From positions 246,698,001 to 246,762,000 of the forward strand of contig OZ024740.1 in the NCBI GenBank assembly GCA_964016885.1: a DNA stretch of 64,000 nucleotides. The letters run 5' to 3'. The stretch is from Eledone cirrhosa. Taxonomy: Eukaryota. Within the stretch, counting starts at the first letter, position 1; every line of letters begins with the position of its first letter. The notes beneath the pieces were generated by a model. It had not been told where the DNA came from. It saw only the letters and a list, made by a program, of their open reading frames with translations, and did no database searches. Positions 1 through 64,000 of the stretch are shown here, piece by piece. Both the position numbers and the translations under genes were made by a program.

Positions 1-1090
1 TGGCCATAATATCTTCCAGGCTAAGTTCATGGTAGACTGCTTCACTTCTTCCCAAGATGCCTTGATGTTGTCTAAGCCGTGCTTGATGTTGCACAATTTC
101 CACCTTTCCCTGATCATGAGCTTATCAGGCCCATCTGTGCCCTTTATCAGCTGCTGCATGGTTCTCCGCTGGTAGTATGCCTTAAATGTTTGGATGACTG
201 TTTGATCCATTGGCTGAATGAGAGCTGTCGTGTTTGGGGGGAGAAACAAAACCTCAATATTTTCTGACCAGTCTTCCATTGCCCGTGGGTGGCTGGGGGC
301 GTTGTCCACTACTAGCAGAAAACGGTTGGCAATGTTGTTAGCTAATGCATATTCCTTAAGGGTTGGTGACAGATATGAGGTGAAAAAATCATCCTGGTGA
401 ATTGAAGTGATCAGCCATGCCTTCTTATTAGACTTCCATATCACTGGTAGGTATTGCTTAAGTAACCCCTTGAGTGCTCTTGGGGTTTCAGAATGGTAGA
501 TAATGAGTGGCTTTAGCTTTAAATCTCCTTCTGCATTCTCTCCAAGTAACAGAATAACGCGGTCCTTTGAAGCTTTGAACCCTTCGCACTTTTCTCCGCC
601 TTGTCAATATAAGTATTACTGGTCATCTTTTTCCAATAAAGTCCTGTTTCATCATAATTATTAACCTGTTTTTTGCTGTACCCCTTCTCTGCAATGCATT
701 TCTCTAACTCTGCCTTGAATTTTTCAGCACTCTCTTTGTCAGAACTGGCAGCCTCACCTGTAACTTTATGTTGTGAAGACTCGAACGTCGTTTGAACTTA
801 TCAAACCAGCCTTTGCTTGCCTTTAATACAAAGTCCTCCACCCCATTTCAGTCTTGAGCCTGTCAATAATGGACAACGCTTTCTCACTGATTACATTTAA
901 AGACAGAAGCATATTTTGACGATTTTGGTCGTCTATCCAAATTTTGAGCAACCTTTCCATCCTATCCATAATCGGCTCACGATGTTTGGTCAACAATTTA
1001 CTCTGTAGATTCGTAGCATTCTCCCCAGCTTTTTTGACGGCCTCACTATTTTTAAAACAGTCCTGACTGTAGACTGGGCTACGCTCTTCC
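1..1090 (-). mobile_element. Decayed Tigger/pogo-family DDE transposase (CENP-B HTH plus DDE_1), running off the window start
   Basis: Manual minus-strand translation gives QSTVRTVLKN...MERLLKIWIDDQ, KASKGWFDKFKRR, NYDETGLYWKKM, ASKDRVILLLGENAEGDLKLKPLIIYHS, VVDNAPSHP and FLPPNTTALIQPMDQTVIQTFKAYY, interrupted by frameshifts/stops. Confidence 0.9.
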
Positions 1091-1130
1091 TCATGCGTTT
1101 GGCCTTTCCATCTGCATCAACAATATTCGT

Positions 1131-1335
1131 ATCACGGCATATCTTATAACCCCATGAGATATGGGGTTATAAGATATGACGTGATAATTATGCTCCAAAA
1201 ACACGCCGTCGGGAGTTCTCTTACTTTGAATAACGTCATAACTCTTAACTGATCACTTCAGTTCGGCAAAAATTCTCTCACTGAGAGAACACGCAAGTTT
1301 GCCGAACTGAAGTGATCAGTTAAAAGTTATGACGT
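1131..1335. repeat. Two adjacent hairpin-type inverted repeats
   Basis: 1131-1185: 25-bp arms (1 mismatch) around gagat. 1233-1335: about 38-bp arms (acgtcataactcttaactgatcacttcagttcggcaaa / tttgccgaactgaagtgatcagttaaaagttatgacgt) enclosing a small ttctctca-c-tgagagaa hairpin. Confidence 0.85.
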
Positions 1336-2290
1336 CATCGACCGATATCTGAACTCGCTCGTGATTGACCAGTTTCTCTGTAAGGTCAGTTAGTACGATA
1401 GCTGTAGTAACACAATTTTCCTAGAATTGCAGTCAGTTTCCACAAATTCAAGGGGGAATTTATTGCTTACTAGAGGTGGCGCTACGGTACAATATAAACA
1501 AAACACCACCAAAAACCGTATCTGTGAATTTTTTTTACCGTAAATAGAATTGATGGTAGTAATCACCCAAAACCGTATCTGTGAATTTACCGGATAAAGA
1601 ACTACCCACTGTATATATAAGTATATATATTTAGTCTGATTTTCCGCCTTAGGTCCAGTTTCCCCAATGAACCTAACTCCCCTCCCCAATTTCTGTAATA
1701 TTACACACATATGTTCGTGCTTACTTCTCTACCCCTTACCACCGTTACCTTTACCCCGTCCGTTGTCAGACACACGTGCGTACTTTCACCCCTAGGTGCA
1801 CACACACACACACCTCTACATTTACCGCCACAGCTCCGTACACACACACCCTTATATACATATACTTTTGCTCACAGCTTCGTACTTACAGGCACACACA
1901 CACACACACGCCCCCCACACACAAACACACACATACATACACTCTTTTACTTACATATACCACACATATCCGCTTAGCTTCGTACGAACGTATAACGCAC
2001 AGACACACACACAAACATGTACACACACTCACACACATACACAGACAGACAGACGTAATCGCACGTGCACATGTATAGCTCTTAATACAAAACGGTTTTT
2101 TTCCCTTTCAGATAGACGCACTCCATCATCACCTTTTCAAAAATTATATCATACACAAAACGCCAACATCAAGTTTTCCAAGAGATGGCATCATGGATGA
2201 ATCTGTTATTTTTCTCTTAAACATTTATTTATGTTTCCACCCTGCCCATCTCGTCAATCTTTCTATTTATTCTTTAATTTCTCATTCTAT

Positions 2291-2324
2291 CTTCTGATAA
2301 AGGACTAGCGTCCGAAACGTTAAG
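2291..2324 (+). ncRNA. Degenerate minimal type-I hammerhead ribozyme (PLE pLTR type)
   Basis: ctt-CTGATAA-a-ggac-tagc-gtcc-GAAA-CG-TT-aag. Stems I and II pair and stem III is the palindrome ACGT, but core G8 is A without a compensating change. Confidence 0.55.
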
Positions 2325-2415
2325 TCTTTTTTTCCTACTAGTGAGAAACTAATAATATATTTCTTGATTGTATTGTACTGTGTCGATTGGTTTGTTATTT
2401 CTATTTGCCTTTTGC

Positions 2416-2497
<82 letters not shown>

Positions 2498-2639
2498 TCA
2501 GGTTTGAGGTTCACCACTGTATAGAGCTGGTCTATTCTGTATGGTCAATCGTAATGCAATAATATAGAGAGTACTCAACGTAAAGCAGTTCAACCGTCTT
2601 TGTTTTTGTAGTTGGTGGTGCTATTACGGAGTTAAATAT

Positions 2640-3520
2640 TATAATGAAATGACTCAGCGTGGCTTAGTTCGCCATGGGGCCCGGGGCGTGGCCGGTGTTT
2701 TAACCGCCAAATGGTACCTTTAAATCACAGAACAAATCGGAACTATTAGATATATCAACCTGAAACTGTTGGGCTTTAAATTTTCTAACCTCTTTAATAT
2801 GGAATATTGATTATTAATTTTTTAACTTCATCCTATAAGTCTAAACATTGTAACACACTGGCCCCCAATATATTCACCTCTGCTAAGATGCGAGTCCCTG
2901 TGAAAATTTTGTCGCGCCACTCCTTGCCCGACTGTGGTGTGACATCGACCTTCCTTCCTCTCTCTTTCTATCTTCCTTCTTGTAGCTATCAACCATTACT
3001 CTTTTACTTCTCTAAGCAAAATTTTAAAGTTCCAACTTTCTGTCGGACTGTTGGGTGGGTTTTAATGGCGGCGCGACCAGCTCCCTGGCGAACGAGCTCA
3101 CCTGGAGTGCTTGGAAAAATAAATTTCCCCTTCTTTCAGTAAATGAAAATACTCGGCGTAGCTTAATTCGCCATGGGGCCCGGGGCGCGGCCGGTGTTTT
3201 AACCGCCACATAGTACCTTTAAATTACAGAACAAATCGGAACTATTATATAATTAAATGTTAAACTGTTGAACTTTAAATTTTCTAACCTCTTTAATATT
3301 GAATATTGATTATTAATTTTTTAACTTCATCCTAGAAGTCTAAACACTGTAACACACGGACTCCCAATATATTCACCTCTGCTAAGATGCGGGTCCCTGT
3401 GAACATTTTCTCGCGCCACCCCTGGCTTGACTGTGGTCTGACATTAATATCGACCTTTCTTCCTCTTTCTTTCTATCTTCCTTCTTGTAGCCATCAACCC
3501 TTACTTTTCTACTTCTCTCT
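2640..3520 (+). repeat. Partial tandem duplication, period about 499 bp
   Basis: actcagcgtggcttagttcgccatggggcccggggcg at 2652 recurs as actcggcgtagcttaattcgccatggggcccggggcg at 3151; similarity continues for about 370 bp. Confidence 0.85.
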
Positions 3521-3799
3521 TCCCTTCTTTCTCTTCTCCCCTCCTCCTGTCTTCCTCCCGCAGACTTATCTTCCTTCCCCCTCTTGCTTTCCTATATCTG
3601 ACCGGTAGTAGTTGCCTTTCTTCTTTTAGCTGACATTAACCCTGGCTTCTCTTCTTCCTTCTTCCCCCTTCTTCTCTCTCCTTCCTTTCTTTCTTTCTTT
3701 TACCTTGTGTCATGAGATCGACGTTAACTTATGCTCCCATCCCTTTCTGTTTTCGTTTATCTGACCGGTAGTAGCATACTATAAATTTTAGCACGTCAC

Positions 3800-4130
<331 letters not shown>

Positions 4131-4298
4131 ATATATATATATATAATTTATATTCCAGCTCTGTAACACATCTGATGTATTTACATTGAACTATTTTTCT
4201 TACAGGTAATAAGGTAGTAATGAATTACTGACCTTTCCTGTTTATAATTATATATAGTGTATATATAAGTATAAATAATATATATATATATGAACATT

Positions 4299-4393
4299 TT
4301 TAACCCCGTCGGCAGAGCTCAAGCTGTTTCGACGACTATTTCTAATCCAGAAATACCCACCGAAAAGGCTTGAGCTCTGCCGTCGGGGTTAAA
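4299..4393. repeat. Inverted repeat, about 26-bp arms
   Basis: tttaaccccgtcggcagagctcaagc ... gcttgagctctgccgtcggggttaaa, one mismatch. Confidence 0.8.
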
Positions 4394-4480
4394 CATTTAC
4401 CTATTACCCACTCTACTACCCTAACTATTGAGTGCTCTGGTGCGTTATGGTCCATCTGGTTCCTTACCACACCTCCTTCG

Positions 4481-4556
<76 letters not shown>

Positions 4557-4850
4557 CCGCATGTATCTGTGTGTTTCTAAATATATTGTTCATAACTCCC
4601 TCTGGTCGAGTAATCTTTGAAGTGTAGTGACTGCTGGAAAGCTGCCATTACTCATACTTCTCGTCTCCTTTACCACCTCTTCTACGGCTTCGATATAAAT
4701 ACCCCCTCCGAATCCGTGGTATTTTCTTCGGGGTTATAAGAGGCTTAGCTCTGTTTCTCGACCGTTATATCGCGTGACTATCTCCCCCTCCGCCTTTTGG
4801 GATTCTTTCTCACGTCGTGTAGACGCGTTCTTGAAGCTATAAAATGAGAT

Positions 4851-4943
4851 ATCCTCTTGATAAGTCGGCAGACCTCGCAGGGGCTCTATATCTTTATGAT
4901 GTACTGTTTTTGTTTATGCCACGAAACTACGTAGTCGAGGAAT
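4851..4943 (+). ncRNA. Type-I hammerhead ribozyme, U3:A8 core variant, copy 1
   Basis: atcctc-TTGATAA-gt(c)ggca...tgccac-GAAA-CT-ACGT-AG-TC-gaggaat. Stem I cctc/gagg, stem II gtggca/tgccac with a bulge, palindromic stem III, GUC triplet. Confidence 0.7.
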
Positions 4944-5442
4944 CTAGGAGCAGTTTAGGTATGATACATTTTATTACTAATTATATCTAAATGTTCCTTC
5001 TCTCTTCATAATGTATTTTTAACTCTGATACTGGTTCAGTCTGGTTCAACCGGATTGGTCTGTCCCAGTCATTCATTGAGCAACATCGGTAAGGTTGGCA
5101 CCATTAACTCACGGTTGGGTGTGGATGCATTCATGTATATGTGTGTGTCCGCATGTATCTGTGTGTTTCTAAATATATTGTTCATAACTCCCTCTGGTCG
5201 AGTAATCTTTGAAGTGTAGTGACTGCTGGAAAGCTGCCATTACTCATACTTCTCGTCCCCTTTACCACCTCTTCTACGGCTTCGATATAAATACCCCCTC
5301 CGCCTCCGTGGTATTTTCTTCGGGGTTATAAGAGGCTTAGCTCTGTTTCTCGACCGTTATATCGCGTGACTATCTCCCCATCCGCCTTTTGGGATTCTTT
5401 CTAACGTCGTGTAGACGCGTTCTTGAAGCTATAAAATGAGGT

Positions 5443-5535
5443 ATCCTCTTGATAAGTCGGCAGACCTCGCAGGGGCTCTATATCTTTATGATGTACTGTT
5501 TTTGTTTATGCCACGAAACTACGTAGTCGAGGAAT
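5443..5535 (+). ncRNA. Type-I hammerhead ribozyme, U3:A8 core variant, copy 2
   Basis: Same motif as 4851-4943, exactly 592 bp downstream. Confidence 0.7.
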
Positions 5536-5602
5536 CTAGGAGCAGTTTAGGCATGATACATTTTATTACTAATTATATCTAAATGTTCCTTCTCTCTTCA
5601 TA

Positions 5603-5697
<95 letters not shown>

Positions 5698-5799
5698 ATA
5701 CTCTGTTGAGTATTCGATACTTGGGGTAGTAGAGTATGGTTATATATAGAGTCGTTTCAACAGCTAGTGACTGGCACCGACTCATTATGATACACACAC

Positions 5800-5869
<70 letters not shown>

Positions 5870-5910
5870 GATATTAACAAATGGAAACTATATTTATAAA
5901 ACCATATTTA

Positions 5911-5971
5911 TTTCATTATACATATTTCAAGGACACCAAGTTAAATTATGGTGTGCTTTCATCAGATAAAA
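5911..5971 (-). ncRNA. Minimal type-I hammerhead in an AT-rich PLE-type repeat; family also at 48380-48700
   Basis: Reverse complement reads ttttat-CTGATGA-aagcacacca...tggtgtcctt-GAAA-TATGTA-TA-atgaaa. Confidence 0.65.
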
Positions 5972-6430
5972 TATAATATAGAGCAGTTTTATAAATAAAT
6001 ATTGACATACCCTTAAAGAATGCAACCATTACTGTTGGAAGCTCCCTATATATATATAGTAATGATAAATGTGAAGACTAACTGAAATCCGAAGAGAGCT
6101 CGATAAAGATTATATATATACATAAACACGTAGAGCAAATATTTATAACTACAGATAAAAGTTTAAGCAAAGAATCGCCGCTTTCACCGTTTTACACACA
6201 CACACTCACACACTCACACACAGATACACACACACACATGTATATAAACACGTGTGTGGGTGTGTTTGTATGTGCGTGTGTGTGTGTGTGATCGTGTTTG
6301 TGTATGCGTTTGTGTGTGTGTGTGAGTGTAATTGTGTGTGTGTATTAGAGTGTGTTTGTGTGTGTGTGTGATTGTGTTTGTATGTGTGTGTGTGGGGGGG
6401 TGAGTGTGTGTGTGTGTGTGTGTGTGTGTA

Positions 6431-6495
<65 letters not shown>

Positions 6496-6699
6496 GCGAA
6501 TTGGCAAACTCATAGTGCATGTATTACATATTAGAGAAATATTAGATTCTAAGATGACAACCATGTTATTCTCTTATGTTTTATGTTTATATTTAGAAAC
6601 CAGATTCACTTGGTTTTGTAAACTCTGTGGATTGAAGATGTGAAACAATCCCTTGATTGTCTACGTTGGCATACAGTCCTAAAATAAACACGTAGCCTC

Positions 6700-9600
6700 A
6701 CCACCACCACCACTTCCACAACCACTACCTCCACCACCACCACCTCCACCACCACGACTACTATCACCACTACCACCACCACCACCACCACCACGAACAC
6801 CACGAACACCACCAACATCACCACCACTACCACCACCACCACTACTATCACCACTACCATCACCACCACCACTACTATCACCACTACCATCACCACCACC
6901 ACTACTATCACTACAACCACCACCACCACTACTACTATCACCACCACCACCACTACTATGACCACTACCACCACCACCACCACTAGTATCACCACAACCA
7001 CCACCACCACTACTATCACCACTACCACCTCCACCACCACAACGAACACCACGAACACCACCAACATCACCACCACCACCACCACCACTACTATCACCAC
7101 TACCATCACCACCACCACTACTATCACTACAACCACCACCACCACTACTACTATCACCACCACCACCACTACTATCACCACTACCACCACCACCACTACT
7201 ATCACCACAACCACCACCACCACTACTATCACCACAACCACCACCACCAATACTATCACTACTACCACCACCACCACTACTATCACCACTACCACCACCA
7301 CTACTACTATCACCACTACCACCACCACCACTACTATCACCACTACCACCACCACCACTACTATCACCACTACCACCTCCACCACCACTACTATCACTAC
7401 CGGCACCACCACCACCACCACCACCAACCAGCACCACCAATACTATCACCACCACCACTACTATCACCACTACCACAACCACCACTACTATCAACGCTAC
7501 CACCACCACCACTACTATCACCACTAGCACCACGACCACCACTACTGTCACCACCGCCACCACCAACCACCACCACCATCACCACCACCACCACCACCGC
7601 CACCACAACTATCACCACCACCACTACTATCACCACCGCCACCACCACCACCACCACCACCACCACCTCCACCAGGACTACTATCACCACTACCACCACC
7701 AACACCACCACCATCACCACCACCACCACCACTACTATCACCACAACCACCACCACCACTACTATCACCACTACAACCACCACCACCACCACCACTACTA
7801 TCACTACCGCCACCACCACCACCACCACCAACCACCACCACCACCAACCACAACCACCACCACCGCCACCACAACCACCATCACCACCACTACTATCACC
7901 ACTACCACTACTATCACTACTACCACCACCACCACTACTATCACCACAACCACCACCACCACTACTATCACTACTGCCACCACCACCACTACTATCACCA
8001 CTCCCACCACCACTACTACTATCACCACTACCACCACCACCACTACTATCACCACAACCACCACCACCACTACTATCACCACTACCACCAACACCACCAC
8101 TACTATCACTACCGCCCCCCACCACCACCCACACCAGCAACCACACCACCATCACCGCCACCACTACTATCACCACTACCACCACCACCACTACCACCAA
8201 CACCACCACTACTATCACTAGCGCCCCCGCCCCCCACCGCCACCCACACCAGCAACCACACCACCATCACCACCACCACCGCCACCACTACTATCAGCAC
8301 TACCACCACCACCACCACCACCACCACGAACACCACGAACACCACCAACATCACCACCACCACTACTATCACCACTACCTCCACCACCACCACTACTATC
8401 ACCACTACCATCACCACCACTACTATCACCACCACCACCACCACCACCACTACTATCACCACTACCACCACCACCACTAGTATCACCACAACCACCACCA
8501 CCACCACCACTACTATCACCACCACCACCAACACCACCACTACTATCACCACTACCACCACCACTACTACTATCACCACAACCACCACCACCACTACTAT
8601 CACTACAACCACCACCACCACTACTATCACTACAACCACCACCACCACTACTATCACTACTACCACCACCACCACCACTACTATCACCACTACCACCACC
8701 ACTAATACTATCACCACTACCACCACCACCACTACTATCACCACTACCACCACCACCACTACTATCACCACCACCACTACTATCACCACAACCACCACCA
8801 CCACTACTATCACTACTACCACCACCACCCCTACTATCACCACTACCACCACGACCACCACTACTATCACCACCACCACCGCCACCAGAACTATCACCAC
8901 TACCACCACCACTACTATCACCACCGCCACCACCACCACCACCACCACCACCACCATGACTACTATCACCACTACCACCACCACCACCACCACCACCACC
9001 ACCACGACTACTATCACCACTACCACCACCAACACCACCACCATCACCACCACCACCACCACTACTATCACCACCACCACTACTATCACCACTACCACCA
9101 CCACCAGTACTATCCTCACTACCACCACCACCAGTACTATCAACACTACCACCACCACCACTACTATCACCACAACCACCACCACGACTACTATCACCAC
9201 TACCACCACCAACACCACCACCATCACCACTACCACCACCACTACTATCACCACCACCACTACTATCACCACTACCACCACCACCACTAATATCACCCCA
9301 ACCACCACCACCACTACTATCACCACTACCACCACCACCAGTACTATCCTCACTACCACCACCACCAGTACTATCAACACTACCACCACCACCACTACTA
9401 TCACCACAACCACCACCACCACTACTATCACCACTACCACCACCACCACTATTATCACCACCAGCGCCACCACTACTATCACCACAACCACCACCACCAC
9501 TACTATCACCACAACCACCACCACCAATACTATCACTACTACCACCACCACCACTACTATCACCACTACCACCACCACTACTACTATCACCACAACCACC

Positions 9601-10822
9601 ACCACCACTACTATCACCACAACCACCACCACCAATACTATCACCACTACCACCACCACCACTACTATCACTACAACCACCACCACCACTACTATCACCA
9701 CAACCACCACCACCACTACTATCACTACAACCACCACCACCACTACTATCACCACAACCACCACTACCACTACTATCACCACAACCACCACCACCACTAC
9801 TACTATCACTACCACCACCACCACTACTATCACTACAACCACCACCACCACTACTATCACCACAACCACCACCACCACTACTATCACCACTACCACCACC
9901 ACCACTATTATCACCACCAGCGCCACCACTACTATCACCACAACCACCACCACCACTACTATCACCACAACCACCACCACCAATACTATCACTACTACCA
10001 CCACCACCACTACTATCACCACTACCACCACCACTACTACTATCACCACAACCACCACCACCACTACTATCACCACAACCACCACCACCAATACTATCAC
10101 CACAACCACCACCACCACTACTATCACTACAACCACCACCACCAATACTATCACTACTACCACCACCACCACTACTATCACTACAACCACCACCACCACT
10201 ACTATCACCACAACCACCACCACCACTACTATCACTACAACCACCACCACCACTACTATCACTACAACCACCACCACCACTACTATCACCACAACCACCA
10301 CCACCACTACTATCACCACCACCACCACCACCAATACTATCACCACAACCACCACCACCACTACTATCAACACTACCACCACCACCAATACTATCACTAC
10401 TACCACCAACACCACTACTATCACCACTACCACCACCACCACTACTATCACCATTACCACCACCACCACTACTATCACCACTACCACCTCCACCACCACT
10501 ACTATCACTACCGGCACCACCACCACCACCACCACCAACCACCACCACCATCACCACCACCACCACCTTCGTCGCCACCACCACCACCGCCACCACAACC
10601 ACCATCACCACCACTACTATCACCACTACCACCACCACCACCACTACTATCACCACCGCCACCACCACCACCACCACCATCACCATTACTATCACCATTA
10701 CTATCACCACCACCACCACCACCACCACCACCACCACCACCACCACCACCACCACCATCACCACCATCACCACCACCATCACCACCATCATCACCACCAC
10801 CACCACCACCGCCACCGCCACC
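6700..10822. repeat. About 4.1-kb (ACC)n-derived compound minisatellite with a dominant 27-bp unit
   Basis: Unit of the form accaccaccaccactactatcacyacm. It reads as poly-T(8)I on +, and V(8)I or GGGGSGDSS on -. Rare variant blocks such as acgaacaccacgaacaccaccaacatc recur. Confidence 0.95.
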
Positions 10823-11285
10823 GATGTGACTCACTAAATTAGATATGTATTCCTCACTTTAAGATAAAATAAAAATACACAGAATTGTTGCATCGGTGAA
10901 AGAATATCATTGCACTCTCCGTCACGCCCCTCTCTATCTCTCTGTCTCTCTATCTCCACAGCTCCCTCTCTCTATCTCTCTATCTCTCTATCTCCACGAA
11001 CTCCCTCTCTCTATCTCTCTATCTACCCATCTCTATTCCTATCTGCTTTATTCACCTCAAATATTTGCCTCTCATCTTCCTTACTCTTTTTTTTCAACGT
11101 CTCTATAACTCTATCTGGTTTTCTTTCTATGCATATACACAAACATATATATATGCGTGTGTATGTATGTATGTATGTATGTATGTATGTATGTATGTAT
11201 GTATGTATGTATGTATGTATGTATGTGTGTATGTGTGTATGTATGTATGTATGTATGTATGTATGTATGTATGTATGTATGTATG

Positions 11286-11635
11286 TTCTTCTGGTTTTAT
11301 AATTTCACAAGGTTTTACCAATAGAGAGTGAGTCGGTTTCTAACATATACACAAGTCTCTCTCATTGGAATTTACACAATATCAACTAGGTAGATATGTA
11401 TGTATGCATGCATGTGTAGATATGGATGTGCATGTTTTGAGTTGTATGTGTGCATGTGTATATGCTTTGCATCTGTACATGTGTAAATGCAGTTATTAGA
11501 TGCAAAATTTCTGGAATGTTTTACATATTTTTACTGTTCCATTAATGGATTGTACTTGTAATTTCCTAACTAGTTGTGTTTTTTCTGTTCCTGTGAAGCC
11601 TAGCTTCTCAAGATTTGTATTGAGGCAGTTACTAA
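11286..11635 (-). mobile_element. 3' fragment of the R4/Dong-like family at 21426-23610, with a (CATA)n tail
   Basis: Reverse complement matches 23250-23610 (e.g. ttccaatgagagag...tgttagaaaccgactc); adjoins (TATG)n at 11160-11285. Confidence 0.8.
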
Positions 11636-11855
11636 CATACATTCATACATACATACATGATACTAACATACATACATACATACATGTATGTATGTATGGA
11701 TTTATGTATATATAAATGTGCATATACACATATATATTCAAACATATATATATATATATATTAAAGAGTTAAACAAGATTCAATGAGTACATCAAAGAAT
11801 AAGTTTTACAGTAGATTGGAAACAATCTACAGTAAATAATTTTCCAGAGTTATTA

Positions 11856-12116
11856 ATATTAAAATACAAATATTAATAAAATAGATGTTCTTTTGATCAA
11901 TTAAATTTTATTATTTTATTATACATATTTCAGAGGTACCCTGAGATGTTAAATGGTTAAGATTTAATCTACCTTGATTAAATCTTAACCATTTAACATC
12001 TCAGGGTATGTCATGTATCATTATATTTTGTCTGATGAGGACGTGTACCTCTGAAATATGTATAATAAAATTTAATTGATCAAAAGAACATCTATTTTAT
12101 TAATATTTGTATTTTA

Positions 12117-12120
<4 letters not shown>
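11856..12120. repeat. Nested inverted repeat containing a hammerhead at 12025-12071 (+)
   Basis: Outer arms of about 75-85 bp and an inner near-perfect hairpin at 11937-12008; attttgt-CTGATGA-ggacgtgtacctct-GAAA-TATGTA-TA-ataaaat. Confidence 0.75.
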
Positions 12121-12147
<27 letters not shown>

Positions 12148-12166
12148 CAAACATATATATATATAC

Positions 12167-12201
<35 letters not shown>

Positions 12202-12214
12202 CATACATACATAC

Positions 12215-12663
12215 ATGGTGGCTGCCAACTCGATTTCGAGTACGGCCACTACTTTATATCCATGTAGGAGAACCCCTACCAATGCGCTGAACAAGTGTGA
12301 ATTTTTAGTCCAGCCAGCGACTTGAAAACTCTGGTACAAACACTACACTTGTGACAATTATTGACACATAGTGCCGGGCCCATGGCACCATGTGACGACA
12401 AGTGCAGAGAGATCTCCAGATATAAAGCAATGCCTGTGCCGTGAAGCTTTTATAGTGATCAAAGGCACTGCACAAAGCCAGTCCCACTCTCTTAACCAAG
12501 ATAATATTTACCAAAAAGAAGAACAAGTCAACATCATTGGATACCATCAGGGTTGCAGGTGTTATATCAGAGTTTTCCTTCTCCTAGAATTCTGCCTTGA
12601 CAAAGGCTAAGGGGTCATCTCTCCCGGTGATTTTGGATGGCCATTGACTCTTAGGGCAAAGGA
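12215..12663 (-). mobile_element. 5'-truncated copy of a ~610-bp non-autonomous retroelement (RTE-like 5' UTR motif)
   Basis: Nearly identical to 20742-21180; (ATGT)n tail at its 3' end; contains ggagaaggaaaactctga. Confidence 0.7.
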
Positions 12664-12728
12664 TATATATATATATATATACATATATACATACATATAT
12701 ATTCAAACAGACATATATGTATATATAA

Positions 12729-12778
<50 letters not shown>

Positions 12779-12852
12779 TTATAAATATATATATATATAA
12801 TATACATACACACACACATATATATATATATACATACATGCACACATGCATA

Positions 12853-12885
<33 letters not shown>

Positions 12886-12945
12886 TACACACACACACAT
12901 ATATATATATATATATTTATAAATATTTATATATACATATACATT

Positions 12946-13012
<67 letters not shown>

Positions 13013-13024
13013 GCACACATGCAT

Positions 13025-13094
<70 letters not shown>

Positions 13095-13310
13095 CACACG
13101 ATTATGTTTGTTGATAAAAGTGCTTAGTGATTTTATGTGACGACAACAAATGTGTATGAGGAAGACGTGGGAGGAGGAGAGGAAGTTTGACTTTCTTCCA
13201 ACAAAATTGTAATCTTATTCTGCTACTTTTTAATAAAATATTCTAATGAACACAGTTCCTCGCAATTGTGAGCATATATTGATGTTTCAATACACACATA
13301 CACACACACA

Positions 13311-13352
13311 CAATCTTATTCAGACATACTGAGAATGTACACACACACACAG

Positions 13353-13384
<32 letters not shown>

Positions 13385-13420
13385 TTATTCAGACATACTG
13401 AGAATGTACACACACACACA

Positions 13421-13487
<67 letters not shown>

Positions 13488-13611
13488 ACACAATCTTATT
13501 CAGACATACTGAGAATGTACACACACACACACACACAGACACACAGACACACACACATACATACACACAATCTTATTCAGACATACTGAGAATGTACACA
13601 CACACACACAG

Positions 13612-13644
<33 letters not shown>

Positions 13645-13889
13645 TACACACACAATCTTATTCAGACATACTGAGAATGTACACACACACACAGACACAC
13701 ACACAGACACACATACACACACAATCTTATTCAGACATACTGAGAATGTACACACACACACACAGACACACACACAGACACACACACACACATACACACA
13801 CAATCTTATTCAGACATACTGAGAATGTACACACACACACAGACACACACACACACACACACACAATCTTATTCAGACATACTGAGAAT

Positions 13890-13975
<86 letters not shown>
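13311..13975. repeat. Minisatellite of 8 identical ~29-bp units (caatcttattcagacatactgagaatgta) separated by variable (CA)n
   Basis: Units start at about 13311, 13380, 13491, 13568, 13653, 13722, 13801 and 13864. Confidence 0.95.
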
Positions 13976-13979
<4 letters not shown>

Positions 13980-14384
13980 TTATAGAGGCATAACAAATGG
14001 ATATGTATATACAATGTATGAATAAATACATAAAGGAATGTATACAAATATTAAGTAAGGAATGTATATAAATATGAGTCTCTCTCTCTCTCCTCCTCTC
14101 TCTCCCCCTCTCTCTCTCTCTCTCTATCTCTCCACGCACATATATATGTGAGTGTATGCGTATGTATATATATATATATTGTTATACTTTGGGAGGGTCA
14201 TGTTGCCAATATATATATATACTTATACATATATACGTACACACACACACACACACATATATATAATATATACGTGTGTATATATATATATATGTGTGTC
14301 TGTGTGTCTATATATATACATACATATATACATACACTTCAATAGGTATTGTCTGTCTGACTCATGGGTGCCGGGTGGGCTGGA

Positions 14385-14482
14385 TCTCTGGGAAGGCACC
14401 TGAGCAATGGCAGTCGGGAGTGATAATCCCAATTTTCAAAAAGGGAGACAAGAGGGATTGTTCCAACTATAGAGGGATCTCC
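14385..14482 (+). mobile_element. Short LINE (RTE-like) reverse-transcriptase fragment
   Basis: WISGKAPEQWQSGVIIPIFKKGDKRDCSNYRGIS, the conserved region upstream of the LINE RT core. Confidence 0.75.
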
Positions 14483-14489
14483 GAGTCTT

Positions 14490-15115
14490 TGATTCACTTT
14501 GGACCGAGTCGTCCACCGTCCACGTGACTTACATCCGACTTTAGAGTATTAGAGCCTCCCTCAGTCTTGCTTCACACATGGCCTCACTCGACCACATACT
14601 GCTTGGAAAGAGGCAATAGCCACTGAACCTTCATGTGACGTCACTCCTCCTCCTCCTTCCGGCCAGGTGTCCCCCAACTTCCAGCAGTCTCCCCCATGGC
14701 AGCCCCACACGAACCTCTGATCTCAAGGACCAAACCCCCATCACATTGCTCCATGTCAAAATCCGCCATCGCCACTGTTGGGGCAGCACTTTAATTTTCC
14801 TCTTCGGAGTCCGAGGAAGAGGAAAATTGGTGAAATGTATCTCCTTTCCGCCATGGCCTTCATCGTGTGATGGTGTCTCACCACGATCCCATTCCCACTC
14901 GGCCTGTACACCACTTTGAAGAAGCGTTTCACATTCCACTTGTCAAGCATCTCCCTCAGCGTCTCCGAGCGAAACGCCGTGCTGTTGTCCATCAGCAGTT
15001 CATCCACAGGGCCCCGTTCCAAGAATATGTCTCTCAGCGTCCGTGCGATTTCCTCAGCAGTCCCCCTCTTCATTTCCTTCCATATCGTCATCCGTACCGG
15101 CCCACAATCGACCAT
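14490..15115 (-). mobile_element. Gypsy-type LTR retrotransposon integrase fragment
   Basis: VDCGP...GPVDELLMDNSTAFRS...WNVKRFF..YRPSGNGIV.RHHHTMKAMAER (rve core), frameshifted. Confidence 0.8.
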
Positions 15116-15119
15116 TTTG

Positions 15120-15375
15120 ATTTGGATGTCTAAACTTCAGGCAATTGAAAAGGAAATCATATGGCAGACATAGAACCGTTAGACTCCAGAAAATGGGGCA
15201 GCAGTAAAGGCATCCATTCAATAATCGCCAGAGCCTCCGCTCGTAGTAATATCATAGCACTAAGGATATCAAGTCGGTGTTTGAGGAGAATTCTACATTC
15301 CGATTTGATACTGTATCCTTAACAAATGATGTTGGTTCAAAATTAACTGACAGATCATGCCAACCGCAGAGCCGT
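15120..15375 (+). mobile_element. Tc1/mariner-superfamily transposase N-terminal fragment
   Basis: Degenerate RTVRTPEN.AAVKASI...ASAR....LRISSR.LRRILHSDL..YP..MMLVQ. Confidence 0.6.
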
Positions 15376-15382
15376 AATTTCC

Positions 15383-15541
15383 CCCTCGAAATCTGATTTA
15401 GGTATGGTCAACAAGTTCATCATAGACAGAATTATCCCAGAACTTAAAGCTAAGTTAGGAATTAACTTATGGACTTGCACCAACGACGTTATCGACTGGT
15501 TTAGCAACATGGATTTTAAACACGACGCTAGTTTGGTCCAA

Positions 15542-15545
<4 letters not shown>
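15383..15545 (+). mobile_element. Penelope-like element RT fragment
   Basis: PSKSDLGMVNKFIIDRIIPELKAKLGINLWTCTNDVIDWF; homologous to 24590-25050. Confidence 0.7.
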
Positions 15546-15630
<85 letters not shown>

Positions 15631-15673
15631 TTATATTTCGTTTCTGAATGACAACATGGCCCTCCCAAAGCAT

Positions 15674-15745
<72 letters not shown>

Positions 15746-17087
15746 GATTGAGTTATAAACTCAAAATAGTCTTTTACAAAATAGTCTTTTAAATAGCTCA
15801 AAGAAGTAAACATGTGTTCCAATTGCAAATGACCAAGTTAGCTAGGTTGAAAACATACTAATTTAAAACAATATGGTTTTCCTGACTCAATTTAAACAAC
15901 AATAAAAATAACAAACCTATATCGGGCAGACCTAAATCTGTTTCGCAAGAACTATTAAGTGAAAGCCACAATTCCTGTGCTCATCTGCGGGTATCCAGGA
16001 AAATTCATACCTTTCACTTCAAAGGATCTAAGAGGACTGAACGATATGCTGATATAAACGCACATGTCGCAGCGCCTAGCGCGTCTCATACTCATGCCGC
16101 TAAAAATAGCAGCTGGGTTTATGAGACTAAGGTTAGCTCTACATACGGAGCCGAAAATATATCTAATATATATTTGTGAAATGGGTGGTGGTTGAAATTC
16201 AGTTGTGCACGGTGAAATGGTAGTAGACGTGGACGGACATGAAAATTTACACACCTATGCCAAAGAAGCAAATAGACGAGGTTTCAAATCTCTAACTTGA
16301 AAAATATGGTCCCTGGGGCCCCAAAACGGTCTATTTACTATCGCGTTCGGTGACTTATTTCCCCCTGTTCTAATACTTTTGTCTTATTTACAATTTAATA
16401 CAAATAAAGTAGTAAATAAAGGATTATGAGTTCATGCAATTGACTTATGTTTCGTCACTATATATATATATATAATATGAAAACGCTTTAATAAAAAAAA
16501 AATATCAACTGTAATGTATGTATGCATGTATTTATGTGTTTATATGAGCGGGGATATGCAAGTAAATCTTACTTTGTGGACAGCTTATCCTTAGCATAAT
16601 ATTCATGCTAGAACACCATATATTTGAAAGTTTTCAGGGAGTTGAATTACTGATTTTGGTTCGGCAGCTTTAGCTTTGAAAAAATGAAATGTGCAGTGTA
16701 AACATTTTTTATTATTCCTCCAGGGATGAATCTTCTCTGCCTTTTTCCATCTCTTTCTATCTCTCTGGAAGAAATCAGCCGTAGTAAGACCTAAAAAAAT
16801 GGTTAGATACACCATGACGCACCGTGCATCACGGTGGAGTTGAAAAGCAGACTCAGAACATGGCGTTGTGTGGGGGTGGCTCGCAGCCCAATGTTCCAGG
16901 GGGAGCAAAAGAAGAAGAAGAAGAAGAAGAAGAAGAAGAAGAAGAAGAAGAAGAAGAAGAAGAAGAAGAAGAAGGTGTGAGCTGGAGTCCTATCAAATAT
17001 GTAGGTTGTGTCTTAAAATGAAGGTTTAGTAGAAACAATTCATGTATAGTTTTGTACTTTTCTTTTTGTCATTCATATATAAACAAA

Positions 17088-17710
17088 TCTACTATATAAA
17101 TTGGAAGTGGTTGGACGTTGTATATGTAGGTGTAGTCGGATAAACGTCGAAACGGCTTGGTGGAATGCAGCGAAAATTTACACAGTTATGCAGAATGACC
17201 CGAGGAGGCGTTGGGTAGACTTTCAAACTATAAGCTTTCATGGTTACGGAGAAAATCGATGAAACAGGAATTTCCCATTCAAATTGAATTGAGAGTAATA
17301 TGTGAATGCAGAAGTAAATATTTCGAGAAAAGTTGCAACCGAACGAAAACAGGAAGACGATATTTTGGTTCGTGAAGACGTTCCCTGGCAATGAACGGGA
17401 AAAAAGCGAGGATAATACGTCATTATGTAGAGCGTGAAGAACAATTTCATGCAAAGACAAGACCAAGTTTATGGTATAAATGGAGTCGTTAGACTAATAT
17501 TCTATTTAACATAACAGAATGATTTCCAGCCCCGGAGTTTAAGAATGATGTAAATAAAATTGAAAACGAAAATGACAGAGGTTATTAAAATAGTAAAAGT
17601 AAATAGTGAAGATTTAGGCCAGTACGTATGCCCCGACGGACATACACATACATACGCACACACAAATACATACCCCCCACACACACAAACACACAAACAC
17701 ACACACACAC

Positions 17711-17748
<38 letters not shown>

Positions 17749-18190
17749 ACGCACGCGCATTTCTACGTTATTTTCACCAAACTTAAGACATAGGTTACTT
17801 ATGTACTCCCGATGGTCATGGGCACTGTTATTTTTCGAGATATTGATTATAGCCCCCCCCCCCCGGCAGATAACCCCTTTAACCACTTTAACCACTTCCT
17901 TGGAGTCGACTGAAGTAGTGCAGTGCAATGCAACAAAACGTCATAACTTCTGGAGTTCGCAACCGATTTTCACAAAACTTGACATATGGGCTACGTTTGC
18001 CCTACAGATGAATGTGAATTCTCAGAATTGGCACATATTGGGTAGGGAACCCCTGGGGGCAGGAACCCCTTTTTGGAAAAAGCCGATGATTTTGTAAAAG
18101 TATAGTTTTCGAAGCAGCACTGAAGTATTGACATAAATGGTATACACAACTGCTATTTAATATCCGAGCAACGCCGGGTACTTCTGCTAG
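17088..18190 (+). mobile_element. Non-autonomous Helitron-like element
   Basis: Begins A|TCTACTATATAAA, ends with a GC hairpin (ccgagcaacgccggg) and CTAG|T, with no TSD; internal accgattttcacaaaacttg motif. Confidence 0.7.
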
Positions 18191-19202
18191 TATATATATA
18201 TAATAAGAAAAGTAAGGTGAAGTAGAACTTTAGACATATAAAAGAATAAGTAAATAAAATAATATATATGCATGCGTGTTTAGAAGCTTGTTATTGTAAA
18301 TGGTAGCACACATGTACGGCTAACAGAAATTGTGGGTTTGAATCTCACTTTTGCTGATAGCCTTTTTTTTCATTCAAGGGTGGGGGTTATATGCCTTAAA
18401 GCTACTAATTCAATTTTCATAAAATGGCTGATTGAATACGCACGTATTTTTTTTTCTTCTCATTTTGTGAAACCTAGCCGAGAAATAGGTCAGTGGGGGT
18501 ACTGTAATTGCCAAATACATAGACAAACATAGACAAAATGTAGACCATCAGGCATATATTTAGAAACATATAAATCGTGTATAATCAGTGCACATTCATA
18601 TATTGACACACGAAGAGATATACACCCACATACATGCAAGTACATACTCATACACTTATATACATATACATTCAAACATACATATACACATTGATAAATA
18701 TTTACAAATGTACTGATGTATATAGATACATATACGAACATGTATACAGGCATGTAGGAAATATAAATTTATTTATGCACATCACATAAACATATTACTA
18801 CATATATATGCACATACATAAACATAGATGTCTACAACTTGCCCCATACACACACACATACACACACACGCACACACAACGCACACACACACAAACACAC
18901 ACATATATATATAGTATTGTACTAATAGGTAAATAAAAATCCAAGGTGTAGAGCAACTCATGCCCTTAGGGTGGGTTTGAATAGAATTATTCAGGTTAGT
19001 TACTACAACGGCACCACACCAGGGACATACGTTTCGTTCATCTTTGATGACCAACTTGTTCAACCTGAAAGTGTTTACTCATAGGGGCGGAAAAGGAAGA
19101 GAAGAGAGCCAAACCAAGGGCAGATAATCCGGATAATGTAAGGGAGACGATTTGACCTAAAAAAGTTAGAGATCGAACAACCTCTAAATTAATAGTTCAT
19201 AA

Positions 19203-19381
19203 TTGTTTCTACTTTAGGCACAAGGCCAGCGTTTACCCAGTGCATTACTGGTACTTTATTTTATCGACCCCGTAAGGATGAAAGGCAAAGTCAACCTCGG
19301 CGGGATTTGAACTCAGATCGGAAAGGGACGTAACTATGCTTGAAAGCATGGCGTCCGACCCTCTACCGATACTGCCAATCC
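19203..19381 (-). mobile_element. tRNA-related SINE, main family
   Basis: tggcagtatcggtagagggtcggacg...gagttcaaatcccgccgaggttgactttgcctttcatcc...ggccttgtgcctaaagtagaaacaatt, with a B-box-like GTTCAAATCC. Confidence 0.8.
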
Positions 19382-20133
19382 AAATAATGACTAAAAGTAC
19401 ATGGAGGTGGGTACTAGAAAGAAATCGATCGGTTAAGAAGGATCTAAATCGATAGGGAAGATGTAATTTCTTCAAAAAATATTTAGAAACATGAGGGCAT
19501 CACGAAAAGAACTCGGTGCGTGTGTTAAGTGGATTGTTATTGTTATGGGGATTATTCAATATTCACCACTTTTCATCATTACATAATTTGCAGGCCGTGA
19601 GCCCATTTATATATGGCCGAGATATTTCTAGTATCTTCCATCTGATGGAGAAATCAATGTTCCTGCCTTTGAGATGTCATATTTTATTTGCCAAATTTGT
19701 GGTGTTTCGTGTATTTGGGTATCCGGGTATAGAAAATAGAAATGATCGGCTGGAAATGGCCATTTGCATATAGTGTGAGCTTGACTGGTTATATTCAATT
19801 GCAAATGAGCATCTCCAGCAAATGATCACCACGAAAAATGGTATATAGACTATAGTCTATTTCATACCAGTACGTTTTGAGTTAGTGTCTGAAAGATTAA
19901 GATGTCTTGAAACAGCGCTGTCTGACATTCTCAGAACATTCAAGGAAACTCGATAATATATTCACCAAGGAAAATAGAGAAAAATAAATTTTGTTTTAGT
20001 TTCGTTTCGTTTCATTACAAAACAAACAAACAAAACAACAGTTTTCTTCTGCAGTGAAATATATAAACGTATTATATATGTTTGTATATACACTTATAAA
20101 CACACACACACCACACACACGCGCACATACACG

Positions 20134-20184
<51 letters not shown>

Positions 20185-20741
20185 GCGCGCGCGCGCGCAC
20201 ACACACGGACCCGCAAATGCATGCACACACACAGACTGACACACTCTAACACACACACACAGACATGCACACACTAACTCACATACTCGCACAAACACAC
20301 ACATTCACGCATACACATACACATAGGGTAAATCCTACTGATGCAGTGCAATGTTGTAATCTATATTATTATAGATTATCAGATCATAACATCATTCAAA
20401 TATACATACACACACACACACGCGGACACACATACACCCACTCACATACACTGAATTTCAGTGATATACCCATAAAAAGAGAGGGAGAGCATGAGAGAGA
20501 GAGGAGAGAAGGATAAAGACATACACACATATACACATACAGCATATCCATCCATACACGCATATGGCAAATGACACACAAATATGAACAAATATGTATC
20601 GTTAAAGGGTCATATAAATGCACTCATACTCACACAGAAACTCACCTGCACACTTTAAACATGCACTCGCATACATTATAGGCACAAACACACACACATA
20701 CATACATACATACATACATACATACATACATACATACATAC

Positions 20742-21350
20742 ATGGTGGCTGCCAACTCGTTTTCGAGTATGGCCACTACTTTATATCCATGTAGGAGAAC
20801 CCCTACCGATGCGCTGAACGAGTGTGACTTTTTAGTCCAGCCAGCGACTTGAAAACTCTGGTACAAACACTACACCTGTGACAAGTATTGACACACAGTG
20901 CTGGGCCCATGGTACCATGTGACGACAAGTGCAGAGAGATCTCCAGATAGAAAGCAATGCCTGTGCTGTGAAGCTTTTATAGTGAGCAAAGGCACTGCAC
21001 AAAGCCAGTCCCACTCTCTTAACCAAGATGATATTTATCAAAAAGAAGAACAAGTCAACATCATTGGATACCATCAGGGTTGCAGGTGTTATATCAGAGT
21101 TTTCCTTCTCCTAGAATTCTGCCTTGACAAAGGCTAAGGGGTCATCTCTCCCGGTGATTTTGGATGGCCATTGACTCTTAAGAGCTCCTTTGCCCTTTGA
21201 CAGGTTTTGTTTTTAGTCCTGCAGGATGTCCAAAGTCACCCTCCTCACCAAGAAACCTTGGCGGGGTTGCCAGTTTAGTCGCCAACAACCCGACCATGAG
21301 ACAGGTTGTACTGGGATACATGTTACCAGTAGCACCAACTGGTGACCTGA
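20742..21350 (-). mobile_element. Apparently full-length ~610-bp non-autonomous RTE-related element within (CATA)n
   Basis: (CATA)n on both sides; shares about 445 bp with 12215-12663; RTE-like 5' UTR motif; candidate HDV-like fold near the 5' end. Confidence 0.65.
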
Positions 21351-21425
21351 CATACATACATACATACATACATACATACATACATACATACATACATACA
21401 TACATACATACATACATACATACAT

Positions 21426-23610
21426 AGACAAGAACAAAGACACCCACTTGGCAAAATCTACCGACCCATTGTATGCCAGAACCTGATGTATAAGATGTAT
21501 ACAGCCTGCCTGATCCTATTCCTTCAAGGTCACTGCGACAGTAATGACATCATCACAGATGAACACGCAGCTGGAAAGAAAGGTGTTTGGGATGTGCAGA
21601 ATAACTCTTAATTAACAAAACTGCGATGTCGAGGGTGCGACAACTTAGGAGGAATATGGCTACAGTTTGGCTGGACTACAGGAAAGCTTTCGATTCTGTT
21701 CCCCACTCTTGGATGATAGAGGCCCTCCGACTTGCTAAAGTCACAGACATTATTATCAGAGCCATAGAGAAGCGGTCTTCTTCTTGGGCTACTATCCTAA
21801 AATTAAAAACAGAGAAGGATGACTCTATTTTCACTGATAAAATAAAATATCACAGGGGCTATATTTCAAGGAGACAGTCTCTCTGTGCTACTATTTAACC
21901 TGTCATTAAACCCCTTGCCCTTTCTGCTCAACAAATGTGAAGGATACATGATTGGCTCTCAGGAGGACAGAAATACGAACTTAACCCATAATTTCTTTGT
22001 GGATGACTCGAAACTCTATCCCAGAACATAAACGGGATGAAGAAAAATCTAGAGATACCTGGGGATAGATGAGAATATTCCCTATAATGGGGTTTGTAAT
22101 AAGGAACGTGTAACTAGGGAATATTACACCCAATTAAGAAAGATTTGGTCATCGGAACTCTCTGCACAAAATAAAACAGTGGCTCACAATGTGTTTGCTG
22201 TGCCTGTCCTAACACCAACGTTTGGAATACTCAATTGGACGATAGACGAAATCCGAGCAACTGATGTTAAAACTCGAAACATTCTGAACAACACCGGAAA
22301 TTCCACATCAACAGTGACATAGACCACCTCTACTTAAAATCTAAGCAGGGAGGCCGAGGCCTAACATCAGTCCAGACAGCATTTGAGTGTCGCATCATAT
22401 CCCTCCGACAACCTAGGAGCCCATCTATTGAGCAAATCTATCTGCATGAGAAAGATAAGATCAGGAGAATTGGGAAGGAACTCCTTGAAAGATACACCTT
22501 GCATGATAATCAAAAGCTCACAATCTGGGAAATTGCCCAGCAATACCGCAGCGAATCCATGGATGAAAAACTGCATGCTTATCAGCAAAAAATCATGCAT
22601 GAATATGTTGCCAGGAAGCTCCAAAGTGAGAGTAATATAGATAAGCAAAGTAGTCTATCTTGGACCAACAACCCCTATATTGACTCCGACTTTGAAGGAT
22701 ATGCTTTTGCAATCCAAGAACAGGAGATTAGCACGAAATACCTGATTCACAAAAGAGATAGGGATGCAGGCAAAACACCAAGATGTGACAACAAATGCAG
22801 ACTGCAGAATTAATATTGAAGATGTCACCCATATCATAAGCAGCTGTCCAAAGATGTCATCACGGTACTATCTACCTAGGAGGCATGATGTAGTGGTGAA
22901 AACACTGCAATCCGTAGAAAATATAGCCCCGTCAATAAACACATTAAAAATTACAGCAATGTGGAAGACATACATATACATAATATGAAAGAGTACTGGT
23001 GGAATATTCCAGTCAAAACCCCAATAAAATGCAAGCATAACAGACCAGATATAATGATATGGGACATGGAAAAGAAGGCATGCACAGTAGTGGAAGTTAG
23101 CTGCCCATCAGATGCCAATATAACATTAAAGATTAGTGAAAAGGAGAATATCTATGCAGAACTAATGAGAAATCTACAGATACTCCACCCCGACTATACC
23201 TTCAGATTTATGTCTGTGATTATTGGGGCACTGGTATTTGTTAGGAGCTGCGTCAGTACAAATCGTGAGAAGCAGCTGGGCTTCACAGAAACAGAAAGAA
23301 CACGACTAGTTAGGAAATTACAAGTACAATCCATTAATATGTAAAACATTCCAAATATTCTGCATCTAATAACTGCAAATACATATGTAGAGGCATAAAG
23401 CATCTTCACATGCACACATATAACTCAAAACATCCATATCCACACATACATTAACACCCGTACCTGCACTCACAAGCACGCATGCAGACATGCATACATA
23501 TCTACGTAGTTGATGTTGATTAAATTCCAATGAGAGAGTCTTGTATCTATGTTAGAAACCGACTCTCTCTCTATTGGTAAAAAATTATAAAATTATAAAA
23601 GCAGAAGTAC
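21426..23610 (+). mobile_element. 5'-truncated R4/Dong-like non-LTR retrotransposon (RT, CCHC, RLE), family B
   Basis: WLDYRKAFDSVPHSW, FQGDSL, FFVDD, AIQEQEI, CRL...EDVTHIISSCP, KHNRPDIMIWD...VVEVSCP; frameshifted; flanked by (CATA)n-type repeats. Confidence 0.88.
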
Positions 23611-23681
23611 ATACATGCATGCATACATCGATCCATACATATAAATATGCATTCACTCACGAAATGTTTCACATTGATATA

Positions 23682-23950
23682 TTAGTAGACCAGCCGTAAC
23701 CCGTTGGGTCACGTTCACTTGATTTTTTAAAAATCATGTTCACTTAAAAATAATTTTTACTTAATCAAAATATACACAGACATGTATATAATGTGAATTG
23801 AAACTGGAAAGCCCATATATATATACGTGTGTGTATGTATATATATAAATGTGTCTGTCAAAGTATTTTCCCATTATGCGCCCTTTTGGCTGTATTACAT
23901 TACAGACAAGCAAGCAAGCAATCACAGACTTTTAGTATTATATAGATAGA
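23682..23950 (-). mobile_element. Small Helitron-like element
   Basis: Minus strand starts TCTAT(CTAT)ATAATACTAAAAG and ends with the hairpin cgtgacccaacgggttacg followed by a degenerate CTAA terminus. Confidence 0.45.
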
Positions 23951-24589
23951 TAGATTATAGGATCTTATACTGTCATGCTTCATACACATATAAAGAGTAA
24001 TTCCCGCATAAATATTCTGCCCTCCCCCCCCTCCTCCTCCTCCTCATCATCATCATCATCAGCGTCGTCGTCAGTACCATTCGACTGCAGCAGCAGACGG
24101 TCAAAATCCACCCAAATGTGGTCTCATGTTCAGGTGATTAGGTCCTGGTAAAATAAACAAAAGAATGAGAAGTGCTGGTTATTTGCGGAATTTGAAACTC
24201 TAGATGGAATAAATATCACCATTGATTTCATCTACCGCTCTAACGCTTCTGCTAATTTGCTGCTTTTCTTGATAATAACTCCGCCTATAAACACACGCAC
24301 ACACACACATATAAAGGTTTTAAAAAAAGCCAGCGTCTTTAAGGCTTTCGAATGTGAATTACAAGCGGGGACAGATCAAAGACAACGGAAAAATAATTCC
24401 ATCTAATGACAGAATTTCTTCCCGTAATGGTTGTCTTAATTTACTGAGGTAATTGGTAATCAAGATTTTGGCTTAAGTATATATATATAAATCAAGAAAG
24501 AAGAGTGACACGGTTTGCTTTACAAAAAGGGCTTTAATCACATTGCTGACAATTGTTTCTCTGAACTGGTAGGTTTAGAGATCGCTACC

Positions 24590-25050
24590 CGCCTAGAACC
24601 GAGCCTCTAACACCACGCAACCCCACATTTAACCTGAAGGATCACAAAAATAATTTTGAAACAAACCCTTCTATCAGATTAATATGCCCATCTAAGTCGG
24701 ATATAGGTAAAATTAGCAAAAATATTCTAGATAGGGTAATCGCACAAATAAAGGGAAAGCTAGAAATCAATTTATGGGGTAACACTAACGAGGCGATTGA
24801 ATGGTTCAATAAAATAAGAAATAGAGAGACATGTAACTTCATACAATTCGATATAAACGATTACTATGCGTATAAAGCGCTTATATTTGCCCAAAATAAC
24901 TCCGATCTTACCCCTGATGAAATTGAAATAATAATAGCGGCTAGAAGGACTATCATAAAATTTGAAAATAGCTACTGGGTAAGAAAAGATAGGATAAACA
25001 GCTTCGATATCACAATGGGACCAAATGACTCAGCGCAAATCACTGACGTC
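24590..25050 (+). mobile_element. Penelope-like element RT fragment
   Basis: LKDHKNNFETNPSIRLICPSKSDIGKISKNILD...IEWF...FIQFDINDYY...FDITMGPNDSAQITD. Confidence 0.8.
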
Positions 25051-26930
25051 GAAAGTCCTCTGGAACAAACTGGTCAGTTCGATTTCGTCGAATCTCAGAG
25101 CTTCTCGGAGAGCGTCGTCGTACATGCCCGAAACTAATCCTGCATAGAAATCTAGCGTGGAATTTTCACTGATCACATTGCCCGCCTAGTAGCGGGCAGT
25201 GAGCGCCTGGCAACATTCCAGATTCCAGGCGTCCAGTCTCGGTCTCTTCTTGACCCATGATTGCAGCTCACTCAAAGAAACAAACTATAAAATGACCTGT
25301 CTCACAAACGGTGATTACACATGTTCACCGTTTAAGAACAACTGAAAATGCCGTAGCTTAAGCGCATCATCAGCCCTGACATGCTCACCCTCCACGTTGA
25401 GCGTACTGGAACCTGTCTCTTCCACGTCCTGGTTCGAGCAGGATGCCTAGCAACAGCTCCAGCTTGCGCAGTAAAGCCTCGAGCGCCAATACGTACAGAA
25501 GGGAAGAGGGAGGTCGCCCTTGACGGATCAATCGTGTGATCTTAAACGGTTCAGATTGGAGAACAACTCCGACATATCTACGTAAAACTAGAGGAGCAGA
25601 TCATCCAAACTGGAGAGAGATACAGTAGGCCGTCGAGGTAGGGAATGAAATCTTCCGTCCCGTCCCCCCCCAATCACTGAGTATTACTACTTCTTTGCTA
25701 AATCCTATCAACGCTACTCTAATCTCTTAATCTCTCTCTTTAGAAAAGCCCCTATTGTTGATAATACGCATAACTAATGTGGTGACGTGGTCTCTATTGG
25801 CTTTACGCTACGGGAATGATACATTAAACGTTCAGTAACTAGCTCACAGCCTACATGTTCTATATAGGTCGAGCATGCAGATCAGAAATTCGTGGTCTGA
25901 ATAGGCAACCGTTCGAAATTGTCTACAGCCATACAATCTAGATGAACCTATGTGGTTAGTTCAGGTCCGCACTATCACCCCACCTCCCATTCTCGGTCGA
26001 TTAAGAGATACAGAGATTTGATAGTCATCTAAAATGGATGCTGGTGCACGTGTGTCGAAAATTCTTACCAGCACGACGTTTTCTGTGCTTTGCTGTTGTG
26101 GTTGTGCTTGTTTTGGTTTGGATAATCGTGGTAGCGGTGGTGGTGTTGGTGTAGTGTGGGTGTGTCTGTGAATGTTGTGTGTATAATGTTTGCATCTTCG
26201 GATGTTTATGTGTGTGTGATGTTTCAGATTTGTTTTGTGCTTTTCTTCGCTATGAGAAAACATTGTTTCTGTGTCGCTTTCATATGTTTGTGAGTTTGTG
26301 TTTGAGTGGGTGTTTAAGTGTATATTTGTTTGGGGAGGTTGAGGGGGAGTGGGAGAGCTTCCTCATCTTCCCCATTATATTAATTTTGATCTGGTTGTTG
26401 TTGGTGGATTAAAAGCTGCTGTTGTAGTTTTTACTGAAGCTGTAGCCGGTGTTGGCTTTGCCGATTGTGTGGCCCTACTTCCGGCACTGATGTTGGTAGT
26501 AATGGAAATCTTCGTCCCCCTGCAAATTTGAGCAAAGGGCAGAAAGCTCGCAAATGTGTTGCTTCGCGGCAAACGAAGCAGTGTGACCTTCTGCCATCAG
26601 TGATCACATGAAAGGTGGACCCGTCCTGAAGGCGAACAGATCCGGGATATTTTTGAGATCGTCCGATTTGATTTAGAAAATACTCTCCAAATCCACCCGG
26701 GCCAGTCCTCTCTAGACGTTTTTCTTACGTCTATGAGGTACATCGGTACACACCTCGATCATGCATCTCAGGAGCCACCATAAATCCAGCCATGGCGTGA
26801 TCCTGGGAATGCGGATTTTTATAGTTTTTCTGCCCATGTGGCACAGGTGCGTTTCGATGCGATCCGTTCTATAGAGGGCCAATAAATCTGGGATGGGATT
26901 CGCTCCCGTCAGTTTGATGATTTCCATATG
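25051..26930 (-). mobile_element. Heavily deleted Tx1-like LINE (ORF1 zinc knuckle, RT and C-terminal pieces)
   Basis: GRRSHCFVCREATHLRAFCP (CX2CX4HX4C); EPFKITRLIRQG.P.SSLLYVLALEALLRKL; 25051-25270 resembles 31560-31780. Confidence 0.75.
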
Positions 26931-27484
26931 TTTAAAACGCTAGTGTTGATATAATTTTTATTACAATGGTGACATAAAGCAGTATATAATAGTTGGACCT
27001 TTGGTCCAACTATTTAATTTTATATTCTAACCTTGCATCTGTAACTGAATTCTTCTATGTTTTACCTGGCGGAGATTCGAAATCGAATCTAAAAATTCTC
27101 GCCTCTAAAATCATCTATTGTTAAGTGTTCTTACCATTGTCCTGTCAAAAGGCAATTATGATACATGTTATATACCACTTGATCTGTGACCCCAGACCTA
27201 CCACAGACACTTGACAGACGATAAACTGATGGTCTGGCTATTGTCTAAAAAACGATATACACGTTCTTCTAGTTATAGTAGATTCTTATAAATACAAGCA
27301 CTTCGAGCGACAAATCAGAGAGTGGGTAACACAGACGACAGAAGAACCGTTCTACTAACACTATGGATTCACGAATACAGTTATCTAGCTACCACTCTCT
27401 CACATTTCTTACTCGCTCGACAGCCAAAAAGCGAATTAAAGATATGGACTGACCACTATTACAGAAACCACGTTTGCTAGGGAT

Positions 27485-27636
<152 letters not shown>

Positions 27637-28692
27637 GGTTTCCTTCTATTGTCCCTTGTACACTTTGTCTATCTTTATGACTTCCTGTCATTTCTCTACT
27701 ACTGTAACGTATAACACAACTACTGTATCGTTTTCTTTGATACATGCATTCACGCTAGCTCGAAGTAGCTAGTAAGACAATTAATATACTGATAATTACT
27801 GTCACGATTTTATTAATCAATCTTCGATGTACCAACAAGTGAATTTTACTATTACAAAATAAACGTTGTCAACAACATCACAATTATTCATCATTCTTTT
27901 TATCATCTATCCTGCGAAGAATACATCTCAATAGTTACATGGACGTGACCCTATCGTTACACATCGCAACAAAAATCTTTTACAAATGGAGGTAACCCCG
28001 ACCCCGCCGCTTCCACTGAACAGAACATAAAAAAATGCCACCAACACTACTAACACTACAACAAACACTATCGCCAGCAACAACAACAGCACAAACAAAA
28101 TACGAAACCGAATAATAATTGTTCTACTTTTGACAGGAGGCCATCAATTATACACTACAGGTACTTTATTTTATCGACCCCGTAAGGTCGAAACCGAATA
28201 ATAATAAGTATAATACGGTGTATGTGTATGTGTGAAGGCGGTGAGTTTATGTTGAATCTTTGTTCTTATTTCGTTCACAAATTTTATTCCATCGTGTGGG
28301 TGGGGTGATTGCCTAGATGGCCGGAAATAATTTCTCTCAGAGAGATCGAGATCGGGCAAAGAACTTTTTCAAATATACAAAGTCATAATTTCTAATAAGC
28401 TGCAGGATTTCTTAAAATGGTGAAGAGAAAGAACAACTTAACTGTACTATAAATAGTATCATCCCTCTCCCGTTTTCTGTTAACATAAGAAAAGACGACA
28501 TAATGTTGCTGACCTTGAACCGGTTGTAAAAATCAACTAACACTATGTACATCAAAATTACTGAGAAGGAGAGGGAAGGTGGCAAAGACAAAAACAACAA
28601 AATCAGCAGCAACACTAGAGGAAGTTAGCTTCAATTTGCCAATCCTTTTTAAGGGTAAAAGATGAATAAATAAATAAATAAATAATAATAAT

Positions 28693-28817
28693 AGTTTTTG
28701 ATTTAGGCACACGGCCAACAATCTTTGGGGGATAAGAAAGTCGATTAAATCGACTCCAGTACATTACTAGTGCTTTATGTTATCAACCCAGAACATAAAA
28801 GGCCGTAACTCTATGCC
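28693..28817 (-). mobile_element. 5'-truncated SINE, main family, between AAT tracts
   Basis: ctggagtcgatttaatcgac...ggccgtgtgcctaaatcaaaaactattatt on the minus strand. Confidence 0.65.
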
Positions 28818-28873
<56 letters not shown>

Positions 28874-28875
<2 letters not shown>

Positions 28876-30577
28876 TTTCTTTATTGGCCACAAGGGCTGA
28901 CATCAAGAAAAACCTTACAGACGGCACAGGACGGTACAGAACGGAACGATATGGGTTTTGTGCGCGTAAATATTTTTATTATTTATATAAGAAAAGAAAA
29001 AAAAAGGACATAAAACATATATATATAAACAATAAAAATGAAAATTGAAACAATGAAAAATTCCCCAATAGAGGGGGGGGGGGACCTCCGAGGGTTACTC
29101 GTGGCGAAAACCACACAAAAGACCACGGCCACTCTGACCACCAAGGCAAGCGCCCTCTCTCAATTTTTCCATCTCTCAAACTACAGACGTATATTCAAAG
29201 TGGTCCCGTTCACTCGGACCATTCTCGCTACATTCACCCACCTTTCAACAAACTTGCTAGAAAGCAGCACTTGCCTCTCCACCCTCATTTTCCTCTTCAA
29301 GTGAAACTTGAAAAAGTTAATTAGGGATTCGCCGAAGAGGAAAGTGTTTGTCTTTAACCCTTTTAACCTTGTCCACCACACAATCTCTTTCGCCATGGGC
29401 ACCAGGCAGATGAAAACCACCTGCCCTTCCTCCTCGAGGGAAGACGGCGAGACCATCTGCACAATGGACTCAGTCGACAACCTGATCAGTCCCACACGCG
29501 ACAGCAACTGTTCGACATAGCTCCACAAGTCAGCAATGCTCGGGCACTGAACGAGTGCGTGCACAACGGTTTCGTCGCTATGCGTGCATCTCGGACAGGC
29601 TCGGCTGACGGCACTTCCGAGCCTGTAGAGCTTATCTCCAACCGGCAGCGCTCCCCAGTAGCACTGTCAGGCCAGGGATTTTTGGAAGTTATCCATAGGC
29701 CCCGGGCTGAAAGTTCTCCGGAAGAGAGCAAACAGCTGATCTTCTTCGACGCCCAGGATCTCTCCGAGAATGTCGTCGCTCTTCCCCTCCACTAGTCCTC
29801 TATAGAACGCCGAGGTGGATGTTCCACCGATACTGGTGCCAAACTGGGAGAGGGCAGTGAGCGCCTGGAGACATTCCAGTTTCCAAGCGCTATTCCTCGG
29901 TCTTTTTCTGACCCAGGACTGCAGCTCCGTCAAGGAGACGAGCTGTGGGAAAACGTGCCTGGCGAACGGCGACCACACCCGTTCACCATCAAGGAAGCAC
30001 CAGAGATGTCGCAGCCTCAGCGCATATTTGCGCATCATCAGCCATGGCATGCCCAGTCCTCCACGCAGCGGGTGTTGACAGCAGATAGATCGGCTGACCA
30101 TGGGAGGGCGTTCCTTCCACAAAAAGCGGAAGAGGAGGCGCTCCATTTTGGTGAGAGTTGGGCTGGAGCAAGCGACGACGGTGAGGCGATAGCAGATGAC
30201 GGATGCGATGTACGCATTCGCCACCTCCGCCCGGCCTTTCAGGGACAGCTTCCTCTCAGCCCATTTCTGGGTGAGGGAGGCCACCCTGCTCGACACCTCG
30301 TTCCAGTTTTTCTCCATCTGGAGGTCCGGTCCGAACCAGACCCCGAGCAATTTAACCGGTCCGTCCGTCCAATGCCCCACGACGCTGTCGGACGGCACGG
30401 ACTTACCTCTCCAGGTGCCGAACTGCAAGCCCACCGACTTTTCCTGGTTTATCTTTGCTCCTGTCACCTCCTCGTATTCCTTGAGAGCGGTGCCGAGCAT
30501 CTGGACGTGTCTGGTGCACGACACCACCACGGAGACGTCGTCAGCGTAAGCCGACTCGGATTTCCCGCATCCTAGTT
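28874..30577 (-). mobile_element. 5'-truncated Tx1-like LINE (from YADD to the 3' end)
   Basis: SAYADD, INQEKS, KLLGVWF, LSLKGRAEVANAYIAS, GGLGMP and a zf-RVT-like C-terminus; 3' end aataaagaaatc followed by (ATT)n. Confidence 0.9.
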
Positions 30578-30586
30578 AATAATAAT

Positions 30587-30770
30587 TGTTTCTACATTTG
30601 GCACAAGGCCAGCAAATACCCAGTGCATTACTGGTACTTTATTTTATCGACCCCGTAAGGATGAAAGGAAAAGTTAACCTCGGCGGGATTTGAACTCAGA
30701 ATGGAAAGGGCTGTAACTCTATGCGTCAAAGCATGGCGTCCGACCCTCTATCGATACTGCCATTCCACCT
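30587..30770 (-). mobile_element. SINE, main family, between two Tx1-like LINEs
   Basis: Full SINE body with short (AAT)n on both sides. Confidence 0.85.
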
Positions 30771-30779
30771 AATAATAAT

Positions 30780-33700
30780 GCTTTCTTTATTAACCACAAG
30801 TGTTTACATAAAGTAGACATTAAGGACAGTACAGGACAATACAGGACGGTACAAAAGGGCATTTCTGCGTGTAAAAAAACAAAAAAAACAGAGGATATAA
30901 TAATAGAACAATGAAAAAATTCCCCAATAGGGGGGAGACTTCCGAGGGACATTCGTGAAGAAAGCCCATTAAAAAGCCACAGTGAACCTGACCACCAGGG
31001 CAAGTGCCCTCTCCCAGTTTTCAACCTTTAATTTACAGACACATACTCAGAGTAGGCCATTCACTAGGGCCATTCTTGCCTCTCTCACCCATCTTTCAAC
31101 AAAATGCTGGGAAGAGAGCACTTCCCTCTCTACCCTGATTTTCCTTTTCAAATGAAATTTGAAAAAGTTAATCAGGGCATCACCGAAGAGGTAAGTGCTC
31201 GTCTTCAGCCCTTTCAAACGTGTCCACCATACTATCTCTTTCGCCATGGCCACCAGACAGATAAAAACTGCCTGCCCTTCCCGGATAAAGGAAGAGGGAG
31301 GGGCAATCCTCACGATGGACTCAGCTGATAGCTGGATCCGTCCTACACGCGACAGCAGGTGTTCGACATAAACCCACAAGTCAGCAATGCTCGGGCACTG
31401 GACGTGTGCGTGCAGGAGGGTTTTGTCGCCCTGCGCGCATCTCAGACATGCCCGGCTGACGGCACCTCCATGCCTGTAGAGTTTATCCCGAACTGGCAAA
31501 GCTCCTCGGTAGCACTGCCAGGCCAGAGATTTCTGGAAGTTGTCCATAGGCCCCGGCCCGAAAGTTCTTCCGAAGAGATTGGCTAGTTGATTTTCGTCAA
31601 CGCCTAGAGTTTCCCCAAGTACGTCGTCGCTCTTCCCCTCCACTAATCCTCTATAGAACGCCAATGTGGAGTTTCCACCGATCACATTGCCCGATTGGTC
31701 GAGGGCTGTGAGCGCCTGAAGACATTCCAGTCTCCAAGCGCTCCCTCTCGGTCTTCGCTTGACCCAGGACTGCAGCTCCGTCAAGGAGACGAGCTGAGGA
31801 AAGACGCGTCTAGCAAACGGCGACCACACCTGAGCACCGTTGAGGAAGAGGTGGAGATGTCGTAGCCTGAGCGCGTGTCTGCGCATTATCAGCCACGGCA
31901 TGCCCAGCCCTCCACGTAGCGGGTGTTGACAGCAGATGGACCGCCTGACCATCGGAGCGCGTCGCTTCCACAAAAAGCTAAAGAGCTAACGCTCCAGCGC
32001 AGTCAGGCGGGGCTTAGGACAAGGTACGACGGTCAGGCGGTAGTAGATGACGGATGCGATGTACGCATTCGCCACCTCAGCTCGACCTTTCAGGGATAGC
32101 TTCCTCTCCGCCCATTTCTGGGCGGAGCGGAAGCCACCCTGCTTGTCACCTCGTCCCAGTTTTTGTCCGTCTGGAGGTCCGGACCGAACCAGACCCCTAG
32201 CAATTTAACTGGTCCGTCCGTCCAGCGCCCGACGACTCTGTTGGACCTGCCTCTCCAGGTGCCGAGCTGCAGGCCCACTGACTTTTCCTGGTTGATCATT
32301 GCTCCTGTCACCGCTTCGTATTCTCTTAGTGTAGTGCCGATCGCCTCGATATGTTTGGCGTTCGACACCACTACGGTGACATCGTCCGCATATGCTGACA
32401 CGGATCTTCCGCATCCTAGTTCGCTCGTGACCCCCTCAACGTCTCCAGTTTGTGCAGTAATGGCTCAATACGTACAAGAGGGACGAGAGGGGACATCCTT
32501 GGCGGACCGAGCGCATAATGTTGAACGGTTCCGAAAGGTGACCGTTCACTCTCACCACAGAGCAGATGTCGCTGTGCATGGCAGCGATCCAGCCTCCGAA
32601 GACGGGCCCAAATCCAGCTGCCCTCAGGACTGCCGCTAGGTAACGATGGTCGACCCTATCGAAAGCTTTCGACTGATCTAAATTGATCAAGCACCCACCC
32701 GTTCCAGGTTCCCTAGCTACCCTCTCTACTATGTATCGCATGAGGTGGAGGTTGTCGTGGATGGATCTGTCGGGAATGATGCATGTCTGCGCCTCTCCCT
32801 CCAGACCACCAACGACAAGCGCCAACCTCTTTGCTAGCACCTTGGCCAAAATATTGAACTCTGTGTTTAGCAGTTATGGGCCTAAAATTATCTATGTTAT
32901 CCCCCTGGTTCGGATTCTTTCTCAGCAGCGCCACAGCTCCTCGGCTCACAGAGCTGCGAATTCTCCCTTTCTCTTGCCAGTTACAGTAGACGTCCGCCAA
33001 GAGGCCTCCGAACAAGTCTGGCATCTGTACGTAAAGTTCATAGGGCAGACCATCCAAACCAGGCGATTTACCCCTTGTGCAGCCAGTCATTGCCTCCCGT
33101 ACTTCAGCGGCTGTTATCGGCTTTTTGCAACACTCCGCCTAAGTGGCCGAGAGCCGCGGCAGTCCGTCGAGGTAGACACTAAAGTCCATCCCTCGATCGG
33201 TCCGCCGCTGCCCCCGAACAGCTGTGCGAAGTGTCGCTGAAAAGCTTCACACATTTGCCCGGGATCGAGTAGCATGCGCCCGTCGTGGTCCACCAAAGAC
33301 CGGATCGTGGATTTGTTGCCACGACGCGCCTCCGCCACTCGGGCCCATTGAACGGCTTTCGTCCCCTCATGTCTGAGAGCACGCACCCTAGCTCTGACAA
33401 CGCAGCCTTCGTGCTTTGCATTGAAGAATTGGTCAAGGGCCAATTTCGCCGCAAGTACGTCGATCGCGATGTCTTTGCTAAGCGCCACGTCTAATTTTCT
33501 AACTAGTTCTTCCTCTGCTCTATTTTTCTCTATTGCTAAAGCCTTACTAAACCTAATGGACTCTATTCTAATCGCTCTTTTCAGAGCAAACCACCACTTG
33601 TTGACAATGGCCCCCGTCAACGCCCGCTTAACTAGTTCGCTAATCCGGTCTCTGTAGGCCTTGCGCGCTGGTAAGGACGCGTTTAGCTTCCAGTAGCCAG

Positions 33701-36638
33701 CTCCTCGTCTATGAAGCCTGTCTAAGTCAAGCACACAGGTCACGAATTTGTGGTCCGTGTAGCTGACTATCTTGAATTGTGGACAGCCTATGCTAGACCT
33801 ATCTATTTACCTACAAAATACTCTATCTAGATATGATCTGGATGACCCTATGCGATTTGTCCACATTGGCACATTCGGGAAATCCAATCGGTAACTGTCA
33901 GACAGTTCAAAACTCCTGAGCAGGTTGGTGAGGCTCTTGTACCCTCCTCCCCTATCCGCTAATCCCACACAGTCCCAGCGTGCATCTAAGATCCCGTTCC
34001 AGTCGCCCACTAACACTAAAAAGAGGGACGTTCCAAGAAAGGTCTCCAGACGCCGGAAGAAATCGGGCCGCCCTGCTCCTGTCGGGGCAAAGACGGCTAC
34101 TAGCCTGAAAGCTTGCCCATCTCCGCTGGTCACGTCCAGCACCACCAACTTACCCTCTGGGTCCAGGAAGATGGCCCGTTTGGCGAGATCCAAACCTCTC
34201 CAAAAAAGCACAGCAACTCCTCCCCCCGATCCAAGACGGCTGGGAGATGCGTACACATCGTAGCCGCCGAAGATCGGTGCGAAGGCCCGTGCTTCGGAAA
34301 TTCTTGTCTCGCTGATAGCCACTGCATCTATGTTCAGTGACCTGAGGTCGTTGAGCAGGTGGCCCTGCTTCTATGACGACCCCAAGCCAGGCGCATTTAT
34401 GCTGCCTATTCTGAGTGAGGTCATGTTGAAATGGAGTGGAAAAGATGGGAAAAACCACTTACCTTACTTCTCGTAGAGGAAGGATGGTTTCTCCATCCTT
34501 TTCACTGCATCTGGCCTCCTCCGGAAGGATGTCCTTATAAATCCTCCTGGAGAGTGCTTGTCGGAACTCTCCGATGTCTTTGGGGAATTTTTGTTTTAGT
34601 GTCGTGTACGTTTTCTGTGTGATGCGAGTGATTTGTATGTGTGGAGGTGGTGTGAACTTTTGGGTTGTTGTGTAGTCTTTTTCTGTGATGCTGGTGTAGT
34701 GTTGGATGTAGTGTAATAATTGGTTGTTGTTCAAATTTATTGCTGTGTAGTGTGTATCGTTTTGGTTGTTTTGTTTTGTTTGCATTTGTTGTGGGTTTGT
34801 TTCTGTTTCGCTTTTTGGTAACTTTTGCGGTGTTGGTGATGGTGGTGTTGGGGTTAATGATGGTGATGGTGTTGGTGTTGGTGGTGATGGGGTTGGTGAT
34901 GCTGGTGTGGATGGTGGCATAGCTGTCCTAACTTTTTTGTTTGATAGTTTATTTGTTTCCCTCTGTATTTTGTTTTTGGAGGGAGAAGGAAGGGGATGTT
35001 TTCTTTTTTGGTTTCTTTTTCTTTTTTTCTTTTTTTCTGATACCATTTCCCACTCCTCGTCGTCACAATGTGTCTCCAGTTGCGATAGGTCGGGGAGTGG
35101 AAAATCCTCCACAGGCGTTGGTTTTGGTTGTGGCGTGGTGGATGGTGTAGGCGCTGGTGCTAGTTCTGGCGCGTTGGGTGGTGGTGGTGTTGGTTTTGCT
35201 ACTGTTGCTGGGGTTGTTGCTGTTACAGTTGCTTCTGTTGTTGCTGCTACAGTTGTTGCTGCCATTTCTGCTGCTGGTGGTGTTGATGGTTGAGTCACTG
35301 GGGTGGGTAAGAGAGGTGGCCTCAACCTTTTAGCCTGAGGGGAGAAAGCCCTTAGGTGGGTTCCTTCACCACAAATGACACAGCTAGGCCTTCTGCCCTC
35401 GACGATTACGGTGAGGTGACTGCCGTCAGTGAGGTCTATTACCTCTGGGATCTCCTCAATGCTTTTTTGGTCCGCTTGGATCAGGAGCTCCATCCCAGAT
35501 CCGGACCAGTTCTCCTGCTTTTCTTTCGCTATTTCGATTATCTTGGTGTTGGCTTCGATGCCGGCGAGGACGGCAGCCATTAGCCAGCGAATTTCGATGG
35601 CCGGTGGAACGTTGGTCACCCTGATCTTCACGAGTCTCTGGCCACAACAGCTTGGGACGAGTGTGGAGTCGTCATTTCTTAATGGGTCCATGGATTGTTC
35701 TCTGGCCTCCTGTGGTGTTTCAAAGAACACGTTCACGGTTCCATATTTCTGCCCACGTCTGATGTGGGTTTTTTTTTGCCCACACATGTCCCAAAGCTTT
35801 TTGGATTTTGGACTCGGATGCCCGTTCCACTCGGCGCGATTTTATATTAATCGTCCGATAAGACACGATGCATAGGCGCCGATTCTCCATTTTATTAGGT
35901 GTGTGTGTGTGTGCGGGGGTGGGGGGGGGGGGGGTGACCCTGTACCCATCTTTCTTTACCATTTTTTTTGGCTTCTTCTAATTCCTCCTGAGTTACCTGG
36001 TATGCTTCGCAATGTTTCGCTACTCTGGCAAAAGACAGGGTTTTCTTATTCTCATTGTTGCTGTTGTTGTTATCGTTATTTTTGTTATTGTTAATTTTAG
36101 TTTCAGTTGTGGTGGTGGTGGCGTCAGTGGTGTTCGGTGTGGAAGAGTTCATTTTGGCTGAATTCGTTTCGATATCACGAGATAATATATTTTTTTTTTG
36201 TTTCTGTTGTTGCTGTGGTGGTGGTGGGGGTGGCGGCTTCAACACCTGCAGTCATTGGTAATGGTGGGAAATGATTGTCTGCCTGAGACAAATTAAAAAT
36301 ATTGCTACTGCTTATATTTTTAGTGTTGGCAAACGTAGTAATATTTACAATGGTGGTGTCGGTGTGAGGTGTTAGTTTGTGAGGAAGGCTCTCAGTTACT
36401 GGGTTCAGCTGTGAGTCGGCCATGATTTTTCAAAGAATTTTTTTTTGTTTGATAATTATAAAAGTTTAAATTTTGGGGTCAAGGCCCCAATCTTTTTGAG
36501 TGTCCTTTTCAGAAATCAATGTATGTGCACTTATATACAGTTAACAATAAAAATTTTCCATAAATGGCAATTTTAAACAACTGAAAATAACAAATCTTTG
36601 CGGAGCTCACGATAATACGATTTACTACGTAGGTCGCC
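30780..36638 (-). mobile_element. Apparently full-length (~5.9 kb) Tx1-clade LINE, ORF1 plus ORF2 (APE-RT-zf), disrupted
   Basis: ORF1 from 36423 with knuckle CVICGEGTHLRAF(S)P; ORF2 from about 34424 with APE motifs SINA.GL, AISET, GDWNG, SYLDRVF, TDHK and GYWKLN; RT motifs GKSPGLDGLPYE, LDQSKAFDRVDH, SVRQGCPLS, YADD; (ATT)n at both ends. Confidence 0.92.
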
Positions 36639-36663
36639 AATAATAATAATAATAATAATAATA

Positions 36664-39403
36664 GGAAGCATCCGACGCAGACAATGATCTGAATGCTGAC
36701 ATAGATAACATCTGTAACAAAGATACGGCCATTGAGGAAATGAATGCTGACGGGCTAGGACAAGATTTTGTTGATATCCTAAACTTAGTGGTAGATTAAA
36801 TGAACAATGATAGTGGAAAACCTATGAACCTAAGATTTGTAGACAGGAAAAAGTTAAAATAAACAACAGCTAAGGTAAACAAAGTCATCTCATACCTTGA
36901 GGCGAGGAACCTTCACCAATGCAACAATATCCTGAAAGCAACAGCAAATGAGGTGAGGAAATTACTTGGCATAAAAACGATAGGAAACAACAAACAAGAA
37001 AGATCAGAACCTTGGTGGAAGAAACGACTGAATGGTCAAATCAGGGAAATGAGAAATGACATTGTAAAGCTTGAGTCCTTACTGAATGGGATATTACAAA
37101 ACATAGACACTAAAAATAGATTCGAAATAGAGAACAAAACTAGGGGGAAAAAGCTAAATATTATCATAGAGGAACTGAAGTAACGCATTGTAGCAAAGAG
37201 TGCAAAGATTGGGCGGTATGAGAGCAGAGTCAGTCAGTATAGACAGAACCGCATGTTTGACAACAACCAGAAGATGTTTGGGTAGCTTTAAGGGAAAGAA
37301 AGAGGCAACAACTTGATCCCTGAGGCGGAACAGACTAAGACATTCTGGAGAGGAATATGGGAGAATGATGTTGAACATAATGATCAGGCAGTGTGGATTG
37401 AGACAGTACAAAAGGAGATTAGTGAACAAGCACACCAACAAACTGATTTAAGTATCACAGTTGAAACTCTTAAAGGGCAGGCCAGAAAACTAACCAACTG
37501 GAAATCACCAGGCGAAAATGGTGTGCAGGGGTATTGGATTAAAAATATAACATTGAAAGACCGAATCAAGGCTAATGATGTTACCAACTATAGACCTATC
37601 ACATGTCTATCCGTAATGGGGAAACTGTTAACAAGCATTGTGTCTGAGGAAATCTACCATCACCTCCACACAAACAACTTGTTACCGGACCAACAGAAAG
37701 GATGCCGAAAGAAGTCCCGTGGTACAAAATACTAGCTACTTATTGATAAGATGGTAATGAGGAATTGCAAGAGGAGACACACTGGTCTTGCCATGGGATG
37801 GATAGACTACAAAAAGGCATTCGACATGGTACCTCATTCTTGGATAACCAAAGGCCTAGAGTTCTTCAAGGTGGCAGATAACATCAGACAGTTGTTGAGC
37901 ACAATTAAGAAGTCCTGGGAAACAGAATTAACATCGGGTGGAGAATCCTTGGGAGGCATGAAGATCAAGAGAGGTATCTTCCAGGGAGATAGTTTGGGAA
38001 GAGTGAGAAGGAGTTGGATGTACTTGTTGACACTGTCCGTATTTTTAGCAGTGATATATGTATGCAATTTGGTATTAATAAGTGTGGAGTCCTTGTGATG
38101 AAGAGGGGTAAATTGAGCAGAAGCAACGGAATCCTGGTACCAACAGGTGAGATGATAAAGGAAATTGACACTGAAGAAGGATACAAATATTTAGGTGTTC
38201 TGGAGGCAGATGACATCAAGAACAAAAAAAAAGAAGGAATTGATAAGATCTGAGTACATTAGGAGAGTAAGGAGGGTATTAAAATCACATCTAAATAGTA
38301 GGAATGTCATAAGTGCAGTGAATTCAAGAGCTGTGTCTATTATTAGGTACAGTGCGGGAATTCTGAGATGGAATGTTGCTGAACAAAAAGAAATGGATAG
38401 GAAGACTAGGAAGCTATTGAGTATCTACAACATGTTCCACAAGAGGAGTGATGTCGATAGACTCTACTTAAGGAGGTCTGAAGGTGGAAGAAGTCTTATC
38501 AGCATAGAGGACTGTGTTCAGATGGAGAAAAACCACCTGCACAAATACGTGACCGACAGTAGGGAGCCAATGCTCAGAATTGTACTGAAGGAGAAGACAA
38601 TAGGCCAGGGGATGTCCAAGGAGGAAGAGCAACCTTCATGAAAAATCCCTTCATAGTACCTTCTTTGAGAAAACTGAATTTAGAGATCCACAGACATGGA
38701 ACTGGTTAAAAAGAGGAGACCTTAAAAAGGCTACAGAAGGAATGCTAATGGCTGCGCAAGAGCAGGCACTCAAAACGAAGTGGGTGAAACACCATATTTG
38801 CAAGGAGGAGGCTAGCCCACTGTGTAGGATCTGTGGAGGGAGGAGACTGTGGCTCACATTGTATCCCAGTGTAAACACCTAGCCCAGGCTCACTATAAAG
38901 GCTGGAGACATGATGTGATGTGCAGGGTGATCCACTGGCACCTATGCAAAGTAAACAATTTACCACATTCTGAGAAGTGTTATGAGCATAAGCCAGAGTT
39001 GGTGATAGAAAATGATCAGGTGAAGGTGCTATGGGATTTTAGGATACAGACGGATAAGAAACTGGAACACAATAGGCCTGACCTGGTGGTTTTGGACAAG
39101 GAAAAAAGATTGTGCCTGATTGTAGATGTAGCCTGCCCATTCGCCACGAGATTGCAAGAAAAAGAGAGGGAGAAAATTAACCGATACCAGGACTGAAAGT
39201 GGGAGGTAAAAAGGATTTGGAACTGTCATGAAGTCAGAGTCGTCCCGATTGTCATCGGCGCACTAGGTACTATCTCAAAGAGTTTCCAAGGATGGTTAAA
39301 GAAAGTTAGTCCAGCCCCGCTTTTTGGAACACTTCAAAAGGCATGCTTGCTGGGAGCAGCAAGAACCCTCCGATACGTCCTGAATATCTGAGGCTGCAGG
39401 TAG
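36664..39403 (+). mobile_element. 5'-truncated R4/Dong-like LINE, family A, copy 1
   Basis: [48 protein letters not shown]...HIVSQC, NRPDLVVLD...IVDVACP; internal deletions; starts after (AAT)n. Confidence 0.92.
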
Positions 39404-39666
39404 CGGTACCGTCAAACTGCACATTTAAACCTGGCGGAGTTCATCCCTCTTCAGGTCTGAACACAGCCATTTTTTTTTCTATATAGGAAGAATCAACCTA
39501 TAGAGGAAGAATGGACCCCAGTAATGGACTGGTACTTTTTTTTATCAACCTCGAAAGGATGAAAGGCAGAGTTGACCCCGGTGGGATTTGACTGAGAGCA
39601 ATGTGTTGGGACGAATATCGTAAAGCATTCTTCCGACATCTTAACGACTCGGCCAATTCGTCGCCT
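39404..39666 (-). mobile_element. SINE with the main-family head and an alternative 3' tail
   Basis: Head ggcgacgaattggccgagtcgttaag...ctttcatcctttcgagg; tail ggctgtgttcagacctgaagagg shared with 46730-46810. Confidence 0.7.
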
Positions 39667-39861
39667 ATCTTTATATATACATATTTACTTGTATATATAT
39701 TTGTAGATATATATATGCACAAAAATGGAATTAGGCATAATTACATCTTCAAGAAGATGCCTCACATTCATTCACTATCGATAGAGAGAAAGAGAGAGAG
39801 AGAGAAAGAGAGAGAGAGAAAGAGAGAGAGAGAGAAAGGGAGAGAGAGAGAGAGAGAAAGG

Positions 39862-39946
<85 letters not shown>

Positions 39947-40231
39947 TTTTGAGGGAAATATCAGTCAAAGAGCGTTTGAAGTAGAATGATGATAATATTC
40001 TAATTTAGAATGTTCTATTGTGTAATTTCAGAAAATTAAAACGTTTTATTTCAGCACGCTCCCATCTACTGTTCCACACCCAGTAAGACTTTCAGTTTTC
40101 TGCATATTCTTTTTTGAAGTCGTCCCTGTTTGTCCGTGTGGAAACTTGGAGCTAGGATGTTTTTGTTTATGGATTATTCTGGGATAAATCTGGATCTGTG
40201 TGAAAAACGTTAAAACTCCACACAGCACAGC

Positions 40232-41400
40232 AGGGACAAGTGAAGCATCTTTCGAATCAATTCCCCATCGAGAATGGCGTGAAACAAGGCTGTGTCCTTT
40301 CCACAACCTTATTTGCAATCTTCTTCAACACATGATGTTCCGCGAGCCAAGAATGATCTGTTGTAGGGCATTTACATCCGGTTCCGTACTGATGGGAGTG
40401 TGTTCAACTTGCGACGACTGCTCGCCCGCACCAAAACATTGGAGGAGTTGATCCTGGATCTGCTGTTCGCAGACGACTGACCCTCTGGGTCACATGGAGG
40501 AATACCTCCAGGTAGCCCTCAGCTGATTTGCTCGGGCAACCAAGGCCTTTGGCCTGACCATCAGCCTCAAGAAAATGGATGTCGTGTGCCAGAAACCAAC
40601 AAATGAAGAGTACTACACTCCGAAAATTAACACCGATGGGCACCCCCTCAGTGCAGTGGAGCACTTCACATACTTGGGAAGCTTCATTACCAACGACGGT
40701 ACCTCATCAAAGGACATTGACAACCACATTGCCAAGGCCAGCAGCTCATTCGGACGCTTGCAGAGACGCGTGTGGCAGAACCACTCTCTACGCCTCACCA
40801 CAAAGATCAGAGTCTACAAAGCTGTTGTAATCACTAGCCTCCTCTACGGAGCTGAAAGCTGGGTCTTGTACCGGAAGCAGATCAAGTTACTGGAAAGATT
40901 CAATCAGCGTTGCATTCGCTCCATCATGGGGATCCGCTGGCAAGACTATATAACAAACGAGGAAGTTCTCAAGAGGGCCCATATCACAAGCAGGATACAA
41001 CTCTAGGATGCCAAAGGCAGTTTTCTACGGTGAACTATGTCAAGGCAACCGGAACCATGGGGTCCCCCGAAAACGCTTCAAGGACCAACTCAAACGCCAA
41101 CTGACTTAAGGCAATATTGATCACAGGGAATGGGAACACCTGGCAGAGGACAGAGAGTAATGGAGAGTGACCATCAGAACAGCTGCAGTCAGCTTTATGG
41201 AGGGTAGGAAGGCGGCGGCTGAAGACAAACATCAAAGAAAGAAGCTGTATGCCACTCAACCTCCAACTAACCAAAATATACACTTGTACCAGAGTCTACA
41301 GTTCCAGGATTGGCTTCTACAACCACCCCAGGGAGTGCCACCGCACGGAACAGGACAACAATTCTTCCCAATGATTTTCGTAAGCGAAGAATTCGCCATT
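40232..41400 (+). mobile_element. 5'-truncated RTE-clade (BovB-like) LINE
   Basis: NGVKQGCVL, DGSVFNLRRLLARTK...LLFADD, FGLTISLKK, VEHFTYLGS, KASSSFGRL, TKIRVYKAVVITSLLYGAESW; 3' hairpin near 41360-41395. Confidence 0.9.
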
Positions 41401-41736
41401 CTAATTGCTATAAATTAATATTTTGTCCCTCGTCTCTTACTTCACTGAACAGCGTTTGGTTTCTCTCAGACGCTGTGACTCCGGATGGTCCAGCCGTGCC
41501 TTTTGAGGATGTCGAAACTGCCAAACTCCATATCAACAGCCGATGACCCTGGAATTCTGTCCTTCGATTATATATTTATTTTTTTTAAATATTTTTTTGT
41601 GGTTTCCCCTTTTAAAATTGTCTATCGTTTTGCCTTGTTTCCCCTCGTATGCGTTATCTCTTCTCCCACTTATTTCAATGGGTCACATTTTTTAACACGA
41701 TATCGTATTTTCTTTTCCTTATTTTTTTTCTTGCTT

Positions 41737-41861
<125 letters not shown>

Positions 41862-41864
41862 CAC

Positions 41865-41914
<50 letters not shown>

Positions 41915-41922
<8 letters not shown>

Positions 41923-42325
41923 ACAGGAGGCTTGACTGGTGTAATTCCTTAAAAGGTTTATTATACTATGATCATTTCAATGACCGGGTTCAGTATGAAT
42001 CTGGTGACATCATCAGGTATTCGAAATATAACAAAGGAATATAATAGACAAATTCCATGGGGCTGAAAATCAGGTGAAGATGGACATAAGTAGGCTTAAT
42101 AATCACCACTTGGGGGCGGCCGACCGGGGTAGAAGTTGCTAAATGTTCGGTCGCCCTCATGTCTCTGATTTTCAGCCACATGGATTTTGTCTATTATATT
42201 CCTTTGTTATATTTCGAATACCTGATGATGTCACCAGATTCATACTGAACCCGGTCATTGAAATGATCATAGTATAATAAACCTTTTAAGGAATTACACC
42301 AGTCAAGCCTCCTGTTATTTTATAA
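41915..42325. repeat. PLE-type inverted repeat (~155-bp arms) with two opposed hammerheads (41963-42020 -, 42218-42275 +)
   Basis: Near-perfect arms around a ~90-bp spacer; atac-CTGATGA-tgtcaccagattcatactgaacccggtcatt-GAAA-TGATCA-TA-gtat. Confidence 0.85.
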
Positions 42326-42432
42326 TAATTAACTCCGTACTCGCACCACCAACTACACAAACGAAGACGGGTGAGCTGCATTACGTCGAGTGCTCTCCAT
42401 AATATTACATCGAGGTTGACCATACGGAATGA

Positions 42433-42519
<87 letters not shown>

Positions 42520-42672
42520 AATTGCTCTCAATCTTTCTGACTTTGTGGCACACTGCAGATCAAACAATAAATTACTGGTTCACTTAGCAAGGCCTTTTTT
42601 AAAAATGTGTGTGTGTGAGTGTGAGTGTGCGTGTGTGTGTGTATCTATTATATATATACATATACATACATA

Positions 42673-42771
<99 letters not shown>

Positions 42772-42820
42772 GATTATCGATAAACCGTTCGTGATGTTGC
42801 TATTATTGTCGTACCTATTG

Positions 42821-43025
42821 TATTGGCAGTGTTTTTAGAGTGTCGGGCAAATGCTTTGCTGCATTCGTTCCGGCTCTTGATCGTCTCTGTTCGAATCTCA
42901 CCGACGTTAACTTTGTTTTTATCTTTCCGTGGTCGATAACATAGTAACAACCAAGTACTATCGTCGATATTATCGACTTCCCCCTCCTCCTCCCAAATTG
43001 CAGGCCTTGTGCCAAATGTTTGTTT
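42821..43025 (+). mobile_element. SINE, main family, diverged
   Basis: tggcagt...gtcgggcaaatgctt...gttcgaatctcaccgacgttaactttg...ggccttgtgccaaatg. Confidence 0.75.
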
Positions 43026-43525
43026 TCTGCAGCTGTATTTGTGGTTCTTGTAGTGCGCATGCTTCGTCAGGGATGCAATACGACTGAATTGTTAATGAGT
43101 TCGTTTTGAAATCATTACATCCCGATTTCACTGTGTGGTATTTTTGGCAATTGTCAGGAGTTGCCAGTGAGTTAAATGTTAAAGAGTCGCTCTTGTCATA
43201 CATTGTGTCTCGCGGAATCTCTCTAAGAATTGCATGCCTTGGAAGCGAAAATTTAATGGGCCAAACTTTTAACACATTGCGTACTGCTGAATCTTCCTGA
43301 AAATTAGGATACATGTTTCGACACAATAAGCATTAATTTCAGGAGTAGGCAGTTTAATTCATCGAATTATTGAAACGTGCATCGTCGGAATTAACGGATA
43401 TCCATTCTTATTGGTTCGTTTGGTTTGTAACGACTTTTATTTAAACCGCGCACACAATCTCCACCAGCACCACCTCCACTTCTATCAGAACCTTCTCCAT
43501 CCCATTGACACCAAATATATATGTA

Positions 43526-43596
<71 letters not shown>

Positions 43597-43650
43597 CGGC
43601 GATGAATTAGTTTTGCGAGGTTTTTTATATGAAATCGTGTGTCGAAACAG

Positions 43651-43761
43651 ATATTGTTATATTTGGGGAGGGTCATATTTGCGTAATATTGCCAGAATTA
43701 ATAACAGTTATTAATTCTGGCAATATTACGCAAATATGACCCTCCCCAAATATAACAATAT
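43651..43761. repeat. Perfect palindrome with 55-bp arms and a 1-nt centre
   Basis: atattgttatatttggggagggtcat...attaataac-a-gttattaat...ccccaaatataacaatat. Confidence 0.92.
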
Positions 43762-43817
43762 ATATATATATATATATAAAATCTTATATATATCTTGTAT
43801 ATATATATAAATTCTTT

Positions 43818-43860
43818 TGTGACATCAGTCCTGGAACTTTTCTGACCCACCTCGTATATA

Positions 43861-43937
<77 letters not shown>

Positions 43938-44200
43938 TTTCAAACCCAAACTTCACACTAAGAGTTTTCTCCTTCAAAGTAATCACCCTGGAGTATGTAA
44001 CTGCAATCTTAGCTCTCTGCAACGATCAAACTTTTTTTTTCATAATTTTATATACATGACCTCTGTTTCAGGTCGTCAAGCAATGAGCACAGAGCAACGA
44101 ACAAACTTGAAAACTCCGTCAGAAGCACTGGGATTGCTGCAGCAAGTGTATGGAGATGAGACGATGTCACGCTCACGTGTTTTTAGTGGTGCAAGAGGTT
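43818..44200 (+). mobile_element. Mariner remnants: TIR-like end (43818-43856, minus) and transposase N-terminal HTH
   Basis: TA-cgaggtgggtcagaaaagttcc; MSTEQRTNLKTPSEALGLLQQVYGDETMSRSRVF. Confidence 0.75.
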
Positions 44201-44544
44201 GCACCAAAGAAGGACAACGTTTTATAGTAAAACACAATTTGACATGCGCATTAGAAAATCTAATATATGTATTAACTTGCTCAGGTTGTCGAGAACAATA
44301 CATAGGCCAGACCAAAAACAGCCTCCGCCAACGCATGACTGTCCATAGATCCCAAATTAAAATACGGGAATACAGGAAAATACCACTGAGTGAACACATT
44401 GATACCTGTGCCGCCCAAAATCATCCCAACTTTAGAATCTTTCCCCTCTACAAATTTAAAGATAATGCCACCCACACCCAGCGCATCAGCAAGGAATCTC
44501 ACTTTATTAACAAATACAGACCCCGTCTAAACACTTCTCCCTAA
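44201..44544 (+). mobile_element. Penelope-like GIY-YIG endonuclease, 3' part of the ORF
   Basis: NLTCALENLIYVLTCSGCREQYIGQTKNSLRQRMTVHRSQI...EH...RISKESHFINKYRPRLN; CxxC between the GIY and YIG equivalents. Confidence 0.88.
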
Positions 44545-45084
44545 GACGAACCCACAACGTACACACGTCAACATACATACCTACATCAGCATACATCCTA
44601 CATACACCTCTATCCTCATATAAACACAATGACATACGTAAACACACATGTTCTATGGTGCCACACAAATATACACAAATTTGCATACCTTTTGATGTTT
44701 ATAGATATAAACGTGCCGACACACACACATACATATACGCACACATGCATTGCACACTGATGGGCACATACATATTTGTACACAAGTATTCCAATACGGC
44801 AGGGCCTAATGGATTCCCCTTGCAGTACGTGCAATCTGGACACTCACACACACCTTGGTGTTATGACAATACTATATATCATTTCACCCCTTTTATTATT
44901 AATGTTTTTGATGTTCTCTTGAGAGAATCGTTTTTGCTGAAAATATCGAATAATGAACACCATTTTTACCAGTATCACAAAAATACTGGTCCACCCACAC
45001 ACACATAAACACACACACACACACACACACACAGACACACATATGCACACACACATACACACGCGCACACTAACATACAAAGAG

Positions 45085-45118
<34 letters not shown>

Positions 45119-45233
45119 TTCTACGTATAAGACAAGAGTTGAAAAATATATTTCAACATGTTAAAATATCCCCCACACAACATATGTACAGACACATTCC
45201 TACTGACCGATCCCTCTTACACGAATTACTCTG

Positions 45234-45317
<84 letters not shown>

Positions 45318-45411
45318 TTGTCTTAATAGACACGTGAACTGTTGACCTTTCAACATGACTGCAATTCACACACACATCCCTACTGACCATTATCACAACA
45401 ATGAACCTCTT

Positions 45412-45442
<31 letters not shown>

Positions 45443-45895
45443 TTGTCTTAAAAGACTTATTTTTCAGTGACTTCTCAATCAGGCGAAAAATGACACTCTT
45501 CGACAAACCTACATTTGGCGCAAAATCAATGTTTAACATTCACGTGACCTCTACCGACCAATCAAAATTGTTTTGACCACAAGAATTTTTGCAACACCAA
45601 TTGGCGCGAAACTTATTTTAATACCTCTGGAGCCACTTTTTTCACATAAAACAGGTAGAATTTCCAAAACTGATCAGATTAGAGCAAACATCACGGGCGC
45701 TCTATCTCAAAATTATTTTTGAAAAGCATTAGAAATGCGCAACCGGTAAAAACTTAAAACTAAAACTGAATACTAACCAATACTCATTACTAATTTTTAC
45801 TTATTCCTAATTAAACTATTTTTCACTGGAAACAATTTGTCAGCATTTTCTTTTTCTTTTACTAATATATCACAACTGCTGTGTTACACCTCTAT

Positions 45896-45949
<54 letters not shown>

Positions 45950-46088
45950 GAAAGGTATAGAAAACACTGCAGCGAAAACCAAGAGCACTTCATAATATAT
46001 AAGTGACTATAGCGTCAAAATGGGAAAAATAGTTAACGTAATAAAAAATAGTTAACGTATATATATATATATATAAAAAATAGTTAAC

Positions 46089-46184
<96 letters not shown>

Positions 46185-46525
46185 ATGCATTCATATATGT
46201 ATCTATGTCTGTTTGTTTCTTTATTTGTGTCTTTACACTTATCTTTCTTTGGTGATGTGTTTGTGTATGTGTTGTGGGTACGTGTATGTGTGAGTGGTAT
46301 GGTGTTCCTGTGTACAATTTATTCTTTACCACGTAAATAATGAGAGATTTATGTATGTGATAATACCCACGGTGGGAATAGTCTCATTTACTGATATTTG
46401 ATGATTTGAGTTTTATAGTGTTTTTAGTACTTACTAACTCAACATAATATTATTTTCCCATCAACCTTCCAATTTTATGTTTATATATTTATGTGTTTTC
46501 TAATTCTTTTATGTTTTTTGCTTAC

Positions 46526-46850
46526 GGTGGCGAATTGGTAGAGTCGTTAGAGCGTCGGATAGAATACTTTTCGGTATTTGTTTTTGCTCTCTGAGTTCAA
46601 ATCCCGCCGAGGGCAACTTTACATTACATCCATTCCAGCGCGATAAAAAATACCAGTTTAGTACTGGTGGTGAACTTCTATATATTTTTCTCACTTCCAT
46701 TCTCTCACTCGCTATCCTTCCCTGGAAGAAATCTGCTGTGTTCAGACCTGGAGAGGACTGGGCTCCACTAGGTTTTAAAATGCCCTAGAAACACCGAATG
46801 TGACTACGGTGCCCCTACCATTCCCTCGGGTGTTATGGGAATATGCCATG
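46526..46850 (+). mobile_element. SINE with the main-family head and an alternative 3' tail
   Basis: ggcgaattggtagagtcgttagagcgtcgg...gagttcaaatcccgccgagg..., then gctgtgttcagacctggagagg. Confidence 0.7.
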
Positions 46851-47124
46851 ATATGTCATGCCATTCTTTTGCTTGTTTTACTAATTAGACAGCGTCCATA
46901 CCGGACCACCGCATTGATTTAGTCGGTCATTTCGACACCAGTATTTATTTTCTTCGATACTTCTTTTGTCGAACCGCTATGTCACGAGACACAAACACAG
47001 ACAGAAACAGACGTAAACACAGATATAGACGCGCTCACACCACACATATGCATATATATATCTATTTATCTCTCTCTATATATACGTATGTATGTATGTA
47101 TGCATGCTTGCATATATATATTAT

Positions 47125-47240
<116 letters not shown>

Positions 47241-47339
47241 ACATACATGCATGCATACATAGATAGATATATATATACATACAAGGCTGAAGGCTGGTGG
47301 AGGTGCAGCTGAAGGAAGCTTCAACTCGGAAGGACCGGT

Positions 47340-48300
47340 CATTGGGACGGAAAAGGGATTCCTTCACCTGTACCTCTACCAGCCTTGTCTATGGGCTCCG
47401 TTGTACTCTGTACGGAGTTATCTACTTTGGTCAGACTGGCCGTCGTCTGGCCGATACATTTGCTGAACACCTTCGGGTCATCCGGGTCAGCAACCCGAAT
47501 CAGATCTCCCGACAATTTCGGACCACCGGCAACTCCACACGCCACAACAGTGTCTTCGGGCTCGCACATTGTGGCGGATCACCTGACTCACGCTGTCGGA
47601 GAGAACAGCAACATATTTTCTCCTTACAAACATTTCTACCCCTAACCTTAATGTGCCACCCATCTTCCTTTAATCTGCTCTGTCACATATACTCTCTAAC
47701 ACACACAAAACATAGTCCAATGACACACACGCTTACACACAAATCACAATTAGATACTTTACATGCATACAATATAAACTATGACATACATACACACGTT
47801 AACATTTAATCATACACTCACACACACAAATCCACACTTCTCACAGACACTACCAGATACCATACACACACACATAATAACTTCAACGCACATATACAGT
47901 ACACATATTCAAACTTACATTCACTCACACATACAAGCCCACTACCACATACCACATGGATATAGGCATAACACGCACAAACATTGATACTTTACACAAT
48001 ATACTTTAAATAGACATACACGTTTAAACGTATACATACACCCACACATAATATCGGCACTAATACGCACACACTTCACCTTGCGTTTCAACTCGTTACC
48101 AAGACTACCTAACGGTTTGTCTTGTTTACACTCTTTTTCCTTACTTGGACTATCCTTATTTCTGTTTCTCCTTTGCGATCATGTCTCTAATTTGAACTCC
48201 TGAAGAAGGGCTAAAGCCCGAAGCGTCGAACTTTCTTTCCTCTCTTTTATATAAAGCGTGAAACTGATAAGACTTTTTGTCCCTCTGTTTTTTTCTCTGT
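47340..48300 (+). mobile_element. Penelope-like 3' remnant: GIY-YIG fragment, CA-rich tail and degenerate hammerhead (48197-48230)
   Basis: SFTCTSTSLVYGLRCTLYGVIYFGQTGRRLADTFAEHLRVIR; CTGAAGA-a-gggc-taaa-gccc-GAAG-CG-TC. Confidence 0.78.
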
Positions 48301-48379
48301 GTGTATATATATATATATATATATATACATGTAAAGTTATATTTAAAATTGTTGGGTTACAACTAGTAAATATTTATAA

Positions 48380-48697
48380 CTGATATATAAAAATAATATA
48401 TAAAACTGTTTATATTGTATTTTGTCTGATGAAGGCATAGCATATTGTTAATATGATATCCCCGAAATATATATAATGAAATAAATATGGTTTTATAAAT
48501 ATAGTTTTCCATTTATTTAATATTGTATATATATATATATATCAATGATATTAATAAATGGAAACTATATTTATAAAACCATATTTATTGTATCATATAT
48601 ATTTCAAGAGTACCAACATTTTGGTACTCTTGAAATATATATGATAAAATAAATATGGTTTTATAAATATAGTTTCCATTTATTAATATCATTGATA
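48380..48697. repeat. AT-rich PLE-type repeat with a hammerhead (48420-48481 +) plus a fold-back palindrome (48540-48697)
   Basis: tttgt-CTGATGA-aggcatagcatattgttaatatgatatcccc-GAAA-TATATA-TA-atgaaa; palindrome arms of about 77 bp around catt. Confidence 0.75.
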
Positions 48698-48780
48698 TTA
48701 TACTCCAGAATAACTGTAGAGTGCTTCGAATCTGTTATAAATAAATTTGTTGTATAACCAATTAATTAAAGATCTCTTTG

Positions 48781-48870
<90 letters not shown>

Positions 48871-49455
48871 TATGTACACGTACATACATATATGTATACA
48901 GACGTACAGTAGTATGTATACATATATACATACATCCATACATATATATATGTACGTATGGATTCACCGAACATTTATTATAATGCTCGGTGTGTTTGTA
49001 AACAAACATCCCGTATTAAGCCGTAGTGTCTAGCAACCATCGTTACTCGTTTGTTCAACACTGACAAAGGAACGCTGTACTAGTTTCAAGCTTATTAGCT
49101 ATCGTCAGTAACGTATACCTTCCTGCCAGATTGTTGAACGTATTACCTTATGCATATTAACGGCTGAGTAGCCCAATTTGCATATCGAGTGGGTTAATCG
49201 GCCGGGTGCACCGGAAACGATTAACGGAAAAAATGAAACGAAATTTCATTTCCAACTCTTAGTACGGCTGTTACTTAAATATAAGTATGTACACGTACTT
49301 ACATAAGAGTAGGAAATGAAATTTCGTTTCATTTTTTCCGTTTATCATTTTCGGTGCACCCGGCCGATTAACCCACTCGATATGCAAATTGAGCTACTCA
49401 GCCGTTAATATGCATAAGGTAAGTATATACGTTCAACAATCTGGCAGGAAGGTAT

Positions 49456-49498
49456 ACGTTGCTGACGATAGCTAATAAGCTTGAAACTAGTACAGCGT
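49456..49498 (+). ncRNA. Minimal type-I hammerhead ribozyme
   Basis: acgttg-CTGACGA-t-agct-aata-agct-t-GAAA-CTAG-TA-cagcgt: 6-bp stem I, palindromic stem III ACTAGT, GUA triplet. Confidence 0.8.
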
Positions 49499-49875
49499 TC
49501 CTTTGTCAGTGTTGAACAAACGAGCAACGATGGTTGCTAGACACTACGGCTTAATACGGGATGTTTGTTTACAAACACACCGAGCATTATAGTAAATGTT
49601 CGGTGAATCCATACGTACATATATATATGTGTGCATGTATGTATATATGTATACATACTACTGTACGTCTGTATACATATATGTATGTACGTGTACATAC
49701 TTATATTTAAGTAACAACCGTACTAAGAGCGGGAAATGAAATTTCGTTTCATTTTTTCCGTTTATCGTTTTCGGTGCACCCGGGCGATTAACCCACTCGA
49801 TATGCAAATTGGGCTACTCAGCCGTTAATATGCATAAGGTAAGTATATACGTTCAACAATCTGGCAGGAAGGTAT

Positions 49876-49918
49876 ACGTTGCTGACGATAGCTAATAAGC
49901 TTGAAACTAGTACAGCGT
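49876..49918 (+). ncRNA. Minimal type-I hammerhead ribozyme, second tandem copy
   Basis: Identical to 49456-49498, 420 bp downstream; a third copy lies at 49072-49114 on the minus strand. Confidence 0.8.
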
Positions 49919-50229
49919 TCCTTTGTCAGTGTTGAACAAACGAGCAACGATGGTTGCTAGACACTACGGCTTAATATGGGATGTTTGTTTACAAACACAC
50001 CGAGCATTATAATAAATGTTCGGTGAATCCATACGTACATATATATATGTGTGCATGTATGTATATATGTATACATACTACTGTACGTCTGTATACATAT
50101 ATCTATGTACGTGTACATACTTATATTTAAGTAACAGCCGTACTAAGAGTGGGAAATGAAATTTCGTTTCATTTTTTCCGTTTATATATATATATATATT
50201 AATATATATATATATATTAATATATATAT

Positions 50230-50550
50230 GATGTGGAAAGTGATATAAGTAAGACGTCTAAACAATGCAAAATGGACGGTTACCTAGTAATCTTTGTTTT
50301 ATTGTTGTCTCTTTCGTCCTAATATTTCGGGGCTTATAATTCCCTTCGTCAGAGTATAAGGAACTCTCAATGGATCTAAAAACCCGAAATATTAGGACGA
50401 AAGAACCCCCCCCCCCCCCACAAAACACACACACACACACAAAAAAAAACAAACAAAAAAACAGTAACCAGGTAACTAACGTTTTCGTCTCCATCTTACC
50501 GTCCATTTTGCGTTGTTTAGCCTTCTTACATACATCACTTTCCACATTAT
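50230..50550. repeat. Imperfect inverted repeat with a hammerhead at 50318-50355 (-)
   Basis: Reverse complement act-CTGACGA-agggaattataagcccc-GAAA-TA-TT-agg; the right arm starts at cccgaaatattaggacgaaag. Confidence 0.65.
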
Positions 50551-50586
50551 ATATTTTATACAATGCTTCAAACAAACTACATTTTC

Positions 50587-50762
50587 AGTATCGTTAGAGG
50601 GTCGGACGCTATGCTTTGACGCATACAGTTACGGCCCTTCCCATTCTGAGTTCAAATCCCGCCGAAGTTAACTTTGCCTTTCATCCTTACGGAGGCGAGA
50701 AAATAAAGTACCAATAATACAATGGGTAATTGCTGGCCTTGTGCCAAAAGTAGAAACAATTA
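50587..50762 (+). mobile_element. SINE, main family
   Basis: cagtatcgttagagggtcggacg...ggccttgtgccaaaagtagaaacaatt. Confidence 0.85.
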
Positions 50763-50835
50763 TATATATATGTGTATGCCTGCGTGTGTATGTGTATACA
50801 CACACACACATATATATATAAGGAAGTAGAAGGCA

Positions 50836-51116
50836 ATATTACATAATATCTGTTATACGTATTTCCATGCCATTTGTTACGTAATTGTAAACCGCCCAGA
50901 TACGATTTCGTCAGACAGCCTTTACCTGTATAAATTTTGGCGACATATTTTGGTGATATATCAACCGGATGGTTTTGGATGTTGTTTCTCCCCTACCCTG
51001 CCGATGTATATCACCAACATTTATACTGGGAAAGCTGTCTGATGAAATCGTATCGGGACGGTTTACAGTTACATAACGGATACCATAGCAATATGTATAA
51101 CATATATTATGTAATA
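50836..51116. repeat. Diverged inverted repeat with hammerhead motifs (50850-50918 - with intact core; 51035-51103 + decayed)
   Basis: Reverse complement ctgt-CTGACGA...GAAA-TACGTA-TA-acag; the right arm keeps CTGATGA but has lost GAAA. Confidence 0.65.
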
Positions 51117-51183
51117 AACATAATCTGGTGAAGTATAACCTTATTGTCTTTTACTTATATATGTATGTATGTTTTTTTGTATG

Positions 51184-51281
<98 letters not shown>

Positions 51282-51741
51282 TGTGTGAGTCTGTGTGAGT
51301 CTGTGTGTCTCTGAATATGTGAGTGTGTGTATGTATAAACACGTGTTCATGGAATCTTTGACAAAATTATAGATTTAGGAATTCTGTTGAGTCCGATGTA
51401 GTATAGATCCATTAAAAAATACGAGAATGTTCTGATAGAGAACTTAATAGCTGTGTCTTCAACATCAGCGAAGATCTGCAATTATATGATTATCAAATAA
51501 TTAAACAAAACGTAATTAAGTCACAAGATAGCGGCCTAATTGCTAGGACATTGGACTTGACAGTACACAGTGCTCTTGAGCAAGTAACTTCATTTAACGC
51601 TGCTTTTCATGATATGACTCTCATTAATACACCCAGGAAACATTTATGAGATACAACCTCGTAGAAGGGTAGCTAAACAGCACAGATGCGAGCACTTAAT
51701 TTCATTTCGTCCCATCATTTCATACACATACACATACCATT

Positions 51742-51788
<47 letters not shown>

Positions 51789-51997
51789 CATGTGTGTGTG
51801 TATTTGTTATTTAATACACCGTGATTAGACATATCTCTATAGAATACTTAAGTTTCATGATATTATTGGGAGAAGAATACTTTTAAACGGATTGATATTG
51901 ATAGTATATAAAGGGGATCGCCCCTAATTAAAAGAATTCACTTATTACATGAAACGTAAGCTGTCTATGTATGCCTAATTACTGTGTATTAAATAAT

Positions 51998-52213
51998 GAT
52001 TTTTAGTATAAGCACAAGGTCAGTAATTTTTGGGGAGGGGAAAGTCTATTAAATCGACCCCATTGCATTACTGGTGCATTGTTTTATCGACCCCGTAAGG
52101 ATGAAAAGCAATGTTAACCTCAGCAGGATTTGAACTCAGACCGTAAAGGACCGTAACTCTTTGTTGCAAAGCATGGTGTCCGACTTTCTACGGATACAGC
52201 CAATCCACCGTCC
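51998..52213 (-). mobile_element. SINE, main family, with an 18-bp target-site duplication
   Basis: tactgtgtattaaataat at both 51980-51997 and 52214-52231. Confidence 0.88.
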
Positions 52214-52273
52214 TACTGTGTATTAAATAATATATTCCGTTTATGTTTACAAACCGAAATCCTATTCTTTCGT

Positions 52274-52472
52274 AATTACGAATTCATACTCAGAGCGTCG
52301 AACAAATGCTTCGCATTATTTATTCCGAGCTTTACGTTTTCAGTTCAAAGCCCGCCTTTCATCCTTTCGAGATCGATAAAATAATCTACCAGGAAAGAAC
52401 TGAGATCGATATAATCGACTTTCTCCTTGCCACAAATTGCTGATCATGTGCCTAAATTAGAAATCCTTATTT
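52274..52472 (+). mobile_element. SINE, main family, diverged
   Basis: cagttcaaagcccgcctttcatcctttcgagatcgataaa...tgtgcctaaattagaaatccttatt. Confidence 0.7.
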
Positions 52473-53091
52473 AATATTCTTTGATGCTCTGCTTTGATAT
52501 ATTCTTCCTCTTCGCCTTTTCTGTTGTTTTGTCTTCATCTAAAACTTATCTTTCATTGTAATTAGCTCCGAGTCTGTAATCTTTTTTATTCCTTATTTGC
52601 TTTCTTTTTATTTTTTCCAACCAGCGAGCCGCAGTCATGAAGACAATTAAAAGAAAAAAAAATTTTTATGTTACCTTATTATACAAATCAGTCTACCTTA
52701 CATTTGAGTATTTTTCAAGACAACCAAAGTGGCTACTTTGTAATATGTTTACTATTTGTATGAGATTTTTCCTCCTGTTTTGCTTGTGGTAGGTATATCA
52801 TATTATCTGCTTTAAAGATAATGAATTCGGAATGCTGAGAAAGATTTTCTGCTTTTCTAACTACACTTCCCGGTTCACTTAACTTCCAATTTATTATATG
52901 AAAGCATAGTTTATGAGTAGAAGTGTTATAGTATTTATGTATGCTAGTATACAACTCGTTGGTAAAACAACTAAACATCAACAAATAGTATTTTGTTTCA
53001 TCGATGTTTCCTAAGCATGCTGTAAAAAATACACTAAACAAAACAAAGAAACAAAACAATTCGTGAAGCGTTCCATATATTTTTCTTTAAT

Positions 53092-53190
53092 AGGCGCAGG
53101 TATGGCTGTGTGGTTAAAAAGTTCAAAACCACGTGTCTATGGGTTCAATTCTACTGGATGGCACTTTGGGTAAGTGTCTTCTACTATAGC
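53092..53190 (+). mobile_element. Second tRNA-derived SINE family, 5' part
   Basis: aggcgcaggtatggctgtgtggtt (A-box-like)...ggttcaattc (B-box-like)...ggcactttgggtaagtgtcttctactatagc. Confidence 0.7.
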
Positions 53191-53547
53191 ATTTTTTGTA
53201 TAACATTAAATTAAATCTACTATAACATTAAATTGCTTTTCTATTAATGACACTTCCATTAGTACCTCATTATCTGCCACTTGCAAGTGTAACCGTGGAC
53301 ATGCAGGAATAGAGGAGCTTCGATAATAAAGACTGCAAGATTATGCAGCCAGGAATGAGGCACGCTGGAACACCAACAGCGACTAGCGGTGAACACATTC
53401 TGTAAAGACAGCATTACTTGAAACAAGTCATTGGAGATAATTGGAACGGTCTTCTTTGGGACTGAAAACATAATTTCGTATGTTTATGTACATATCTATG
53501 TATGTATACATACATACTTACATACATTTATATAGATATGTATAAGT

Positions 53548-53670
53548 GAAGGCATGTGGCTAAGTGGTTAGAGAACTGGATTCGCAATCGTGAGGTTGTG
53601 AGTTCGATTCCTGGACCGGGCGATGCGTTATGTCCTTGAGCAAGACACTTTATTTCACGTTGCTCCTTCT
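53548..53670 (+). mobile_element. Third tRNA-derived SINE family (CORE-like body)
   Basis: tggctaagtggttagag...gagttcgattcct, then gtccttgagcaagacacttt; a decayed relative lies near 51530-51605. Confidence 0.7.
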
Positions 53671-53769
53671 ACCTGGAGTTGCGACCGATCGATAGTATTA
53701 GCAATTGGAAAGACCAATGGAAACACTGTTTCCTCGGTCCGATTTGACGAAAGTCGATCGTTAGGAATG

Positions 53770-54220
53770 TATAGCAAGGCGATAGGAAAAAGTTTTCTGT
53801 AGTCTTAGCTGCTTACGTTACTCATAAAACGAAGGTTGTTCAGAAGGCACGTGCGATCAAAACACTCGGAGTACTAACCAAATGTATATTTGTAACGGAG
53901 CTGTAGCACCAAGAATAAGTCCTGAACCAAATTTGAGTTTTTGCAAATGCACACTGCAGCAACAGGGGCAGAATGCAATACGTTAGCTGCAATGGCAGGG
54001 TAAGTGCAAGTATTTCCGCAAAAAAATAGTACATTTCTTCGTCAGCGGATGGTAAAAGCTGTGATAGGCCGATGGGGTCCGTTGTCCTCTCGGTGTGAAT
54101 CGCCGTTAACTATTACAAAGCTAGAGAGGCTACGTTAGGTTGTGACGTTTCAACCTTTGTTTAGTGAGCAATCGTGAGCAGCTAAGACTACGGAAAAACT
54201 TTTCCTATCGTCTTGGTATA
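53770..54220. repeat. Inverted repeat with ~70-bp imperfect arms (MITE-like or PLE fold-back)
   Basis: tagcaaggcgataggaaaaagttttctgtagtcttagctgct ... agcagctaagactacggaaaaacttttcctatcgtcttggta, with TA at both outer ends. Confidence 0.7.
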
Positions 54221-54240
54221 TATATATATATTATATATAT

Positions 54241-54273
<33 letters not shown>

Positions 54274-54304
54274 GTGGTAGGACACTGGGAGGTAATATCC
54301 ATTA

Positions 54305-54342
54305 CGAGCTGAGGATCCGCTAAGGTGAAACAATTGTTCTTG
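54305..54342 (+). ncRNA. Minimal type-I hammerhead ribozyme
   Basis: cgag-CTGAGGA-tccgctaaggt-GAAA-CAATTG-TT-cttg; palindromic stem III, weak stem II. Confidence 0.6.
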
Positions 54343-54379
54343 GTATGGTGAACTAACTGTTGTGTAACCACTTATATAT

Positions 54380-54816
54380 ATATGAATAAAATTAGTCCTT
54401 CATCAGTGATCTTCCAACCTTCATTAGTATTTCTTCGCTTTAAAGATCATATACCTCTGGTTGGTGCGAGCAATAACTAAAGAAAGTTATTGGGACACGT
54501 AAAATAGGGTGAAGCGAGCGAGACATGTAAACAAACAGAGATGGTAATGCAACGGAAAGAGAGGAAGAGAAGAGACAAGTCCGTGATATCTATGAACTTA
54601 AGCTCGGTGAAATCATAGAAGAGAGGTAAAGACCATCCGACCTGGGCGAGATATGAGCGAGAAAAGGATTTCACACAGGTCAAACAGGAGGAAGTGATAG
54701 AGGGGGAAAAGCAGAGGGTGAGTGAAAGGGTGAGGAAGAGGACAACTGAGAGAGAGTGACTGGCTATACCTCTGAAGGTTGGAAGATCACTGATGAAGGA
54801 CTAATTTTATTCATAT
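54380..54816. repeat. Perfect ~44-bp inverted repeat carrying a hammerhead 5' half
   Basis: tgaaggttggaagatca-CTGATGA-aggactaattttattcata on both strands (54380-54423 and 54773-54816). Confidence 0.8.
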
Positions 54817-54864
54817 GTAACCCATGTGCAACCACGCAGCACGCCATTTTTCATATATTTATAT

Positions 54865-56855
54865 TTGTCTAGGAAGTCTATGTCGATCTCACAGATCACA
54901 AATTTGTGGTCTGTGTAGTCGACTATTTTAAATTGTGGACAACTTATACTAGCCTTATCTAGTTCTCTGCAGAATACCCTATCGAGATACGATCTGGATG
55001 ACCCGACGCGGTTTGTCCATGTCCACATTGGCACATTCGAGTGATCCAGTTGATACCTGTCAGATAATTCAAAACGTCTGAGCAGGTTGATGAGGCTCTT
55101 TCACGCTCCTCGCCTATCCACTAGCCCCACACAATCCCAGCGTGCATCCAAGATCCCGTTCCAGTCGCCCACTAACACTAAAGGGCGGAAACGTTTCAAG
55201 AAAGGTCTCTAGACATCTGAAGAAATGTGGCCGTCCTGCCTCAGATGGGGCGTAGACGGCTACTAGCCTGAAAGCATTGCCTTCGCTGCCGGTCACGTCC
55301 AGCACCACCGACTTACCTTCTGCGTCCAGGAAGATGGCCCGTATGGCGAGATCCAAGCCTCTCCGAAAAAGGACGGCAACCCCTCCCCCAGATCCTGGAC
55401 GTCTGGGAGATGCGTATACATCGTAGCCACCGAAGATCGGTGCGAAGGCTCGTGCTTCGGAGATTCTGGTCTCGCTGATGGCCACCACATCTATGTTTAG
55501 TGATCTGAGGTCGTTGAGAAGGTGACCCTGCTTCCAAGATGACCTCAGGCCACGTGCATTTATACTGCCTATTCTAAGTACGGCCATGTTGGATGAGAAA
55601 CGGTGGTGAAGGGACAGTAGAACCGTCCCTTTGGCTGGTCATGGGGGTTCCAAGAGGATGTCAGTGTATATCCTCTTGGTAACCGACGCTCTGAAGTCTC
55701 CAACTGCGTAAGAGAATTTTTGTTTTAAAAGTTTGTACTGTTCTATTTTGATATCAATGATGCTTATGTTTGTCGGGAGAGTTCTTGGTGTTGGTGGGGT
55801 GTAGTATTTTTTCCTGTGATGTCTGTGTGCTGCTTTATATATTGTATGAGTTCTTTATTTGCCATGTTTATGGCTGTGTACATTTTTGGGGGGAGGGGTG
55901 ATTTTGTTCCTGTTTTCTTCTTGTTGCATTGGGTGTGTGTGTTTTGTTGTGTTTCCGCTGTTGGTGTTTTTGGTGATGCTGGTGGTGGTGTGGTTGTTGT
56001 TGGGGGGTGGTGCTTGTGGTGGTGATGGTGGTGGTGTTGCTGCAAGTTTCCTTGCTGCCTTTACCCCTCTTTGTTTGCCTTCGCTTTTGGAAGGTGTAGC
56101 TAAGGGTTTTTTTGTTTTTTTTTTCGTGGCAGACCGTTTGCTACTTCTCTCCCGCCTCAGACTCCATGTCGGATTCCGTGGCGTCTGGGAGGGGTATGTG
56201 CCCCACGGCTGTTGGTGGTGGTAGTGGAGCTCTCTTCGGCAATTTTGTTGCTGGTGCAGCTACTTCAAATGAAGCTACGTGTGTTGCCGCCTCTGATGCT
56301 GCTGCTTTAGTTGTCCGTGGCTTTGGTACGGGTGCCACGGATGTTGCCCTCCTACTCACCGTGGAAGGGGCTTCTGCGTTTGTTGCCTGCCCTGCTCTTG
56401 GTAGCAGCGGGCCAGGTATTGGAAGGAGAGGGGCCTTCTTCTTCGCTGTCTTCTGCGGGAAAAAGGCCCTGAGGTGACCCATTGACCCACAGAGATAACA
56501 TTTGTGCGCCTTCTTTCCACGCTGATAGGGAGTTGGAATCCTTCCTCGAGGTCTATGATATCGAGGATAGCGTCGATACATTCCTGGTCAGTTTGTATAA
56601 GCATTTGCATACCTATACCTGACCAGTTCTCTCTCCCTATTTTTTCTACTTGCAGCCTGGTCGTCCTGTCCTCGATTCCAGACGCAGGGACAGACGCGGC
56701 CAGCCAAGGTATGGGCACGTCGGGTGGGACCTGGGTCACTTTGATCCTCACAATTTTCTGCCCGCAGTAGGAGGGAACCAAGACTATCTCCTCACTTTTT
56801 AGGGTTTCCAAAGAATGAGACTTCGCTTCTTGGGGGTGGCGAAAAGTACGTCTAC
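54865..56855 (-). mobile_element. Tx1-like LINE 5'/internal piece: ORF1 plus APE domain, lacking RT
   Basis: ORF1 LVPSYCGQKIVRIKVTQVPP and CYLCGSMGHLRAFFP; ORF2 start MAVLRIGSINARGL...AISETR...SYLDRVF...YTDHK. Confidence 0.88.
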
Positions 56856-56983
56856 TGTGCAACAAGTCGAAAAATTATAGAACAGAACACAGACAAAAAC
56901 AAATGCAACAACAAAGTAAAAACAAATTTCAAAAGTTTTGAACGCAATTACCCCTACTTCCCTCGTAGCTAATATCAAAAACA

Positions 56984-57014
<31 letters not shown>

Positions 57015-57107
57015 CACTGGTAACCGATGTTACTGGCCTTGAAAAACAAAAAGGAAAAAAACAAACAAAAAAACTAAGTCAGACATTCAAACATTACAAT
57101 GAAACTT

Positions 57108-60100
57108 AAGAACCAACTGGAAGAAAGAATTGAATAGAACTGTTATGCAATGTTACCTGAAGAGTAACCCCAAGGAAAAAGGCTATAGGAAACGGATGCA
57201 TAACATCTGGAACGAGATTGGTCTATTTAAATTAGATGAACAACATTGACCGGGCAGGCTCGAGTAATAAGAACTAATGGATAGATAAGCGAGCTGGAAC
57301 TGGAGGAACTGAGCAGAGAGATTAGGTTGGAAATGGAGAGTGGAATATGTCAGGCAAACGAGCCAGTGGGATATGAAGGGGAAAAGATTGAGAGAACGGA
57401 TGAACCATCCGAAGCAGACAATGATCTGAATGCTGACATAGATAACATCTGGAACAAAGATACGGCCATTGAGGAAATGAATGCTGACGGGCTAGGACAA
57501 GATTTGGTTGATATCCTGAACTTAGTGGTAGATGAAATGAACAATGATAGTGGAAAACCTATGAACCTAAGATTTGTAGACACGAAAAAGTTAAAAGAAA
57601 CAACAGCTAAGGTAAACAAAGTCATCCGATACCTTGAGGCGAGGAACCTTCACCAATGCAACAATATCCTCAAAGCCACAGCAAATGCGGTGAGGAAATT
57701 ACTTGACATAAAAACGAAAGGAAACAACAAACAAGAAAGATCAGAACCTTGGTGGAAGAAATGACTGAATGGTCAAATCAGGGAAATGAGAAATGACATT
57801 GTAAAGCTTGAGTCCCTACTGAATGGGACATTACAAAACGCAGACATTAAAATAGATTGGAAATAAAGAACAAAACTAGGGGGAAAAAGCTAAATATTAT
57901 CATAGAGGAACTGAAGCAACGTATTGTAGCAAAAAGTGCAAAGATTAGGTGGTATGAGAGGAGAGTCAGTCAGTATAGACAGAACCGCATGTTTGACAAC
58001 AACCAGAAGATGTTGTTTGCACAGCTTGAAGGGAAAGCAAGAGGCAACGACGTGATCCCTGAGGCGGAACAGACTAAGACATTCTGGAGAGAAATATGGG
58101 AGCAGGATGTTGAACATAATAGTCAGGCAGTGTGGATTGAGACAGTAAACAGGAGATTAGTGAACAATCACACCAACAAACTGATTTGAGTATCACAGTT
58201 GAAACTCTTGAAGGGCAGGCTGAAAAACTAACCAACTGGAAATCACCAGGCCCAGATGGTGTGCAGGGGTATTAAAAATATAACCCCCCCCCCCCCCCCC
58301 CGAAACTGACAACCATGTTCAATGACTGTTTGATGTCGGGTGAGGTACCAGAGTGGTTGACAAAGGGTACTACAGTCCTGGTAATGAAAGACCGAATCAA
58401 GGGTAATGATGTTACCAACTATAGACCTATCACATGTCTATCCGTAATGGGGAAACTACCATCACCTCCACATAAACAACTTGTTACCGGACGAACAGAA
58501 AGGATGGCGAAAGAAGTCCCATGGTACAGAAGACCAGTTCCTTATTGATAATATGGTAATGAGGAATTGCAGGAGGAGACACACTGGTCTTGCCATGGGA
58601 TGGATAGACTACAAAAAGGCATTTGACATGGTACCTCATTCTTGGATAACCAAAAGCCTAGAGATCTTCAAGGTGGCAGATAACATCAGACAGTTGTTGA
58701 GCAAAAGTATGAAGTCCTGGGAAACAGAGTTAACATCGGGTGGAGAATCCTTGAAGATCAAGAGAGGTATCTTCCAGGGAGATAGTTTGTCCCCTCTGCT
58801 GTTTATCCTTGTCCTGATATCTCTGACCATTATATTCCGTAAAGTGAGAGCAGGATACAAGTTGAGATAAGGAGAGCTTACCATCAATCACCCCTCTTCA
58901 TGGACGATCTTAAACTCTTTGGGAAGAGTGAAAAGGAGTTGGATGTACTTGTTGACACTGTCCGTATTTTCAGCAATGATATATGTATGGAATTTGGTAT
59001 TAATAAGTGTGAAGTTCTAGTGATGAAGAGGGGTAAATTGAGCAGAAGCAACGGAATCCAGGTACCAACAGGTGAGATGATATAGGAAATTGACACTGAA
59101 GAAGGATACAAATATTTAGGTGTTCTGGAGGCAGATGACATCAAGAAGAAGGAAATGAAGGAATTGATAAGATCTGAGTATATTAGGAGAGTAAGGAGCG
59201 TACTAAAGTCACATCTGAACAGTAGGAATGTCATAAGTGCAGTGAATTCCCGAGCTGTGTCTATTATTAGGTACAGTGCGGGAATTCTGAAATGGAAAGT
59301 TGCTGAGCAAAAGGAAATGGATAGGAAGACTAGGAAGCTATTGACTATCTACAACATGTTCCACAAGAGGAGTGATGTCGATAGACTCTACTTAAGGAGA
59401 TCTGAAGGTGGAAGAGGTCTTATCAGCATAGAGGGCTGTGTTCAGATGGAGAAAAACAACCTGCACAAATACGTGACTGACAGTAGGGAGCCAATGCTCA
59501 TAATTGTACTGAAGGAGAGGACAATAGACAAGGGGATGTCCAAGGAGGAAATAACAACAAGGAGGAAGAGCAACCTTCATGAACAATCCCTTCATAGTAC
59601 CTTCCTTAAGAAAACTGAGATCCACAGACATGGAACTGGTTAAAAAGATGAGACCTTAAAAAGGCTACAGAAGGAATGTTAATGGCTGCGCAAGAGCAGG
59701 CACTCAGAACGAAGTGTGTGAAACACCATATTTACAAGGAGGAGGCTAGCCTACTGTGTAGGATCAGTGGAGAGAGAGAGTAGACTGTGGCTCACATTGT
59801 ATCCGAGTGTAAACACCTAGCCCAGGCTCACTATAAAGGCTGGAGACATGATGTGATGGGCAGGGTGTTCCACTGGTACCTATGCAAAGTAAACAATTTA
59901 CTACATTCTGAGAAGTGTTATGAGCATAAGCCAGAGTCGGTGATAGAAAATGATCAGGTGAAGGTGCTGTGGGATTTTAGGATACAGACGGATAAGAAAC
60001 TGGAACACAATAGGCCTGACCTGGTGGTTTTGGACAAGGAAAAAAGATCGTCCCTGATTGTAGATGTAGCCTGCCCATTTGACACGAGAGTGCAAGAAAA

Positions 60101-60406
60101 GGAGGGGGAGAAAATTAACCGGTACCAGGACTTAAAGTGGGAGGTAAAAAGGATTTGGAACTGTCATGAAGTCAGAGTCGTCCCGATTGTCATAGGCGCA
60201 CAAGGTACTATCTCAAAGAGTTTCCAAGGATGGTTAAAGAAAGTTAGTCCAGCCCCGCTTTTTGGAACACTTCAAAAGGCATGCTTGCTGGGAACAGCAA
60301 GAACCCTCCGATACGTCCTGAATATCCGAGGCTGCAGGTAGCAGCTTGATATTCATTTCAACAAACTTTCCAGTTAAATAACTTCAATGACTGAGACTCA
60401 AAGAAC
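57108..60406 (+). mobile_element. Near-complete R4/Dong-like LINE, family A, copy 2
   Basis: N-terminal WKKELNRTVMQCY...GYRKRMHNIW, RT (FQGDSLSPLLF, FMDDLKL), CCHC and RLE (NRPD...VDVACP); short 3' UTR then (AAT)n. Confidence 0.92.
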
Positions 60407-60442
60407 AATAACAAAAATAATAATAATAATAATTATAATAAT

Positions 60443-60920
60443 GATTTCTTTATTAACCACAAGGGTTTACATAAAGTAGACATTAAGGACAGTGCAGGAC
60501 AATGCAGGACGGTACAAATGGGCATTTCTGCGTGTAAAAAACAAAAACAGAGGATGTAACAAAAAATAACAATGAAAAATTCCCCAATAGGGGGCAGACT
60601 TCGGAGGGACATTTGTGGAGAAAGCCCAGTAAAAAGCCACAATGACCCTGACCACCAAGGCAAGTGCCCTCTCCCAGTTTTCTACCTTTAATTTACAGAT
60701 ATATACTCAGAGTAGGCCCATTCACTCGGGCCATTCTTGCTTCTCTCACCCATCTTTCAACAAAATGCTGGGAAGAGAGCACTTCCCTCTCTACTCTGAT
60801 TTTCCTTTTCAAATGAAATTTGAAAAAGTCAATCAGAGCATCACCGAAGAGGTAAGTGCTCGTCTTCAGCCCTTTCAAACGTGTCCACCATACTATCTCT
60901 TTCACCATGGCCACCAGGCA
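60443..60920 (-). mobile_element. Tx1-like LINE 3' fragment, close to the 30780-36638 element
   Basis: KEIVWWTRLKGLKTSTYLFGDALIDFFKFHLKRKIRVERE plus the same 3' UTR; (AAT)n on both sides. Confidence 0.9.
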
Positions 60921-60950
60921 TAATAATTATAATAATAATAATAATAATAA

Positions 60951-61529
60951 GCATTTTGTCCTGCCCCATCAAAAGAATTGGTGGGAGCATCAACTACCTC
61001 CCATACTTGAAAAAGATCACATCTCAATCTTGTGGAACTTTAGCATCCAAACAGACCGAAAAATAGATGCAAATAGACCTGATATAATATTGAAGGACTT
61101 TAAAAAGAGGGTATGCCTGCTAATTGATATGTCTGTTCCAATAGACAAGAATGTATCTATAAAAACATTTGAAAAATTGAGCAAGTATGAGGACCTGGAG
61201 ATAGAAATTGGAAAAATGTGGAAATTGAGAACTAAAACAATACCAGTGGTTGTAGGCGCTCTGGGAATGATACATAAGGGGTCTAATGATTACTTATCGC
61301 AGATCCCAGGAAACCCGCGTATAGGAGAAATACAAAAGATAGTACTAATGGGAACTGCCCATATACTAAGGAAGATTCTGTCAATATAAGTACATCACAA
61401 GTCTAAACACTAAAGATGCATGTGTGAGTATGTATGTTCTTCCTTGAACATGGCGGACCTTGTCTCTTGAGTTCACTGGTTGTGACTTGGTGATAACTCG
61501 TATGAACATAAAGCAAGATAAATGCAACT

Positions 61530-61530
<1 letters not shown>
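60951..61530 (+). mobile_element. R4/Dong-like 3' fragment (RLE domain plus 3' UTR), family C
   Basis: ILWNFSIQTDRKIDANRPDIILKD...LIDMSVP...EKLSKYEDL...IPVVVGALG; followed by a long (TAA)n. Confidence 0.88.
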
Positions 61531-61624
<94 letters not shown>

Positions 61625-61625
61625 T

Positions 61626-61808
61626 GTTTCTACTTTTGGCACAAGGCCAGCAATTATCCCAGTACATTACTGGTACTTTATTTTATCGACCCCGTAAGGA
61701 TGAAAGGCAAAGTTAACCTCGGCGGGAATTGAACTCAGATCGTAAAGGGACGTAACTATGCTGGAAAGCATGTCCGACCCTCTGCCGATACTGCCAATTC
61801 CCCGCCCT
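61626..61808 (-). mobile_element. SINE, main family, inside an (AAT)n tract
   Basis: Full SINE body with AAT repeats on both sides. Confidence 0.88.
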
Positions 61809-61831
61809 TAATAATAATAATAAGAAGAAGA

Positions 61832-62734
61832 AGAAGGAGGGGACAATAGGCCAGGGGATGTCCAAGGAGGAAATAATATCAAGGAGAAAGAGCAGCCTTC
61901 AGGAAAAATCCCTTCATAGTACCTTCTTTGAGAAAACTGAATTTAGAGATCCACAGACATGGAACTGGTTGAAAAGAGGAGACCTTCAAAAGGCTACAGA
62001 AGGAATGTTAATGGCTGCGCAGGAGCAGGCCCTCAAAACGAAGTGGTTGAAACACCATATTTACAAGGAGGAGGCTAGCCCACTGTGCAGGATCTGTGGA
62101 GAGAGAGAGGAGACTGTGGCTCACATTGTATCCGAGTGTAAACACCTAGCCCAGACTCATTATAAGGGCTGGAGACATGATGTGATGGGCAGGGTGATCC
62201 ACTGGCACCTATGCAAAGTAAACAATTTACCACATTCTGAGAAGTGGTATGAGCATAAGCCAGAGGCGGTGATAGAAAACGATCAGGTGAAGGTGCTATG
62301 GGATTTTAGGATACAGACGGACAAGAAACTTGAACACAATAGACCTGACCTGGTGGTTGTGGACAAAGAAAACAGATCGTGCCTGATTGTGGATGTGGCT
62401 TGCCCATTCGACACGAGAGTGCAAGAGAAGGAGAGGGAGAAAATTAACCGATACCAGGACTTAAAGTGGGAGGTAAAAAGGATTTGGAACTGCAATGAAG
62501 TCAAAGTGATCCCGATTGTCATAGGCGCACTAGGGACTATCTCAAAAAGTTTCCATGGATGGTTAAAGAAAATTGGCCCCTTCACGATTTTTGGAACGCT
62601 TCAAAAGGCATGCTTGCTGGGAACAGCAAGAACCCTCCGATACGTCCTGAATATCTGAGGCTGCAGGTAGTGGCTTGATATTCATTTCAACAAACTTTCC
62701 AGTTAACTAACATCAATGACTGAGACTCAAAGAG
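61832..62734 (+). mobile_element. R4/Dong-like family A 3' fragment with an uninterrupted CCHC plus RLE frame
   Basis: ORF 61858-62658 (266 aa) is intact: CRICGEREETVAHIVSEC, NRPDLVVVD...IVDVACP; tail (AAT)n to about 62841. Confidence 0.92.
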
Positions 62735-62741
62735 TAATAAC

Positions 62742-62841
<100 letters not shown>

Positions 62842-63379
62842 GTAACAATGGTTTCATTTACGCGCCCCGATACCGTGCCCCGCTTCCCTGGCAACTAATT
62901 GTTCAGTCTACCCATACGATAAGACGTTCCTGAGATATTCAGTGCATATATGTCAATAGAGTGGACTGAAGACCTGAAAATGCCAGGTAGTGTAATGTTA
63001 TACCGGCTTATAGTTTAGCTATGGCACACTATAAAAGGGTGCACACATTGACCCTGTACTCAAGCGACCTTTAGTATCAGATATTAACAATGAATTTCTC
63101 TGATATTTGGTACGGTTAGGACTTGAAATATGTCACACTCCCAACTGTTGATCACATTCTTTTCAGTGCATTTCCTTATTTATACTTTCTTTTAAATATT
63201 TGCTTGATCCTCGAACTCTACGCGCCCAATTCTATTTTGTTTTATTCGACACCTTCCTTTAAAATACAAATAAATTTATTACATAATATTTCCTTATTTT
63301 TTTCTATTGTTTTAAACACCCCACCCGAGTTTTCCCTGTATTTATTTTCTGTCTGATGCTATTTTCTGAAAATACAATA

Positions 63380-63800
63380 GTGATTTTTTATTTAGGCACG
63401 AAGCCTGCAATTTGTTACTGGAACTTTATTTTAATGACACTAGAATGTTACTGGAACTTTATTTTATAGATACTAGAAGGATGAAAGGCAAATTTGACTT
63501 CAGTAGGATTTGATCTTGGATTGTAGACAGGTGAAACAAATATCACTAGGTATTTTGTTCAATGATCTTACGATTCTGCCAATCCATTGCCCCTATACAG
63601 TAAGGATTTCTACTTTAGGCATAAAAACATCAATTTTGGAGGAAGGGAAACCCCATTACTAGTATTTTATTTTATCAACCGCAGAAGGATGAACAGCAAT
63701 GTCGACCTCTGCAGAATCAGAACCCAGAAAGTAAAGAGTAGGAATAAATACTCAAAGTATTTCACCGATTCTCTAATAACTCTGCCAGCCCATTGCTCTA
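63380..63800 (-). mobile_element. Two adjacent diverged main-family SINEs
   Basis: 63380-63592 (with a ~33-bp internal duplication) and 63601-63800; possible TSD ccctataca at 63591 and 63806. Confidence 0.7.
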
Positions 63801-64000
63801 AACCACCCTATACAATATATATATATAGTAGTAGAGGTGAAATTGAATTGCGTTTATAGGCGGCATGCCAAGATGAGCACTCGATGCTGTTGGGGAGCAG
63901 AGTATCCATAATAATAAATAGGGAACAAAGAATCAGTGTTGCATCATATACATGTTTAATATTTACATATGTTTCCCTGCCGATCAGCTCGAGGAACGAT

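Follow-up and report, generated by a model that had tools for sequence, protein, structure and literature searches.

A high-copy non-coding repeat family with a U3:A8 hammerhead in Eledone cirrhosa, probably moved by Neptune-type PLEs

Background

Two near-identical copies of a hammerhead-like motif lie 592 nt apart in a stretch of 64,000 nucleotides of the Eledone cirrhosa genome (assembly GCA_964016885.1, contig OZ024740.1, positions 246,698,001 to 246,762,000), hereafter called the window. Both have U3 and A8 in place of C3 and G8. The locus raises the question of whether the motif is a genuine ribozyme or an accidental look-alike and, if genuine, how the repeat that carries it is copied and inserted.

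U3/A8 hammerheads are natural and active in vitro according to section 8 of PMC3088659, and PMC4209133 gives about 1,300 matches with U3:A8 among the PLE hammerheads of S. mansoni. The core by itself is therefore not new, although a sequence-only reading of the window had implied novelty. The same paper describes PLE hammerheads as cleaving weakly, as dimers. Non-LTR retrozymes are presented in PMC7229834 as tandem units of ~300 nt reported as circular RNAs. A preprint (bioRxiv 10.64898/2026.07.22.740005) proposes them to be non-autonomous PLE derivatives and gives eight of nine frog retrozyme dimers as uncleaved in vitro.

A tandem hammerhead insertion in a microsatellite

The insertion (4549..5608, + strand; all positions are those of the window) is a 5'-truncated member of a dispersed non-coding family and spans 1.8 units of 592 nt. 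The CCTC-TTGATAA motif starts at 4853 and 5445, and C17 of the GUC lies at 4936 and 5528. Segments 4541-5016 and 5133-5608 are 98.1% identical across 476 nt, and none of the seven differences between the copies within 4549-5016 falls inside the hammerhead at 4852-4941. The near-identical hammerheads 592 nt apart described by the sequence-only reading are thus confirmed in position, and the two are identical in their letters; its account of 4549..5608 as a tandem pair holds for the hammerheads but not for full units, of which only 1.8 are present. Both sides are flanked by (TA)n tracts of target microsatellite, the 5' junction (4482..4548) consisting of (TA)n followed by (TG)n and the 3' junction (5606..5694) of (TA)n. 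Cutting after 4936 and after 5528 would release a predicted 592-nt monomer (4937..5528, +; 42.6% GC). A fixed 3' end of the family, end A, lies at 5008..5016 (+) and again at 5600-5608, where the window insertion ends, and a 'tail' of ~164 nt (5017..5179, +) runs up to a second fixed 3' end, end B, at about 5178-5179. In contigs of runs X1-X4, which belong to a single study and possibly have the same source as the window, loose (AT)n ends occur at 5016 and 5178, and among the rows listed positions 4857 and 4862 have no alternative letters.

The predicted fold is a type I hammerhead with three stems, open at stem I (copy 1, 4852..4941, +; copy 2, 5444..5533, +). Stem I is TCCTC/GAGGA (5 bp; 4852-4856/4937-4941), stem II consists of 6 bp from which C4866 bulges out (4864-4870/4917-4922) and GAAA occupies 4923-4926. 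The core U3 U4 G5 A6 U7 A8 A9 lies at 4857..4863 (+; copy 2, 5449-5455), and all other core features of a hammerhead are present, including GAA, A15.1-U16.1 and H17, with U3:A8 replacing C3:G8. The hammerhead fold with a U3:A8 pair proposed earlier is borne out computationally in every core position and all three stems. Stem III is a 10-nt palindrome (4926..4935, +; copy 2, 5518-5527) predicted to form a dimer duplex. Loop 2, previously estimated at ~50 nt, is indeed long, but measures 46 nt (4871..4916, +) and is itself a conserved hairpin that prolongs stem II (13 pairs, 97.1% of cells paired). The label 'minimal' does not suit this hammerhead, as stem II is extended and stem III can form 3 bp with a 4-nt loop, so that the monomer is able to fold. 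Rfam gave no hammerhead match even at E<=10, in line with the claim that a standard search would miss the motif; the Rfam matches listed were all below gathering scores and mostly represented miRNA models on microsatellites.

No credible ORF was found in the unit, and thus no ORF with the RT and GIY-YIG of an autonomous PLE; a tRNA gene is absent from the region, leaving a tRNA origin unsupported. Non-coding tandem units, a type I hammerhead in each and low GC agree with the earlier proposal of a retrozyme-type element. The unit of 592 nt is larger than the ~300 nt given as typical, with no strict limit, in PMC7229834.

Several other features occur in the window. Near-perfect hairpins of 95-120 bp at 4299-4393 and 1223-1342 are MITE-like, and about 6600-10850 is taken up by a long tandem array, degenerate and rich in ACC, in which the GC skew is extreme. 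LINE-like fragments (zf-RVT, Exo_endo_phos) lie at 29184-34370 (-) and 61756-62655 (+), and a weak RGS domain match at 22271-22810 (+; E 4e-4, below the Pfam cut-off) is possibly an exon. Runs X5 and X6, which carry two other organism labels, gave low-depth contigs similar to a young subfamily over 4640-5231, which carry no weight as evidence here; relatives, contamination and transfer are candidate explanations.

Family size and conservation of the hammerhead

A descriptor that left positions 3, 7 and 8 free gave 7,005 exact matches across the host genome (3.0 Gb, rich in microsatellites) and none in the reversed control, so the motif is no chance find; the figure counts hammerheads rather than loci and is a lower bound. 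U3/A8 is present in 6,972 of these matches and C3/G8 in none, and all 17 matches without U3 have A8, as all 16 without A8 have U3. The U3:A8 core is fixed inside the family and shows no covariation there. Covariation of U3 with A8 within the family, which the sequence-only reading had proposed to look for, is accordingly not seen, C3/G8 being found in other families only. Loss of TTGATAA and of stem pairing in other copies, which it had named as an outcome that would speak against it, did not occur in the genome-wide search: TTGATAA is conserved and the stems keep pairing. The sole descriptor match for a canonical C3/G8 version of the family turned out to be an unrelated hammerhead beside a truncated copy, and pattern searches for a short-loop version gave only deletion or junction derivatives (13 and 6).

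Identity to the window unit is about 90-99%, 78-86% and 72% in the different subfamilies. Between them, 1 of 43 columns is variable in the hammerhead and 87 of 476 elsewhere (82 loci), a contrast that is somewhat inflated because part of these loci were picked up by hammerhead patterns. The sole variable column, in stem I, still gives a U-G pair. The oldest subfamily (~72% identity) was met by chance next to a GIY-YIG match; it has U3/A8 in 49 of 50 pattern matches, and 27 of the 42 motifs read from it show another stem III palindrome, the remainder mostly having the appearance of CpG decay. Across 42 rows of the family chosen by motif (40 distinct), the stems are paired in 97.8% of 1,159 cells, against 33-54% in slid controls. 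The fourth palindrome pair is A-U in 26 of the 40 distinct rows, G-C in 13 and G-U in one, the change from A-U to G-C being that of the oldest subfamily. In a monomer this pair would close a 2-nt loop, and pairing is therefore possible only between two hammerheads. The double change keeps the palindrome at these dimer-only positions and would favour the double-hammerhead fold, for which it is moderate evidence, since A-U to G-C represents one evolutionary event. The loop 2 hairpin is likewise maintained, through A-U/G-U and C-G/U-G changes. The motif is thus held across subfamilies down to ~72% identity with pair-preserving changes, and this pattern in the aligned copies indicates that the family, which is new and of high copy number, carries a genuine hammerhead variant under selection.

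Predicted folding of monomer, dimer and circle

The monomer hammerhead fold is predicted at -21.6 kcal/mol against -22.7 for the free fold, but the dimer is still strongly favoured: the cofold of two hammerheads reaches -59.1 kcal/mol vs 2 x -22.7. The palindromic stem III and dimer fold put forward in the sequence-only reading are thus supported at the level of prediction. In the free minimum-energy fold of the natural dimer (4800-5608) the palindromes are paired and the active site for 5528 is complete. The full double hammerhead lies +2.2 (minimum energy) to +4.8 (ensemble) kcal/mol over this free fold, because a downstream hairpin blocks the strand for site 4936, and two separate monomers lie +12.9 (minimum energy) or +14.4 (ensemble) kcal/mol over it. 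The hairpin in question is predicted to be long, to run from the cleavage site on (4937..5008, +) and to rival stem I at site 4936; its alifold support is weak (-2.4 kcal/mol), and it therefore rests on single-sequence folding. The circular monomer folds at -162.2 against -140.3 +/- 6.3 for 40 shuffles (z = -3.5).

Insertion anatomy and the A+B rule

Copies of the family sit in (TA)n targets, within which target-site duplications are unreadable, and show 5' truncation, partial tandems and head-to-head inversions. Their 5' ends are variable, but the 3' end is fixed at one of two points with (AT)n behind it, end A at 80 nt past the cleavage site and end B ~164 nt beyond A. In inverted pairs with both ends scorable, one arm ends at A and the other at B in all cases (51/51; A+A 0, B+B 0). 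These pairs come from three sets: 24 of 31 pairs were scorable in the first (54 loci after dropping 10 overlapping ones; 23 independent, L107 being a duplicate), 15 of 17 in the second (29 loci) and 13 of 18 in the third (29 loci), where a fourteenth, L215, was dropped as a microsatellite false match. In L107 the entire inverted insertion is present twice, about 2.55 kb apart. Single arms end about equally at A (14) and B (10). Among 40 A+B loci of a looser set, 36 B arms continue past A and the sum of the arms exceeds one unit in 35. Simple twin priming on one linear monomer is known from L1 work; the overlap of the A and B arms is unlike it.

Both arms of a pair belong to one subfamily, except in the nested case L138, and 15 locus-private variants (9 loci) are common to all units of both arms. 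Divergence is 0.44% among units within an arm, 0.58% between opposite arms and 5.4% between different loci, the nearest other locus lying at a median of 0.62%. As this last value is close to that within arrays, the homogeneity of the arrays argues only weakly for a circle. The cleavage site is crossed by 114 of 123 arms, and only two begin no more than 8 nt away from it, against 3.5 expected; because arms cross the site and their 5' ends are not piled there, a linear cleaved monomer is excluded as the usual template, which leaves a circle or an uncleaved multimer. The arm 5' ends cluster at unit positions 1-12 (window 4549-4560; 16/123), 126-147 (window 4674-4695; 15 vs 4.6 expected) and 176-200 (window 4724-4748; 19/123), and microhomology, RT pause sites and a transcription start are candidate causes.

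The 5' truncation, partial tandems, inverted 5' copies and a tail at one end are the anatomy of a non-autonomous PLE passenger. The family is very probably a non-autonomous element that depends on PLEs and whose hammerhead is under selection. New here are the strictness of the A+B rule, the length of the tail and the compensatory change at the dimer-only pair; the tail at one end was already in print qualitatively.

Neptune-type elements as the candidate driver

The genome contains long ORFs with an RT as well as a GIY-YIG at the C terminus, belonging to elements with the same (TA)n target preference as the passenger (150 GIY-YIG matches scored of 10,595 candidates). Most RT-GIY-YIG ORFs possess the CX2-5CxxC linker that marks Neptune/Nematis, and the elements are therefore called Neptune-type. 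Their 3' hammerhead is followed by a terminal (TA)n, and their inverted pairs are likewise A+B (11/11; 12 pairs were found, of which L112 was dropped as broken and L068 and L043 were re-read by eye). Their tails are about 35-65 nt long as judged by eye, against 164 nt in the passenger. Three Neptune families have U3/A8 in all motif matches (29/29, 29/29 and 18/18), a fourth has it in all three copies, and one family has C3/G8 (21/21), overlapping loci being included in these counts. Covariation at the 3:8 pair hence separates families and is not seen inside them. A six-family Neptune tree did not resolve the U3:A8 families as one clade.

Up to 110 stretches surrounding the 150 GIY-YIG matches that were scored gave no autonomous PLE with sequence in common with the unit, tblastn of the flanks found no partner PLE, and the unit has no match among the Neptune 3' ends sampled. 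The driver is consequently linked to the passenger by anatomy and target only. L057 and L148 represent insertions near or within PLE 3' regions.

Other hammerhead arrangements were seen on the way. A truncated Neptune-type copy in the window (43846-45900, +; GIY-YIG E 6e-7) ends in (TA)n, and its hammerhead near 45719 has U3:A8 and GCAA for GAAA, as do 17 of 18 motif matches of its family with respect to GCAA; a fixed A13C core in that family would be unusual. The Neptune family of L079, L078, L043 and relatives has a variable internal (TA)n between end A and the tail, a hint that the target repeat pairs with it to prime synthesis. Hammerhead repeats with no linked ORF are of three kinds (L031, L041, L077 and L080; L054 and L058; L035), two of them C3:G8 and one U3:A8. 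In L062 and L080 the 100-300 nt before the hammerhead hold motifs which we take to resemble CCAAT boxes, an E2F site and a TATA box, and these are possibly a pLTR promoter.

Proposed mechanism and rival explanations

We favour with reasonable confidence the explanation that this is a high-copy non-coding family with a U3:A8 hammerhead, likely a non-LTR retrozyme moved in trans by Neptune-type PLEs. A tandem insertion would be transcribed by read-through, and the palindromic stems III would then pair; the double hammerhead so formed would cut after GUC, probably at the downstream site first and probably slowly or with the assistance of a protein. The 592-nt monomer would be ligated to a circle. 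A Neptune RT-GIY-YIG complex would nick both strands of a (TA)n tract, and reverse transcription would begin at two AU-rich sites inside the RNA, with one of them (A or B) serving each end of the target; copying round the circle with early stops would produce the truncated, tandem and inverted arms. The lizard PLE has two internal RT start sites in vitro, with both strands cleaved and extended, according to PMC11167929. More tentatively, Penelope-type integration may follow a strict rule of one start site per target end, with a dimeric RT-endonuclease using a single ribozyme-made RNA circle when it primes the two cut ends of a (TA)n target.

An RNA circle is somewhat favoured as the template of reverse transcription. 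An uncleaved read-through multimer might instead be copied with no circle formed, the hammerhead acting elsewhere (in trimming, stability or protein-assisted folding), which we consider rather unlikely though worth serious attention. In PMC11167929, uncleaved RNA is the main substrate of the lizard PLE in vitro, no reads end at the cleavage site, and its hammerhead needs protein and is dispensable, mutants still being inserted. The 114 of 123 arms that cross the cleavage site fit a multimer equally well, and 106 of 123 arms contain only one or two hammerheads. On the other hand, a linear template cannot lengthen arrays, and truncation shortens them in each round, whereas the array of L103 reaches 4.9 + 2.7 units that differ among themselves by ~0.1% and from the nearest other locus by 0.75%; the fold of the circular monomer relative to its shuffles also speaks against a multimer.

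The unit could also be the solo pseudo-LTR of an unsampled autonomous Neptune and the copies its 5'-truncated or tandem pLTR products. The layout of hammerhead, A, tail and B is as in Neptune 3' ends, and frog retrozymes are homologous to PLE pLTRs according to bioRxiv 10.64898/2026.07.22.740005. We nevertheless regard this origin as improbable, given that the head-to-tail junctions of units contain no ORF and the unit itself no credible one, that the PLE fragments near some copies are confined to the flanks, and that the sampled Neptune 3' ends do not match. Least probable by far is an ordinary satellite or SINE-like repeat with a dead or accidental hammerhead look-alike: it would suit the missing Rfam match, but core and stems are conserved across 28% divergence with pair-preserving changes while the remainder drifts, the region has no tRNA gene and the insertion anatomy is PLE-like.

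Comparison with known systems

Metazoan non-LTR retrozymes likewise form non-coding tandems with a type I hammerhead per unit and GC <45%, and have thousands of copies and co-occur with PLEs (PMC7229834; bioRxiv 10.64898/2026.07.22.740005). The family differs from them in unit size (592 nt here, ~300 there and 350-390 in mussel), in its U3:A8 core and 46-nt loop 2 hairpin, and in its (TA)n targeting and head-to-head inversions, and no pLTR homologue of it was found; they are reported as circular RNAs, and the circle here is a predicted one. PLE pLTR hammerheads, among them the U3-A8 variant of Cercyon in S. mansoni (PMC4209133), share U3:A8, a palindromic stem III, a bulged nucleotide near the base of stem II and a dimer prediction. 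Unlike these, the present family has a longer palindrome (10 nt), a long loop 2 and high homogeneity, and consists mostly of tandems and inversions rather than single motifs.

Neptune PLEs (Craig et al., PMC8557442) and Anolis Poseidon PAc (PMC11167929) resemble the family in 5' truncation and partial tandems, in an upstream copy that is inverted, in a tail confined to one end, in targets that are AT-rich or (TA)n, and in two internal 3' end points. In contrast to these elements, the family has no ORF, its tail is ~164 nt rather than 30-40 nt, and one tail per inversion is strict within the sample (51/51). Non-autonomous Chlamys elements, MRC1 being an example (PMC8557442), are also PLE passengers with multicopy head-to-tail insertions. 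They share 3' sequence with their partner and belong to a clade that lacks canonical hammerheads, whereas here a hammerhead is present and no partner was found in the sampled stretches. Within the literature covered, which mostly lay outside subscription journals and supplements, we found no report of this family or of a U3:A8 tandem retrozyme, and no counted A+B rule.

Conclusions

For the study of how PLEs integrate, this passenger, which is short, young and of high copy number, provides a compact substrate with a clear A+B prediction that suits the in vitro PLE assay already in use. If the start-site rule is true, it would explain PLE tails, inversions and tandems in one step; start sites could lie 164 nt apart, and a passenger could be moved with no sequence homology to its driver. 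On that reading U3:A8 hammerheads would also be the majority form in the PLE system of this genome, invisible to standard searches. Independently of the rule, the family offers a compensatory change found in nature that would favour the double-hammerhead fold. The ~7,000 hammerheads here, like those of several Neptune families, escape both CUGANGA descriptors and Rfam, so counts of animal retrozymes are likely too low.

Follow-up and report, generated by a model that had tools for sequence, protein, structure and literature searches.

Retroelements stacked end to end in an AAT/ATT microsatellite of Eledone cirrhosa, with opposite orientations of APE-type and RLE-type LINEs

The window analysed here is a 64-kb stretch of the Eledone cirrhosa genome. 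From position 28665 to about 39405, it contains nothing but retroelements and AAT-type repeats. Read along the forward strand, a SINE fragment (-) is followed by (AAT)18, the 1.7-kb 3' part of an APE-type LINE (-), TAA3, a 183-nt SINE (-), TAA3, a 5.86-kb full-length APE-type LINE (-), (AAT)8 and an RLE-type LINE (+). These LINEs are called APE-LINE and RLE-LINE below. The features are as follows.

28665..28692, no strand: (AATA)5(AAT)4 run at the left edge, interpreted as the ATT tail of the SINE fragment (-)
28695..28817, minus strand: 5'-truncated 123-nt SINE fragment; its subfamily is older and related to the 183-nt SINE (from flanks and alignment to the 183-nt SINE)
28818..28873, no strand: (AAT)18.7 array, from the 5' side of the SINE fragment to the LINE tail
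28874..30575, minus strand: 5'-truncated APE-type LINE of subfamily b, of which the 3' 1.7 kb is present (self-BLAST; Pfam zf-RVT)
30577..30585, no strand: TAATAATAA, from the 5' junction of the truncated APE-LINE to the SINE 3' end
30587..30769, minus strand: full-length 183-nt SINE, without ORF, ending in ...GTAGAAACA and then ATT units
30770..30779, no strand: TAATAATAAT, from the SINE 5' end to the 3' end of the full-length APE-LINE
30780..36638, minus strand: full-length APE-type LINE, 5,859 nt (domains, ORFs, flanks)
36639..36663, no strand: (AAT)8, from the 5' end of the APE-LINE (-) to the 5' junction of the RLE-LINE (+), head to head
36664..39405 (end approximate), plus strand: RLE-type 'Dong-like' LINE, 5'-truncated, without its last ~75 nt and (AAT)n tail

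Retroelements thus lie end to end in a single AAT/ATT microsatellite over about 10.7 kb of the window. A sequence-only reading had described this stack. The order and strands that it gave are those present in the sequence, and its view that the parts abut with essentially no other DNA is borne out, with 0-5 bases outside any element or AAT run at the joints. Two of its elements need correction. The Dong-like LINE is present on the plus strand but does not have an intact 3' end with its own tail. The last ~75 nt and the (AAT)n, kept in two other RLE-LINE copies of the window, have been lost, and for this reason the right edge of the stack has no AAT array. The leftmost element does belong to the SINE family and is minus-oriented, but its subfamily is an older, related one and its 5' end is truncated. 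Two of its segments match the 183-nt SINE at 81-85%, and it has 20 matches at 73-87% identity in the sampled loci. The truncated APE-LINE is 79.8% identical to the full-length copy (self-BLAST). The head-to-head arrangement of APE-LINE, (AAT)n and RLE-LINE recurs in loci L148, L193 and L198.

A second stack of the same kind is located at 57-63 kb of the window, with different flanks and a different order of elements.

57000..60415 (start approximate), plus strand: another copy of the first RLE-LINE family, close to full length, then (AAT)6 at 60416-60433
60445..60920, minus strand: APE-LINE piece comprising its 3' 476 nt, placed tail to tail with the preceding RLE-LINE copy and with a 5' junction at (ATA)7, 60929-60949
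60950..61530, plus strand: 3' 581 nt of a second RLE-LINE family, then (TAA)31 at 61531-61623
61625..61801, minus strand: copy of the SINE that meets the second RLE-LINE family tail to tail, with (TAA)5 on its 5' side, 61809-61823
61833..62741, plus strand: 3' 0.9 kb of the first RLE-LINE family, then (AAT)33 at 62742-62840

Pfam detected Exo_endo_phos, RVT_1 and zf-RVT on the minus-strand LINE. The full-length copy has a 5' UTR that starts with GGCGACCTACG and an ORF2 containing APE, RT and zf-RVT. Its reading frames are broken, and an intact frame was found in none of 17 LINE copies. Intact relatives of ~1145 aa carry the same three Pfam domains. The best solved match of ORF2 is human L1 ORF2p (E 6e-26), spanning APE and RT. 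The N-terminal APE, the RT and the C-terminal Cys-His motif place the element in the L1 group, made up of the L1 and Tx1 clades. In the Tx1 clade, ORF1 is of the RRM plus CCHC-knuckle type. A CX2CX4HX4C knuckle is visible in the ORF1 translations of the APE-LINE, and no Pfam family was matched in ORF1. Close relatives bear no family name, and two distant matches bear the automatic name 'Transposon TX1' (E 8e-28 and 4e-17), a name that does not discriminate. Target-specific insertion is common in the Tx1 clade, if not universal, and the ATT arrays at both junctions of the APE-LINE suggest that it shares this feature. 'Tx1' is a putative label, as would be a place beside Tx1, Keno, Kibi and Koshi rather than with L1 proper.

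On the plus-strand LINE, Pfam detected RVT_1. A motif RPDLVV...D in its RLE region aligns to the R2 endonuclease (E 0.0035), R2 proteins being the only solved relatives. An intact relative of 1158 aa (P0096), 60% identical, contains RVT_1, a weak zf-RVT, a CCHC motif and a weak match to a PD-(D/E)XK family (HSDR_N_2); Pfam found no APE domain in it. The predicted architecture, a single ORF in which RT is followed by CCHC and a PD-(D/E)XK-like endonuclease, without APE, is that of Dong/R4 elements, as are the apparent insertion into (TAA)n and the (TAA)n 3' end. No family name appears among the 120 listed relatives, and 'Dong-like' is a putative label, as would be a place with R4 and Dong rather than with HERO, NeSL, R2 or CRE. 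The AAT repeat is shared by at least one more RLE-LINE family, which has 40% amino acid identity to P0096 over the RLE domain.

The 183-nt SINE of the window is 95-97% identical to its best 39 genomic copies. ARAGORN found no tRNA in the SINEs and Rfam gave no match at E up to 0.1; a putative B box, GAGTTCAAATCC, is visible in the sequence. Among 75 near-full copies, the 3' flank begins with ATTAT in 64, and 38 have duplications of at least 8 nt, 34 of them starting with ATTAT. These target duplications span 8-30 nt. Unique sequence lies inside 32 of them, to be compared with shuffled flanks (mean 5.3, maximum 11), and the preceding base is C or T in 27/29. At least 3 ATT units are found at the 3' flank of only 20/75 copies. 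The element is a SINE, that is, a short non-coding retroposon with target site duplications. It is not bound to microsatellites and needs only a short Y|ATTAT site, with ordinary duplications. The last 27 columns of the LINE and SINE 3' ends share CCTTGTG..AA..A.GAAA (~18/27) and the same ATT tail. Because the SINE inserts at short sites outside arrays, the enzyme alone does not demand a microsatellite.

Flank counts for the APE-LINE were made on the 40 best-scoring of 1150-2400 candidates per query, and this set therefore resembles the window's own copies. The 5'-flank loci were found with the first 200 nt; two of them (L005 and L006) look like one duplicated locus. In this best-40 set, an ATT array lies directly upstream of the 5' end in 30/30 loci. 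The 5' flanks are thus not random, since (ATT)n precedes all 29 full-length copies other than the window's own. The junction has the phase ATT|G in 28/30 loci; it is phase-exact and reads ATT|GGCGACC. At the 3' end, again in the best-40 set, the flank starts with ATT in 29/29 cases and with ATTATT in 27/29; for unselected copies in other loci, ATTATT was found in 19/20. All 17 copies contained whole in their stretch (17 of 20 refetched) have ATT on both sides, and, judged by eye, none of the 17 is surrounded by a unique target duplication. The 5' arrays have from 3 to >23 units, and in many cases they continue the 3' end of an older LINE or SINE. Of ten copies truncated within their locus, 3 to 4 have no ATT at the 5' junction.

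For the RLE-LINE, whose loci were likewise those with the 40 best scores among 1150-2400 candidates per query, 29/29 3' ends enter AAT-type repeats. AAT precedes the full-length 5' ends and is present at 15/20 truncation junctions, the other 5/20 being without it. In 16/29 copies, a minus-oriented SINE or APE-LINE follows tail to tail. Whereas ATTATTATT is present at every LINE end examined, its background frequency in the sampled loci (466 kb, both strands counted) is 0.17% of start positions. AAT/ATT repeats at LINE ends are therefore far beyond chance.

A random sample of 40 random 10-kb stretches (400 kb) was also analysed; it is small, and most of its RLE-LINE sequence (~10 kb in all) comes from a single locus, L198. 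It gave 27 BLAST-labelled contacts between an element and an array, after removal of one low-complexity false match. Orientation relative to AAT is not random: 25/27 contacts follow the polarity outright, and the remaining two belong to one SINE whose own flanks start with ATTATT. The APE-LINE has ATT at 5/5 informative 5' junctions and 7/7 3' ends, and the RLE-LINE has AAT at 6/6 5' junctions and 4/4 3' ends. Of 17 arrays of at least 7 units, 11 to 12 adjoin one of these elements. Free arrays therefore exist, as 5/17 touch none of them. In the window, all seven arrays of at least 5 units adjoin these elements. The families have thousands of candidate copies and make up several per cent of the 400-kb sample; the APE-LINE copy number is itself high, at several per cent.

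These observations are most probably explained by non-LTR retroelements packed in one (AAT)n/(ATT)n microsatellite, the stack having grown by repeated target-specific insertion into the repeat. The repeat is likely to be a shared landing site renewed by each insertion. Such a shared pad, as proposed in the sequence-only reading, stands for the APE-LINE and RLE-LINE, both of which carry the repeat at 5' junction and 3' end alike; it does not stand for the SINE as a microsatellite-bound element. The opposite orientations proposed for the APE and RLE types are indeed fixed, in loci across the genome and in the random sample. The sense strand of the APE-LINE and its SINE companions is always on the ATT strand and ends in ATT units, and that of the two RLE-LINE families is always on the AAT strand and ends in AAT units. 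No separate rule is necessary, because the tails are (AUU)n on APE-LINE and SINE and (AAU)n on RLE-LINEs.

A mechanism may be drawn from the standard model of target-primed reverse transcription, with nick strands and positions deduced from the junctions. The AAT strand would be nicked by the APE enzyme, and the resulting ...ATAAT-3'OH would anneal to the (AUU)n RNA tail. For the RLE enzymes, the nick would fall on the ATT strand, to which the (AAU)n tail would anneal. Because each nicks the opposite strand, the two types would enter the same duplex in opposite directions. Each insertion would split the array and add a new tail, turning one pad into two. The tails of earlier inserts would be the commonest targets, giving head-to-tail, tail-to-tail and head-to-head stacks. 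The LINE probably requires an array holding both nicks, or may join its 5' end through ATT homology; for the SINE, about 2-3 imperfect units would suffice. No empty (pre-insertion) site was seen among the loci, so that array length before insertion is deduced.

Alternatively, the true target may be only a short ATTAT-type motif, the long arrays being made by the elements through tails, read-through 5' ATT units and slippage. Microsatellites would then be products rather than pre-existing pads. SINE duplications that start with ATTAT at array-free sites, and the few copies with at least 3 ATT units, agree with this, as does the adjacency of most long arrays, and of all those in the window, to elements. 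The fixed phase ATT|GGCGACC would fit RNA-templated ATT units. However, 5' arrays of 3 to >23 units that often continue an older element's 3' end are what insertion into tails predicts, no unique duplication brackets array, LINE and array in any of the 17 copies, and five long arrays are element-free. We consider this explanation improbable; it overlaps with repeated insertion into the repeat, since under either one later insertions would use element tails.

Elements inserted elsewhere could also have been joined by recombination, unequal or ectopic, between AAT arrays at dispersed sites. The arrays are frequent and mutually homologous, recombination between direct repeats would preserve polarity, and L005/L006 show that whole-locus duplication occurs. 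Yet this would not explain why full-length LINEs begin exactly at ATT|GGCGACC beside an array, nor why, in both LINE types, 5'-truncated copies have the repeat at their start. Truncation points are unique to each junction and the two stacks of the window differ in flanks and order, which makes recombination very unlikely. Random insertion of elements with mere ATT/AAT tails, piled up by chance or selection in a gene-poor region, would account for the repeat at every 3' end, which is by itself uninformative on the target. It is scarcely credible, as the 5' flanks (29/29 full-length APE-LINE and 15/20 truncated RLE-LINE in the best-40 set, background 0.17%) and the random sample speak against it.

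Repeated insertion into a microsatellite has precedents for both LINE types. Dong of Bombyx mori, DongAg and DongBg are described as RLE LINEs of the R4 clade that insert specifically into TAA microsatellites (PMC3812793). Like Dong, the RLE-LINE has AAT/TAA repeats at both junctions and a single long ORF in intact relatives; unlike Dong, at least two families are present here, only 40% identical in the endonuclease domain, and they are abundant. Some families of HERO, another RLE clade, have also been reported to target microsatellites (PMC4640811). Among APE-type LINEs of the Tx1 clade, two papers list Kibi on TC, Koshi on TTC and families at (TC)n, (TTC)n, (TTCC)n or (TTTC)n (PMC4494074, PMC3812793). 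Like Kibi, Koshi and the crocodilian Tx1 families, the APE-LINE has APE, RT, CCHC and the repeat on both sides, but its target is (ATT)n. We found no APE-type LINE with an (ATT)n target in the text of the literature searched.

For the polarity rule and for the short site needed by the SINE, TRAS and SART of Bombyx mori are functionally the closest parallel. SART1 requires about three repeat units (PMC7265360). Both elements are APE-type LINEs of the R1 clade with poly(A) tails, and they occupy telomeres only. Here, in contrast, the partners differ in endonuclease type, their tails consist of the target repeat, and arrays are found dispersed over the chromosomes. As with mammalian L1 and Alu, a SINE uses LINE machinery, and duplications start after a pyrimidine with bases complementary to the RNA tail (Y|ATTAT here). 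The L1 target site is TT|AAAA. L1 has poly(A) tails and inserts almost at random into A-rich targets, whereas the LINE here is found only inside ATT arrays, with a phase-exact 5' junction. A further parallel is that tails of the L1/Alu type are reported to seed microsatellites (PMC3812793).

At this locus, an APE-type enzyme and an RLE-type enzyme can be compared side by side in a natural setting, each on its own strand of a single simple duplex, and the SINE exhibits the minimal site. The locus makes testable how many repeat units each enzyme needs, how 5' ends are joined in phase and to what extent retroelements create their own microsatellites. For annotation, it accounts for AAT arrays as hotspots of nested repeats, where composite "families" will turn up in assemblies and in the output of repeat maskers. 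LINEs that depend on a specific target are mostly rare, as these targets (rDNA, snRNA genes, telomeres) are few. A tentative proposal, which we find plausible without yet leaning towards it, is that the AAT microsatellite is a self-renewing niche for both LINE endonuclease types, one strand each. Since the target is the element's own kind of tail, the niche would grow with every insertion. The elements may thereby have escaped the copy-number ceiling, because each new tail would be a next target, and have reached a per-cent share of the 3-Gb genome, most long AAT arrays being self-made.

Between 28665 and about 39405 of the window, two types of LINE, SINEs and AAT repeats follow one another, and at most five bases are part of none of them. 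We call the first type APE-LINE, for its apurinic-type endonuclease, and the second RLE-LINE, for its restriction-like endonuclease. From left to right, this stack 1 comprises:

From 28665, read on the plus strand: (AATA)5(AAT)4, left edge of the stack
Minus strand: 123-nt fragment of the SINE family
Plus-strand reading: (AAT)18
Minus strand: the 3' 1.7 kb of an APE-LINE
Plus-strand reading: TAATAATAA
30587-30769, minus strand: 183-nt SINE
Plus-strand reading: TAATAATAAT
30780-36638, minus strand: full-length, 5,859-nt APE-LINE with ORF1 and ORF2
Plus-strand reading: (AAT)8
36664 to about 39405, plus strand: 2.7 kb of an RLE-LINE, right end of the stack

The elements split the array, not one another. 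Pfam domains and an endonuclease alignment bear out the sequence-only reading of one APE-type LINE, one RLE-type LINE and SINEs. The minus-strand LINE encodes an apurinic-type endonuclease, a reverse transcriptase (RT) and zf-RVT. Its best solved relative is human L1 ORF2p (E 6e-26), the match spanning endonuclease and RT. In the plus-strand LINE, Pfam detects a reverse transcriptase, and the C-terminal RPDLVV...D motif aligns (E 0.0035) with the restriction-like endonuclease in R2 proteins of solved structure. P0096, an intact 1158-aa relative of this RLE-LINE family, has RT, CCHC and a weak PD-(D/E)XK family match, and no APE domain. Tx1 for the APE-LINE and R4/Dong for the RLE-LINE are putative clade labels; the relatives found in protein searches almost all lack a family name.

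Two details of the first description needed correction. The Dong-like element is placed correctly on the plus strand, but this copy is 5'-truncated and lacks the 3' end and tail of its family. Alignment with two other copies in the window puts the true 3' end about 75 nt past 39403, followed by (AAT)n. The leftmost element is indeed related to the SINE, but it is a truncated copy from a related, older subfamily. Immediately after the truncated RLE-LINE, 39405-39650 holds unrelated sequence and a minus-strand fragment of a different SINE-like subfamily, which terminates on its 3' side with an A-rich run, not ATT. This fragment may mark the event that deleted the RLE-LINE 3' end. The surroundings of the stack are broadly rich in microsatellites, with (AC)73 at 27487-27633, (AG)82 at 39783-39946 and (CA)53 then (AT)36 at 41740-41917.

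The flanks of the APE-LINE were collected from its own genome (3.0 Gb), using the best-scoring 40 of 1150-2400 candidate loci per query. With the first 200 nt as query, an ATT array of 3 to more than 23 units lay directly upstream in 30/30 of these best-scoring loci (29 plus the window's own copy), with the junction in the phase ATT/GGCGACC-type in 28. By comparison, the share of positions in the sampled loci at which ATTATTATT begins is 0.17%. ATT is therefore not a 3' tail only, beside random 5' flanks. Past the 5' array the DNA is at times unique; frequently an older LINE or SINE lies there, met at its 3' end. A search with the final 250 nt showed an ATT tail beginning at all 29 of the 3' ends among the best-scoring loci. 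Twenty copies were refetched whole, and the 17 that were complete within their stretch all had ATT on both sides. Inspection by eye of these 17 revealed no target duplication of unique sequence around the whole element. ATT also stood at the 5' start of 6 to 7 of 10 copies truncated inside their own locus; three seeming truncations were internal deletions. The window copy is 91-94% identical to 17 other copies, and none of the 17 end-to-end copies has an intact reading frame. Many LINE copies (L063, L077, L081, L129-L138) have lost 80-2500 nt internally instead of being simply truncated on the 5' side. Two full-length APE-LINEs about 194 kb apart (L005 and L006, G000 C2) share identical unique 5' flanks; this points to segmental duplication and not to two separate insertion events.

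The RLE-LINEs show the complementary strand. Among the best-scoring loci, AAT-type repeats follow 29/29 of their 3' ends, AAT is found at 15 of 20 5' truncation junctions, and 16 of the 29 tails meet a minus-oriented SINE or APE-LINE tail to tail. The longest copies start near ...AACGCACATGGTGG, preceded by an AAT array that is often the tail of another copy. Pairwise identity is about 88-96%; the 5' UTR is heterogeneous, with internal repeats of about 76 nt. A second stack occupies 57-63 kb of the window, where a second family was recognized:

60950-61623, tail included: 3' end of a second RLE-LINE family, 5'-truncated at (ATA)7, then (TAA)31, with an RPDIILKD...D motif

In the endonuclease domain, this family has 40% amino-acid identity with the relative of the first. 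It gave 14 matches in the sampled loci, and its truncated copies again start at AAT. At 54876-56870, on the minus strand, a further APE-LINE copy, with 83.5% identity over 716 nt to the LINE of stack 1, lies next to the 5' region of the window's second copy of the first RLE-LINE family.

To offset the choice of best-scoring loci, we took a random sample of 40 stretches of 10 kb. It contained 52 arrays of at least 4 units and, after removal of one low-complexity false match, 27 BLAST-labelled contacts between array and element. The ATT strand corresponded to the sense of the APE-LINE or SINE, and the AAT strand to that of the RLE-LINE, in 25 of the 27. The other two were rejected as a breach of polarity: they belong to one SINE in locus L185, whose own flanks start with ATTATT, with the duplication ATTATTAATAATAATAATA. 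The strict polarity read from stack 1 holds in the random sample. There, the APE-LINE had ATT at 5/5 informative 5' junctions and 7/7 3' ends, and the RLE-LINE had AAT at 6/6 and 4/4, respectively. The head-to-head layout of stack 1, in which a short AAT run separates the 5' end of the LINE from the 5' junction of the RLE-LINE, is also present in L148, L193 and L198. One of these elements touches 11 to 12 of the 17 random-sample arrays of at least 7 units, and all seven arrays of at least 5 units in the window. In the random sample, the APE-LINE covers about 19 kb by hand count, the SINE 7.2 kb and the RLE-LINE 10.1 kb, the RLE-LINE mostly at one locus. The raw APE-LINE figure, 31.9 kb, was inflated by low-complexity satellite matches (L202, with short ones in L185), since removed. 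A long low-complexity tandem region at 6788-10820 of the window, also seen over the whole 10 kb of L202, has a GC skew down to -0.95 and many 72-81% BLAST matches to a GGTGGT-like stretch of about 89 nt in the ORF1 region (34829-34917). It may be a satellite or an expanded ORF1 repeat.

The SINE differs from the LINEs: its sites are short and begin with ATTAT, it does not need arrays, and its duplications include unique sequence. The sampled loci contain 75 near-full copies; the 3' flank starts with ATTAT in 64 of the 75, and only 20 of the 75 have at least 3 ATT units. In 38 copies, 8-30 nt of target sequence are duplicated no more than 10 nt from the 5' end, and 34 of these duplications begin with ATTAT. 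Unique sequence is present in 32 duplications; shuffling the flanks between copies gave 5.3 on average and 11 at most. C or T precedes the duplication in 27/29 cases, and A and T are favoured at -3 and -2. Together, the flank and duplication counts and the preceding-base preference give a predicted minimal site of about ATY/ATTAT(T), two to three imperfect units. A small in-window case of an ATTAT-first duplication is a 72-nt SINE 3' fragment at 28111-28205, minus strand, between 17-nt copies of ATTATTATTCGGTTTCG (element strand). The SINE is 95-97% identical to its best 39 copies, a level similar to the pairwise identities of the two LINE families. ARAGORN and Rfam gave no match anywhere in 28-40 kb, and neither recognised a tRNA in the SINEs. 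At their 3' ends, SINE and LINE agree in about 18 of the final 27 columns (CCTTGTG..AA..A.GAAA) and in having an ATT tail, suggesting that the APE-LINE may mobilise the SINE.

Beyond the junctions themselves, which are observed, we infer a mechanism from target-primed reverse transcription. For an ATTAT-first duplication, a nick on the opposite strand would leave ...ATAAT-3'OH, able to pair with an (AUU)n RNA tail. RLE-LINEs, with (AAU)n tails, would prime from the ATT strand, so that opposite orientation would follow from the tails without a further rule. At each insertion, part of the old array would stay upstream and a new tail would be added downstream; pads would therefore multiply. APE-LINE copies always lie wholly within arrays, with a phase-exact 5' junction, whereas the SINE does not. 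As judged from these sequences, this suggests that the APE-LINE either requires both nicks in the repeat or relies on ATT homology, possibly supplied by read-through transcripts, for attaching its 5' end. The shared pad proposed at first is largely right and the finding is real; insertion is very probably target-specific and fixed in polarity.

Three papers cited together (PMC3812793, PMC4494074, PMC4640811) report microsatellite sites for Dong elements (TAA), for families of the Tx1 clade ((TC)n, (TTC)n, (TTCC)n and (TTTC)n) and for some HERO families. L1-Tx1 and R4-Dong annotations in molluscs are mentioned in PMC10294476. The closest functional parallel to the opposite-direction LINEs seen here is the pair TRAS and SART, described in PMC7265360: the two insert into (TTAGG)n in opposite orientations, and SART1 requires about three repeat units. 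In the running text of the literature searched, we found no report of an APE-type LINE with an (ATT)n target, nor of APE-type and RLE-type LINEs in one microsatellite. Microsatellite-specific LINEs are a known kind. Apparently new here are the target for the APE type and the strand-partitioned co-occupancy with RLE types. The case is distinguished by its abundance and by a target that renews itself.

What the first reader, a model, noticed from the sequence alone, without database searches (positions are those of the whole stretch)
48865..50184. ORF-less 420-bp hammerhead array (one inverted plus two direct copies): retrozyme-like unit
Seen: three copies of a compact hammerhead with an intact core (CTGACGA...GAAA-CTAG-TA) at 49072-49114 (-), 49456-49498 (+) and 49876-49918 (+), very low divergence, no recognisable coding sequence, flanked by (TA)n. 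Known: PLE pLTRs and animal non-LTR retrozymes form tandem units with dimer-active minimal hammerheads. Inference: a young non-autonomous ribozyme-processed element, probably PLE-mobilised, able to yield a 420-nt linear or circular RNA. The inverted copy could also give long dsRNA.
Basis: partly seen in the sequence, partly recalled or inferred. Interest (0 to 1): 0.75.

Follow-up and report, generated by a model that had tools for sequence, protein, structure and literature searches.

The report
Hammerhead retrozyme array, Penelope-style insertion
This 1.3-kb block without genes is one copy of a very abundant 420-base tandem repeat that carries a hammerhead-ribozyme motif and sits as two head-to-head arms inside a (TA)n microsatellite, a layout that was likely made by the enzymes of a Penelope-like retrotransposon; it is an ordinary member of the known animal "retrozymes", not a new kind of element.

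Summary
Window 48861-50185 is a (-) arm of 1.06 units joined head-to-head to a (+) arm of 2.1 units of a 420-nt repeat, with (TA)n on both sides. It has three hammerhead motifs and no ORF over 75 aa.

The motif is a type I hammerhead. Its helix III is a 2-bp stem within the palindrome ACUAGU, so it is predicted to work only as a dimer. Helices I and II covary across three sister families in the same genome. Rfam does not call it at gathering score. The inverted copy has an A.C mismatch in helix I.

The genome holds about 32,000 such motifs (controls 10 and 3). In 16 of 16 complete insertions the arms face away from each other, one ending at unit position 217 and the other at 273. That leaves a 56-nt tail on one side only. 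Of 40 outer junctions, 37 abut (TA)n. None of 43 loci has a PLE ORF.

Head-to-head tandem arms, a one-sided tail and a microsatellite target are the published hallmarks of Penelope-like element (PLE) integration. An autonomous (TA)n-targeting PLE with an open 828-aa frame exists in this genome and has a similar 3' end.

Verdict: a non-LTR retrozyme, likely PLE-mobilised, and a new member of a known kind. RNA cleavage, circles and dsRNA remain untested.

The parts
48783..48868 (.). Left (TA)n microsatellite, the target flank
   Evidence: Sequence and TRF. 37 of 40 outer junctions of the family abut (TA)>=4, against 3.6% of random window positions.
48861..49305 (-). Inverted arm of 1.06 units (unit 188 through 420 to 217). 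Its 3' end (unit 217, ..ACTTATAT) faces outward to the left and merges with (TA)n.
   Evidence: the repeat finder I1, I3 and I4; BLAST map of L001. It has 11 differences from the family majority, including a 5-nt deletion.
49072..49114 (-). Hammerhead motif of the inverted arm. The core is intact, but helix I has an A.C mismatch next to the core. Predicted cleavage lies between 49078 and 49077.
49304..50185 (+). Direct arm of 2.1 units (unit 232-420, 1-420, 1-273). Its 3' end (unit 273, ..TTTTTTCCGTTTAT) faces outward to the right.
   Evidence: TRF period 420, 97% matches; BLAST map. The pieces have 3, 5 and 3 differences from the majority, and variant A157G is shared by both arms.
49456..49498 (+). 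Type I hammerhead. Helix I is ACGUUG/CAGCGU, core CUGACGA, helix II U.U plus AGCU/AGCU with loop AAUA, then GAAA, helix III AC/GU with loop UA (palindrome ACUAGU), site GUA. Predicted cleavage after 49492.
   Evidence: Descriptor hit with 0 of 200 shuffles; weak Rfam HH9 alignment; covariation.
49876..49918 (+). Second type I hammerhead of the + arm, identical to the first. Predicted cleavage after 49912.
49431..49517 (+). Extended helix I. After an internal loop (UAU/U), about 20 further pairs (GUUCAACA..GGAAGG with CCUUUGUCAGUGUUGAAC) close the rest of the unit.
   Evidence: MFE fold of the 420-nt unit: -142.2 kcal/mol, z -6.75. Sister families pair here with different sequences.
50130..50185 (+). 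The 56-nt 'tail' (unit 218-273), present on only one arm of each insertion. It holds a stem-loop (about 50148-50182) and the end motif TTCATTTTTTCCGTTTAT.
   Evidence: 16 of 16 complete composites pair a 217 end with a 273 end. The end motif resembles the 3' end of PLE-3.
50183..50229 (.). Right (TA)n microsatellite, the target flank

Best explanation
The block is a single insertion of an ORF-less 420-nt tandem-repeat element with a type I hammerhead motif (an animal non-LTR retrozyme), and it was likely copied into a (TA)n microsatellite by the reverse transcriptase-endonuclease of a Penelope-like element acting in trans.

**Shown directly**
- The family is ORF-less and very abundant.
- The hammerhead fold is kept by compensatory changes in sister families.
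- Every complete insertion has two arms with their 3' ends outward. One arm ends at unit 217 and the other at 273.
- The inner 5' ends are variable.
- The insertions sit in (TA)n.
- In the youngest array, the units of both arms are nearly identical.

**Inferred**
1. Tandem units are transcribed.
2. Two hammerheads 420 nt apart pair through the ACUAGU palindrome (a double hammerhead) and would cut after GUA, releasing 420-nt monomers.
3. By analogy with published retrozymes, host tRNA ligase would circularise the monomers.
4. A (TA)n-targeting PLE nicks both strands of the microsatellite.
5. Each nick primes reverse transcription of a circular or multimeric template from a defined 3' site, giving two 5'-truncated tandem cDNAs that are joined head-to-head.

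The best candidate driver is the family called PLE-3 here, which has an open 828-aa frame with RT and GIY-YIG regions and min-hammerhead pLTRs.
For: **Family size and non-autonomy**
- The unit search gave 1419 first-look candidates at 94-98% identity.
- 15,904 motifs match CTGACGA..GAAACTAGTM (control 3). 16,076 more match with A, G or T at core position 7 (control 10).
- tblastn with two PLE proteins found nothing in 43 family loci. Neighbouring ORFs are LINE-type.

**Hammerhead fold**
- The descriptor hit is absent from 200 shuffles.
- In an 8-sequence alignment of families A, A2 and V2, 94.4% of cells are paired, against 33-43% when partners are slid. Six of 18 pairs change on both sides. 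The covariation score is 0.369 against 0.172, reached by 0 of 500 shuffles.
- The double-hammerhead dimer is within 0.2 kcal/mol of the dimer MFE.
- The + strand unit folds at z -6.75, the - strand at z -4.77.

**Architecture**
- 16 of 16 complete composites pair a 217 end with a 273 end.
- 37 of 40 outer junctions abut (TA)n, against a 3.6% background.
- In the first 100 rows, I counted by eye 28 opposite-strand neighbour pairs under 1 kb in (-,+) order and none in (+,-) order.

**Agreement with published PLE features**
- Passages of PMC8557442 describe partial tandems, an adjacent inverted 5'-truncated copy, a 30-40-bp tail at one end only, and a (TA)n bias tentatively tied to a CX2-5CxxC linker.

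**Single template per insertion**
- Eight units in both arms of the C7 composite differ by 0-2 of 422 nt, yet by about 4.5% from other loci.

**Candidate driver**
- PLE-3 in L110 has an 828-aa open frame between two min-hammerheads 4.7 kb apart.
- Its 3' end ..TTCAAATTTTCCATTAT abuts (AT)n in 5 of 5 copies.
- It aligns to the RVT_1 + GIY-YIG PLE-1 protein at E 2e-82 and has a C-x4-C-x2-C linker.
- Its terminal 26 nt align best to unit 253-270, just before the 273 end.

**Literature**
- Animal non-LTR retrozymes and their proposed dependence on PLEs: PMC7229834 (passages) and preprint 10.64898/2026.07.22.740005 (abstract and Results).
Against: **On the hammerhead**
- Rfam gives no hammerhead at gathering score. 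Only a sub-threshold HH9 match appears, on an 86-nt piece.
- Family A has U.U where hammerheads usually have G10.1-C11.1. Family V2 has G-C.
- Helix III has a 2-nt loop and cannot form in a monomer.
- The isolated 51-nt motif folds no better than shuffles (z -0.17).
- Among 52 genomic copies the hammerhead is no more conserved than the rest of the unit (0.0318 against 0.0314 variable sites per position, rank 190 of 420). That is expected for dead copies but gives no support.

**On RNA processing**
- Inner 5' ends are not enriched at the cleavage site: about 3 of 32 lie within 10 nt, where 1.5 are expected. The DNA therefore carries no footprint of cleavage.

**On the PLE link**
- No autonomous PLE with this hammerhead type was found.
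- The PLE-3 link rests on shared (TA)n targeting and a T-rich 15-nt similarity that 34 of 1000 shuffles match somewhere.
- The tail is 56 nt here, against the 30-40 bp described for PLEs.

**On the single-template reading**
- Older arrays show within-array divergence as large as between-array divergence. Only a few young arrays speak to a single template.
Confidence: 0.8

Rival explanations
1. The block is an ordinary pseudo-LTR or 3' remnant of an autonomous Penelope-like element. The repeat would then be part of a coding PLE, not an independent non-autonomous family.
For: Two 5'-truncated PLE fragments lie 1.1-4.3 kb upstream on the same strand: a GIY-YIG ORF at 43846-44544 and an EN-like ORF at 47291-47809. 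PLE pLTRs are known to carry hammerheads (PMC4209133; first of four parts of the text read).
Against: - Both ends of the block lie in (TA)n, and other sequence separates it from those fragments.
- 0 of 43 family loci contain a PLE protein match.
- Full PLE-1 copies share no non-low-complexity similarity with the unit.
- The autonomous PLE-3 carries a different hammerhead: min-HHR GAAACGUC with helix II GGGC/GCCC.
Confidence: 0.05
2. The repeat is a satellite or minisatellite spread by DNA-level processes such as unequal crossing-over, segmental duplication or palindrome formation. The hammerhead would be a passive passenger.
For: - Some loci are long arrays of at least 10-14 units with higher-order structure (L069, L070, L023, L026, L027).
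- C4:351.9-352.3 Mb holds segmentally duplicated copies.
- Genomic copies show no extra conservation of the hammerhead.
Against: - The insertions are dispersed on at least 8 contigs.
- Their 3' termini are defined (217 or 273) while their inner ends vary, and they share a specific (TA)n target. These are marks of independent retrotransposition events.
- The hammerhead fold is kept by compensatory changes across families.
- Local array growth probably occurs as well, but it does not explain the dispersal.
Confidence: 0.07
3. The repeat is a SINE-like element mobilised by a microsatellite-targeting LINE, not by a PLE.
For: LINE fragments with Exo_endo_phos, RVT_1 and zf-RVT domains are common in the window and beside family loci. 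From recall only, some LINE clades target microsatellites.
Against: - The element has no poly(A) or LINE-like tail.
- The obligatory head-to-head double arm with a one-sided tail is described for PLEs, not LINEs (PMC8557442 passages).
- The one LINE ORF found next to an array (L100) is simply adjacent to it.
- The 3' end resembles that of PLE-3.
Confidence: 0.05
4. The block is a DNA transposon, such as a foldback element, a TA-targeting MITE or a Helitron, given its inverted arms and TA target.
For: The block has long inverted arms and TA-rich target sites. A stem-loop lies a few nt before the 273 end.
Against: - The two termini are not inverted copies of each other (217 against 273).
- Arm lengths, copy numbers and inner junctions differ at every locus. 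That does not fit cut-and-paste copies of one element.
- No transposase or Rep/helicase ORF was seen in the family loci (ORF list).
Confidence: 0.03

Closest known systems
Animal non-LTR retrozymes (Cervera & de la Pena 2020, PMC7229834; Li, Clavereau & Pollet 2026 preprint 10.64898/2026.07.22.740005)
   Same: - Tandem units of a few hundred bp (420 here; 150-450 bp described).
- One type I hammerhead per unit.
- No LTR, PBS, PPT or ORF.
- GC below 50% (0.381 here).
- Very high copy number.
- Proposed dependence on PLEs.
   Different: - Expression as linear or circular RNA and self-cleavage are not shown here.
- In the passages I read, these papers do not describe the head-to-head double-arm insertion, the one-sided tail or (TA)n targeting. 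In the preprint, 'tail', 'target site' and 'head-to-head' occur 0 times.
- The 2020 paper says most invertebrate retrozyme hammerheads cleave as monomers. This one looks dimer-dependent, like the amphibian ones.
Penelope-like elements and their pLTR min-hammerheads (PMC4209133; PMC8557442)
   Same: - Insertion architecture of partial tandems with an adjacent inverted 5'-truncated copy.
- An extension at one end only.
- Bias for the (TA)n microsatellite.
- A dimer-dependent hammerhead with a palindromic helix III.
   Different: - The element has no RT/EN ORF.
- Its hammerhead is the 'canonical metazoan type I' form (helix I 6 bp plus internal loop, helix II 4 bp, helix III 2 bp). It is not the helix-III-less min-HHR (GAAACGUC) carried by the autonomous PLE-3 of this genome.
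- The tail is 56 nt, against 30-40 bp.
Hammerhead satellites of newts, schistosomes and cave crickets (recalled; cited within PMC4209133 and PMC7229834)
   Same: [quoted passage not shown]
   Different: This comparison is from recall and cited text only, and no sequences were compared here. The present family is mainly dispersed as short composite insertions with defined termini, not as large satellite blocks.
Plant LTR retrozymes (PMC4918200)
   Same: Non-autonomous, hammerhead-bearing elements that propagate through self-cleaved, circularised RNA and borrow the machinery of an autonomous retroelement.
   Different: The plant elements have type III hammerheads in true LTRs, a PBS and PPT, 4-bp TSDs and Ty3/gypsy-type mobilisation. 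None of these is present here.

Membership tests
Animal non-LTR retrozyme | Short tandem DNA repeats of about 150-450 bp | tested here: met
   Period 420, 2.1 direct copies plus 1.06 inverted. Other loci hold 1 to at least 14 units.
Animal non-LTR retrozyme | A type I hammerhead in every unit | tested here: met
   The descriptor hit is absent from 200 shuffles. Helices I and II covary across three families. Rfam is only sub-threshold: HH9 at 19.7 bits against 52, and nothing at gathering score.
Animal non-LTR retrozyme | No LTRs, PBS or PPT, and no coding capacity | tested here: met
   No ATG ORF exceeds 75 aa, and all are low complexity. There was no PLE protein match in 43 loci. The unit repeats head-to-tail without terminal repeats. 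PBS and PPT were not searched for specifically.
Animal non-LTR retrozyme | Low GC content (below 50%) | tested here: met
   Unit GC is 0.381.
Animal non-LTR retrozyme | Transcribed and processed to unit-length linear and circular RNA | not testable with these tools
   No run on record as RNA was listed. The runs that were laid are contigs of unknown kind.
Animal non-LTR retrozyme | Hammerhead self-cleavage, as monomer or dimer | not testable with these tools
   There is only a thermodynamic prediction. The double-hammerhead dimer is at -31.6 kcal/mol against a dimer MFE of -31.8.
PLE-mobilised insertion | Partial tandem with an adjacent inverted 5'-truncated copy | tested here: met
   The window block and 15 further complete composites show it. 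In some searches neighbour pairs are in (-,+) order and 0 in (+,-) order.
PLE-mobilised insertion | A short extension (tail) at one end only | tested here: met
   16 of 16 composites pair a 217 end with a 273 end. The tail is 56 nt, against the 30-40 bp described.
PLE-mobilised insertion | Microsatellite target bias | tested here: met
   37 of 40 junctions abut (TA)>=4, against 3.6% of random positions.
PLE-mobilised insertion | An autonomous PLE with matching termini or hammerhead in the same genome | tested here: inconclusive
   PLE-3 targets (TA)n and has a similar 3'-terminal motif. Its hammerhead differs, and the similarity is short (34 of 1000 shuffles).
PLE pseudo-LTR (part of an autonomous element) | The repeat flanks an RT plus GIY-YIG ORF | tested here: not met
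   0 of 43 loci have a PLE ORF. Both ends of the window block lie in (TA)n.
Rfam hammerhead families (clan CL00010) | Score at or above the family's gathering threshold | tested here: not met
   The whole window gave 0 matches. The best result is HH9 at 19.7 bits against 52.

The most novel reading that the evidence does not exclude
The invariant pairing of a 217 end with a 273 end is one clue. The scattered, asymmetric inner junctions are another. The near-identity of all units in both arms of the youngest array is a third. Together they would be the genomic footprint of double target-primed, rolling-circle reverse transcription of a circular 420-nt retrozyme RNA by a (TA)n-targeting, Neptune-like PLE. 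That would be the first direct structural evidence for how animal retrozymes integrate, and it would give a defined RNA 3' signal (stem-loop plus UUUUCCGUUUAU) that the PLE enzyme recognises.
Probability: 0.35. Interest if true: 0.65.

Novelty: new member of a known kind. Interest (0 to 1): 0.42.

Why it matters
Animal retrozymes are known, and their dependence on Penelope-like elements has been argued from co-occurrence and from similarity to pLTRs. How they integrate has not been shown.

This genome offers a large and partly very young family: about 32,000 hammerhead motifs, including arrays whose units differ by 0-2 nt. Its insertions carry the structural signature of PLE integration in a very regular form. 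An apparently intact (TA)n-targeting PLE (open 828-aa frame) lies in the same genome.

That makes several questions testable:
- which 3' RNA signal the PLE enzyme uses;
- whether the template is circular;
- why one arm carries a tail.

The head-to-head arms would also fold into dsRNA of about 410 bp if they are transcribed through. This matters for small-RNA silencing of the family.

Tried and rejected
**Rfam**
- Gathering threshold on the whole window gave no match.
- E<=10 on 1.7 kb gave only sub-threshold miRNA-like hits on the TA/TG-rich hairpin, such as mir-297 at 55.6 bits against 90. I treat these as low-complexity noise.

**Sequencing runs**
- No RNA holder was listed.
- Contigs of four coded runs of unknown kind were laid. 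They show the family is abundant in organism A. Pieces 97-98% alike occur under two other organism codes (a 218-nt and a 533-nt contig). They give no information on RNA ends or circles. The second read-laying run was not used.

**Earlier findings**
- Nothing was on record for this genome or this sequence.

**Purifying selection on the hammerhead**
- Among 52 genomic copies there is none visible.

**Cleavage footprints**
- Arm 5' ends are not enriched at the cleavage site.

**Search for the autonomous partner**
- PLE-1 has 18,724 first-look candidates, many with 784-aa open frames. It shows no similarity to the unit outside low complexity, and my scanner found no hammerhead in it. Its 3' ends lie next to (TA)n(CA)n stretches that seem to be internal.
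- An ORF beside an A2 array (L097/L100) turned out to be a LINE RT.
- The window's PLE-2 fragment is an old copy, with its closest relative at 72% aa identity.
- A Helitron, foldback element or MITE was considered and rejected on termini and variable structure.
- Snap-back synthesis of the inverted arm was rejected because the arms are not symmetric about the junction.

**Tail and arm properties**
- Tail side against arm length: the longer arm ends at 273 in 7 composites and at 217 in 9. Tail side against strand: 8 and 8. There is no relation to either.
Full report
**1. What is in the sequence**

Window 48861-50185 consists of a (-) arm and a (+) arm.
- The (-) arm spans 48861-49305 (1.06 units).
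- It is joined head-to-head to the (+) arm at 49304-50185 (2.1 units; period 420, 97% matches).
- (TA)n lies on both sides, at 48783-48868 and 50183-50229.

The 31-nt string from CUGACGA to the GUA site occurs exactly three times. A strict type I hammerhead descriptor hits the two + copies and nothing else in 64 kb. It hits nothing in 200 dinucleotide shuffles.

The inverted copy keeps the core but has an A.C mismatch in the helix I pair next to it. It also has a 5-nt deletion and 11 differences from the family majority. The + pieces differ at 3, 5 and 3 positions.

No ATG ORF exceeds 75 aa, and all ORFs are low-complexity read-through.

**2. Is the hammerhead real?**

Anatomy of the motif:
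- Helix I is ACGUUG/CAGCGU. An internal loop (UAU/U) follows, then about 20 more pairs that close the rest of the unit.
- The core is CUGACGA.
- Helix II is U.U plus AGCU/AGCU with loop AAUA.
- GAAA follows.
- Helix III is only A-U and C-G around a 2-nt loop, inside the palindrome ACUAGU.
- The cleavage site is GUA.

This matches the 'canonical metazoan type I' layout described in PMC4209133 (first of four parts of the text read): helix I 6 bp, helix II 4 bp, helix III 1-2 bp with a small palindromic loop, active as dimers.

A 2-nt loop cannot close a hairpin, so the motif should depend on pairing with a second copy. A cofold of two 72-nt copies puts the double-hammerhead structure at -31.6 kcal/mol. 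The dimer MFE is -31.8, and two separate monomers give -28.4.

Rfam does not recognise the motif:
- no match at gathering score;
- no hammerhead at E<=10 on 1.7 kb;
- on an 86-nt piece, a full-length but weak Hammerhead_HH9 alignment at 19.7 bits against a gathering score of 52.

The isolated motif is no more stable than shuffles.

The strongest support comes from sister families found by pattern search in the same genome.
- Family A2 has helix I ACGGUG/CAUCGU.
- Family V2 has helix I AUAUUG/CAAUAU, helix II G-C plus AUGU/ACAU, and site GUC.

On an 8-sequence alignment:
- 94.4% of cells pair, against 33-43% when partners are slid;
- 6 of 18 pairs change on both sides;
- no shuffle of 500 reaches the covariation score (0.369 against 0.172).

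The sequences represent only three or four lineages, so this is good but not overwhelming evidence.

The whole + strand unit folds at -142.2 kcal/mol (z -6.75). The - strand folds at -117.6 (z -4.77).

**3. The family**

The window lies at G000:C1:246698001-246762000 of a 3.0-Gb assembly. The unit has 1419 first-look candidates, of which 40 were scored, at 94-98% identity on at least 8 contigs.

Pattern counts:
- 15,904 motifs with CUGACGA (control 3);
- 16,076 motifs with A, G or T at core position 7 (control 10).

That makes about 32,000 hammerheads of this helix III type.

Among 52 non-redundant copies the hammerhead is no better conserved than the rest of the unit. This is what dead-on-arrival copies would show.

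**4. Insertion architecture**

I mapped the unit on 43 loci. Unit position 1 is the first base after the cleavage site.

- **Arms and ends.** Every complete insertion (16 of 16, the window's included) consists of a (-) arm and a (+) arm with 3' ends outward. One arm ends at unit 217 (..ACATACTTATAT) and the other at 273 (..TTTTTTCCGTTTAT).
- **Tail side.** The tail side is unrelated to strand (8 against 8) or to arm length (7 against 9).
- **Inner ends.** They are scattered and not symmetric about the junction. Only about 3 of 32 lie within 10 nt of the cleavage site.
- **Target.** 37 of 40 outer junctions abut (TA)>=4, against 3.6% of random window positions.
- **Orientation genome-wide.** In the first 100 rows, I counted by eye 28 opposite-strand neighbour pairs closer than 1 kb in (-,+) order and none in (+,-) order.
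- **Non-autonomy.** No PLE protein match occurs in any of the 43 loci. Neighbouring ORFs are LINE-type.
- **Template.** In the youngest composite (C7:16611592-16615944), eight full units from both arms differ by 0-2 of 422 nt, while they differ by about 4.5% from other loci. Older arrays have diverged internally as much as between loci.
- **The window's copies.** They share one subfamily variant (A157G) across both arms and otherwise carry private changes of 1.1-2.5%. This fits one insertion event of moderate age.

**5. Comparison with what is known**

Passages of Craig et al. 2021 (PMC8557442) describe PLE insertions as:
- 5'-truncated partial tandems;
- often with an inverted 5'-truncated copy next to them;
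- with a 30-40-bp tail at one end only;
- with a microsatellite bias, (TA)n in Naiads. A CX2-5CxxC linker before the GIY-YIG domain is tentatively blamed for this bias in Neptune-type elements.

The family's architecture matches all four points. The tail is longer here, at 56 nt.

Cervera & de la Pena 2020 (PMC7229834; abstract and passages) define animal non-LTR retrozymes. [quoted passage not shown]

A 2026 preprint (10.64898/2026.07.22.740005; abstract and Results) argues from co-occurrence and pLTR similarity that they derive from PLEs. In that preprint 'tail', 'target site' and 'head-to-head' do not occur, and 'inverted' occurs only in a reference title. My two literature searches found no paper that describes this architecture for retrozymes. 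Supplements of the preprint were not available.

**6. Candidate driver**

The window holds two 5'-truncated PLE fragments:
- PLE-1 at 43846-44544, with a Pfam GIY-YIG match;
- PLE-2 at 47291-47809, followed by a decayed min-hammerhead at about 48200 and an end in (TA)n.

PLE-1 is hugely abundant: 18,724 first-look candidates, many with 784-aa open frames and RVT_1 plus GIY-YIG domains. It shares nothing with the unit, and I saw no hammerhead in it.

Relatives of PLE-2 (9,776 candidates) include PLE-3.
- In L110 it has an 828-aa open frame between two min-hammerheads (CUGAAGA AGGGCUUAUGCCC GAAACGUC) 4.7 kb apart.
- Its 3' end ..TTCAAATTTTCCATTAT abuts (AT)n in 5 of 5 copies.
- It aligns with PLE-1 over 756 aa (E 2e-82). 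It has a C-x4-C-x2-C linker and a GIY-YIG-type motif. Pfam gives only a weak RVT_1 hit.
- Its terminal 26 nt align best to unit 253-270, directly before the 273 end (TTCATATTTTCCATT against TTCATTTTTTCCGTT). 34 of 1000 shuffles score as well somewhere in the unit.

This is suggestive and no more.

**7. Mechanism**

Shown: the structure, the abundance, the covarying fold, the defined termini, the target and the single-template signature in young arrays.

Inferred:
1. The tandem units are transcribed.
2. The dimeric hammerheads cleave to 420-nt monomers, which are circularised.
3. A (TA)n-targeting PLE nicks both strands of the microsatellite.
4. Two independent target-primed reverse transcriptions run from the 3' signal over a circular or multimeric template.
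5. The two 5'-truncated cDNAs are joined.

Both arms read through the cleavage site, so the templates were uncleaved multimers or circles. DNA alone cannot tell which.

Why exactly one arm starts at 273 and the other at 217 is unexplained.

A transcript reading through 48861-49709 would fold into a near-perfect hairpin of about 410 bp (-704 kcal/mol). The dsRNA idea is therefore physically plausible but untested.

**8. Verdict**

The element is a typical non-LTR retrozyme and thus a new member of a known kind.

The added value is threefold: the very regular PLE-type insertion signature, the size of the superfamily, and a concrete candidate driver. No RNA evidence could be obtained.

Noticed in passing
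window 43846-44544 (+): A 5'-truncated copy of a hugely abundant PLE (PLE-1) with a Pfam GIY-YIG match. In the own genome it has 18,724 first-look candidates, many with intact 784-aa RT plus GIY-YIG frames and near-identical scores. This suggests a recently active family.
   Followed up: partly
window 47291-48296 (+): An old 5'-truncated PLE fragment (PLE-2). It has an EN-like ORF, then a decayed min-hammerhead (CUGAAGA AGGGCUAAAGCCC GAAG..) at about 48200, and its 3' end runs into (TA)n at about 48297. Intact relatives (PLE-3, e.g. L110 with an 828-aa ORF) carry GAAACGUC min-hammerheads in both pLTRs and also end in (TA)n.
   Followed up: partly
window 48350-48700; 5840-5970 (-); also L110, L066, L011 flanks: A second hammerhead-bearing tail family (B): CUGAUGA, a long helix II, GAAAUAU(G/A)UAUAAUGAAAUAAAUAUGGUUUUAUAAAUAUAGUUUCCAUUU.., ending about 60 nt after the motif in (TA)n. 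At 48464-48700 it occurs as inverted duplicates with 99% complementary arms.
   Followed up: partly
window 11905-12100 (+): A third hammerhead-like motif (family C: CUGAUGA GGACGUGUACCUCU GAAAUAUGUA..), about 65 nt before an (AT)n run. A roughly 100-nt palindrome precedes it.
   Followed up: no
window 6700-10822: A 4.1-kb (CCA)n-like minisatellite with periods 6, 27 and 81 and GC skew about -0.8. All six frames are open, so the long ORFs there are artefacts. Family B (5965, -) and family C (12032, +) hammerhead tails flank it in opposite orientation.
   Followed up: partly
window 49611-49701 and 50031-50121 (+), 48876-48959 (-): The TA/TG-rich segment of each unit forms a long hairpin that gives sub-threshold Rfam miRNA-precursor hits (mir-297 at 55.6 bits against a gathering score of 90). 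This is probably low-complexity noise, though it would be a Dicer-like substrate if the unit is transcribed.
   Followed up: no
L113:586 (-) and 685 (+): Head-to-head hammerhead-like motifs with a UUGAAAA core. This is the U3-A8 covariant core reported for some PLE hammerheads in PMC4209133.
   Followed up: no
window 29667-35841 (-), 55114-55638 (-), 61756-62658 (+): LINE fragments with Exo_endo_phos and zf-RVT Pfam matches. Similar LINE ORFs lie beside several retrozyme arrays without being linked to them.
   Followed up: partly
coded runs X4 (organism B) and X6 (organism C): Contigs 97-98% identical to the unit occur in runs labelled with two other organism codes (218 nt with 4 differences; 363 nt aligned with 10 differences). 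The family may be shared by related taxa.
   Followed up: no
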